Assembly: GCA_021613535.1 (NCBI GenBank)
Contig: CP075495.1
Location: forward strand, 12,648,001 to 12,712,000
Reading direction: 5' to 3'
DNA: 64,000 nucleotides
Origin: Adineta vaga
Lineage: Eukaryota > Animalia > Rotifera
Under the pieces are notes generated by a model. That model did no database searches. It was not told where the DNA came from and was given only the letters and a program-made list of their open reading frames with translations. The translations under genes were made by a program, and so were the position numbers. Below, piece after piece: positions 1 to 64,000 of the stretch. Within the stretch, counting starts at the first letter, position 1; every line of letters begins with the position of its first letter.

Positions 1-525
1 ATTATTTGCTTTATGACTTTTATCAACGACAACAAGGGCATTATAGAACAACAATAGTATATGTTGTCTTTATGGTATTTTTATCGATTTATTTTCTCCT
101 TTCTGTGTTTTGTTGAATGTAAAAAAAAGATCGAGTTTTTCTGTTCTAAATTGTTAAACTGCCACGTATGAAAAGAACTATTTTCTTACTGACAAATGAC
201 ATTTATTTTTATCAAGAATGATGAAATAACATGAAGGAAAAGAGAACACAATGATGAAAGAAATCCAGATATGACGATGCACTTCAGGATGTACGATAAA
301 TAGTCCTTTGCATTACCTTTTTTGGTGACGAAGAACGAGAAAAGAAGAATTTCATAATCATTGTTCTCATCACATTTATAAAAGATCAGCAGCATTACAT
401 ACACCGAAGAAAAGAAGAAATATGAGTCATAGTTGAGAGAAAAACATTTTTTTAGTTTTTTAATAGTTTCACTGCATTTGCACTCGTAACCGGTTTGTTT
501 TGTTTGTGATATAGATCATTCAAAA

Positions 526-3500
526 ATGGATGGTAATTCAAACGATTTAAATCATCGGCAAGTATATCCACTCGATGAAATTAAGAATGCTAATGGCGCT
601 CATCAAACTCCAAATACATCGTCATCCAAGTATGACTTATTCTTCTAAAAAAAGGCACACTAGTTTGTCTTATTAAACTATTTTAGTATCAAAATGAAAG
701 ATATTTTCGAGAAAAAAGATGAGAGTGAAAAGAAGAATAAAGAACCTACACAAGTCGTCGGATTTTTAAGTCTTGTATGTTATATTTATATTCTTTTTGA
801 AGAAAATTCAACAAATGTTACATATAGTTTCGATTTGCCAATGGAAACGATTATTTATACATGATAGTTGGTACTTTTGCCGGTATAGAAATCATTTTTA
901 TACTAATATTTCTGTGCTTAATGAATATTTTTTTGATTATTTAGCACTAGCTCATGGGGCTGCATTTCCATTAAGTATATAATTGAGTAGAACAATAGAA
1001 CATACTTAAGAAATAATGTATTTAGTGTTATTGGTTTTTGGAAATGTCACAGATGTATTTACCGGTCGAACATTCGACTTATGTTCATTCAATTTCACAA
1101 TTTTTCAAGGTCGTTGTCCACCTGGTGTAGAATTAAATACAGAGAATTTTTTTACTGAATATGTGTATGTTTGTATTTTGTTTCTATTGAAAATTAATTT
1201 AATTTCTTCTTATAGCAAATGTAATCTGACTGGTTTAGATTTCCCTTTGCCCAATGTAGATTTTCTTGGAACGATTCGTCAACAATCATTATGGCTGACT
1301 AGTAAGTCACAATGTAGAGAAAGAGGAATACATCAAATATGAAAAGATTCATGGATAGATTTACAGTTGTCTTCTAACAGCTCATGTTTTATTATTCTTG
1401 AATAAGTTCAAGTTTCAAAAGTTTTGCATATAGGAAGACTGAAGCAGAATATGATTCTAAGAAAAATGAGATTATTTTCATACAAATGAATTCAAAAATC
1501 TAAATACATTGAAATCGAACATATCATCTCTTCCATTCTGATTTAAGCAAAAAAATCGATTGCATGTTATTTATTTAGTTATGGGATGTGGAACAATAGT
1601 GGTGGGATATTTTCAAGTTGCTTTCTGGTCTATTGCTTGTGAACGACAAACACGTCGTATTCGTGAAACACTGTTTCGATCAATACTTCATAAAGAAATT
1701 GCTTATTTTGATACCTATAAAACAGGTGAACTGAGTACAAGATTATCTGATGATGTTAACAAAGTTCATGATGGTATTGGAGACAAAGTCGGTTCAGCAT
1801 TACAATTTTTTGCTGGTTTTATTGCTGGTCTTGCTCTTGGGTAGATTTTTACAATATATATATACATATAGAGTTGTCTTTCAAGTCTGATCTTTTTTGT
1901 TTCTATTTAGATTGATCAAAGGATGGAAATTAACATTAGTGATACTTTCTGTTAGTCCATTGCTATTTTTCAGCGCAATGATCATTACAAAAGTATAGTC
2001 TCATGCACAAAAGAATAGATTGATATAAAATGTAATTACTTCTTTTATAGATAACTGCAAAAATGACTTCACAAGAATTGAAAGCCTATGCTAAAGCTGG
2101 TGCTGTTGCAGAAGAAGTATTGAGTAGTATACGAACTGTATTTTCATATAATGGTGCAGCTTATGAAGTGAAAAGGTAATAAATTCTATTTAATTTATTG
2201 ATATTTTGACACATTTCGTTTTCATTTAGATATGAAAAACATTTGAGAGCCGCCAAATTACGCGGTGTTCGAAAGGGAGTTTTTAATGGAGTATTAATGG
2301 GTACTATATTTTGTTTAATGTTTTGTACCTATGCATTGGTATGAAGATTTTGAGTATCTTAGCTTAGAAACTATACTTGAATTCATAGGGTTTTTGGTAT
2401 GGTGCAAAACTTGTTCGGGAAGAAGATTATTCTATTGGAGCAATTCTTATTGTAAATTTTATTCAGATATGAAAAAGAAACAATTTTCTAAAATTGATCT
2501 TTTTCTAATAGGTATTTTTTTCAATTATTACCGCAGTCTTTAGTCTTGGCCAAGCTGCTCCTCATTTACAATCCATGGCACAAGCTCGTGGTGCAGCTTT
2601 TACATTATGGACTATTATCGATACAGTATGCAACCATTGAACTTTCGAAGTTTTCAAAACAAAACCGAAGTATTTTCTGTTTTTAGCCATCGAAAATAAC
2701 TATAAGTAATACAGGTGGTACTAAAAAAGAGGATCTAACTGGTGACATACAATTTTCAAATGTTAACTTTGTTTATCCATCTCGACCTGATGTTCCTGTA
2801 CACAATAGTCTAAGCTTTACAGCTAAATCAGGTGAGACAACAGCACTTGTTGGTACATCGGGTTGTGGAAAGGTAACTATATGTTTTTGCTCATCTAAAT
2901 AGAAATGAAACATATCTTCATATATTTAGAGTACGTGTATGCAACTATTGCAACGATTCTATGATCCAATCGAAGGTACCGTTAAAATTGATGGTATTTC
3001 TGTTAATGAATATAATCTTACTTGGCTTCGACAACATATTGGTGTTGTATCTCAAGAACCCATTCTATTTCAATTAAGTATTAGAGAAAATATTCGTTTT
3101 GGAAGAATGGATGCTACACCAGATGAAATTGAAAAAGCGGCTAGAATGGCTAATGCACATGATTTTATCATAAATTTACCAGATAAATACAATACTCTTG
3201 TTGGTGAACGTGGTGCACAATTGAGTGGAGTATGTTTTTATAGAAATGATTTCATATAATTCTTTTTTTCCTCTTGTTCTTCTAGGGACAAAAACAACGA
3301 ATTGGTAAAATTGCATAAATCTTCTTTTGTGAAATGAACAAATTCTTTTCTTATAATTTATTTAGCTATTGCTCGAGCCCTCATTCGTAATCCACGCATT
3401 CTCTTACTTGACGAAGCAACTGTAAGATGAAAATAATTCCTTTGGAAATCATTGATAAACTATCGTTTTTGTCTTCTTTAGAGTGCACTCGATACGGAAA

Positions 3501-6500
3501 GTGAACGTGTAGTACAAGATGCTCTTGATCGTGCATCACAAGGTCGTACAACTATCGTTATTGCACATCGTTTATCAACGATTGTCAATGCATCTAAAAT
3601 TATTGTCCTTGATAAAGGTTCAGTTATCGAAGAAGGTAGAAATCAATGAAAATAACTGTTTGGATAAACGAAAGTTTTGTCTTCTGCTAGGAAATCATCA
3701 GACATTGATGGATGCAAGAGGTGTTTATCGTGGTCTAGTTGAAGCACAAAATTTACGTTTAAATAATGATGATGATGATGATGAAAAAGAATTGGATGAG
3801 AATGGCATGAAAAGTATGAAAGTTTTGTTATTCGTCATCTTTCTTCTTATGCTCTAGGAATGAATTTAATATTCAACATTTAGTTAAGAGAGGATTTATA
3901 TCTCATTCTTTTATTTTCAGAAATTCCTGTTTATGACCGAACGAGATCATTAAGTAATTCCAATCAATATCAAAAACAATTATCAACAGATGATAAAGAA
4001 GCAAATAAAACAGACGACAATGGAAAAGAATCTATCGAGGTAAATGTTTGATAGTTATCCTTATAACCACTATATAGTTTTGTGTGTTCAATTAATCAAT
4101 ATAATAGAAATTTCTTAGTAAGTATAACTAAAACAAGATCATCATATTATGTATCCAACAAACATATTCTTCCCAATATCGATATATACTTCTTTACACT
4201 AATTCACATCATTTTCTTAAAGATGACTACGACTTTTCTTGATCAGAAAGAAAGGATCAACTTGTAAAGTCTGTAAGATAATCTACATGTTGTATAATAT
4301 ATCGTCATCTTTTGCACGCTTTTGTTATCATTACACTGACATTTATATTATACAAACAAATCTATCGTACGATGTTTATGCTATCTTTTTAGTACACGGG
4401 ACCTTCACCATTTTTTACTATGCTTAAAATGAATCGTCCAGAATTACTCTATATTATATTTGGTTGTCTCGCATGTATTTGTAATGGAGGCAAGTTGTGA
4501 ATTGTTTTGACTATTGAAATCTTTCTTTTTTATTCTTGTCTAGGTGTTCAACCGGCATTTGGTGTGATTTTAAGTAAAGTTATTGCTGTAAGTTATGAAA
4601 CATCATCGAAAATATTTAATTAATCTTAATCTCAATTATTAAAGGTTTTTCAAACATGTGATGCAGGTGTTCAAGAACGTCGAATATTAATGTATATTTT
4701 AATTTTTATTGGTCTCGGATTTTTAATGCTTTTTACAATGTTTTTACAAGTAAATATGAAAGTATTCTATATGATAAAATTCTGTATGTAATGTTCGTTT
4801 TTTAGAGTTATCTTTTTGCAATGTCCGGTGAAGCATTAACACAACGTCTTCGTTCAAAAATCTTTCGGACTTTATTACGACAAGATGTTGCTTATTTCGA
4901 TGAACCTGATAATAATACGGGTGCTCTGTGTACTCGTCTTGCTACAGAAGCATCCGATGTTCAAGGAGTATGCATAGACGATTTGGATTTCTTTTCACTG
5001 AATTAAATATTTATTCAATTATTTATTGTAGGCAACTGGTATTCGAATTGGTACTATGTTACAAAATATTTCCAATCTTGGTGTTGGAATGATTTTAGCA
5101 TTTATTTATGGTTGGTCATTAACTTTAATTATGTTAGCTTTTGTTCCATTCATGATTATTGCTGGATTCTTACAAACATATCTCATGACTGGTTTTGCAA
5201 ATAATGTATGAATTAGAAAAAGAAGAATTAAAATATTGTTTTTTTTTCGTTTTGCTTATCCTTTAGGACAAGAAAGCATTGGAAAATGCCGGAAAAGTAT
5301 GTCGATTCAGTTCTATATAGATTTCTCACGATAATGTTTCGTTCATTATAGATTGCTGTTGAAGCTATATCAAATATTCGAACAGTAGTACAGTTAACTA
5401 AAGAGCAACATTTCGATGATGAATATAGTGAATTACTTAATTTACCTTTTCGGTATGTACGAAAAAAGATTTAGTAAAGTAATGATTACATATGTATATT
5501 TATATTGTTTGTTATAGAAACAGTTTGAAACGAGCACATGTTTTTGGAATACTATTCAGTTTTACGGATGCAGTAAGAATGATTTGAATTGAATTGAATT
5601 TGTTTTAATTAATTTTATTATATAAAAGATTATGTTTTTTGCACAAGCAGCCTTATTCAGTTTTGGAGCTTGGCGAGTTGAACAAGGAGCAATGACGTAT
5701 GAATATTTCATGAGATTATTTATTCTAATTCAATCTTCTTCCTTTTTTCTTTTAGTTTTGAAAATATTATGCTGTAAGTTTACAAAGTTTGTCTTGCAGT
5801 ATTTCTTTTATTATCTGTTCTATTTCATCAGTGTACTCAATTGTATACTATTTGGTGCCATGGCTGTAAGTCATTTGTCACATTCAATATAATGTATAAC
5901 GATTTGATTTTTAAAGGTCGGTCAAACAGCTTCAATGTCTCCAGATTATTCAAAAGCGATTGTATGTTTGAGTTTAAATTAGATGAACATTATTCTATAT
6001 GATGGGATTCTTCTAGGCATCATCGAAGAAAATCTTAGCTTTATTTCAACGTGAACCAGTTATTGATAATTCATCGAGTGCTGGAGAAATTATAGTAAGG
6101 AAAACAGGATGAAATGATGATTTGTTTTCATTGTTGATTTTCTTTTTCTCAAGAACAATTTTTATGGTCGAATCAATTTAAATAAACTCGAATTTTGTTA
6201 TCCTAATCGAACAAAAGTACAAGTTCTCAAAGATTTTCAATTAACTATTGAACCAAGTATGATTATATTCGTTTCATATTCGAAAAATTAATCTCATTTC
6301 ATTCAGATAAACAAATTGCACTTGTTGGTTCTTCGGGTTGTGGAAAAAGTACAATTATTCAACTACTCGAACATTTCTATAATCCAACAGATGGACAAAT
6401 AGTAAGTTGATTTAATTGAAAGAAGAACTACTTTCTCACCTATGTATTTTATAGTTAATTGATCAAAAAGATATTTCATCTTTAAATCTTCAATGGTGGA

Positions 6501-7121
6501 GAAGTCAAATAGGTTTTGTTAGTCAAGAACCAATTCTTTTTGATGCATCAATTCGAGATAATATTGCCTATGGTGATACGACAAGAGATATTCAAATGGA
6601 TGAAATTCAAGAAGCTGCTAAAAAAGCGAATATCAGTCGTTTTATTGAGAATTTACCAGAAAAATATGAGACCAATGTTGGTACCAAAGGAACACAATTA
6701 TCTGGTGGTGAAAAACAGCGAATTGGTAAAATTGCATAAATCTTCTTTTGTGAAATGAACAAATTCTTTTCTTATAATTTATTTAGCTATTGCTCGAGCC
6801 CTCATTCGTAATCCACGCATTCTCTTACTTGACGAAGCAACTGTAAGATGAAAATAATTCCTTTGGAAATCATTGATAAACTATCGTTTTTGTCTTCTAT
6901 AGAGTGCACTCGATACGGAAAGTGAACGTGTAGTACAAGATGCTCTTGATCGTGCATCACAAGGTCGTACAACTATCGTTATTGCACATCGTTTATCGAC
7001 TATACAAAATTCAGATCTTATTTGCGTTGTTCATCGTGGTCACATTGTTGAATCAGGTCGACATGAAGAGTTATTGGCACTTAAAGGGCATTATTATCGA
7101 TTGGCGCAAGCAAAAAAATGA
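526..7121 (+). CDS. ABCB1: ABCB1/MDR1-type P-glycoprotein, full transporter (TMD-NBD-TMD-NBD), about 30 short exons
   Basis: Spliced translation gives TMD1 ([33 protein letters not shown]). NBD1 has Walker A GTSGCGK|ST, Q-loop VSQEP, signature LSG|GQKQR, Walker B ILLLDEAT|SALD and AHRL. TMD2 contains [25 protein letters not shown], and NBD2 has [17 protein letters not shown] and [14 protein letters not shown] at 526, TGA at 7119-7121. Subfamily B is secure; exact orthology to ABCB1 is not. Confidence 0.95.
3298..3576 (+). repeat. Copy 1 of a 279-bp intragenic direct repeat (ABCB1 NBD1, includes introns 3305-3365 and 3422-3481)
   Basis: Identical to 6719-6997 at an offset of 3421 bp, except T3478 versus A6899. 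Confidence 0.95.
6719..6997 (+). repeat. Copy 2 of the 279-bp intragenic direct repeat (ABCB1 NBD2)
   Basis: Direct base-by-base comparison with 3298-3576 shows a single mismatch, located in an intron. Confidence 0.95.
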
Positions 7122-7372
7122 CATTTTATTTTCAAAGAGTTCTATTTTTTATTTAGCGAGGCTTATGTTTGCTGGTGATTTTCTTTTGCTTTATACGTTA
7201 GTTTTTTGAATAAATAAAAAACAACAATGATTTTGGATTGTATGTCGTATAACAAACAAGAAGAAGAAGAAGAAGAAGTGCGCGAAAACGCATACAAATA
7301 GAAATGAAAATATGTTTCTTGTTTTCTTTCAAAGTTCTTGACTTAAACTACTTTTTTAAGTAATATTTTTGT

Positions 7373-9099
7373 TTAATATGGTGAATAATTTGATGAGCCA
7401 CCATTGCCACGACTTGCGCCACGGTATGATCCGCCTCGACCACCACGGTATGAGCCACCTAAGTGAAAATAATGATAATCATTATGTGTTACTAATATAA
7501 TATTTACCTCGATCATCATTGTCTCGGAAAGAGTCTTCACCGCCACTATCGCGACCTACAAAAAATATTTTTAATAATCGAAACTATTATTTCATTTGTA
7601 TATATGTAGCAACGTACTGCGAAAGCCACCACCACCACGACGATTATCGGAAAATCCTCGTCCGCCACTTCCACTATCTGCATTACCCCATCGACCGCCA
7701 CTACCAGAATTGAAACCTGGACGGGGATTGCTATCCCAATTACTTCGGCCACCACGATAACCTGTTTTTTAAAAATACAATCGATTAATAAAATAAACTT
7801 ACTAGGGAAAAAATTTAATACGTACCACCTCGGCCACCACGACCATTGTTGTCATTACGAGGACGGCGTTGAGCAAATTGAACATGTACAGATCCACCGA
7901 TTGAATCAATATGTTGATCTATTGAAATAATTAAACAATCAAGTAATTAAATACAATAAAATTTACCATTATATTGTGCAATTGCTCGATTGGCAGTATC
8001 TTCATCTTCATAAGTTACTGTGGCACGGCCATTTCCTTCACCAGTATCACGATCCTTGTAGATCCAAATTTTTGGACCACCTGATCGATCATCTGTCTAC
8101 AAAAATAAAATCTATAGTTTTAAAATGTCCCTTGATAGACATTAACTTACTTTAATGGTTCCAACGGTTGAAAAAGCATCAAAGATCTGATCGCGTGTAA
8201 TATCCTTCGGTAAATTTTGGATGAAAATTGCATCTCGAAGAATTTCTACATCCCCGCTATCTCTATTTTGTTGGCGAAATCCATAGCCACCGCCGCCGCT
8301 GCCGCCACGTCCTAAAATATCAATAATAGATGTAAACTTCATGGTCGAAAAGCAAATTCATATCCCAAAGAACGATACAAAACAAAATTTTTCGTCTCTA
8401 ATTATCAGTCAAAAAAATACATCTTTCAAAATTAAATCAATTTTTTTTTCTATATGTTCTTTTTTTTCAAAATTCAAATCAGTAATATCTAAACTGGATC
8501 CAACGGGCATATAAATCTTACTTGAATTATTATTTCCGAATGACCCACCATATGATCCACTATTGGAAGATAGAAATCAAAATAATCATCAAACATCATA
8601 TCATACATAAAAATAGGTGTAAATTTTTATAATATCAGTATATAGTTTTTTTGTTTACCATTTCTACCAATGTCTTACTTCAATTTCTTTTCTGTATTAT
8701 TCAAGTACTTGTATGAATATAGATTTTTTTAAATAATAGAGAACTTTTTATTTTTGATTGATTTGTTCCAAAAAATAAAAGTACACTGATGTTCGTGTAT
8801 ATATATATATATATGTGTGTATATAGTTTTTCAAACGAAAATAAAAAGATTGTATTGATATTATTAATCGATAGATAAAAAAAACTAATATAACGAATGA
8901 AGCTTACCCTCCTCTAGGACCATTGTCATCATCATCATTGGAACGAGAATAGCCGCCACGCGATGAACCTGATAAATTTATTTATTTATTTTTCAATAGA
9001 ACTAAAAATACATGGGCTGAACATACCGCCACGAGATCCAGAGCTCCAAACATTTCCACTACTACCTTCATTTGAATTCATACCGCCGTTAAAAGCCAT
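7373..9099 (-). CDS. FET-family (FUS/EWSR1/TAF15/cabeza-like) RNA-binding protein: RRM plus RGG boxes
   Basis: The RRM DAIFIQNLPKDITRDQIFDAFSTVGTIK|TDDRSGGPKIWIYKDRDTGEGNGRATVTYEDEDTANRAIAQYN has the FET-type extended loop. It is flanked by RGG/YRGG repeats, and the protein ends ...SRGNGGSSNYSPY* (PY-NLS-like). ATG at 9099, TAA at 7373-7375. Confidence 0.85.
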
Positions 9100-9940
9100 T
9101 AATAATTATACAAAAAAAGCAAGTTTTGTTGGATAATTTTGTATAAATTTATGAACGACTGAAAATCGAGAGAAAAGAAAACAAAAATAAGCAAGAAATG
9201 TTTTGTTATTCACTCTTGTGCCCTAAGAACATTTCTGTATCATAACGGAGGCACGATTATTATTTACGTGTCCAAGAAAAAGATGTCCCTAGTTAACGAT
9301 CAGAAATAGTATTCTATATATAGAATAAACCAGACGATATTCTTTTCTTTTAGATATATACTTATTCTATTTCTTACTCGATCCTACAAAATACTATAAA
9401 TCGATCTGAATTCAAGATAATCATAAAAATATAACTGCAGCTTCTCGAATTCATTTTCAGAATATGTTGAATATTACTAAAGCAAACCACGTATTTTCTA
9501 TTATATATTTGTTCTATATATTCATCGATCGTACCAAAATTGCTTAGCAAACGTAGATAAAAAATCATATCAGTGTTTTTCTGACTACTGTTTCAACTCT
9601 TTCCAAACAAAGATAACATCGACGTATATGAAAATCATTTGCTTATTTGTCGTCAGATATCCATTAAACAAAAATATCTCTATTCTATACCGATTATAAA
9701 CTAAAAACTCAATGTTATACAAACTAGAAAATGTCTCCCATCATCATTACGAGCTAGATCATTATTGGGTCAGATGATCAAAGGGAATAATTATTTGCAG
9801 TATTATAATTGTTTATCATATTTTTAGTTGTATGAGAATAAAATCATCTGGTATTTTTGCTTCTTTTATCAATCTTAAATATAAATTAAAGCGAACGCTT
9901 TATCGCTAAAATAATAGTTTTTATTCAATCATTAACCATC

Positions 9941-12337
9941 ATGCTTACGAAAGCAGGTATGTCAATGAGTGGAGATAACTAATATTTTAGCGATTTTAAT
10001 AAAATAATTTCGACTATCCATCTTTCAGGTTTGTATTCTTTAATCATCACTCTTTGTATTATTTTCGTTAATGCTCGACTTGTTTCATTACAACATGAGA
10101 ATAATCAACCGCTTACTATTGATGCTCTGTCACCAAATAACGTACCTATTGTGCCAACAATGAATCGAGCAGTGAAATCAACGTCTCGTATGAATATTTC
10201 AGTGTGTTATCCAGTTCTTGGTTGTTTTGATAATAATGATCCATATAATAATGCTGCTCTAGAAATTCCTCAAGCACCTGAATTGATTGATACTCAATTT
10301 CTTCTCTTCACACAAGAAACACCATCGAATCCAGAATTTCTTGCCTATGATGGTAATGATCAATCTATTGTAGAATCAAGTCTTAATTCATCACGTTGGT
10401 TAAGAATTATTGTACACGGTTTTGTAAATAATCGAGATAGTGTTTGGATCAAACCATTGAAAGATGAATTATTAAAATTGAAAAATGTCAGTATGACATT
10501 GTTACACTTTTTTCCAACAATTTCTACTCGATATTTTTCCTAGGATGATTTGTCCGATGTACTTGTTGTTGATTGGGGTAATGGTGCTAAATTTCCATCG
10601 TATCCAAATGCTGCATCCAATACACGTCTTGTTGGCAAACAAGTTGGTTTACTTTTGAGAAAATTACATGATATGAAAGGATTTTCATATGAGAAAATTC
10701 ATTGTATTGGTTCGTAAGACATTCTAAGTGTTGGGATCATTGATCTTTGATTTGTTCTTCTTTATCTAGGACATAGTCTCGGTGCACATACATGTGGTAT
10801 AGCATCGAATACTGTCGATAATCAATTGGCTCGTATATCAGGTCTTGATCCAGCTGGTCCATATTTCGAAGGCAAAAATGTATTGGTTCGTCTTGATGAA
10901 ACGGATGCAAAATTTGTTGATGTTCTTCATACAAATACTGAAATTGCACTTGGAATGGGCCTTGGATCTAGTGAAACATCTGGACATGTCGATTTTTATG
11001 TTAATGGTGGACAACATCAACCAGGTTGCCCTTCTATGTAAATTATATACAATTATTGGAGAATCTTTTGTCTCTCATTGAATATTTATTCTCTTTCTGT
11101 TAATCCGAATAGGACGTCAATGATTGGCAGTATGCTTGGTGGTCAAACAGAAGGTAACATTATTCTATGACATATATTTGAGATATTTACAGATGATTTG
11201 AATTTATTATACATAGCTACTTTTGAACAAACATCATGTTCACATAGTAAGTGTAACAAAACAATCAATTCGAATGCAATGTTTCTTTTTACTTGAAAAA
11301 TAAATAGGTCGTGCTCATGGATACTATACAGAATCAATAAAGTAAATATAATTTCTATTCCTTTGATGAATTAAAACATTCTTTCATATATCTTAGCTCT
11401 GAATGTCCATACACAGCATTTTCATGCAATAATTATGTAAGAAAAGTTCATACTATTCGAAAGTTGTTTGAATAGGATCTGTTTTTTTAGGATAGTTTTA
11501 TGAATGGCAAATGTCGTACCTGTTCAACATCTGGATGCGCTAAAATGGGTAATTAGAATGACACTATAATATTATAATGATTTGTTCACTTTTTTTCTTC
11601 TTTGAATATACAGGTTTTCATTCAATTTATTCATCTGGTCGTGGTAATATGTATCTATCAACAAAAAATACTTCACCATTTTGTGGTTAGATTAGATTTT
11701 TCATCGAATTCGATTCTCATTCTTTTCTACATTCGATAGGTTATCATTATCTTATGGAACTTACTATAGATCAAAATGTAGCTAAAACAAGCGGTGAAAT
11801 TTTTGTTGCAATCCATTCAAATTATGAAATGTTAGCTAATATCAGTATTACTCCAAAGTATGTATTTGTCAAGATAAGAGATCAAATAAATCGAATCTCA
11901 TAATATTTACTGTTTCTTTTTTTATTCGCATAGATCTAATTCTGATATTAAAGGTGGCGATGTCTTTCGCCATATTTTCAGTTATAAAGCTGATTTAGGT
12001 CAGGTTGACTACGCCATTATCTATTTCAATAAAGGCAAAAGTCGTATGTATTTAGTCGAATAAAATCAATCGAATAAAATCCATTAAATCTTTATTTTAG
12101 TTTTCGGTTGGGGTGGTCCAAAAGCTAATGAAGTTATCATATCACATCTTCGTTTGCAAGCACTTGAAGATATTATTGTGTATGTATATAGATAAATGAA
12201 TGATTATATTTGATATATATATATATGTATCTTCTTCTTTCTGAAATAGATACACTGGACTCTGTGGAGCAAAGACAAAAGTATCAGCTTACACATCTGA
12301 AACGATTTTACTTAATCGTGATGATTGTCGTAGTTAG
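9941..12337 (+). CDS. Pancreatic triacylglycerol lipase-related secreted lipase with a C-terminal PLAT-like region
   Basis: Signal peptide followed by VCYPVLGCF, IIVHGF, VVDW, catalytic HCIG|HSLGAH, RISGLDPAGPYF, DAKFVDVLHT, HVDFYVNGGQHQPGC and CSH. Start is MLTKAG|LYSLII; TAG at 12335-12337. Confidence 0.93.
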
Positions 12338-13493
12338 AAAGATAATTCTATTTTCAATACATTTCATGTTCATTTGAAAATTAAAAATAAATATCATCGT
12401 AGAAAGAAAAGTTTATAAAGTACAAAAACAATTCATTAAAGTTACTTTTTTTTTCTATTTCGAAAGCAATGTAGTAAGTATTCCTACTTAAAATTTGACC
12501 CATTATTTGACTTACAAGACTTCGTTAATTTATTCCATTATTGTGCATGAATAAATATCAAATATATTCCAATTTCATAGACGAAAATATTTTCTTGTTA
12601 TTAATCATCATTTGCCAATCGATCGATTCTTTCTTCGTGACAAATATGCAATAATTCATTGAGAATAAAAAAGAAAAGTAATAACTATTTTCTCATATAC
12701 AATCTATGTATGACAAAAGGACATTATGGTTTTTTTCTTTCTTTCTTTCTTTCTTTACTCCCAACATCATACGACATCTGTCTACACATCAGCTGACATG
12801 GTAGATTCATTTGATTTTTTATTTTCTGTTCATCTTCCTTTTATGGAAGTTTAGTGTATTAATCTGTCCACTCTCTCTCTCTCTTATTCGTTCTTCATCG
12901 TGTCTCCTCATCTTATCAGTATCAACATGATTGGAGACCTGTTTGACGATTGTAAATATCTTTATATATAACAAAAGTTCAAGTTCATTACTTGTCAACA
13001 AAAAACAAGTTTTTTTTGGATCTACGATAGATATTTATATATTTTAGATTCGATTGATTCATCTCGTTACTATTTCCACTGATAATTTCATGTGATTTTT
13101 CTTGATTTATTCAAAGTGACAATATTGATTAATAACATAACACAATCTTTATCTCCGATCAGGTATAATCTTGTTTTTCTTCTCTTTTTTTCTTTTATAA
13201 ATATCTATAAGAAGAAAAAAAAACAAAATGATACTTATCTATTATCATATTTGTTGTTTTCTTTTTTCTGCTTCTTCTTCTACCTTTCTATAACTACCTT
13301 TGATTAATGAATTACAATTTACATTCAAGGTTTTGTCTTTCCTTTATATTTACCGTAAAGAAAAACGAATATCAACAGCATATCTATAGTCTATGCGTTT
13401 TTATACAATTTTATAAACTATTTATAAGTTTCACATATTAGAGAACTTTTTCTTCTTCTTCTTCTTCTTCGTCTTCGAATTATTATACATCGA

Positions 13494-15949
13494 ATGGCGA
13501 CAAGGTGAGACGTCATGATTCTGGGAATAAAAATACAGTCATTCAATTTTTTTTTCTTTTCATTTCTTCAATACATATATCGAATGAACATAATACCGTT
13601 CGAAATGTTAGGTAGAGAATATTGTAAACGTAAAGAAAGAGAATATGGAGAAATAATATTTGAAACGAATTAGAATTCTTCTATTTCTTTCATTTGTATT
13701 TAGTTCGTTGTCAAATAATCCGATTGTTTTACCATCTTTACATGGAACTTTGAGTTTGCCAAACATCGCATCCGCAACTACCAATACGATCGACCGCCAT
13801 CTGGCAAGGATCGTTGCGGGCAATGCAGGTATATATCAAAATAGAGATGAAACGAATAAATGAATAAAATGGTTTCTTTGTTTTGTTTTAGAAAATTTAC
13901 GTTCACATCTTGATTCGATGTATAAACTGCTGCGACCCGACGATCGTCTAACTCTGGTATATTTGTTCAAATTAAAATAAAATAAAAGTGATTTTGTTTT
14001 TCATAGATGGTTCAACTGGAAAGCGTTTTTCCAAACCGTTATCGTTACCTAGTCATTGTTACATGTGTAGGAAGACAAGAAACAGAAGAGTAAGAAAAAT
14101 AGTTGCATGCTTTGGTTCTTCTTTTTAATAGTAATGATGTCTTTTTTTTGGTTAGATCGGCTATTCTTGGTTTTGATGTCGATACCGACGAGATTAGAAT
14201 TGGTATGGTATTACCAATATGGGCTGATTTGGATATAACACTCGACGGTGACGGGTAAGAAATTCTATATTTTAATACAATTTTTCATATCTAATATTCA
14301 CAATTATTCCATATTGTATTTAGTGGTTTCAAATTGACTTCTTACGAACGATGTCATGTTTTCAAGCCGGTGAGTGTACAAGCGCTATGGTATGTAATAA
14401 TCACTAAAATTGCTTAGCTATTTATATTATTAATGGAAATTGTCTTGTCCTAGGACTGCATATCAGAGTTTGCACAAAGCATCGAATCAAGCACGTCTTT
14501 ATAATTATATTGTTGATAATGGTTTAACACATACATGGATTGAATATTATCGTAATCGTGATATACGTTCAAATCAAACATATGTTAATGAATGGAACCA
14601 GATGGATGATATTTTATCACACCGAAGTGATTCACCTCATTTATATCAACCGTACGTAATAAAATTTAATCAACAACAAAAAAGAAAACTGTATCTATTC
14701 TCTAGATTATCATCAGATGAAGAAACATTACGTGCGAGAATACATGTTAAATTAAAAGAAATTATGCTACAAGTTGATCTTGATGAAGTGACATCGAAAT
14801 TTGTAAATTAACAAATAAGAAAACTTTCAATTTTCATACGAGTTTTTCTTTTAGTTACGAGAACAATTAGAAAATACTTTTCAAATATCTTTATCTCCTT
14901 ATAAACAGTATATCGATGATGTTATGTTACATATTCTTGCTCAAATGGATAAACCAACAATGATTCTGCCACATTTATATCTTGGTTCAGAGTGGAATGC
15001 ATCAAATTTTGAAGAATTAAAATCCAATAATATTGGTTATGTCTTGAATGTATCACGTGAAATCGATAATTTCTTTCCTGGTCATTTTAAATATTTAAAT
15101 GTTCGCGTACATGATCATGATGATGCTGATCTATTGAAAGAATGGGAAAAAACCTTTCGATTCATCAATGAAGCAAAGTAAAACTTAACAATTTCATTTT
15201 TCATTGTACAACTAATCAATTAATCGTTATTTTAGAGCGAATAATCAATGTTGTTTAGTTCATTGTAAGATGGGTATTAGTCGATCTGCATCGACGGTAA
15301 TTTTTTACTTTTTTCTTTTTTCTTAGTGGAAGATAGTTGATTTTAATATACTATTCTTCATTTAGGTATTAGCATATCTTATGAAAGAAAGCAATCATTC
15401 ATTTGCTGATGCTTTGGAACATGTGAAAAAACGACGATCATGTATTAATCCAAATGGTGGTTTTCGAAATCAGTTATTGATTTATGAAGGAATTCTTGCA
15501 GCAAAGTAAGATTTGTTTACATTTCGAATTCTAGTGTAAATAGATAAAATAGTATTATCCGATCGTTCAAAACATTTCTCGTTCGGCTAAGTAATACGAT
15601 TATTTCTTTTCTTCGAGGATAAAAAAAGCATGACCTTGTATTGAAAAGCTTTTGTTTTCATTCTAGTAAAACATTCCGAAGTAAATTAAATGACAGTCAA
15701 ACAACTACAACAACAATTGGCAAAAAAACAGTAACTATTCCAGCAATATCTTCATCATCATCATCTTCGACTACGAAAAGTACTCCGACCACTCCTGTTG
15801 AACATTCCCCACCAACAAATTCATCGATAGTTATTATGCGAACACGATCTCCGAATAAAACCAGTACTGTTGTTGTTGTTCCACGACAAACAACGGATCA
15901 CTGTAAACAAACAACACATGTAACTGCTCGACCGAATTCGATGATTTAA
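13494..15949 (+). CDS. SSH: Protein phosphatase Slingshot (SSH-N domain, DEK-C-like domain, dual-specificity phosphatase domain)
   Basis: [20 protein letters not shown]|[50 protein letters not shown] and catalytic [14 protein letters not shown]. The start codon is inferred from the short first exon ATGGCGACAAG|gt. Confidence 0.92.
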
Positions 15950-16706
15950 TTAATTTATAAATATATTTTTTTTCTTTGTTTCTTTCTTTCCATTCCTACT
16001 TATTGTACGTACGTTCTTCTTCTTCTGTCTCTTTTTGGACATACGGAAAGAAAATCGTTTTTGTATGTATGAAATCTAATTTTTCCTTTTGTTCTTTGTT
16101 CATGTTGGAATGATATTATTTCTTTCTTGCTCTTTCTTACTCCTTTTTTTCTTTCATTTTGTCTTTTCTTCTGTTATACATGTTTTCTGTTCCATTTTCT
16201 TCTGCTACATCACACATAGCTGACAAAAGCTTACAAATAAACAGAATAAATATTGAAAAATTATTTGAATCTTTATCTAATCATAAATACGATATAACGA
16301 ATTTTTCCTGCATACTGCGATTACTTAGAAGAAAAAACAGAATATCATTCTAGTCACGTATGTTGACAGTCAACTCAATGAGTCTTCCTATCAAAGTCAA
16401 GTGGAGATGACTAACGCAAAGATCAATAGTATGATATTTATTGCTTCTCTGATTATAGTGCCAATAAATTCATGAGCATTCATGCAATCTGTTCTAGTGA
16501 TAATTATTATCATCAGAACTGAATGACTATTGTCTGTCTAATTTTCATTACTTTAACAATGGCTCGAAATTTGCATTTGAAATTGTCTAATTATCTTAAT
16601 TTTTGAAAATTATATACGAGTAATTTGACTATATTCAAGGAAACAATATTCTATCGAGAACAATCATATTGCTTAGTTATTATTACATTGTATTATATAA
16701 ATAAAA

Positions 16707-18420
16707 TTAGACTTGTTTATGTTCACTAGCTGGCATATGTGTAAATTCGAAATCGAGATGAACAAATGCTCGTTCTATTTCATCAATAGTTTCCAATTGA
16801 TTCTGTAATCCAACACCAATATCATGAGCTTCGGAAAGTGGCATCGAACCAGGTAAACCAATATCGACTTCGGCAAAAAAGTTCGTTCCAAGATGAACAG
16901 CTTGAATAGAATCGATTTTTGAAACAATTTCCGGACGATAATTGTATGCCACATGTGTTAAGCGTTGAAGAAAAGGTGGTTCAGCCGTTAGACCTGTTAA
17001 ATGCCGCACTTGTCCTATACACGAATAACAAAAAAGTGATAGATTACGAAATAAACAAATTGAATACTATTTACTATTTGCTTGTAAGATCCAAGCAATG
17101 ATAATATAGACGGATATAACAATAGCACCGACTGGATCAACAACAATTGCTTCCTGTTTAATGTCACCTTTGTAAGCATGGGTTGCTAAAAAGAAATATT
17201 CAATGTAGTTTTTTATGAAAGAATTTCTATGTTTGCTGAATAATTAGACGAAAATAAACTGTACCTATGAGTCCACAAGCAAGTGCGACAATATTTGATG
17301 CTACATCATTCCGATTATCTTCCGCAAGTGCATACATAGTAGGATTTTTAATTCGATAACATAAGACGAAAAGAATCGCTTTTGATGCTAGAAAAATTAT
17401 AAAATGACTTTGATTTTACTTGATTAAAAAAATTCAAAATTTACTAATTGTTAAAACCATGGACACAATAGGTAAAATACTCATATCAATAAATGGTAAT
17501 GTTTTCGTTGATGAACCATTATTTTTATGTGTAAAATAATCAATATCTTGTTCTAATGCTTCACCACTTTCAAAAATGACTTGAACACTCGCTGAACACA
17601 TGATTACAGAAAGAATAACAATTGAAATCGGCTCAAGACGAGTTCTTCCTAAAAGATCAGTTTAAAATTAATTTCTCTAATTGTATCTTATACAAATTAA
17701 CCTCCTGGATATTTATAGAGATCGCGATGTTTGATTTTTCGTGATGTCCAAATGAGAATAAGACTTGTTAAGAGATCGACAGCACTGTCAACAACTGAAG
17801 AAATAACTGAAAGAGACTTGGATATGACAGCTGCTATAATTTTAATAATCAAAAGAATCTTCAATAAAATTGAAAAAAATAAATAAGACTGAGAGAAAGA
17901 GATAAAAACATACGATGTTTGCAATTAAAGTGACTATAGTTAATATTTTTATGTGGCGTTTTTGTCGTTTTTGAGCAGCTGTCTGATGGTCATCTGATTC
18001 ATCAGTTTTTGAAAGAAGAATATCTTCAATTGAGGTTATTAAATCCAGTTGTTGTCCATAAAATTCTCTATATTGAAAAATAAAATGAACATAAAGAAGT
18101 TTTTCCTCAAGTTACCAATACTTTTCTTACCTAACTTTTTTCGGAAGAGATTTATCATCTAGTTTACATAGAGGTTTAAAAGATTGAATATGTTCTAAAT
18201 AGCCATAGTTAGATGAAAGATTGGATGATGTTGTTGTTGTTTCTTGTTTCACGTCTATTTCTGAAGTATCATTAATATTCAGATTTGCTTGTACTGCTTG
18301 TTTTCTAACTGCTAGAAGACGTATTGGCCGTGATGGATGAACAGCATTTTTACTAAATGATGATCGTTTCCGATTTTCTCTCGGTAAAATCGCGGGTTCA
18401 TCAAGTTCTGCGTAATTCAT
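16707..18420 (-). CDS. Cation diffusion facilitator, Mn-CDF/MTP8-11-like metal tolerance protein
   Basis: SLSVISSVVDSAVDLLTSLIL, YKYPG|GRTRLEPISIVILSVIM, ALAEDNRNDVASN, VVDPVGAIV, FAEVDIGLPGSMPLSEAHDIG and ERAFVHLDFEFTHMPASEHK. DxxxD motifs in TM2 and TM5 are typical of the Mn-CDF clade. Confidence 0.9.
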
Positions 18421-18918
18421 CGGTTGATTGAAAGTTTTCTTCGAACGGATCAAATCAAATACAAGCTTTTATATATGCGTATATTTTTGTCAAAATTTTG
18501 TCGTATAAAACTTAGTATTTTTTTCTCTTTTCTCTATATCCGTGTGATCGATGGACCTTGTCATCGATTATAACGATCATTAATGAAGAAAATACTCCCC
18601 AATTTAACTTGTTATTTACTGCACAAGCAATGGGAGTATCATTCAATTAGAAGATAAGTCATATAGTGCATTTTTGTTTATTATTTCATCCACACATGTC
18701 TCGTTTAATAGTAAACAGTAAACAAAAGTTTTTTCAGTTCGAAGAAAAGAAAAAAAAAGAACAGAATAAAGCTATACAGTGAAAATACCAATGTGAAGCG
18801 TAAAAAAACCGAGAGAAAATAGCCACTGATTGATTGTTTGTTTGTTTTGTTTATCATTTTGAAGAGATATTTTATGATAAATCGTACGAATTGATGTTTC
18901 TTTTCTTCTGCCTGTCAA

Positions 18919-21900
18919 TTATCGATAACTTATTAAATATTCAGCATACGCTTGAGAATCATGAAATGTTACTAAAAAACAGAAGATAAATACATCGATA
19001 GAGATAATATAGTAATTCATGAGTATTACATCGTACCAAAAATACTGTGACCATCACCAGTAGTGTCAAAACCGGGTGGTGGGACGCGCATTGTTGAATT
19101 TCCTTGAGCAGTGTTACCAACAAGAACTCGAGCTAGAAAATAGGTCAAAAGAAAAAATATATATGAATTGAATTATGATTAAAAAACAAAGTAAATGTTT
19201 ATTTACTAAGAAACATTCGTCGAATACCATTACGATCTGGTAATGCATAACTATGACTGTATAAAGAATCACGTGCAAAATAACAACCTTGTCCATATGC
19301 TACGGCTAGAAAGAAAAGAAAATTCTCAAAATTCTGTTTGTATGCTAGTATAAACTAACCATGTTGACCAGCATATGAACGATTAAAACATTCCATTTCA
19401 ATATTTTTTGATGATCGTTCGTCACAGCCTGTATAAATAAAAACAGATCGACAAATTTTCCGTCTTTAATTATTTTGATTTTCTTTTATTTACCATGAAA
19501 TAACCATTGTTCAGTTTGTTTGCCTAATTTTTGTCGGAATTCGTGATCATGTGCTGAATATTGTTTGAACCATCGTTGATTTTGTATTCGTTCTACTTGT
19601 ATTATTGTTGGTACAGTATTGCCATGATTAACAGGTGGTGCGATATTTCGACGAGCTCGAGCCATTGTTCGATGACTCAATATTTGATTGGAAATATTTG
19701 TTTGAGTATATGAAACCGGAGCAGTTGGTGGCATGTGTGGAGGATATAAAGTATTAGGAAGTGTTTGTGATGGTTGAGGTAACGTATTTATTCCTGGAGG
19801 TGTCGGATATGGCCAGGGTCCGAAATTATGATTCATTGCTACTGCTGTTGACATTGCTGTTGCTATAGATGACGGTGGATTTGGATTTGTGGGAAGTCTG
19901 TTGTTTTGATTAACAGAAACGGATACTGGACCAAATGGTTGTTGTAATGCTGTCTGATAATGTGGAGGTGGAAGTGTTGGATTCGATGGTGGTGTTAAAA
20001 ACAGGGAGGTTGGTGGTACAGGTCGCATAGGCATTGCAGGCATACGAGTAGAAGTTATCGGACCAGCAGCTAAATTTGGAGTTCTAAGATTTGACCAACT
20101 TTTGATAAATTTATCCGATACAAATTTATGTTCTGTAGATTGTGGATCTAATATATGACGAGAGAAATTTGTTAACATCGGTAATGTCCAATATTTAGGT
20201 AAACATTGTTGTTGATTGAACAATAACATGTCAAGATCCAAATCATCATGATCATTATCATCATTATTATTATTATCTGCTGTCTAAATGGAAAGAGATT
20301 CATATAAAAAAATATTTTAGAAAATTTTCTATTGAAAAACAAAACATTTACCTGATTATCACTTTTTTGTTTATTAAAATGGACTGCATGTTCAAATTCA
20401 AATAATTTATTTTGTTGATATAATTGTATAGCATCAATTTCTGGCGATGGTAAACGTAAATTTGCTATATCATTACGTTTAATAGAAGTACGACAAAGTG
20501 AACAAACTGAAAATTAAGACAAACAAACTTCTAATACTTACTCAAAAACATAAATCAAACTTACGAAGTAATTCATTCGTTGTCGTTCGTTGACGATTCA
20601 GATCATTGGCAAAACAATCATAACATATTTTACAATTACAATTCAATACAAATATATTTCCATATGAATGTTGTTTGGAACATAATTCACATTTACGACG
20701 TGGTGTATCATCCATATTTGTTGTAGCTGTTACTATATTATTTTGTTGTTCAACCGTCGGTTCGGTATTCACTGTATCTTCAGCACCATACAATTGATAA
20801 TATAAATCGATTACCTTTTTATTTTGATATTTCTGATATAAAATTATCTGTTCATTTGTAAAGAGACGATTTTCTGATAGATCTCTATCTTGTAAATGAT
20901 AAGTACATTGATAACATGTTAAGATTTCATCCTTGTTCATCTATAGATTAATGAATATATAAATATTTTTTATCATTTCAGAAACATTTAGATGACAATA
21001 GTGATCGGTTGACTTCTACATTTCATAAAAACAATGATATTTTTCAATTGATATCTAAATTCCCACTCGTATATAACAAATATATATTATCTTATCTAGG
21101 CTAATACTAAACTATCATTGAATTAAAACGTCACTTCTCAGAATATGTATACATAATCTCTTTCATAGATGAAATACACTTACTTGATTTAGTACATGTT
21201 GTTTAAAGCATAAGATACATAATGAATGATGATCATCACAATTTATTGAATAAATGTCTTCAGACTGTATTGTAGTTTTGCATACATCACATAATTCATT
21301 TGAAGAAACTAAATTATAGGAATACAATTGAATATCAATGAAAATAAAATCAATTTACCTATTGGTTGATTGAATTCTTCAATGATTTCATAAACATCAA
21401 TAGATCTTCGATATTTTCGTTGCCATGTATTGATAAATAATTTAATATTTTTTTCCTCAATATTTGGATTTTGTAAATGTTTAACTAAAAATTGTGCTAA
21501 TGCTGTATTATCATCATTATTACATATGATCATATGTTCTTCATAGTCATGAATTAAAACGGGACAATAACATACTTCACAGGGTATTGTTAATGAACGT
21601 CCGAGACATTCATTTTGATGAATATAAAAATTATGTTGATCAATATATAAATCACATTTATCACATTTTATTCGATTATTATTTGTTTTTGTATTTAGAG
21701 GTTTTAATTCAATTAGTTGAAGAAGAATTTGATGATCTTTGATAGCAATTGGTAAATCATCGAGATCTTCGATTTTTAATGAATATTCACAATCAATTAC
21801 TAAACATCTTGGTGGTGTTTTATCCTTTTAAATAAAATGAAAGAAATTATATTTGTAATGAAAACAAAAATACAAAAGTTTAGTTTTCGATCATACTTGT

Positions 21901-22181
21901 ATATGTTTTTGTGTCCAATTAAAAATACAATTTAGACAAAAACAATGTAATGATGGACAATTGAATGTTTTCAGTAATTTTTCTTGTTTTCCACAGAATT
22001 TACATTTTTCTTTATTTTCTTCGATACGATCTGCTGTTAAATTAATGAAAACACAGCCTGAGGAATTTGAAAGACTTCGTCTGAAACTTGGTGATTGGCA
22101 ACGTCGTTTAGGTACAGAATATATACGATCTGACTCTGTATTATCTTCATTAACATCTGGTTTTGAAGACGATCGATTCAT
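18919..22181 (-). CDS. Multi-RING / C2HC zinc finger protein with a C-terminal PARP-like mono-ADP-ribosyltransferase domain
   Basis: The ART domain reads VERIQN..WLFHG|C..FNRSYAG..YGQGCYFARDSLYS..MFL|ARVLVG..SIFVTFHDSQAYAEYLISYR*. The N-terminal half has three RING-like Cys/His arrays and two Cx2Cx11Hx3C fingers. The start at 22181 is tentative. Confidence 0.88.
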
Positions 22182-22780
22182 TCTATCATCTAAAATATCA
22201 ACAAATTTCAGTTAGTCGAATAATTTCATCTTAAATGAAATATCCCAGTACATCATGTCACTTAACTTTTGTCGACCAATGACAATGAATTGTACGATGG
22301 AAAAAAAATCTGACTGTCGATGATGAGTCATTCTCTTCAATACTATTCGCTATTCGCTTTTTTCGTATCAAGTAACTTGAATTAAATATGAATGAAGAGC
22401 GCGCTAATTGTACCGTTGGGTGTTGGGTCTCGAGAAAAAAGCAAGCCTGTAACTCAAATTCTATTCAATCAATTTTTATAATGTATTTCTTGAGGGTAGG
22501 TGTGATGGTGACGACGAAATATCAATCCATATTCACTCATAATTTCAAGTCATATCAGAATTGAATGAAATTTCGAGTTGTTCGATAGATTATTAATAGA
22601 ATCTATCCATTTGTAAAACATATTTACTGAATATCAAATTGACAAAGAAAAGAAAACGAAAACAAATCAGAAAATATTACATGATATTAGAAGATCAATG
22701 ATTATTCTAATGAAACGAAAAGAGTGACAACGCGAGAGAGAGAGAGCGACAATGATATGATCAAATAAGATAAAGAAAGT

Positions 22781-25700
22781 CTAGGCAAGTTGTGGTGGAG
22801 GAGGTGGAGGTGGTCGTTCACGAAGAAGACATTGTAATCCAGCATTGTCGGCACATTGACAAACACGTTTAGCACGAAGACTTAAATTAGGTAAACAAAG
22901 TTGACCAGTGGTACAATCATTATTGTCACCACAAACATTATTCACTAAAATAAATGAATATAATATATAATTTCTTTTTTTTTTTTCTTCATTATTATTA
23001 TTTTACCATCATTCGGACATGAATCTTTAACTGCAACTAAGCCATATAATTTACCATTACCACCTGGTGGTAAAAGAATACTATCTGGTGTACGGCTCGG
23101 TGTCTTATCAATTCGACCAATTTTATTTCTAAAAGAATAATAATCTATATGCATAGAGTATGGTTTTTCCAGTATATTACATACGTTGACCAATCTGTCC
23201 AATATGCATATTGAAGTCCATCACTAAGGCCGAAGATCATTGTTGTTTGATCAGTTAAAAGAACACGACGATTTGATCCATCATCGCGTACACATTCGAC
23301 TGTTTTCATTTTTGCATCACCCCAACATAATTCTCGACGATGATGATCATAATATAGACCATTAGGTAAACCAAGTTTTTCTGAAACAAGTATTTTTCGT
23401 TCACTTCCATCCATATTTGCTCTTTCAATTCGAGGATTTTGTCGATTCCAATCAGTCCAGAAGATATATCTACAGAAGAAAATCAATTATTTAGAAAAAA
23501 AAGGCTTTTCAACCATGGATGATACAAACCCAAGTTCAGGATTAACAGCAATACCACGAGGATTTTGAATATTTTTATCAAGAAGTACTTTACGTAAACT
23601 ACCATCTAATTTAGCTACTTCCAAACGTTTCAATGCTGAATCTGTCCAAAATACTAAACGAGATACCCAATCAATAGTGATACCTTCAGGACTACCAAGA
23701 CCTAAAATTAAAGAATGACTATATTACTATTAATTTGATTCACTTTTATATTACCGCTAAGAATAATTTTTTGTTCGGTACCATCATATTTTATTCGTTG
23801 AATAGTTTTACCAGATGTATCGGTAAAGTAAACAAATTGTTGACGACAATCAACAGATATACCAACAGCACGCATTTCTATATAAATAAAAGATTTTTCT
23901 CTTTTCGTGAAAAATAACACGACTTTTTTTGTTATTAATTACTTGGAACATAGAGAATACGATGATCACCATTATTTGTTAAACCTGATGCTGTTAAAGG
24001 TACTTTAAGAATTGTTTGTCCTTGATTAACAATTAAAAATTGTTCTTTCGGTCCACCGAGTGTTTCTCAACTATAATAGTAGAATATTTTTGAATTTTCA
24101 GTAAAAAAATTTCAAAATCTTTACTGTATTCCATCACCCACAAAACCATCTTTACATGAACAAACATTATCTTGAAGAATTGGATCATAAACACAAGCAG
24201 CTGATGAAGAGCAAATTGTTGCATTTTCCAAACAAGAATCTAAAAGAACTCTTCGGATAAAATTCACACGAAATTATCATGAAAATCTCTTACGTTCGTG
24301 ACGACATGTTATACCATCTCCTTTATAACCAGTTCGACAGAGACATACATGTCGATCAATACGTTCATTGTATATACATTGAGCATTAACATGACATTTG
24401 TTGTCAATATTACAAGACACTACTGAAAGAGAAAACAACAAAAGATAAAGTTAAAATATAATCTGTATTTTCTTTTTTTATATTTCATTACCATCTTTCA
24501 CACAAGTAGAAAATGTTGTACCATCATTGAGATATCCTGGATCACAAACACATTTACTAAAACCTGGCCGTTGTTCATCAGGTAAACAATGTGCATTATA
24601 TCCACAATCACCATCAGAGGAACAGAAATGTGCCGTACAAGAATATCCATCACCATAAAAACCTGATATCCAACAGATGATTAGAATATTACATTCATTT
24701 CTTTTTGAAACAAAGAATGATATTTGAACAAACCTGGTTTACATATACATTCATATTTTTGCGTATTTTCATTAATTAAACAATTTGCATTTGTATCACA
24801 ATTGTAATATTCATTACATTGTTTTGGTTTACAAATTGATTTATAATTTCCATTAACATGATTTTCATGATCATCCGTCATTTGCCAACCTTCTTTACAT
24901 AAACATCGAACATGTCTCGTATGTGGATCTTGAATACATGTAGAAAATTGTGGACAAACTTTTGTTGCACATGTTTCAACTAGATAAAAACAAAATAACT
25001 ATTGTAAAATTCACTTTTTCTCTAGTTTACTTTCATCATTGATGGGTTTACAGAAAAATCCATTTCCAATGTAATTTCGTTTACATTCACAAGTAAAATT
25101 TCCGTATGTATTAGTACATATAGCATTTGGATGACATGGAGATTGTATACATTCATTGATATCTACGATTGTAGACGAAAAGCAGGGTTAAAGATAAAGA
25201 AATTTGAGTATTTTAGTTTTACCATCACAACGTCGTAGGCCATCGCCAAGAAACCCTGAATTACATTTACATTCGTATGTATTCTTTTCGAAATTTGGTA
25301 TGCATTGAGCATAGGCATGGCAAGGTGAGGAATCACATGGATCATACTTTGGTGCTAGAAAAGAAAAACATTTTCTTTTTCTTGATCATTCAAAGTACGA
25401 TTTACCAATACCTTGAGTACCAACTTTTGTTACAGTAAAAAATCGAATAGTTGTATCTTCAATCGAATGATAAATATGATTATCTTGATTTGATACTACA
25501 ATTTCTTTTGGTGATCGATGTGGATTATGTGGACATTCATAAAACGTTAAACTATCTTCAATTTCATAACTCATATTATAAGTAATACTTGTATTAGCAT
25601 CAACTTTGGAAATCAAAGAATAGGTTGGTGATGATTTAGCATCATAATGACCTAGAAAATATACGTTTTGAATTAGTTCAAGTACAATTTAAACGAACCT

Positions 25701-27659
25701 AATGATCGTTTGACATATTTTATATTATTATTTCCTACAGTAACCGATAGATTTCCTTCTGGATGTGGTAAACTTCCATTGATATAAGTATCAACACGAA
25801 GAACACCTGATTCAATTCCAAGAAAATATTGTTCAATATTTAAAATCGCTTGTTCAGTTGTATTATCAGCTTCAAAGATTCGTACGGCTGTTGAACGATT
25901 CAACACACCACCTAAATATGAAAAATTTCATCGTTTTTAAAACAGAAATGAAAATTTATTCGTAAGTAACCTGTGAGAGCAAATCCATTATCAATTGGGT
26001 CTGAAAATCGATGTACTGTACCAAATAACCAATGGATAGTATTGAATAATGGTATTAATTGTTGAAGATTTGAATGAGTTAAAGGCATGTTATAGAGTGA
26101 ATTATGTATACGACCATCTTCAATATAAATATAACCTTGTAATTCAGAGTCAATTTTATGACCATTGATTGTGCCATTGATTTTACCCACAACTGGATAG
26201 TTTTCTATGTGAAATTCATTCCGAAAATAGGACGTAGAATAAGAAGATACCGATAAACTTACCAGCACGTTCACATCGTTGACCAGATCCAAGATAAGGA
26301 AAAAGACAGCGACAACAATATCCATTTCCTTGATTTTCACATCGAGCATTACGAGAACAAGTTTTGCATTCGATCGCATCTAAGACTCGTTGATTAATTT
26401 CTAGATAATGATCATTTTAAATTCAAATTACCTGGTGGAATTGTTGATGTAGTCGGAGCTGATACATGTTCATAATAATAATTCTGTGGTTGATGTTGAT
26501 ATATATTCGATGAATACGGTGCTAGAAGTAGAATACAAATCATAGTTATCTATAATATAATCTACTTAAAAAACATACATTGGACTGGTACAAGGACTTC
26601 TTCGACTTCATCTGCACTTCCTGCTGGTGTTATACGAAATCTTCCATAGCGACGTCGATCACCGATTAAATAGATCCAAACACCTGCTTTTCCAATATTC
26701 GAATCTCTATTTATTCAGTAAATAGTTAACTATATAATATTTTTTCTACACCTACTTAGCTAGATTGCCGGCTGCTTCGCCACTTGATCCAGGTAAGACA
26801 ATCGTTTGTTGAGAAGTACCATCAGTAAAACCAGCTTCAGCATATCGATCTTCTCGACCTAATTTTGTTGGACTATACGCAGATATGAATTCGAGTTTTG
26901 CATACATAAAGATAGAATATGTTTGTGTACCATCGCTGACAACAGCAACTTGAAATGTATTTTTCTATATTAATAAAAAAAATAAGAAGATAACTCTCAA
27001 TCATTTTCTTGTTTTTTTTCTCCTTTTACTTTATCATCTTTATTCGAATAAGAATGTACATCTTTCCAGGTACAGATTAAAATTGAATTTGGTTGAAAAT
27101 TTGTTGAACGTGGAAAACCTTCTTGAACTAATTTCTTTGCCTTTTCCAATAGATGTTCTTCTTTCGTATATCTAAGAATATATCATATACGAAGAACAAA
27201 TTGAGATAAAAAAAGAAATATTTTACTTGTATGTAATAGAACCACCTTTTATTGAAGCATCAATATCAGCCCAAAATGGTGCAATAATTGCATATCCACT
27301 ATAACTTGTTAATGTAATTTGAGGAAAGAAATAAGCAATTGGTAATAAAAATGAGAGGAAACCATTGGTATTAATCTTTATGAATGACAAACAAATTATT
27401 TTTTTTATTTTTATTGTGTTCAAAGAAAGGTTATATGAAAATAATTACTTACATAAATACTTTCATATTTTGTTGTTATGAATGGTATTTCTGGTGAAAG
27501 AATAATTTGTTCTGAATGTGTATCATCTTCCTTTGGTAATTGTATTCCATCTTCATAGATGAAAAATTCTGATTCACTAATACTTTGACAATAGATATTG
27601 AAATTGATGAGAATTAAAAGACAAAAGACTGCCTTTCGATTTATATAAGACACGATCAT
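22781..27659 (-). CDS. NID: Nidogen/entactin (NIDO, EGF, G2 domain, about 7 EGF repeats, YWTD beta-propeller, EGF)
   Basis: Signal peptide, then NIDO ([34 protein letters not shown]), a G2-like region ([15 protein letters not shown]), multiple EGF/cbEGF repeats and [33 protein letters not shown] repeats. TAG at 22781-22783. Confidence 0.93.
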
Positions 27660-29309
27660 ATTGAACGATGACAAAAAAACGAAGAACAGAGATGATTTGT
27701 ATGCCTATTAATGCTTCGTAGTCAAATGTATGAATACGAATGAATCGTATCAATGAACGTTAGCTTCGTTTTTTTCTTCTTCGTCTTCTCTATTCTCTAC
27801 AAAGAAATGATAATGATCAAGTAAACTATATACGTATAAATGTATATACGTGTATATGTTCAATGTGTTTAACGATGCAATGTGTAACTCTAGAGATAGT
27901 GTGTGTGTGTGTGTGAATACGTGCATGTATTGCATAAAATAAAACACATCGAGTCAATCTAATATACATATATGAACATGAATGAGAGCATGTATTGTAC
28001 TGTTAGCATTCAAGCATATAATATACTAACAACAGTGAACGTGTGCATGTTTTAACAATATCAGAGACCAAACAAGTGTTCTTTTGTGTTTGTCTGTCTA
28101 TTTGACCGCAAGAGACATTGTGATGTGATAATACAATCGATGATAATAATAATAAGAAATTCAACAGAGCAATTACATCATTGATATGTCAGAGAAAGGT
28201 ATTTCAATGGTGCACGATTCTATGTTGATTTATGTCGAGAACATTTTCTGTTTTGTTGCATCATTGAATAACATGGTATTTCAAATTTAATTCCTATTGA
28301 ATTCGAATAAAAAATTTAGATACATGTGTGTATGATAGTTGAATTTTTACGTATTACTCAATAGAATGATTACAAGAGATAATACTGTCTAGTAAAATAG
28401 AATCAATTCATTTGAGAAGACATTTTATTTGGATGTACATATTCTGAATAGTATACATGTATGTGTAATGTTTTATATATCATATTATTTTCTCAATGAA
28501 ATGATCAATGATCAATGATTATCATCCGAAAAGTGTTCTCATCGATATGTATATCAATAATGAATTATATGCTATTCTCGTTACTAATCTGAACATTTAG
28601 TATATGTCGAGAGAGAGAGAGACAGAGAAAAAATTATCTTTGTACATGTGAAGTATGAAACTTTGATGTAATTTTATCAATTCAATGGTACTCAAAAGAA
28701 ATTTGTCATTTCTTCTCAATGGAATCGATGATTATCATTATAAATGACATTTCTAGTACATCTTCTTCTTCGAATAAAATTAATTTCATTTTCAATGTTA
28801 TTAGTTTTTGTTTTCTTCTACATATAATCAAAATGTATATATATATATTATTGTTCGTATTATAATCGAATCAAATATTTGTTGTAAAGCTGTCGAAAAA
28901 TGATCAATAAAATTCACTTGTATTCTTTCTACTTGTCAAACTATAAATTGATGGTGAAGACATTTGTTTTTCCCATGAGTACAATTGTATTTACATAAAC
29001 ATTTTTATTCTTCTTAGGTAAATAGAATTTACAAATGAACAGTCAATGTTAATTTACGAAAATATCGTCAAATGAGAAGTTTTTGTCTGAGATAATAATC
29101 AAATTAACATATATTGATCTAGAAAATGTTGTATTTTTGTGAAAATAACAATTCATTTCGATATACCCATGGGCAAAATTTATTATATTAAGCAAAAAAA
29201 GAATGGATTTCTTAAGATATATTATTTTTAAATACTGTTGAGCGATAGATACAATAAGAGAATTTTTTTCTTTCTTTTTTTTTCTTCGTGTACAAATTAT
29301 CGTTGATAT

Positions 29310-29686
29310 TTATTGTCGAAGATTATCAGTAGCCATCAGATCACGACGTTTAAGTCCAACAAGATAAGAGGCTCGTTTACCGACTAAATATGTACCACGT
29401 TTGCCAACTAAATAGGATGCTCGTTTAGCGGCCGAAAGATCTTCATCTAAAATAGAAGACAAACATCATCAAAACACTTTCTTGATTCAAATTTCTTTTT
29501 ACCACTATCATTGAAATCTTCATCGGATGCGGTTACATATCGTTTGCCTACCCAATAACCATTAAGATGTTTTCGTTTTTGCAAGAGATCAGTAAACTGT
29601 TCACGTTCTTTATTGGCTTGAACCATGATAAATGATAGACCAAAAAGAACGACAAAGATATAAGCAAGAATTGACTGGTATTGCAT
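29310..29686 (-). CDS. Neuropeptide precursor (two exons) yielding YWVamide/YLVamide peptides
   Basis: Signal peptide MQYQSILAYIFVVLFGLSFIMVQA, then KR-KHLNGYWVG-KR, KR-ASYLVG-KR-GTYLVG-KR-ASYLVGL-KRR with an acidic spacer. The dibasic cleavage sites have Gly amide donors. Confidence 0.88.
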
Positions 29687-30319
29687 GATTTTTCTTTGAA
29701 GTAAATAAATCTATAGATCAATAATCGTTGAAAAAAGAAACACAAGTTCTCAAGGAATAAGACGGATACGAAATGAGGATCAATAATCTAAAAGAAAATC
29801 GTATAAATAGAGAAAAAAAATAAGAAATAGAAAACGGTCTTTTTTTCAGATAGAAGGAGGGAAACAACAGAATTGGAAATAACGAGGAAAGGGAAAGCAG
29901 TAACCTGTGTGTGTTCACGCATACCTTCGAGGCATTCATGCATCAGACAGCGATATTATTATCATTTAATTCATTTCCAAGTTAAAGCATATCGTTACTT
30001 AATGATCTAAAACTGAATAGATACTATTGATAAATTTCTCTGTCATATACACTTCATTACTCATCGGTATCTCAAATGATTGAAAGAAAGAAATGAATTG
30101 AAAAATAATAATTCGATACGGATTTCAAGTAATTATTAGTGCTGATCAACAGTATGTATATATGTAACTATAAAAAGAGAAATTTGACAATCTTACATTT
30201 CTTTAACGAACAATAAGAATGGTTAACTTTCGGTGACAGTTTTTGCTTCATTATCTACAGAAAAATAATGCTTTTGATCAAAAATGAACGGACAATTAGC
30301 TCTTCGATCTGCGTAAATA

Positions 30320-30342
30320 TGTGTGTGTGTGTGTGTGTGTGT
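30320..30342. repeat. (TG)n microsatellite, intergenic
   Basis: Run of about 11 TG units. Confidence 0.9.
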
Positions 30343-31170
30343 CGTTTTTTCAACAGAGATTTTCCTTTAATCGATTTCTCTCTTTTTCTCTTTCTTCTTT
30401 CTCTCCCACTCATGTTCACTCGTCATCATCAGTTCGCTTCGCATGGTTCATAACTTTGATGCTAATGTGAACTAAGAAAGAGTAGGAAGAAGAATGTTAC
30501 GCTGTTGAAATACAATGAATCGAAGTTTATTAATGATTGAACATATTAGTTGATCGAACGTCTGTGTGTGTTGAACAATGAATAATTAATAAAAATTGAA
30601 AGCAGAAAAGGTTATTTTCATTTTGACGATTTTTATTAGTTGTTATTTAGTATTAATCAATTCATGAAATACAAAATATCAAGACTAAAGATGATGACGC
30701 TCAGAAGAAGGAGAAAACGAACTGAAACGTTCAATCAATGAATTAATCAAAGTAATTGTTCTGTTTCTTTATGCGTTCGTGCCTTATTGTCATCATCGAG
30801 GCATCGGAAATGATTGAGAGAAAGAGTAAAGCAGACTAACTTGTCAAATGTATGAGATCGTGTCAAGTTTACACTAATAATTACCAGTTTCTATTCAATA
30901 GTTACACATATTCATTTCCTTTGAAAGAAAAAAAATCTCTTGTTCAATTCCCGAATGATGCAGTTTCTATAAATATTAACAGAAATACTTGAATGTGTCA
31001 TCTGCTTATCTTCGCTCACGTATTCGTTCCTCCTACGCACATTAATTTTCTTCTTCTAAATATTATTATCACGTTCATATCTTGAATGTAGATCAATTTT
31101 GAAAAAAAGAAGAAGAAGAAGAAGAAGATCAGAATGGTAGATATAAATCAGAAAAATTTTATGTACATTA

Positions 31171-33301
31171 TTATTCAAAAATTTTTTTCAGAAATTTCGA
31201 AAACGATGGATTGGTTGATTTTGATGTTAGTTTCATTTGTTTTTCAAGAAGATCAAATGTTTGACGAAATCGATTTAATGGATTGATAGATAGATCATCG
31301 AGTGTCATTTGACGTCGTTCATTTAAACGTTGAGTAAAAAGTGAAAATATCTTATCATCAGTTCGTTGATAATCATCAAGAAATTTGAAAAATAACATCC
31401 CTGAAAGTAAAAAAATCGAAGGGAATTTCGTTCAATTGAAATTAAGTTACGAAACATACCTGAAATAAATTCTTTGAGAAATATCGTGTAAGACATATTT
31501 GTTTGTGCGCGAAGGAATTCTTCGGAATTAAATTTATAACCAAAATGATTTTCTTCATATTTCTGTTCATTTGTTGTATTAGATTGGTGTAGATCTATTG
31601 AGACAAGTGATTGTAGATCGATACCACTGTCACGACGTTGAAAAGAATCTGAACATATAGAAGAATGTCGTTGATTATGAACCGATGATGTTTGATCACG
31701 TTTAAAAAAATCCGGTAAACGATAAAATAATTCGATGAATACAGATAGAAATGCTTCACTAACAGCAATATTAATTAATGTTGAATTAGTTTTCATTAAA
31801 CGAAATCGTGCTATATAATCAAGTGATGATTCCAAGATTTGTCGAAGATTACGTGGTAAAAAACATGTTGTTTCGAGATTTCCATCAAGTGTACCTAAAT
31901 CTAGATCAACAATAAGTGTATCATCGTCAGATATTTTAGGTATTTGTTGCATTGTATCATGCAGACAACCATATATATATGGACATGGACTATCTAATAA
32001 ATCAGGTAACCATGAAGATGGCATAAGAGAAACAAATGAATATGGCCATATAAATGGATAGATTAATGACGAAAGTCCAAGTATACATTTAGTTAATTTA
32101 GATGGATAATGTGAAAAAAGTAGAATACGTTTTGAACGTAAGATTGATTCAAATAAATAAATAATTTGATAAGGTGAAAGACAAGAAAGTAATGTTGAAT
32201 AATAATCATGATTAAGACGATCATCACGTGGACAAACATAGAAAAATAAACGACGATCATTGAGTATACATGTGACACCTGATGAATTGATTGTAGGTAT
32301 AGGTAATGGTTTGGAATAGAATGATTGCATCAATAGACTACATTCTAATTCGTTTGATATATATGCTAGAAAAGAAAATATCTGTACTATTTTCATTTGA
32401 TTGGAATTTTACAAGTTCAATAGAAAAATGTTAACTATGATGTACATTTTGCGAAGGAACATTTCTTTCTATGGAAATAAATGATTTTCTATTTTTTACC
32501 TTTTGTTAATTCATTTAAAATTGCATCGTAAAGTTTAAAATATGAATAAGTTGAAACTAAAGATATAATTACAATTTGTTTTTTTTCCAATTATATCTAA
32601 TTTTAGTTCTTACCAATGCATATTACAATTGGATAATTGGTCATTTGATTGTATTCTTTTGATAAACGCCGACAATATCCATATTCGACTTGTCCATTGG
32701 AAAGGGTTCGTGTAAAAATATATGTTGCTGGATCATTAATAAGTTGTCCACCATTTCGATGATTAGGATTCAATTCAGGAAAACAAAAACGTTTGTATGG
32801 GGATAATTCTTCGAGAATTTTGATTTCATTATCATCATGCGGATAATATCCAAGTAAAAGTTCTTTATCGACATACCAATCGGATAGAGTTATTAGAAAT
32901 GCTAATTTATATAGATGAGCATCTAATTGTGACGATGGTGACGTTATATTATGACCTTCGAGAAATCGATTACAATCATGTGGTGTATTACTATAATCGG
33001 TGATGTAAGACGAACGTTCATTTTGAAATAATTGTTCATCGAAAAAAGAACCATTGATAATAAAACCGTTACTATAAGAATTTCGATGTTGATGAATTGA
33101 ATTGAATAAACGCTTAGTAGAAGATTGTCGAAGATTGAAAAGAGTATTGGAACGTGATGGAAGATAATTTAATACATTGGGTGATTGAATATTTAGACTA
33201 GAATAAGATTTTGTATCATCATTATTTTGTGCATTTGGATTTGATGAATAATCGAGCGAAACCGAATTTTGTAAACGATGTTCATTAGAATTAGACGTCA
33301 T
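31171..33301 (-). CDS. DENN-domain Rab GEF, DENND2/ST5-like
   Basis: uDENN RFCFP..YIFTRTLSNGQVEYGYCRRL; cDENN LFESILRSKRILLFSHYPSKLTKCILGLSSLIYPFIWPYSFVSLMPSSWLPDLLDSPCPYIYG; dDENN AVSEAFLSVFIELF..FNSEEFL..FLKEFISGMLFFKFL. Confidence 0.88.
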
Positions 33302-34619
33302 TTGAAATTCGTATGAGAATATGTACTAGAATGATCTATTATAAAAATTTACTTATTATAAATAAGAAGTACACGCACTGAACCGTGACGGATGTGAGCA
33401 ATGAAGAGGAATTATTTTTTTTCTACATTTTCATTCGTCGATGATGCTTATCGAAAAATATGTGTCTAATTAAACTGTATCTTAAGTAATTTCTCTTCTA
33501 TAAGTGACAGTTTGTTGAAAGAAAAAAAGAATAATGTATTTACTATCGCTATGCAACAACAACAATAATAATAAGAACAATAGAAATAGTAAATTGCCAT
33601 GTGATTCGTGCTGTACATATACAATTACTGTTTTTGTTGTTTCGCAATTGTATTCAGAAAATTGACAAATGGACTAACGATATTGCGCAGGTACAACATA
33701 AATAGATACTAAACTTCATTCGTTGAAACGATTAATCTCAAATAATAAATGAATCTTAACTTGTATGTTCGATGTATCTCCTGTAGCTGGTGTACTTTTG
33801 ATCTTACTTTTGAGTTTAGGAATAGGAGAAAAGATTGTTCAAACGTCGAATCGAAATTGATAATAAAGTATAGTATATCATTAATATTTTCTTTAGAGTC
33901 TATTTACAGATTGTTTTTTTTTCTTTATAAAAACTATTATTAGAAAAATCTACGGCGCACATAGAAGTTTTCTTCGTCATAACGTATCGTTTACAATTAT
34001 CATTATAAAAATGGACTAAATCGTATTTAGTTTCCTAAAAATTTGTTCCTCTATTATAACTTCAGTTTATTCTTCATGACATTCACTTCCTTGCCTTCAT
34101 TGAAATAAGAATAATTACTAATAAAAAATTATGAATCATCGATTGATAGTTATCATTCATATTTCATTTCATAATACGAAATTTAACAAATCGATTTTCA
34201 AAAAGAATTGATCATTGAAAGAATTTTCTTTTGCTGTTCTTAAGAGTCTTGTTTATTATTATTTTAATCTGTCTCTTACTCCCATCATTAAAATCGAGTA
34301 ACACACACACACACAGAAAAAGGTTCAACAATATATCGAAAAGAAGAAAGAAAAAGTAGAGGCACACTGCACATCAAGATTAATTCACATAAGTAAAGAA
34401 GAACAAGAAAGAAAAGAATCTATCTCTATAGAGTTTCGAAAATATCGATAGGTTCATTATACACACTGTACAAAAGAAAAAAACGATAAATAAAGTTTCA
34501 AAGACGAAAAAAAAGGGATAATAAAGCACGCAGCAAACAAAGTTCGACACTTTATCATCGGATAGATATATACAAACAAACAAAAAAAAGATTGAGAAAG
34601 ATCATTCTTCTTTCTCCGA

Positions 34620-35987
34620 TCATTTACGGCTTTTTTTGCTAGAACCACCACCAGACTTTCGAGCTTTTTTCGTCGGTGAAGAATTATTTGAATCTAGAAT
34701 AGAAAGAAAAACAAAGATAGAACCTTCTTCTTTGATTAGAATCGTTGTATGCTTACTGTTTCCTGATCGTTTGTTTGAAGATTTCGATCGTTGTTGTTCA
34801 CCATCGGTTCCCGATTCATCTTCAGTATTATTTTGAGATCCTTGTCGTTTTTGACCACCTTTAGCTCGTCCACCTTGTTCATCTTCGCTTGCGGTACTTT
34901 GATCATTTTTATCTTGTTGATTTTTTTTAGAATTTTTTGATTTATTTGGTGAACGTGATGTTGATCGACGAGCTGCATTGCTCTTTTGACGACCACCAGA
35001 TTTCGTTTTACTTGGTGAACGAGATTGATTTTGTGGTGGTTTATTATTTTTACGGCCATCACTTGTTTTACTTTTGCTTGTCGATCGTGATCGATTGTTC
35101 TTACTTGGTGAACGAGATTGATTTTGTGGTGGCTTGTTATTTTTACGACCATCACTTGCTTTATTTTTGCTTGATGATCTTGATCGACTTTGTGATCGAT
35201 TATTTTTACTTGTTGATCGGGATTGATTTTGTGGTGGTTTGTTGTTTTTACGACCATCGGATTTTTTTGATTTACTTGGTGATCGACTGTTCGATTTGCT
35301 ACTGGTACGACGACCTTCAGTTGATGGACTTCGTCGAGCAGATCGAGATCGTGAGCGGGAAGGTGATGATGACGATGATTTTTTATTATTTCCTTTTCTT
35401 CCCTTGGCGGCCATTCTGTAATAACCATTACTATAGCTCGTACCTATTAAACATTATATTTGTTTTTAAAAACAAGATAATTAATCAAGCAAGAATTTTA
35501 CCGCTAGCAAGTGATATAACACTGTCTTCAAGAAGTGCTTCAAGTGCTGAACGAAGATGACTCTAAAATATCAAAATATTATCATTGATTGGAAAAAGAA
35601 TTATATTGTCAGTATCTTACATTAACACCTTTACCACTGTTGACTCCATACGTATTTTTGATATGATTCAAGATTTTTGATCGACTTGAACCTTTACGCG
35701 AATCAAGCTACAAAAGTAAAGATGTTCATCGTATTTCTATCATATATAAGTGTTTAATTTATTACTGTTGCAAGTGCTTCGGTAACCATTCGTTGATAAT
35801 TTGGATGTTTTGATGATGAACCAGTTCGTTGATTGGAGTTGGATTTTTTCGGTGATTTTGATTGTTTTTTATTTGGTGAACTATTATTTTGTGATGATTT
35901 AGCTTTCATTGGTGATCCAACTTTAGTTTGTTTCGATGTTTGACTCGACGATTTCGAATTGCTCGATGTCTTTTTAGCAGATGCCAT
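34620..35987 (-). CDS. Linker histone H1/H5-like protein (H15 winged helix) with long Ser/Arg/Lys-rich repetitive tails
   Basis: Spliced globular domain HPNYQRMVTEALAT|LDSRKGSSRSKILNHIKNTYGVNSGKGVN|SHLRSALEALLEDSVISLASG|TSYSNGYYRM. The N-tail has SPMK/SPNK/SPKK, and the C-tail has SRSRSRS and SRSPSK repeats. Confidence 0.85.
35010..35265 (-). repeat. Three imperfect coding repeats of SDGRKNNKPPQNQSRS(T/P)SK in the H1-like tail
   Basis: The + strand motif gattgattttgtggtgg(t/c)tt(a/g)tt(a/g)tttttacg(a/g)ccatc recurs at about 35023, 35116 and 35221. Confidence 0.9.
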
Positions 35988-36604
35988 GATCGGTTAAGAG
36001 AGAATTGGGAGATTAATGTGTGTGTGTGTGTATGTGCAGTATAGAATTAAAAAGGATGAAATGAATCGATCGACGAAAAGTATATCAGTTATAAACTCGT
36101 CTACTTTTAGGAAGAATAAAACGACTTTTCTCTCGCCATTATTATCTATGGAACTAGTCGTCCATCATCGAGAATTAGTCTGCCGGACCTTATTGTACAG
36201 TCAATAGTACACATAGATGAGGACCTCGATTTTGAAATAGACAATGAATAGAATGGTTAGATATAGTTAACAAAGATAAGAACGAGAGAAAAGAGATATG
36301 CAGTCAAACAGTCTGATTTTGTGACTCGATCGATTTTGTAATCAAATATCGGTGAGAAAAATTCTTCTTCGGAAAATATTGTAATTGTTCTTTCTCTATT
36401 AATACCTGGATAGAAATTAATTTCATTTATAATATATCCGGACTTAATCGAATTTGTCCAGAATAATAGTATAATTAATACTCTATGCAAATATTTCTTG
36501 ATTAGATTTGCATAGAAAATGATTTTGTTAGAAATCAAGAACTATAATGAAAAACATGTTTATTTAATATTTTCTAATAGAAGTCAACAGTACAACATGC
36601 GTTT

Positions 36605-37753
36605 TTAAAGAAAATGTTCAAAACTTTGTCGACGATGTTTTTTATGAGATCTACCTAGTCGTAATAGAGCGATTCGTTCATGATATTTTGCTTGAGGATT
36701 TGGTCGATGAGATTTGGATGTTAATAAATGTTGCATTGGTGTTCGCTGTTGTTTTGTTGAATAAATTAAATGTTGTTCAGTTTGAGGTATGGAACGTTTA
36801 TACCAATTGATATAGAATTGACATTGAGAATATCGATGAAATAATTGAAGAAATTCATGACGAAAACGTGCACATGAAAAAATAAATGCCAGAAAATTTG
36901 ATGCATGATGAAAATGTAATAAGATATTTGTACATATATGAATAACATATTGAGAATTATCTAATTTACTTGTAATTAATAAATAAATTGTATGAATCGT
37001 TGATGGTGTTGCTGTTAAAACAAAACATATGGAAGATGTTAAGAGCATTGCTGTCAATTGTCGTTGTTTTGTTGATAAATCAAAGTTATTTCGTGAGATT
37101 AATTGATTATGAACTATACCTGTACATTGAGTTTTTAATGTTCGTTCAAGACGTAAAGCATAATGAAGTCGTTGAATAATAATTAAATTGCATATAATAC
37201 ATAATGGAACAGTAAACCAATAAGTTAAACCAGAACGAATACATTCCCATGTTAAACGATGAAAATTTCGTTTAAATGCACAAAATGATCGAATTGGTAT
37301 TGTTTGATTAGCATTATAAACATATACAATATGCATATGTCGTGCATAATGACTAAAAATTAATAATGAGAGAAGAAATAGAATACCAACGAGAAAACGT
37401 GATTTCGTTCGACTTGTTAATCTTGGCATATGACATGGATTAAATACTAATGAACAACGTTCAATATTAATAAAACAAACAAACCAAACAGATAATAGAC
37501 GAAAAACATCCATAAAAAAGAAAACAAAACAATCATAGGATGTAACTTGTGGATGAAGTTTAGTAACAATTTGTAAACTTTGTAAACATAGAACAATACA
37601 ATCGGATATTGATAGGGCGGATATAAATGCAGCTGATGCGGTCTTACGAAAAAAATGTTGATTTACAACGACTAAAATTAAGAAATTTCCTGTACATCCA
37701 AAGATTGTTAAAGATAAAATTGCAATTGTTCGAACACGTTCTAAAATCAACAT
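36605..37753 (-). CDS. Class A (rhodopsin-like) GPCR, invertebrate peptide-receptor type
   Basis: The 382-aa intronless ORF has 7 hydrophobic segments, with GN in TM1, LSISD in TM2, ERC at the DRY position, VPLCIICN in TM5, LTAMLLTSSICFVLTATP in TM6 and HHASNFLAF plus an F-R-x-E-F helix 8. The ATG directly follows a splice acceptor, so an upstream exon may exist. Confidence 0.88.
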   Translation of the reverse strand: MLILERVRTIAILSLTIFGCTGNFLILVVVNQHFFRKTASAAFISALSISDCIVLCLQSLQIVTKLHPQVTSYDCFVFFFMDVFRLLSVWFVCFINIERCSLVFNPCHMPRLTSRTKSRFLVGILFLLSLLIFSHYARHMHIVYVYNANQTIPIRSFCAFKRNFHRLTWECIRSGLTYWFTVPLCIICNLIIIQRLHYALRLERTLKTQCTGIVHNQLISRNNFDLSTKQRQLTAMLLTSSICFVLTATPSTIHTIYLLITSKLDNSQYVIHICTNILLHFHHASNFLAFIFSCARFRHEFLQLFHRYSQCQFYINWYKRSIPQTEQHLIYSTKQQRTPMQHLLTSKSHRPNPQAKYHERIALLRLGRSHKKHRRQSFEHFL

Positions 37754-40700
37754 CTACAAAAATGCATAATAGAAAGAAACAACAACAACAACAACAAAAC
37801 TTTCTATGTAAATTTGATATCAAAAGAAATAGAAGTTAGATATTAGAATGATGTGTTTTCTCCTATCATACTCTCTCTCTCTCTACCTTATTCGAAAAGC
37901 AAATAAAATTATCATAAAATAGGATTAGCCTATAGCGTGACATTTCTGCCTAAGGATGTGAAAGGCGCGTATGTTCTCGATCCCTCGTTATTACTAACTT
38001 CACGATTATAACAACTTCTGTTAATAAATCTATTATTTACCAGCGATAATATGAAAAAGAATTATAACGAACATATATCTTCATCTAAATACACCCACGT
38101 TTGATCGGGCTTTATTTTTTTTCTTGATGATTATATTCATTACATATTTCTGTCAGATTTACATAAATATAGACATAAAATAAAAACTTTCTGCTACATC
38201 AAAACAACATTTGCCAATTGTTTCCACGTGTGTGTGTGTGTAAGATAGAAAAATAATTAAGTATAAACATAATTATAAAGATGCAATCGTAAATAATATA
38301 ACACATCTGTTCGATTTATTATTTGAAATTTTGTTTTTTTTTCAGATTCATAAATAAACGAAATCGCATTCTGTTCTCAACTACGGATAACAATAAATAC
38401 TTAAGACGTTCAAAAACTCATCCGTCTTAAATATTTGAACTTACCGCGGTTCGCTTAATTCTGATGTTCTCTCTCTTTTTTTTACTGTTTCCTTCAGAAT
38501 TTCCTTTACAATTTCACCAATGATGTGAGAATAGAAGACATTTGAAAAAAGAAATAATTATTTCCGAACGTGTGCGTGTATATGTTAGGTTACCTGACTA
38601 GATGTAGAATATGAAATCTACTCGGAAGTCAAACAATCGTTTAATTTTCCAATTTGTATTGGCTTTTAAACATTATTGTTCGATAGGATCGAGTGCTTTT
38701 AGCTTGTTTATCTCAACTATGCACTGAAGGACATGAAATATGTTGTTTTTTTATATTAAAGATGTCTCCGTTTGCATTTTTTATATATTCAAGAAATCAA
38801 TCTGATCAGTTTATCTAAAAATAATAATCGATTTCTAGTAAAAGAAAATATTTTTCCATCGGATAGATATTTATATCCTAATATTCCAAAAAAAGAAAAA
38901 CTTCTTCACTATTCATCTATTTTCATATTCATCTTGCCTACAATATATCTCTAGAGAACTGTATGATGCTTTTTATTGTATTTATCTAATAAGAAATGAT
39001 AGAAAAGATAATGACAAGGATTGTATTTCTTGTTCATGTCAAGTCGAATTAATTTAATGACAAAAAAAAAGAAGAAGAAACTTGATTCTATATAGAAATC
39101 AACAGTATATAATTCAATTTGAATGATTTTCTAAAGAATTGTTATGCTTTCTTTTCATGTTTGATTATATGAATTCTTCGTTTTATAATATATGACAAAA
39201 TCCAGACGCATAACTAACTATTCGTACATATTCTCGACAGAATAGATGAATACGAAGCAAAATGTAATATTATAACTTGTTTTTTCCTTCTAATCAGATT
39301 AGACAATATTGTAGAGAGATGCTTTTTCTATTTCATCCCTCACGAAATTCTATTCACATGTTCATAAATCTATTACAATTCAAATAGTCAATCTAGTGGA
39401 ATTCCTATAGTATTACTTAAGTGCCATTGTTTAGAATTGTTTTCTATATATATATATAATTTAATAAATAATCTCAAAAAAAAACTGAACAATATATCTA
39501 GCCAATTTTCCAAATAATCGTAATGTCAAAGTCATTGTTTATTTCCTGAAAATAACCTTCAAATTTAATGTCATTTATATGCAATATGATTTTCTATAAG
39601 GTATCAATAAAACAGATAAGTAGATGATAATCTTTGACATTTCTAGATTGATTCATTAAGAAAGACATTAAAAATATCGATTATGTTCTTAGTATTTTTT
39701 CAGTCGTATAGAAGATTCTTTTTTTTGTCGTTTTCTTATCAACTATTATCAAACAAATCCTTTGATCTTTCAATATCAGATGTATTTAGGTTACTGTTTT
39801 CCTTCAATCATCGCATGTCATAATAATTTCTTCGAATCAACTTCATTTACATTGGATAGATTTCTTTTTATGTCATCATTAAAGATATATTTTCTTTTCT
39901 TCTGACCTCTCTCTCTCTCTCCCTTTCTCTAGATCAAGGATATCCTCTAGCAAATGCAAACAATATATACCGCACCACTAACTCTTTTCTCATGTTCTTA
40001 ACTATGTTTATCAAACCCATACGTTTGTTCTTTCTTTATGTTTATGTTAAAATTTGCATGAATGAATTTGTTAAATAGAATAGAAAAAATCAATCATTAT
40101 GATTATATAGTCATTGACTAATGATATTTTCATAAACTTATTATCAATGGTTCAACAAATATATTCTTCATTCATTTTCGATATGATAGTTAAAGAATTT
40201 GTGATGTTTAAATAAATAATCTTACCTCGATATTTTTTTGTTTTACAAAAAAACAAACAAACAAAACAAAAGATTTCTATTTATTGTTTTGTTCGTTCGA
40301 GTTATAAAGATTCTTTTCTGTTTACTAAGTACTCTTACTATTCATAGTTTCCATTTTATTATTTTGCAGCTGTTCGATACTTCAATAGTATTGTCAAAAT
40401 CAATCAAAAATCGGACAATGAAAAATCATTTTTCTCTGTAGGCATTAATATGAAATCTGACAGTTCTTTTCTTTCTTTTTTTATATCTTAAGCATAAAAG
40501 TACAGTACTTTTTAGCAATTGGGAATGTATTCATCGATCTTTTCTTCTTTTCTCACTCTCTAAAGACTATTATATTAAATCTCTATTTGACATTGTTAGT
40601 AAATTACAAAGACCAGTATGCATATTTGAGAAAGGAAATGAAACCGGAACTTATCATTTTCTTCCGAAAAAATCGTATCCGATTTAGACTGTCAATTTTT

Positions 40701-41697
40701 ATCAGATATTGTGATTAATCGAAAAATCATAGAGAAAGAAACGATGTGTTGATCAACATTCAAGAATAACTCAACCATCGAAGGCCACAATCTTTTATAT
40801 CGATAATATTATATTGAACTCAATATAATTTTTTTCAATAAATATCTTCAAAGATCGCAATAGTTTTCTTGCTTTTAGTATAATGAATGAAATTTTGATT
40901 AATAATTAATCCTTCTTCTTTTTTGAATCATATTCTTATCAATAAATTGCCGAGAAAAAAAAGAACAAAAGCAAAACTTCCCATTGTTCAACTGAAATTT
41001 TTTTTTTCTCATGAAAAATAAAAAGAGAAAATAGTTCTCTAATTGTGCGTATGTATGTGCGTTTGTTGTATACAAAGAGAACAAAAAAAAGAAAACAAAA
41101 AATACAAATGCAAAAAAAAGAAAAAAACCTATAGTTCCTTTTTTCTCTTTTTGTGTTTTGTCTGTGTCTATCATACAGGACGATGAGAAAACGAGCAAGA
41201 GAGAGAGAGAGAGAAATAAAGCATAAAATATAGGAAAAATTAAGGAGTGCATAAGACACCCACAAACATACACACACGGAAGAGCATCGATAAGAATAAA
41301 ACGAAAAACTGAAGAAGAGAGACCAAGAGAGAGACAGAGCTCGTGCGGTGGCAACAAAACAACAATCCGAAAGTCATTAGTATCATGATCTTACTGTTTT
41401 CTATACATACACACGCACACACAGAAGATGAAAAAATAAAATAGAAGAGAAAACGCATAAAAAGGAAGAGAACCTTCGTTGTTCGTTGTTTATCCGCAGT
41501 GAAGTTGTAGTAGTAATAGTGGTAATTGTTGATGATAATCTTTGTTGTAGTTCGAACAGCAATAGGCAATAAAACCTTGAGCTGTATGCATACATACATA
41601 GACGCACAGAGAGATGATCAGAATGAAGAAAAAGAAGGAGAGAGAGAAAGAGAAGTAAAAGCAAAACGAACGATATTGGGTAACAAATATCATCATA

Positions 41698-46545
<4,848 letters not shown>

Positions 46546-46948
46546 TCAATGATGATCAACAGTGGCGGCAACAGCAGCAACATCGACAACGACGACGAAC
46601 GTCGATGATAGCAGAAGAATATTGAAAAAGAAGAAGTGGTAGGGGGTCACACAGAATTATTGTAGTGATAGCAGCAGTAATAGTAGTAATGGTAGTAGTC
46701 GAAGAATAAGATGAAGACGAAGAAGAAGGAGGAGAAGGAGGAGACGAAGAAGAAAAAGAAGAAGAATGAGAAGGACGACGGTGCAACTATGATGTTGTGA
46801 TGAGCAGCAGTAATTTTAAATGCGTCGTCTTCACAAGTCGATCAATTCCCAGCAAAACACGGCGATGCATAATATTGCTGCCATGTGCGCTTGGGCTAAA
46901 GAAAGATAGTAAATATATATAAATGAAAGAAAAAGACGAATTACAAAT

Positions 46949-46981
<33 letters not shown>

Positions 46982-49537
46982 GTAAAAAAATAAAAATACA
47001 TATATATCATATTGCCCGAAAGATAAAAACCTCGATGAAATTCTCCTGCTGTTTGTTAGCTATTTTCTGTAGTCGTGTCACACATATTGTTTTTCTTTTT
47101 TCCCTCGTCTACAAACATAAATGTAGACAAAAGAAAAACATGACATGAGTTACACATCCTCAATCAGAACGATAGGAATTTTCTAGTTCGAATAGTGTGA
47201 AGAGAAAAAACAAACAATGAACTTTACAAGTTTTCTAATCACATACATCATTACTCATCAACTGTCAAAACAGTGTTTTTTGCCTGGTGTCATCTAATAT
47301 CTACTATTGGTGCAGTCGTCACAGCGCTTCTTTGTTTGTGCCTATTGGAAAAAAAAACTATCTATACTTGAAATTGCATCACAATACAAGCGTGCGTGTG
47401 CAGAAAAAGCTTACTCGAAACAAAGATGGAGAACGATCAGGAAGAGAGAGAGAAAGAGAGAAAGAGACTTGGTGGTCTCAGGATTTTGTGTCGCGCGCCT
47501 GTTTATTTATTTTTGCTTCTGGGTTGCGAACGCGTTACACACGTTGGATGCTCTCTTTCTCCGTCTCTTCTCTCTCTCTCTCCCTTTCAAAGGCAGACTG
47601 CAGGCGGCAGCAGGCATAGGAGGAGAAGAAAAATGCGGAGAAACTAAAGATTTAGAAGAAGCAAAAGAAACAGAAAAAGAGGAAGAATAATCAGAAGAGG
47701 GAGATGCAAGAAGGGAAATACGGAAGGAATTGTCGTCGGTCGTCGTCCTCGGCTGATTGCAATGCAAGCGTGCGGCACAAGAACTGAGAAACAGCGCAAG
47801 TATACGAAAGAATAGGAAAAAAGAGGAGAAAATGGAGAAATATTAAAAATACTAATAAATACGCCACATATACGACGAGAACGAAGACCAACGTTGATAA
47901 AATAAGAGATCTCTAGAACACGCATATATATATATATTTATATATTTATATTTACAGCAATGCAACAAATATAGAGAGCAGAATAATAATAACAACAATA
48001 ACAACAAGCGATGACGATGATGATGAGGCTGCTGTTGATATAGCTCAGTGATAGAAATATAACAACAATATGTTGTATCAAAGAAGATGGACTCTCTCTC
48101 TCTTATTCTCGCTCGTCGTTTGATATTCTTTAGCAGGATAAATGTAGCGAGATGACAGAATGGATAACTTCGTATTCACTAGATAGAAGAAGTACTAGTG
48201 TTTCCTTTCAATCCAACACTCTTATTTTCTCTTTCTGTCTTTCTTTCTCTCTTTGACACATCTTCCTTGACGGTTTTCCAGTTTCTAATGTGCACACATA
48301 TGTACTGCATTTCTTCATGTATCTATGCATATATGTAAGAAGAAGTATGTCATGTTTATTCGATGTGCTACTCTTATACTCATCAATGCCAACCAGAGAA
48401 GGAAATGCCTTTATGAATCGATTGTTCGTTCGTTCGTTTGTTCGTTCTTTAATGGTATTGGTAGGAGGTAGTTTGACGAACATGCAAGAAAGGAAAACTC
48501 AACTAGCATTTTTTCTATCACGCACGCCCCCAAGTCACCTGTTCGAACCGTGTGTATGTGTGTCATCGTCATATCGGCATACAAAGGAAAAAACAGCAGA
48601 CGGATAAATAGAAGGAAAAAAAGAGGAGAAGAAGAAGACGAAGAAGAAGAAATCTTTGTCTTTCTCCGCCTTTTGGTTTGGGTAACAGCATTATATATTG
48701 GTATCAGCAATTTCTCTCGTCCCCTTTCCATCATAAGTCAAGGTTGGACATTTGTAGCACCAGTAAAGAAAGAAAGAAAAAGAGGGACATGATAATTTGA
48801 GCAAGGATATATCATGGATCATTGATAAATGCGCAATGGGAAAACTCCATTAGCGGTTACGGCAACGATATCTGTCGTGTCTCAACACATTCTTATTCAA
48901 TACAATAGCGAAGGCGAACATTTCATATTCTTGATTAACACAAATAAGAAATATATAGAGCGACAAAGCAAGAAAGAAAGAGATTTGTTAGATCAATTAT
49001 GGAACTTTTGTATAATCTTTTTTGATAATATTAACCTTGAGCATGACTGGAATGTTCATTGTCATCGATATCTATATGTCATCTGATTCATTCTTTTGTA
49101 TATAAGTAACAAAACGAGACAATTGGGGTAGATAGTTCATGGTGGATATATGTATGAGATAAAGTAAAAGATACGGCACACACAATTGACGGCAAGAACA
49201 ATCTTTGAACAAACAAAACGAAAAGAAAAACGAAAAGGAAGAAGAAGAAAAAGATAGATAGTTTATGCACACGTACAGTTGCTCACTTTACGTTAAGCTT
49301 CTACTGAGAAGTTCACGATCATCATCACCTCACTGTATAGTCTCATCTTTTCTTTGAAAGTGCATCTGTAATGTAAGTTCATTCATTCTTTATTTAAATA
49401 TGATATAAAACGAAAAGCCTTTTCTTCTTCACATCATAAGAATAATTTATCTTACCAATACACAATCTGCTTCTATCTATTCTATCGATTGATTTTAACC
49501 ACAAAAGAAAAGCCAATAATACAAAGGAAATTTTACT

Positions 49538-50632
49538 ATGATTTATATGTTTTCAATTTGGTTATCATTGCTGATAGGTCTATCAGTGAATAATATTATT
49601 GCCACAAATTTACGTTGTAATGAGGACATCAATGACTCTTTTCAAGTCATTGAAAATTGTCGAGCATGCGTTATTTTTATTGCTCCTTCAACCTCGTCTC
49701 CTTCAACTAGTACAGCATTGATGACAACAAAAACGACAAAGACATTCTTTCCAAGAAATATGTTTATATCGAATGTTGAACCATCAATAGAAGAATTATT
49801 TTTATTTGATGAAAAGAAACGTCGCCGTCGTCGTCGTCGTCGACAAAATACCGATACAGTAATACATCAACAATGTGCACGGGAAATCGATGGTCCATTA
49901 TATGGGTATGATCAAACGCATTGTTATTGTAATTCTAATCAATGTAATTCAAATATTCAACGATGTATTTATGAAGTAACATCAAAACGACATTTTGCGT
50001 GTTATCATGGTACTAATTCCAGCCAATATCCTTTGGAAATTCGTCATAAATGTCGAAGTTGTCGAATACGTCAAGATTTTTATTCGATATTTCATTATGA
50101 ATGTTTAACATTTGGGGAACGTGAACAAAATAATAAAACTCATTGTACATGTCAAAGACCCATGTGTAATCAAGATGCATCAACGTGTCAACGATTACAA
50201 CAAGGACCATCTAAACCGCGAACAAATCTAGTTTATACAACTATTTCAAATTCAACTATATTAATACCATTTATCAAATCGATTTCGACTTCTACCGTTC
50301 AAACGACTACTACAAAACAATTTACTACAACAACTCCAATAAGAACAACAAGAACAATAACGACGAAGACGACGACTGTTGCTAGTACTATCCTTACTAC
50401 TTCTACTATACCTTATATGACGACTGCGACTACTACATCTACTACTACTGCTGATATCAGTACTACAACTGTACCCTCAACGTTAAATCCTACTATAGTA
50501 AGTGAAATAACTGTAACTGATACAGTAACATCATTAATAACTACAACACCATTGGCAGCAACATTATCGACTGTACTTGAAACTGAAGAAGAAGAAGAAG
50601 TTTTAAATGTAAATTCAACCTTACTTGAATTT

Positions 50633-50663
<31 letters not shown>

Positions 50664-50833
50664 ATGAAACAACAACATCATATATCCAAACTAAACATCT
50701 TAAGACAGTGTATATCGAAGTCAAAAGTCATGGAAATTATTTATCAACAAGTTTTTATTTTAACTTTTACTTTATTTCGAACATTTTTATTTCGTTTTAT
50801 TTATTCGATGTGATCGCTAGTTTTATCTCTTAG
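49538..50833 (+). CDS. Secreted/GPI-anchored protein: two Cys-rich Ly6/uPAR (three-finger)-like modules, a Thr-rich mucin stalk and a hydrophobic C-tail
   Basis: Single-exon 431-aa ORF with a signal peptide, two modules ending HCYCNSNQCN and HCTCQRPMCN, ~150 aa of T/S/P-rich sequence and a hydrophobic C-terminus with no cytosolic tail. The fold assignment is inferred. Confidence 0.75.
50633..50663 (+). repeat. (ACA)n coding microsatellite giving poly-Thr in the mucin stalk
   Basis: acaacaacaacaacaacaacaacaacaaca. Confidence 0.9.
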
Positions 50834-52578
50834 ACAGTATATACATATATACGCATATATATATACATATACAAACATATATCAGTAAAAGGTATATTTA
50901 AACAATGAAAAAAGCCATCTACAAGGCAAAAGTATATATTCGATGCATTTGTTCATTAGTGAAACAACGAACGATTGATCCCTATGTAAGCTAAGAAAAC
51001 AATGTCAATAGTCGTAGGACTATTCTTAACAAACAAATAATGTCTAGCGACTTGATTCATTCTTCTATATATATATATATATCTACAGTTGACTAATCTC
51101 TCTTCAAGTATACTTGAATCATGAAATTCGAGTAAGGAGTAGAAGAGATCTGTAGTATTGTGTAGATGACATTCAGTTTTCATCATCGTTACGATGAATG
51201 AGAAGAACGATTAGTAGAGATTATTGATTTTATTGTATACAATCGAAATTGAAACTTCAAATGAAAAGGAAAGAAAAGAGATGAACATGCGACTAAAACT
51301 AATATTTTACTCATCAATATATATATATAGTAGTTTTTTTCCTTCTTTATAACTCAATTAAATTAAAGCTCATTCATTTCCTCACTATGTCTATAAACAA
51401 AATTCAATTAACTTATAGTTTATTCATTTTCTCGACAATTTTATTACATTAATTCATTGTAAAACAGTTCATTACTTATATGTAGTCAAACTGAAGATTC
51501 ATAGATCGATAATCATCAAAGAAGACATTGATCAACTTACGAAAAAAATACAACATGCCAACGGAAATGCTCTTGTCAGAACGTGTGCATATTCTTTTTC
51601 CCGTTTTGATACCACTAACAACACGTCAGAACAGATTATATATTAGTTCATGCGTGAAAATCTCTTCTTCTGTCTGTATTGGATAGATATACTACTATGA
51701 TCAGATATGATAGTTGCGTGTAAAATTTAGATTTCAGTGACCTTCTGAAAAATATTTTCATTATAGTGCAAGGTATTTCAATAGTACTTATTTCACATAA
51801 AATCTTTTCTGTGTAATTTCATGATAATACTCATCCGGTACTTGAATAGAATATATTCACAATATATAACATGTTTTCAATAAATACATGCTTTGTTTTT
51901 ATTATTGTAACTTTTTTTTTTTGAATTAAGATAAATATGATCTACAACATTGAGTGATAGCAAAATATATATTCGTGATGTATCAAAAGACAGAATGAAA
52001 TAGAATTATTCATTAATACCAAAAAAAATTATGATAAAAAACAATTAATAAATAATTTGATGTGAATTATTGGTTCGAATATTTTTGAATAATTTGCTAT
52101 TATTGATAAAACAGTTTAAACATCTTCTTTGTTTTCATTTTCTTTCGCCGAATTTTTATAATGTTCTTTTCTAAAACATTCATTGTCTTTGGCGCATTCA
52201 AACAATTCAGAGACAACTCTATAAGCAATCGAAATGGAAGAATTATGTTGTAATTGTTTTTCGTGACACGTCTTAAAGATCATCAATGTATTATTCAGGA
52301 ACCTATCGATTAGTTTGGTGAATATTGAATAAATAAAAGTTGTATTTAGTTTTCACTTTCTTATTTGATATATTAACAACACAATCTCTATTCTTTCGTG
52401 CTGATGATGTCGCCAGATAAATAAAACTTTTGTGCTTTATGGTTTTATGATTTCTTTTTTTTTGATGGTTGTTCACGAACAACATAAAGAACAGAATTGA
52501 TTTAATGTCGTCTCAAAATTTTTAGCCTTTTTCTCATACGTACAACTCAGTAATATAAGTATTATAGAAAATTTCACG

Positions 52579-54322
52579 ATGGCCAAATCATCGAACTTAG
52601 AAGATTATTGGCGAAAAAATAATGTTGAAAATCTTCTCAGAGATGTTACACACGTTTTAACACAACGAATGCCATCCGATCCAGCTGTTGCGATTGTTCA
52701 ATATCTTCATAAAAAATTTCCAAAATCATTTCCAACTTTCACCGATAACAATAGTAAGATGAATGCTACCTCTAAAACCACGGTTGATATTTTACAAACT
52801 CGGCCAACTACTTCTGCACGCTCTGATTTCAATACCGAAAATCATAATGATACGCAATTGCAACATCGAGCATCGATTCAAAGTCAAACTAGTGATATAG
52901 TTACTATACCAACAAATACATCAGCATTTACTAATATGCTTAATCGGGATGTAAATAATGATTTCTTTATGTTACTTTTTCAAATAAAATGTTTGTTTAT
53001 TTATTATAGACAGATAGTTCAAGACAAGCACCAGAGATTAACCTCAAAAATCTTATTTTTGCAAATCGTATCGGTCAACAAGTAATAAGATTTGGGAAAG
53101 ATATTCGTTCAGATCATGATATTCTTCAAGAAGAATTTCTCAAACCGAAAAAACAAAATGCATCCTCGACTCATGCACACATGTATCCTACGTCAGAAGA
53201 TCTTCAACAGTTACAAACACATGAAGAACCGTCTGCTCAACAATTAATTAAATATAAAGAACAAATTCATACGGAAAATCATCGTCGTCAACATCGTGAA
53301 AAACTTGCTAATTTAGCTAAACAAATATATGATAGGGAACGAATTTTACAACCAGATCTTGTCACAGTGTCGGAAGAAGTTCAACAAGATCAAATGTTAG
53401 GAGATGATCATACTCAATCTCATGTCGTTTCAACAGGAACAAGTACTACTAAACCAACGCATAAGCCGATGGTTAAATCAACAGCAGAGGAAGAGTTTTT
53501 AAATGATGAAAATATATTTCATCCAAGAAGACAACGACATCGACAGAGACATAACAATAACGCGTTAACATCAAGAACTGATGCACCGTATTCACATAGA
53601 CAATCAATTGTATATTTTGGTTCATCAAGAAGACAAGAAGATGGAGACAGAATGGCACTGATGCAAGATTGCGTTTGTAAAGCATGTGGAAATATAATTA
53701 ATACTGAAGATTTAAGACGTTATTCACAACAATTGTCTGGTATACTCATTTTTTTTCGTTCTTATTTATCTATATTTGATTAATATTGACATCTTTACTT
53801 ATTCTAGTGGAGCCGATAGTTTCTTCAGTAAAAGCAAGTCATGCTACAGTCAATGATTGGTTTGGATCTTCATTGAACGCATCTGATTCAAGATCGATGG
53901 TTTCATTGACAACAGATCAGATAACTCCTCCACCAACTAGTACAAATCCATTTGAACAAGATTTCTTCCAATCGATCGATGATACGAATGATAATAATAT
54001 ACAACATCGTCCACTAGCAGTACCAATCATTATTATAGACAGTCACAATAGCTCACAACATTCAAGATCAACACGTTTATCAGAATCGGATACATTTGTT
54101 CGTACATCTTCACCAAAAGTTCGATATTCACCTACATCATCAAGAAAAATGCCTTCACCTAACATACAAAATCGTCCATCTTCGAATACTCCAACAAATT
54201 CCTCATTTTCGCGACCAGTTGTAGTATCACCTTTAAAAACAACAATAATTCCGAATGCTGAACGACGAATGTCAGGTTGGAGTGTACGTGAACTTTCACC
54301 AGATGATTCAGACGAAAATTAG
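52579..54322 (+). CDS. Protein with an N-terminal RIIa/Dpy-30-like dimerization-docking domain, otherwise largely disordered (C8orf34-like?)
   Basis: LEDYWRKNNVENLLRDVTHVLTQRMPSDPAVAIVQYL matches the D/D pattern. Three exons are joined by short introns, with a CVCKAC motif and an S/P-rich C-terminus. Confidence 0.65.
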
Positions 54323-54600
54323 TTTTCACATATGTAATTTTGTCAATTTTCACAAATCTATAGGAGTACTCGAAGACAAAAAAAAGAATCAACATAGCCA
54401 AAAAAAATATCTGTCTATACACTTAAACATACGCACAGACACAAAAAGTTCAACTCGAATCTACCATGTAAACATAAGAAAAAGAAAAAGTAAATATCGA
54501 GAGAAAGACAAGTATGCATTACAGAGAAATTGAAAAATCAAACACATAGAAATATCTGAGAACAAGTTACACATGCATCGATCAACAAAAACGATACGTT

Positions 54601-57098
54601 TCATGTTGGTCGTACCATTCGAGACACACTAAAATAAGAGAAAATAAAATGAGTGAAAAGATAAAATTAATGAAGACATACGTTTGTTTCGCAAAGCGAT
54701 TTCGTATATGTTGAGGTAATTGAAGTACTGGTGATTTAGCTTCAACAGTCAATGTTGATGAAACTTCTAAATGATTAAAAAAAACATCATATTTTAGAAA
54801 TTAAAAACTCTTACTTACCAGTTGTTTCAGTGGTTAGTGAATTATTCTATAAAATATAACAAATCAAATAGAAAGATTTAGAGAAAAAAATACTATAAAG
54901 AAATCGATCATACTTGGACGTTATCCAGTTGCTCGTCAAGTAGTTTGTTATCTAAATTATCCGTAGGTGATAATTCTTTGACAATATTTGATGATTTTCT
55001 TTTTAATATATCACGAGTTTGTTTCGTCGGTGTTATAAATTGATCAGTAGAAGTTTGAGTTGTCAATTGTAGTAGACTATCATCATCAGTATTTAGTCTT
55101 TTAAATCGTTTATTATTCTGTGGTGAAATAGTATCTTTATTTGATGTTATATCATGGTTTTCATTAAGAGCTTCAAATACACTTGTTTTTGTGACAGTGG
55201 AAGATGAAAAGAATCGACTTGATTTATCTTCATCATATTGATTAAATAATAATGGCCGTTTGACAATGTCAATACTTTGGATGATCGATGTATGATATTC
55301 TACCGATGAAAGTGTTTTTGATGTTATTTCAGGTTTCTTTTCACTTGATTTTGGTAGATACATATTGAGAATAGCTGAAGATGAAAGTACATCTGAGGAT
55401 GGAGTTGGTTGTGAACGAACTTTCCTTGGTGGTGATGGCGTAGAAAATACTTGTCGATTAATTGGTGTTGATATTAATGAAAATCGTTCAGAACGAATAC
55501 TATATTCTTTACTCCAGATAGATTTTAGATGTCCCGGTATGATATCTGATGCTGACTTTGGTGAACGATACTATTGTGAAAACAAATATTTATTTCCTAT
55601 GCAAAGATGATAGAATAGAAACTTACATTCCATTTGTCTGGATGAAATATATCAACTATACATTTAGTTTTCACATTCAAATTTCCAATAGCATGTTGAA
55701 ATGCAAGTGGTGTATCATCGAGTCTAAAAATATCGATAAACTTTACTCAATTGAAATATTTATTCATTTTATAAGAACGTTATTTTCAAGTCAACAAGAA
55801 ATTTCATTAATCAGATTCTAAGAATAAGTAAATTTTAAACATACTGCCCGGAAAATTTTAGTTGATTATGATCAATATCATCAGGTAATGGATTTAATGG
55901 CATTTGTTTTCTTTGAATAGGATCATAAACAATTTGATGTAGAAATGCTAGATGTGCTCGTTTAAAACCAACAATATAATCATCCGTAACACGAAGACTT
56001 AATTTGCCAAGATTTTGTGGTAATTGTTTGAGAATCTATTTTTAAGAACAAAAGAGATAGAAAACAGTTCTTTTTTTCCTTTCTAAATTCAAATCTTTCT
56101 ATTACTAATTCAATATCAGTTATTTGTGTTCGACTCATAATTTTCTTTGCTTTAGCTAAACCAATTCCTGCTATATTATCAAGATAATCACATCCAGATA
56201 AAATACACATCCAACGAAATCGTTCAAAAGAATCCAAACCAAATTCTTTTTTTAAATCAAATTTTGCTCGTTCAAATAATTCACCATTACCTTGATCGTC
56301 AAGTTTAAATAAAATCTAAAATTTTCTCCAAACTCTGATTTGAAGAAAGAAAACAGAATATTTTTTGATCTTACATGATGACAACCAAAGAGAACAAGAT
56401 CAGAATCTTCTGTAATAACATAATCAGCTATTTTTGCTCGATTTAAATATGCTAATTGAGCATCAGCTTCATACGGTGCAACGATAACATCAGTACCCAT
56501 CGTTCGTAGAGTCTAGAATGAATCATTAATATACTATTAATCTTCAAAGAAATTCGATTAACCAACTAAACATACTCGAATAACATTAAGAACCATATCA
56601 GGTGTAATTTCAATTGCTTTTTGAAAAAATTGTTCTGCCTCACGTGTTTTTCCACTAGCAAGTGCTTTTTGTGCACGTAAACGATTTCGTTCACGTTCAC
56701 TATATATTAAAAACAATTCATAATGAAATTCACTTCAAACACGACATACTCGCTACGATTTATATTAGTAATGCGTTTTGCTGGTAATGGTGAACCGTCA
56801 AAAACCATGATAGGTTTTATACCCCAATCAAGTAATCTTTCGACAAATCGTGTTACATATTGTACATATCTATATGAATGAGAAAAAGTTTCTTCGATAG
56901 AATACGACAAGAATAAAGGTTATTTAATTACTTATCAGTTGATTCTTTTTGTGCTAATTTTCCAGCACAAGCATACGCTCCTCGATGAAGTAAAAAACTT
57001 GTATCGACAGCACATGTTGTACCACGAAATTCAGCACTTTTTATATCTACACGATGTATAGCTGATTTTAATAATGGATGAAGGCCCTCGATTCCCAT
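54601..57098 (-). CDS. EXO1: Exonuclease 1 (XPG/Rad2 family 5'-3' nuclease)
   Basis: [107 protein letters not shown] and [10 protein letters not shown]. The tail has SRFFS (MIP-box-like) and RNRFA. Confidence 0.95.
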
Positions 57099-57876
57099 CG
57101 TTGTTTTTATTCTTGTTATGGCTTATCACAAAATGATAATGATAATAATAATAATAGAGATCTAAAAATGAAATATCGAACAAATCCAATGGATTGAATT
57201 TCGATTAAAAAGAAAAGAAAGAAAGAAATTTTGTTCAACAGATATCGATTTATATAACGAATTAACACACATATGGCATTGGTTGAAGAGAAGATAACAA
57301 TACGAACGAGAAAAGAGAGCCAGTAAGTTATTGGATAACAGAATAGTGTTCGTTCTAGATAATCGTTCTATAAGTTTAGTCCTATCTCTGTCTGTCATCC
57401 CTATATACAATTCAATTGTTCGTGTGCTTACAATTAAGTCAAATTGAAACGAATCAAGGTTATATGCAATAGTTCTCCTGTCGTCTAGAATACAATTCTC
57501 ATGAGATCAATGGTAATAAGTTAGATTTGATTAAATAAAACTATGTAAATATGTTCTTAAGTAGTAGAACTTCTCAAAAGTTATTAATAAATAAATATTT
57601 CTGTTCTTTTTTTTTAAATTTATTTTTCCTTCAATCTCATTCCATATATCAGTCGATCATACAAAAAAATATATACACACACTCACAGACAAAGAAAAAC
57701 AATATTAAACAGAAACAAAATCTGTTTCTGTCTAGAAAAACAAACAAAAAGAATTCAAAAAAACTCCATCAATGTAGTTTGAATAACGAATAAACAAACA
57801 AAAAACGTTCTTTCAATTATGTTTTTACAACAAACACACACTGATATTATTTACAGGAATATAAAATCACATAAGA

Positions 57877-60800
57877 TCAGACTTTTGTTTCAGGGCCCGT
57901 ATTTGAATGGGCAAATGAATCTCTGAGTTTCGTCATTAACCGAGTTAAGACTGAACCATATGCTTTCGTATACCATTCATGTGAACGACCCATTAGATCT
58001 ACACGACTTAAATGTGTTACTTTTGATTTACCACATCCTAAATAAATCCATGGATAAAACAAAAAGGAATGAATTATATTTTCAAAACAAGATCGATTCA
58101 ATTATTTACCATAGGATTGTATCAGGTATCGAGAAGCTAATGTGACAGCACGAACTACATGATATAGAATAAGAATTTATAGATTAATAAAGCAAGAATT
58201 TAGTAAATGTATGAAATATTTCTTACCAAGTGTTGGTGGGCAATGTGCTTTTGGATGTTCGATAGATGTACAAACAAGAACACAAGCATCTCGCTTTTGA
58301 TGATTGGGATTTTGCGTAGTAATAAATGAAGCAATAGCGCTTGAGGATGCTGTTGATGATGAACCAACTGGAAGTGTCATTTGAGTATTATTAATGTTAT
58401 TATTATTTGTTGATAGAGAATTTTGATAACTACCATTTGTATTTAAATGAACATGTGTTCTCCAACTACGTACTTCACAAAAATATCGGGATGCTAGAGG
58501 AGCCTAGAAAATAAAAGATAAAAGTCATTTTCTGAATAAAACATGAAGAAATAGTTACCATTGAATTCAGTGTATACTGATAAACATGCGTATTTTGATT
58601 TAACTGTTCTATGATTGTACCGGATTGGAAATCTAAATAATCAAAAAATAAAAGTTTTTAATGTTCTCATATATTATTCTGAATTCTTATGTTCCTAGGT
58701 AACTGATATCTCCAGTTTTAGTTCAATCTCAAGTCGAATAATGATTCTAATATTTTATAAGACATACCATCATCCCAAAGATGTCGTTCGTTTAGAAGAC
58801 GATTAAGTATTTCAATGGGTGGTGCTTCAATTTCAGCTGAACATTTCCATAATCCAAGTGGATGACCATCATCCAATTTCTTAAACGCCAATTCTAATTC
58901 ATTATTAATTCCAAATGAAGTCCATCCTTTTAATTTATTATAACATGATTCACGCATAACTTCAACTATACAACGATCAATAAAACCTTGATAGGAATTT
59001 TTTACATTTGGAGGCGTAGATAATAATTGTAATGAACTATTCATGTCATCCGAACACAAACGTGAAGATGAAAATGATTTTATTGTTGTTGATGTTGTTG
59101 ATGATTTACTTGAATTTAAATTATCATTTAAAAGTATATTTTCACATGATGATGATGCTGATGGTGATGATGATAATGAGCCAATTGAATCTGAAGCTGA
59201 TATTGTGCCAATTTCTGTTGCACGTTGTTGTGCTGTACGTTTACCAACAAGATTACTTGATGAACATCGACGATATTTATTTAACAATGGCGTTGTTGTT
59301 GTTGTTACAGCCGATGTTGTTGTTGTTTCTGAAACACGTCGTGCTAATTCTTCTAAAGTACATGGCTCACCAATTTCAATATAAGAAAAATGACAAGCTT
59401 GATGAAGTTCATCAGGTACAAGAAATAACAATCGAACATGATCTATCATAAATGCAAGTATTTCCATTGCTTTGCGTTGTTCTTGAATTTCTCTCCAATC
59501 AGGCATACCCATTACATTTGAAGACATCGGTGTTTGTTGAGTTTTACGTGTTGTTGATGATGTTGATGTATCAAGTATTTCCATACTATGATGATTATAA
59601 TTACGAAATGAAAATAATGTTGGTGCAAAACAAGTTGCTAAATTAATTGAACTCATTTGATTGGTTTTTGAATGTTTAGAAACATCATTTAAAAAAGATA
59701 ATAGTAAATGTAAAACTAAACGATTTTCATCTGGTAAGAGAAGAACAGCATATTGTAATGAACGTAAACGACGTTCATTATTTAATTTAATTGTTGTTGA
59801 ATCAATTGATGTTGATGATGATATGGTAGAAAAATGTTCGCTAATATTCAGAAATAAAGGTGATAATTTTGTTGTAAATAAATATTCCGGTAATGCTCGA
59901 AAATATTGTTTTAAAACATCAGATACATCATAAGGACTGAAATCATCAAATTGATGAAATTCAAGATCAGATTCAATTAAATCATGAAGACGTTTGATAC
60001 GATTAGAAACACCACTAGAAAAAATAAATTAGAGATAAGACGTTTGTTTTAATTGTTTTAATAAGATGTTGAGAAAAGAGGAGCTAAAAATAGACATCCT
60101 TAGGCAAACTTTGTTGCTTAATGTAACAAGGTCAATAAAAGAATTTTTGCTTGTGGCTCATTTGCACATCATTTATTTTCTCCAAGTATATTTAAAGATT
60201 AGTTTGTCTTCAGGTAATCTAGTCACTTAATTTCCATTATTCTCAAACTGTTTTAAATCAACAATCGTTGATGATAAATAAAACAAGTAGACGACGAAGA
60301 AGAAGTAAAGAAAAGAAATGTCAAAAGATGATTGTTAAAGAAATTCTTTTCTTATCAATTAATTTCAAAGCGAAAAAGAAAACGAACTGTCATTTATTTA
60401 ATACTATAACAATATGTGATTAACAACCTTGAGATTAGAAATTGTATCATTTTTCGCGCATATTTGATTCTCTTTCATTCCCAACATTCTCGACATACTC
60501 AAGGCTAATAGAAAAGATTAAATTAAATAACGGATTCTTCATGTCGCGTTTTCTTCTTCTTTTGATAAACTTACGGTTTTCGAAATATGCCAACACTATC
60601 GATGGATGTTCGTCGAAGATATTTCATTGCAGATATGATTGTTATAGGTACGGGATGTCCAGTCCGTTGAGTCATGGAAAGAAGTGAAACACCAAATACT
60701 GATTTTTTTATATCTTTGATTTCAGAGTGACTTTCCTAAAGATTCAACGAAGAAAAGAGAACTAGACAGAAAAGAAGAAAATAATAGAGACGAACTTTTC

Positions 60801-62237
60801 GTTGCTGATGTCGTCGAATAATTAATTTCGGAACTGCACTAAATGCAGTGGCAAGTAAACTTTGTGGAGGTGCAACAATTGTATTAATCAATGTTGGTAT
60901 TTGATCATCTTTTTTTGATGATAAAATTCTTGTTGTATCAAGTAATTCTTGAATACGTATGGATGCTGCACGACGCAGAGCAAATAATTGTCCAACAGAC
61001 ATTTGTCCCAAATGATATTTTGATGAATTAAAACTAGGACGATGAGATTTCGTAAATGAATGCCATTTAACACGAATTTTACGACTAGCAGGTAAACGTG
61101 ATGGTGTTGTTGATGATGATGATGGAACAGTATTTGTTACATCATTGTCTGATGACGACGAGGTGGATGACGATGAAGACGATGATGATATGGAAGATGT
61201 CGATCGATGTAATGCATCGGGACTTGTTGTTAATACGACGGAATCAGTCTGTCTTTCAACACTACTTGTACCAAGACCAGAATCTTTTCTATCAGTCACT
61301 GAACGTATATGAGTTGAGCCAGAACGTTTTGAATTATTTTCATCAGTTGATGATGTTGATGTAGGAGAACGATTATCAATGATGACTGGTTCACTTTGAT
61401 ATCCAAGTGGCGGTGGTACATTATCATAAAATGAAAGACGTGTCCAATCATATACATGAAAGTGTCGACGAGCGAAAAGTGTTGCTTGATGTGAAGGTGA
61501 TTTTGCTGAATGGCGAGGTAATGCTGTGGATGATGCATTAATATGATTATCATCGGACGGAATAATTATAGGAAAATGTTGATTTGATAATGTATTCGTT
61601 GTTGTCGTTATCAGTTGTTCATCGCAGATCGGTGATAGACGATGAATCGATTTATCAATAGTATTGACCTTTAAATAGATAAATAGATTTTTTTCTAAAT
61701 TAGGTTTTTTCAAGGGTAAAAAATGAAGGCAAAGATGTAGTTATTAAATAAGCATTCAATAACCTCGAGAGAAAAAGAAAAAGACAAAATTTCATTTTGT
61801 GCAGTATCGACTTTTTCTTTATTGCTTTAGGGTTATATTCTAATATGATAAAATAATTTACAAAAATTTCCTACCGTATGTTCAGTTTTGTTTGTTTCTG
61901 TGGACGATTCATCGAAAGTTATTGAACCACTTTGAGATACTGTTGTGGATGACAGAGGTAATCTATGTCGTCGACGATGAATGTCACCTGCTCTATTACT
62001 ATTGTTGTTATTATTATTATTATTATTATTGTTATTGTTGGCAGTAATTTTTAATTTCGTTTCACAATGTCGATGTTGCATATGAGTCTTATTTTCTGGA
62101 CTACTACATTCAGCTTCTTTTGATGAATAGCCAGATGATTCATGATGATGATAATGAGATTTTAATAATGATGATGTAGATGATGAAATAGGTTCATCTA
62201 TTTTCAATTCCAACACATCATCACTTGAAGTGATCAT
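57877..62237 (-). CDS. DLC1/STARD13 (crossveinless-c)-family RhoGAP with START domain; 5' end may extend upstream
   Basis: RLSFYDNVP and KWHSF motifs; RhoGAP VFGVSL..VGIFRKP|GVSNRI..YDVSDVLKQYFRALPE..LLLPDENRLVL..NQMSSINLATCFAPTLF; START LAFKKLDDGHPLGLWKCSAEIEAPP..RVDLMGRSHEWY; C-terminus GPETKV*. Confidence 0.92.
61996..62040 (-). repeat. (AAT/AAC)n coding microsatellite giving poly-Asn in the RhoGAP N-terminal region
   Basis: The + strand ttg/tta triplet run translates to NNNNNNNNNNNNNSN. Confidence 0.85.
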
Positions 62238-64000
62238 CTGAAATAGAAAAGATCTATCATGTGAATCGATTACTCGTTTTTCTTCTCAGCATTCTTCCTC
62301 ATTCACAACAACATATATACAGAACACTATTTTTGTATAGTGGTCGTCGGCGCAAAATTAGTTCAACAATCTTCTTCTTCTTCTTTTTCTTCTTCTTCCC
62401 TCTCGCACAGGGTATATGCTTATGTGTATGCACACACGCGGCGCGCTTTTCTTTTTTTTCTTTATCCGTTTGCCTTTACGCTTGTGTGTGTGTGTCTGTG
62501 TGTGTGCGTGTATACGCATACACACACATACGCCCGCATACAAAAACGAGGTCACCACTACAGCATTATACTGAATAGTATATGACAATTGTAACAATGA
62601 TGAGGAAGAACAATGAGGACGAACGACTACGACGACATTCGATTATTTATAGATTGAAGCTGCGAACATCTTACATAAATTTTCTTCTTTATCCATTCAC
62701 TAGGCACTGTATTTTATCAAGAATGATGACACTGAATAAAACACATGCGATCAAGGACAACTCATGCATGCTTCTTCACCAATATGCGCATCAAAGCTCA
62801 TCTCAATCGACTCGTTTTTCTTCGGCATTTTCTTTCCATAAAATGGCAGCGACTAGTACTGATCATAATACTAAATTGAATGTTGTATGAGACGAGAAGC
62901 GTGGGTGGTATTTCTTATTTATGTTTTACTTTCTTCTTTCAAAGACGCCGATGATGATGGTGAAGATGATGATCGTAAGCATAGCAGAAGAAAAAAAAAC
63001 AGAGCAAAACAGGAATTGGGACGACGATGACAACTCTAACTAAACTCAAACTCAAACTCATATCGGAAGATCGATAAATCACTTAGTAGTAGTGCACATC
63101 TCGGCCTTCCTTCGATCTATATACATGCAAATAGAGTTGGTAAGAACGACAATATAGAGGACTAGTAGTACACGACGAAAAAAAATAATGAAGTGGCCAC
63201 TTAAATCAACCCCTAGAGCTGCTGTTTAGTTGGACTCTAACCAATATACTTTGTCTCAACTGTCCAAACATGAGAACACTCACCTATATTTTGTTTTCAA
63301 TATACGATTTCTCGGATGATTCCTGCTTTTTGACTGTCTCTCGATCTATTCATCTAGTAGGAAGAGGGTGGATACAAGAATAGAATAGGAACCGATAGTC
63401 AAAGAAGAAAAAAAAAAGAGAGAAAGAAAGATTAACGCATGAACACATGTGTGGCGTAATATGCAATTATTGTTATTTATCGATATACATATACTCATAC
63501 ATAGGTTCATCGATGATAATGACAACGACAGAGACGTCGTGACGACGAAGGATTATATAAAAGACACAAATTCATATATATATATATATATATATATACG
63601 TTTATGTATATATAGAGAGCAAAAAAGGAATACTTCGAGCGAACTAGTTGTAGTATATTGTGCAATCAATACTATTCGAACATTATATGTTGTCTAATAC
63701 TAAGTATATATGGAGAATCAATCATCATATGCGTAGGTATATACGCATTTTACTCATCTTGTCATTGATGTTACTTATATGTCGATGAATATATTTGATC
63801 CATTGTTTTTGTCTATGAGGAAGAGAATTGACACATGTAAAGGAAAAGAATAGGTTGGTGTGTCTTACTTACCTACGGAAACTACTTTTTCCATCTCCGT
63901 TTCTTTTCCTATTTTACAGATAGGTGTGCTTTTGTCGTGTAAATGCGAATGTGCGCATGTTGAATAACAACAGCGAATCAATGTAAAAAAAGAAGAAAAA

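Follow-up and report, generated by a model that had tools for sequence, protein, structure and literature searches.

Ectopic conversion between paralogous genes is described as a source of concerted evolution of conserved domains (e.g. PMC2720389, PMC12042744). The gene discussed here, an ABCB1-like transporter of the rotifer Adineta vaga, resembles such conversions in several ways: a short, sharp-edged tract has been homogenised together with its introns and silent sites, the copies group by gene over orthology, and the phenomenon recurs in separate lineages. It differs in that a single gene provides both donor and recipient: these are domains of two halves that, outside the tract, are 20-56% identical in protein and have no intron positions in common. 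Homogenisation within one gene is also known from the repeats of spidroins (PMC3933166, PMC3563967). There, long tandem arrays are involved, whereas the rotifer gene contains two non-adjacent, anciently diverged enzyme domains that are homogenised over a 279-bp patch only.

For the transfer of introns between paralogs, three events had been listed by 2012 (in Mycosphaerella, Aspergillus and Chironomus), all on indirect evidence (Yenerall and Zhou 2012, PMC3443670). The process was defined in that review for separate paralogs and lacked an in vivo demonstration. The likeness lies in recombination carrying an intron to the same site in the other copy. In the rotifers, however, up to four positions are candidates for a transfer between the two halves of a single gene, and the site also shows a recent conversion that spans introns. 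Compared with the three indirect cases of 2012, the rotifer locus thus offers a series of candidate transfers together with a recent, still polymorphic, intron-spanning conversion. In A. vaga itself, homologous recombination between homologs leaves conversion tracts whose length ranges from about 100 bp up to a few kb (PMC13564844).

Outside most subscription journals, no literature on conversion between the halves of P-glycoproteins was found. The rotifer gene departs from ordinary ectopic conversion in that both partners are anciently diverged parts of a single gene, that one and the same intron was affected in at least two species, and that candidate cases of intron transfer are found at the site. 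Anciently duplicated domains can still template each other's repair where protein constraint keeps their DNA alike. Such half-to-half templating would bias any tree, date or intron-age argument in which NBD1 is compared with NBD2.

The transporter gene and its 279-nt tract

The gene extends from 526 to 7122 on the plus strand of the window (the whole 64,000-nt stretch of DNA that was analysed). The spliced model is intact and counts 37 exons; its product of 1322 aa matches the NCBI Adineta vaga protein I4U23_009695 without a difference. Its domain order is TMD1-NBD1-TMD2-NBD2, and a single chain carries two ABC_membrane (PF00664) and two ABC_tran (PF00005) Pfam domains, as in a full transporter. 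All motifs are intact in NBD1 and NBD2, respectively: Walker A (aa 475/1117), signature (aa 579/1223), Walker B (aa 599/1243), D-loop (aa 607/1251) and H-loop (aa 633/1277). The signature of NBD2 is LSGGE, which is also found in several orthologs. The protein is about 50% identical to vertebrate ABCB1 and shares the TMD-NBD-TMD-NBD layout and all NBD motifs with the ABCB1/MDR1 P-glycoprotein. It differs from the latter as a member of a bdelloid-specific subfamily with 36 short introns. Judged by family alone, ATP-driven efflux of xenobiotics is its predicted function. The nearest paralog (71% identical in NBD1) belongs to the sister clade and is located on C4; the homoeologous chromosome 5 yielded no member of the subfamily.

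Many splice joints of the model between 4487 and 6154 are seen in RNA-type contigs. The same type of contig shows a 54-nt skip at 4490-4543, the position of a GC-AG intron. Within intron 18, the alleles differ at six positions in the 46 nt of 3845-3890, a density that far exceeds the genome mean of 1.7%. An RRM and RGG-rich gene on the minus strand (7400-8950) converges on the transporter. An RRM gene is found at the same place in the A. ricciae and Rotaria loci, and the downstream neighbour is common to several orthologs. Elsewhere in the window (34942-35292), four degenerate 87-nt repeats lie within overlapping long ORFs on both strands (34620-35560); they probably represent a low-complexity protein region.

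The original prediction drew attention to two stretches of the gene that match at 278 of 279 bases, two full introns included, and this match was confirmed. Copy 1 (3298-3576, plus strand) encodes aa 586-638 of NBD1, from the end of the signature helix through Walker B and the D-loop to the H-loop. Copy 2 (6719-6997, plus strand) encodes aa 1230-1282 of NBD2 and lies 3421 bp from copy 1 in the same reading frame. The claim that the tract spans these three motifs is therefore correct. When intron positions are counted in nt from the L of LSGG, intron A is located at +28 (phase 1, QRI/A, the slash marking the intron) and intron B at +84 (phase 0, EAT/S). Intron A measures 61 nt and is identical in NBD1 (3305-3365) and NBD2 (6726-6786). 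Intron B measures 60 nt, and 59 of these are identical between NBD1 (3422-3481) and NBD2 (6843-6902). The sole mismatch of the tract (T at 3478, A at 6899) is found here, four bases from the 3' end of the intron.

Both ends of the tract lie where homology between the halves gives out. Upstream, an intron present only in NBD1 (3230-3285, plus strand, LSG/GQ, +9) forms a heterology block 12 nt before the 5' end. Downstream lie the residues that follow the H-loop, which differ between the halves in every ortholog. This intron and the flank differences (LSGGQ against LSGGE, STIVNAS against STIQNSD) were found as predicted. The tract pair is the only comparable repeat in the window, and no more than these two copies occur in the genome. 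Among the other ABCB loci fetched, the identity between a gene's own halves ranges from 66 to 78% and never exceeds 78%. Given a background identity of 85%, the probability that the tract arose by chance is about 1e-18. The halves thus share a bounded tract, silent and intronic sites included, that is far more alike than its flanks.

Conversion between the two NBDs

Recurrent non-allelic gene conversion between the two NBDs of this one ABCB1-like gene explains the tract, and this explanation is held with high confidence. It agrees with the recent ectopic conversion between NBD1 and NBD2 that was originally proposed. Initially, one NBD would suffer a break or nick in its DNA, and repair would be templated by the other NBD, 3.4 kb away on the same chromatid, the sister or the homolog, with a non-crossover outcome. 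Copying would extend while the halves stay alike and would halt at the NBD1-only intron upstream and at the post-H-loop divergence downstream. As copying is limited by the likeness of the halves, short introns inside the zone would be overwritten whole. The recent event would have overwritten intron sequence with no intron being added. The repair pathway and any involvement of desiccation are presumed only; a link between desiccation and the rate of conversion was questioned (PMC5916493). Since breaks are inducible in A. vaga, the mechanism is directly testable.

Overall, the rotifer tract works like ordinary ectopic conversion, with mixed signs of its donor. Eight of its diagnostic sites are NBD1-type and six are NBD2-type, and the tree of the tract has too little resolution to name a donor. 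Diagnostic sites that alter an amino acid (NPR in place of NPK, QDA, DRA) are NBD1-type, and five silent ones are NBD2-type. Conversion probably ran more than once and in both directions, a reading that the near saturation of the silent sites makes weak.

The mosaic of NBD1-type and NBD2-type sites could also be expected from a reciprocal exchange (double unequal crossover) or from a recent re-duplication of one half. In-frame direct repeats permit unequal exchange, and non-allelic recombination has been proposed for structural variants of A. vaga (PMC13564844). A double crossover within 279 bp is less parsimonious than a single conversion, however, and a re-duplication is excluded by the ancient states kept at 15 of the 19 domain-diagnostic sites outside the tract, next to the low protein identity and unshared intron positions of the remaining halves. 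Both variants are accordingly considered quite unlikely. With both copies in the same frame, a deletion between the two would be predicted to leave a half transporter of 678 aa, a simple product for an in-frame repeat of 279 bp.

It is less probable still that the tract is an artefact of assembly or polishing, in which the reads of one copy overwrote the other. The reference assembly is indeed a collapsed haploid, the alleles truly differ in the 5' part of the tract, and the sole mismatch at 6899 is not seen among the mapped contigs. To look at both copies, the contigs of four public runs were mapped to 3430-6850, an interval that holds each half of the repeat once. These are assembled short-read contigs with collapsed bubbles, and the DNA-type runs of 2013 and 2022 come from different studies. 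In both runs, contigs end at the tract boundaries, and a 179-nt core (6819-6997, plus strand, equal to 3398-3576) is a single contig with 3.1-3.3 haplotype depths. Its depth is 225 against 110-116 on the flanks in 2013, and 65.7 against 31.7 in 2022. The downstream NBD1 contig begins at 3547, 30 bases ahead of the tract end, as expected for a repeat boundary. At the 5' end, one 130-nt contig, identical to the reference and with about two haplotype depths, is entered from either half: from a 61-nt contig that carries the NBD2 flank, and from one of 40 nt that has the signature of the NBD1 flank (differences at 6709, 6710 and 6718). An RNA-type contig moreover reads from TMD2 through the spliced NBD2 tract. 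The doubled depth of the core, the breaks at the tract ends and the flank junctions of both halves, seen in two independent DNA-type runs, rule out an assembly collapse of the tract. The misassembly that the original prediction had named as its possible undoing is thereby contradicted, as both copies are supported by the contigs of 2013 and 2022. A merger by polishing would also require halves that are much closer than those of the orthologs, which are 15-25% apart in exon bases and have unalignable introns. Likewise, the introns of A. steineri (see below) are alike and not identical, so that they cannot result from collapse.

Purifying selection alone has practically no claim on the likeness. 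No part of the NBD is more conserved than the tract, with 41-51 of 55 residues the same between the halves of other ABCB proteins, but selection on protein cannot equalise introns and silent sites, and synonymous codon differences in this segment number 11-29 in other genes and none within the A. vaga tract. The near-identical introns could be due to selection only if their sequence had a function of its own, and it is not conserved between species.

Conversion between the NBDs probably had a negligible effect on the pump. It was claimed that the catalytic core had been homogenised, which overstates the consequence. In the orthologs, 46-51 of the 55 residues in the tract region are already identical between the halves, and all catalytic residues are the same, so the A. 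vaga event would probably have been close to neutral.

Alleles and other species

In the 5' part of the tract, the reference, which shows one allele class, is unlike at least one further allele of NBD1. This second NBD1-type path is visible among the contigs as 120 nt at one haplotype depth, with seven bases off the reference, one of which is the flank difference. Over intron A, the second NBD1 allele displays about 6 substitutions in 115 nt and a 5-nt deletion. The path continues into a 45-nt contig with two haplotype depths and one other letter, presumably at 6818. From the contig geometry, this polymorphic site (6818, plus strand, equivalent to 3397) would have two states, each with two haplotype depths. 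One NBD1 path and one NBD2 path lead into the reference state, and the other state is thereby left to the remaining two copies. The contigs do not display the fourth path (over intron A, the second allele of NBD2).

As the variant tracks halves and not alleles, the conversion would be later than the split of the alleles. The geometry and depth of the contig graph indicate that the full tract is carried by one allele class only, and the conversion is accordingly read from this graph as younger than the allele split. The 179-nt core is read as common to all four copies (two halves, two alleles). Together, geometry and depth suggest at least two events, one that left the 3' core on all four copies and one that left the longer tract on a single class. 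The alleles of the flanks differ at roughly 1.5-2% of sites, and the tract copies at 1 in 279. The published mean for allelic divergence in A. vaga is 1.7%, and a chromosome-level assembly of the species is available (PMC8494291).

The ortholog loci compared are those of A. ricciae (two), A. steineri (two), Rotaria sp. Silwood1, Silwood2, R. sordida (two) and R. socialis, with one further ortholog on a moss-metagenome contig that contains both halves. In the tree of NBD DNA upstream of the tract, the sequences split by domain (100/100 support). Within the tract the NBD1 and NBD2 of A. vaga are identical, while most of the tree is poorly resolved. The A. vaga copies thus group by gene inside the tract and by domain upstream of it.

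A second case is found in A. steineri. Between the intron B of its NBD1 and NBD2, 34 of 44 core bases align (score 0.51), which exceeds all 462 null pairs (null maximum 0.29; shuffle p 0.0002); two assemblies show this likeness. Orthologous introns are saturated between Adineta species (mean -0.02 to 0.06, maximum 0.22), and the homogenisation in A. steineri is therefore a separate, older event. In A. ricciae, the intron B halves score 0.13 and 0.17 (p 0.004 and 0.001, uncorrected for about 17 tests), values that fall within the range of orthologous introns between species. Its exons contain a run of shared diagnostic sites around intron B, and the signal of homogenisation is weak, at most suggestive. 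The predicted concerted evolution within one gene is borne out by the A. steineri event and, weakly, by A. ricciae. As to the expectation that copies would cluster by species and not by domain, the A. vaga tract and the A. steineri intron B do group by gene, and the tract introns of Rotaria cluster by domain.

Likeness within the gene at the tract introns was found neither in the Rotaria orthologs and the moss-metagenome ortholog nor in 15 A. vaga paralog loci. Half-to-half conversion as a general property of all ABCB genes covered here was rejected, with none of the 15 paralog loci being alike at the tract introns. One -36 intron pair among the A. vaga paralogs reaches a z of 3.0, about what 30-odd tests yield. 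The moss metagenome provided three contigs, and the one with both halves showed no within-gene intron similarity. In the search for both halves in a wild close relative (P0002), a 1.1-kb contig at 79% identity without the NBDs was obtained.

The NBD1 intron A of one A. steineri locus (L028) measures 1230 nt, compared to about 60 elsewhere, and includes an 11-nt tandem array of about 19 copies. The other locus (L042) has the same 3' end in this intron. The long intron A may have limited conversion in A. steineri to the intron B side.

Introns in both halves

The original prediction suggested that the recent conversion may have copied introns into the other half. This part did not stand for the recent event: every ortholog read, from Adineta to Rotaria, has introns A and B in NBD1 as well as in NBD2, and intron gain through the recent tract was consequently rejected. 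Only for much older events is intron copying supported, and indirectly. The proposed comparison of intron positions among paralogs brought out four positions that are matched across the halves.

The intron map covers rotifer genes. In the clade of the transporter, +28 and +84 occur in both halves and -36 is missing from both; among the loci mapped, +84 is exclusive to the transporter's subfamily. In a second clade (six A. vaga genes), -36, +28 and +79 are found in both halves. In a third clade, -36 and +25 are found in both, except for one NBD2 (L011) without +25. None of the positions +25, +28, +79 and +84 is present in three other A. vaga paralogs or in one gene from Didymodactylos, which branches off at the second clade's base. 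These four positions are thus lineage-specific and sit nevertheless in both diverged halves, as would be left by an older transfer.

Intron transfer between the halves by conversion is the explanation that is leaned towards for these matched positions. Parallel independent gain, or inheritance from before the duplication of the halves, is possible but doubtful. Human ABCB1 is not known to contain the four bdelloid positions. Donor sites c.1554 and c.1725 of that gene are on record (PMC10507719). It does have two intron pairs at matching NBD positions (PMC4854269), which speaks for parallel gain or inheritance. The Didymodactylos gene moreover has fewer introns overall, with about 24 exons mapped in a model that is partial, so its introns could have been lost. 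On the other hand, the four half-matched positions all fall in a 170-nt zone that lies within the converted zone, and the only half-to-half matches in the transporter are its tract introns, against 0 of 15 elsewhere (Fisher p 0.007). The positions +25/+28 and +79/+84 are mutually exclusive, subfamily-specific and only 3 and 5 nt apart, and can hardly be jointly ancestral; a gain or a sliding must have reached both halves. The site of +84, finally, is not an AG/G proto-splice site.

From the candidate transfers between halves a broader reading is proposed, somewhat more probable than its denial. The signature-to-H-loop segment of bdelloid ABCB full transporters would be a long-lived zone of half-to-half conversion, in which introns were repeatedly copied or erased until four subfamily-specific positions stood in both NBDs. 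The A. vaga tract would be the same process, still polymorphic, and the matched NBD introns of other P-glycoproteins, human ABCB1 included, might be old transfers.

Another NBD1 intron, at +145, is retained by the second clade, by Didymodactylos and by the basal member of the transporter's clade, from R. sordida (L035). It is missing from the A. vaga transporter (3482-3635) and its other orthologs. This absence fits a loss of the intron by conversion from the intron-less NBD2.

A longer tract is found between two tandem P-glycoprotein paralogs on C6 (about 10.02-10.03 Mb). Over NBD1, L010:4063-5102 and L011:3595-4622 are 90% identical along 1046 bp, compared to 66-78% outside this tract. It is likely the product of an older conversion between genes.

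Follow-up and report, generated by a model that had tools for sequence, protein, structure and literature searches.

What kind of protein arises when RING-type domains, C2HC zinc fingers and a mono-ADP-ribosyltransferase (ART) domain are encoded at a single locus, and could such a chain write ubiquitin as well as ADP-ribose? We addressed these questions for a locus of the bdelloid rotifer Adineta vaga lying in a 64,000-nucleotide stretch of contig CP075495.1 (the window; positions below count from its first letter). The window gene was modelled with 10 exons on the minus strand, from 22181 to 18919, which together comprise 2514 nt or 837 codons; all introns are GT..AG and the reading frame has no internal stop. 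The parts of this model to which the argument returns are the following.

21897..22181, minus strand: exon 1, low-complexity N-terminus and start of RING-a (exon model, RNA contigs)
21359..21824, minus strand: exon 2, end of RING-a, two C2HC fingers and helical bundle (exon model, RNA contigs)
19494..20283, minus strand: exon 6, acidic linker, ART piece A, Pro-rich insert and ART piece B as far as the catalytic His
18662..18918, minus strand: 3' untranslated region (RNA contig coverage)

RNA-type contigs from three studies have introns 1-4 and 6-9 spliced out at the predicted sites, and none of the exon joints is present in a DNA run (X9) used as a control. Intron 5 adjoins a repeat; here the record coordinates of one RNA contig (X14 contig 7) agree with the prediction, leaving just the 53 exon bases 20231-20283. 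This contig extends from exon 1 to 19900 in exon 6 and further RNA contigs extend from 19847 to the 3' end, so that the two contig sets together, not one contig, cover the mRNA. The intervening gap of 52 bases (19847-19900) lies within a single open exon and is an allelic bubble, at which the DNA assembly breaks too. Orthologs are represented by four independent NCBI gene models of 820-849 aa, all with the identical joined structure. The locus is a real, spliced gene of bdelloid rotifers. A preliminary description of this DNA, whose quoted motifs all proved to lie on the minus strand where it had placed them, had proposed a single gene, and the spliced RNA joints, the stop-free frame and the four joined ortholog models bear this out. 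Two adjacent genes or a splice artefact were ruled out by the RNA joints, conserved introns and the four independent models, and a pseudogene by the open frame and a dN/dS under 1.

We ran homology searches with the window exons one by one, searching a genome of 100.8 Mb in six contigs, and carried out full-length tests on the NCBI ortholog proteins P0099-P0102. Single-exon Pfam searches gave weak RING and PARP matches only. The first part of the zinc-binding half of the protein contains four features.

21789..22004, minus strand: RING-a, RBR RING1-like, with an extended 4-residue Zn loop II; spans intron 1
21606..21665, minus strand: C2HC finger 1 (Cx2Cx11Hx3C), ligands invariant in orthologs
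21522..21581, minus strand: C2HC finger 2 (Cx2Cx11Hx3C), ligands invariant in orthologs and RBR paralogs
20905..21291, minus strand: RING-b, the RING1 of the parental RBR, in exons 3-4 and spanning intron 3, with no IBR after it

The AlphaFold model of the zinc part of the A. ricciae ortholog (RING-a to RING-b) reached a pLDDT of 82. RING-a of this ortholog matched the RING1 of RNF144A (Z 9.3), followed by ARIH2 (8.3) and HOIL-1 (8.1), and RING-b matched HOIP RING1 by structure (Z 8.3) and Parkin RING1 by profile (E 5e-4). RING-a and RING-b scored Z 7-9.3 against RBR RING1 structures versus 6 or less against canonical RINGs, values near the tool's warning level for common arrangements; yet the top eleven rows were all RBRs and the profile search agrees. 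The three RING-type domains of the preliminary description thus stand but are re-read as RBR RING1-type domains, with RING-a and RING-b matching RBR RING1 structures. All Zn ligands and RING1-following helices of the zinc half are conserved, and the E2-contact residues of each of the three RINGs are only partly canonical.

Both C2HC fingers that had been described are present, with ligands that do not vary among orthologs, but their class needed revision. UBZ4 fingers typically carry an Asp (HxDxC); this residue is absent from both fingers in the window gene and four orthologs despite the matching spacing, and UBZ4 fingers were ruled out. Of the earlier assignment the spacing holds, the UBZ-like reading does not, and the TRAFD1-like reading is a weak lead. 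The fingers had no Pfam match and a weak match to a multi-finger protein, and weak exon-2 Atlas leads (scores under 0.9) include RNF138/RNF114-type RING-C2HC proteins. A TRAF/TRAFD1-like or RNF114-like C2HC finger appears to fit better than UBZ4, as a weak lead.

The origin of the zinc half is indicated by the other exon-2 matches in the A. vaga genome: there are three, and all are RBR ligases with an RBR-ZZ layout (several C2HC fingers, RING-a, twin fingers, helical bundle, RING1, IBR, RING2, ZZ). The fusion protein is colinear with RBR-ZZ from RING-a to the helix after RING-b, over ~280 aa and with E down to 1e-39; its RING-a groups with RING-a of the RBR-ZZ family, and a phase-1 intron before RING1 is common to the window gene and the RBR-ZZ genes. 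The parental RBR-ZZ proteins have IBR and ZZ above the Pfam cut-off, and a RING2 motif with a catalytic-type Cys was present in 17/17 of them versus 0/4 fusion proteins. IBR (PF01485) had no match in the window gene or its orthologs, and in the three orthologs checked the IBR position, between the RING-b helix and RING-c, is occupied by a Cys-free linker. Judged from these comparisons, IBR, catalytic RING2 and ZZ are lost and are replaced by the ART. An intact RBR ligase was ruled out, and because RING2 is absent the protein cannot work as an RBR ligase.

Compared with RBR E3s (Parkin, HOIP, ARIH, RNF144A) and bdelloid/fungal RBR-ZZ proteins (for example A. vaga I4U23_012111), then, the window gene lacks IBR, RING2 and ZZ. 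It has RING-a, the twin C2HC fingers, the helical bundle, RING1 with its helix and one intron in common with the bdelloid RBR-ZZ genes; in the window gene RING1 is duplicated and the ART stands in place of the catalytic half.

The bdelloid RBR-ZZ proteins (L006, L007, L008; P0054, P0055) carry C2HC fingers in a tandem array, one additional RING1-like domain and a RING2 of unusual form. Their named non-bdelloid matches are Dothideomycete fungi at 33-35% identity, and a horizontal origin is possible. One paralog has an apparent frameshift in its IBR (L006:5740-5767; C3 ~5.221 Mb), in a part omitted from NCBI model P0039, which may be an assembly error or a broken allele.

Whether any ubiquitin-ligase activity could survive the loss of RING2 turns on the third RING, which lies between the former IBR position and the ART.

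20490..20691, minus strand: RING-c, spanning intron 4; a C4C4 variant whose loop II has 2 residues and whose last ligand is followed by Arg

RING-c is 27% identical to RING-b (E 2e-8) and its best match to a parental RING1 has an E of 4e-18; by this relationship it is evidently a duplicate of RING1. RBR RING1s bind E2~Ub in an open, non-discharging form and need RING2 to pass ubiquitin on, whereas in canonical RINGs loop II is two residues long and a linchpin residue is often present (PMC5462532). By the criteria of the same paper, RING-c has eight Zn ligands, a 2-residue loop II and a linchpin-type Arg. The combination of the short loop II with Arg after the eighth ligand was found in 11/11 ortholog loci; Arg occupies the linchpin position in 0/15 parental RING1s and is also absent from RING-a and RING-b. 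RING-c sits on a long branch and is conserved thereafter. The 'E3 ligase' of the preliminary description consequently falls as an RBR-type enzyme, with IBR and RING2 lost; because RBR RING1s do not transfer ubiquitin alone (PMC5462532), what is left of it, a canonical route, rests only on the linchpin-type Arg acquired by RING-c.

These observations raise the alternative that the protein is a dual enzyme, in which RING-c acts as a canonical RING E3 that discharges E2~Ub straight onto substrate, so that ubiquitin and ADP-ribose are written by one chain; this amounts to a repaired version of the proposal in the preliminary description. We consider this possible but doubtful; it is a real rival because the RING-c Arg is found in every ortholog locus and in none of the parental RING1s. 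The long branch followed by conservation also speaks for it, as do the RNF138/RNF114-type Atlas leads, and, as mentioned in the discussion of PMC5462532, altered HHARI transfers ubiquitin without its active site. The case is nevertheless carried by one residue. On the E2-contact surface of RING-c the loop I Leu is present, but the helix Trp and loop II Pro are absent. Loop II Pro and helix Trp are common in active canonical RINGs. DTC, Di19 and UIM were not detected by Pfam in the four full-length orthologs, which again weighs against a dual enzyme. AlphaFold modelled RING-c at low confidence, and a PDB search with RING-c alone returned nothing significant. On its features, canonical E3 activity of RING-c is conceivable, with the balance clearly tilted the other way; the fuller scenario, in which an RBR RING1 reverted to a canonical RING E3 after the ART swap and one chain writes both modifications, seems rather improbable. 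If true, a dual enzyme could possibly make a hybrid ADPr-Ub mark, which mammals make with separate proteins (a PARP plus DELTEX or RNF114).

The second half of the protein is an ART domain split by a long insert.

20095..20211, minus strand: ART piece A, first strand and helix of a PARP14/15-type domain (alignment with PARP14 chain residues 8-35 and with uninterrupted paralogs)
19615..20094, minus strand: Pro-rich insert, 160 residues, 21% Pro, disordered, inside the ART fold
18919..19614, minus strand: ART piece B, from the end of exon 6 across exons 7-10 to the stop codon
19497-19495 (His), 19282-19280 (Tyr) and 19043-19041 (Ile), minus strand: the triad

The ART starts at ~20211, ahead of the Pro-rich stretch. 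We found that the A. ricciae ortholog aligns with PARP14 (E 6e-26), its H-Y-I falling on the PARP14 H-Y-L, and that an ortholog ART model matches PARP15 (Z 21.3, 177 of 198 residues); PDB searches with exon 6 and with ART piece B gave nothing significant. The triad is without the poly-ART Glu, and His, Gly, both Tyr and Ile are invariant in orthologs. A mono-ART-type H-Y-I domain, as previously described, is upheld by this alignment and by the missing Glu: the ART is a clade-3 PARP14/15-type domain, predicted to be a mono-ADP-ribosyltransferase.

The Pro-rich stretch was ruled out as an interdomain linker, as it sits between the first helix of the ART and the next strand, where PARP14 has one residue and ART paralogs a handful. 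In six ortholog loci the insert is 115-163 residues long with 27-34% Pro, in frame and divergent in sequence, and its pLDDT is under 50. An insert of 115-174 residues where PARP14 has one, together with the fact that H-Y-I alone is no proof of activity, could mean that the insert disables or gates the ART, leaving a pseudo-enzyme of the PARP9 or PARP13 kind that serves as an NAD+/ADP-ribose-binding or interaction domain. That is a very improbable reading: the triad, the Gly after His, the stacking Tyr and the donor loop are intact and form the most conserved part of the protein, and in the model, albeit alignment-driven, a PARP15-like fold is completed around the insert.

The A. vaga genome contains 82 PF00644 matches, and among the ART paralogs closest to this domain several are ankyrin/macro PARPs. 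Introns 6 and 8 are common to the window gene and 1/14 ART paralogs (L021/L031), in which four C2HC fingers accompany an ART and a phase-0 intron lies immediately ahead of the ART. L021/L031 is the strongest candidate for the ART donor lineage, although its sequence is not clearly closer. The L031 copy (L031:6150-7880; C2 ~14.10 Mb) is a separate gene, in which four TRAFD1-like C2HC fingers are fused to the ART.

We next consider how widely the combination is kept. Full-length orthologs were found in A. steineri, A. ricciae, Rotaria sordida and Rotaria sp. Silwood1, and five metagenome bdelloid loci (L012, L049, L050, L053, L054) have an exon order identical to that of the window gene. The orthologs are annotated as 'Poly [ADP-ribose] polymerase' or unnamed, and PF00644 is the only Pfam family above cut-off in the four full-length proteins; as they carry only a PARP name and a PARP family in the look-ups made, their RINGs are easily missed. 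The nidogen / window gene / cation-efflux gene neighbourhood occurs in all four named species, and one copy of the window gene was found in the A. vaga genome. The ART is 85-88% identical to four ortholog loci, with a dN/dS of 0.10-0.17; in the zinc half this ratio is 0.21-0.52. The window gene is, by these ratios, evidently under purifying selection, and the RING/C2HC/ART combination is, as far as these sequences indicate, conserved across bdelloids. Non-exhaustive searches found no non-bdelloid protein joining the exon-2 region to an ART, in line with the earlier suggestion of a lineage-restricted protein: the architecture was found only in bdelloids in these searches.

From Adineta to Rotaria the gene order nidogen, window gene, cation-efflux transporter (same strand) and slingshot phosphatase is kept (window ~14900-29800). 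L012 also contains, ~4 kb downstream of its ortholog, an ORF that matches PF01129, an ARTC-type ART (L012:16689-17531).

For the role in immunity or DNA damage that the preliminary description had put forward, we found nothing in support: only one copy was found, its gene neighbourhood is kept and purifying selection acts on it. This single-copy, syntenic and conserved pattern ruled out a fast-evolving multigene family of immune genes, and it looks regulatory rather than like an arms race. PARPs of A. vaga are induced by radiation and rehydration (PMC10809525).

The faster evolution of the zinc half relative to the ART fits a different division of labour, in which the zinc half is a scaffold/dimerisation and targeting module (TRAF or BARD1-like) that places an ordinary mono-ART on its substrates, without E2 dealings and perhaps pairing with intact RBR-ZZ paralogs. 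E2 docking alone poorly explains three RING1-like copies, and weak Foldseek matches to TRAF6/TRAF5 RING-finger proteins, none with E under 1e-3, point the same way. We judge this unlikely, as conservation extends to all Zn ligands, to the helices that follow RING1 and to the RING-c Arg, and the best structural matches are E2-binding RING1s.

The explanation we prefer is that an RBR-ZZ ligase gene duplicated its RING1 and swapped IBR-RING2-ZZ for a PARP14/15-type ART. The ART would transfer single ADP-ribose units from NAD+, the RING1-type domains would remain a docking site for an E2 or E2~ubiquitin conjugate, and partners would be bound by the C2HC fingers. The enzyme would then MARylate members or clients of the ubiquitin machinery (E2, ubiquitin, a partner ligase or ubiquitylated proteins) and would not be a thioester-forming E3; more tentatively, the Pro-rich loop might be a docking, condensate-forming or self-modification surface. 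We give about an even chance to such a bdelloid-wide chimeric mono-ART, aimed at the ubiquitin system via E2-docking RING1-type domains. RBR-ZZ colinearity with the shared phase-1 intron, RING2 loss, the RBR RING1 structure matches, the intact ART site, purifying selection, the open-state binding of E2~Ub by RBR RING1s (PMC5462532) and a separate IBR-ART family in the genome count in its favour; against it count the linchpin-type Arg of RING-c, which it does not need, and the partly canonical E2-contact residues. The AlphaFold models gave no inter-domain arrangement (pTM 0.44 and 0.46).

Comparison with known systems places the window gene outside named families. It is common with PARP14, PARP15 and PARP10 (ARTD8/7/10) in ART sequence, fold, donor loop and H-Y-I/L triad, but these proteins have macro, WWE, RRM, KH or UIM domains, which were not detected by Pfam in the four full-length orthologs, and only the window gene has an RBR-derived zinc half and a long Pro-rich ART insert. 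It is neither a PARP14/15/10 ortholog nor an RBR ligase. In the ADPr-Ub writers and readers PARP9/DTX3L, PARP14-DTX3L and RNF114/RNF138/RNF166, RING, C2HC and mono-ART come together but on separate polypeptides (PMC12687431). DELTEX and RNF114 use DTC, Di19 or UIM for ADP-ribose-ubiquitin chemistry and reading, and these domains of DELTEX and RING-UIM enzymes are the ones that went undetected in the window-gene orthologs. The clade-6 UBCc-PARP proteins of fungi, moss and green algae likewise join a ubiquitin-pathway domain to a PARP, but with an E2 fold and in another PARP clade (PMC4245714).

A closer precedent is Dictyostelium DDB0232928, given as U-box-Macro-PARP in two PARP family surveys (PMC2964712, PMC4245714), in whose relevant passages no RING or IBR fusion is mentioned. 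As in the window gene, an E2-binding RING-like domain and a clade-3 PARP share one chain; DDB0232928, however, has a single U-box and a macrodomain, without RBR-derived RING1s or C2HC fingers, and the two are presumably independent fusions. The novelty claimed for the fusion therefore appears to hold for this architecture but, given the Dictyostelium protein (PMC2964712), not for an E3-like domain and a clade-3 PARP in one chain. Literature searches found no description of the architecture and no named family, in agreement with its having gone unrecognised in the preliminary description; a survey of Atlas clusters for other RING-PARP proteins, which is not equivalent to an architecture search, returned PARP-only clusters.

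A second family of the A. vaga genome is also relevant. At C1:14773058-14773633 and C5:231424-232029, an IBR match and a PARP match share one open frame (2044 and 1717 aa) with ~70 codons between them; here IBR is kept with the ART directly after it, whereas the window gene is without IBR, and the family is a separate one because it was not detected with window-gene exons. Its presence in the same genome makes 'half-RBR plus ART' less unique, and suggests that a half-RBR and ART swap is a repeated evolutionary move, this separate family seemingly having made a similar one. The window gene offers a clean natural case in which the catalytic half of an RBR has been swapped for an ART, and the intact parental family, present in the same genome, serves as a control. 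It makes testable both the reversion of an RBR RING1 to a canonical RING by gain of a linchpin and the idea that ubiquitin-system components are natural substrates of a PARP14-like enzyme, and its ART fold tolerates a disordered insert of 115-174 residues.

The 5' end of the mRNA has two further features.

22190..22191, minus strand: spliced-leader trans-splice acceptor (AG), mRNA 5' end (loose 5' end of RNA contig X14)
22178..22189, minus strand: 3-codon uORF directly after the acceptor, its TGA overlapping the main ATG

The loose 5' end of the X14 contig is the 3' end of a 23-mer, which we take to be the bdelloid spliced leader and which occurs 42 times in the genome (control, 0). The uORF, with its ATG at -8, out of frame and with an overlapping stop, is present in the window and 9 ortholog loci, its middle codons being variable. 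It is possibly a translational brake or stop-restart element and, more tentatively, might hold protein levels low. The trans-splice acceptor lies only ~590 bases from the stop codon of nidogen, an arrangement that may be operon-like. The 42 copies of the 23-mer lie on C1, C2, C4, C5 and C6, often as close divergent pairs ~154 bases apart.
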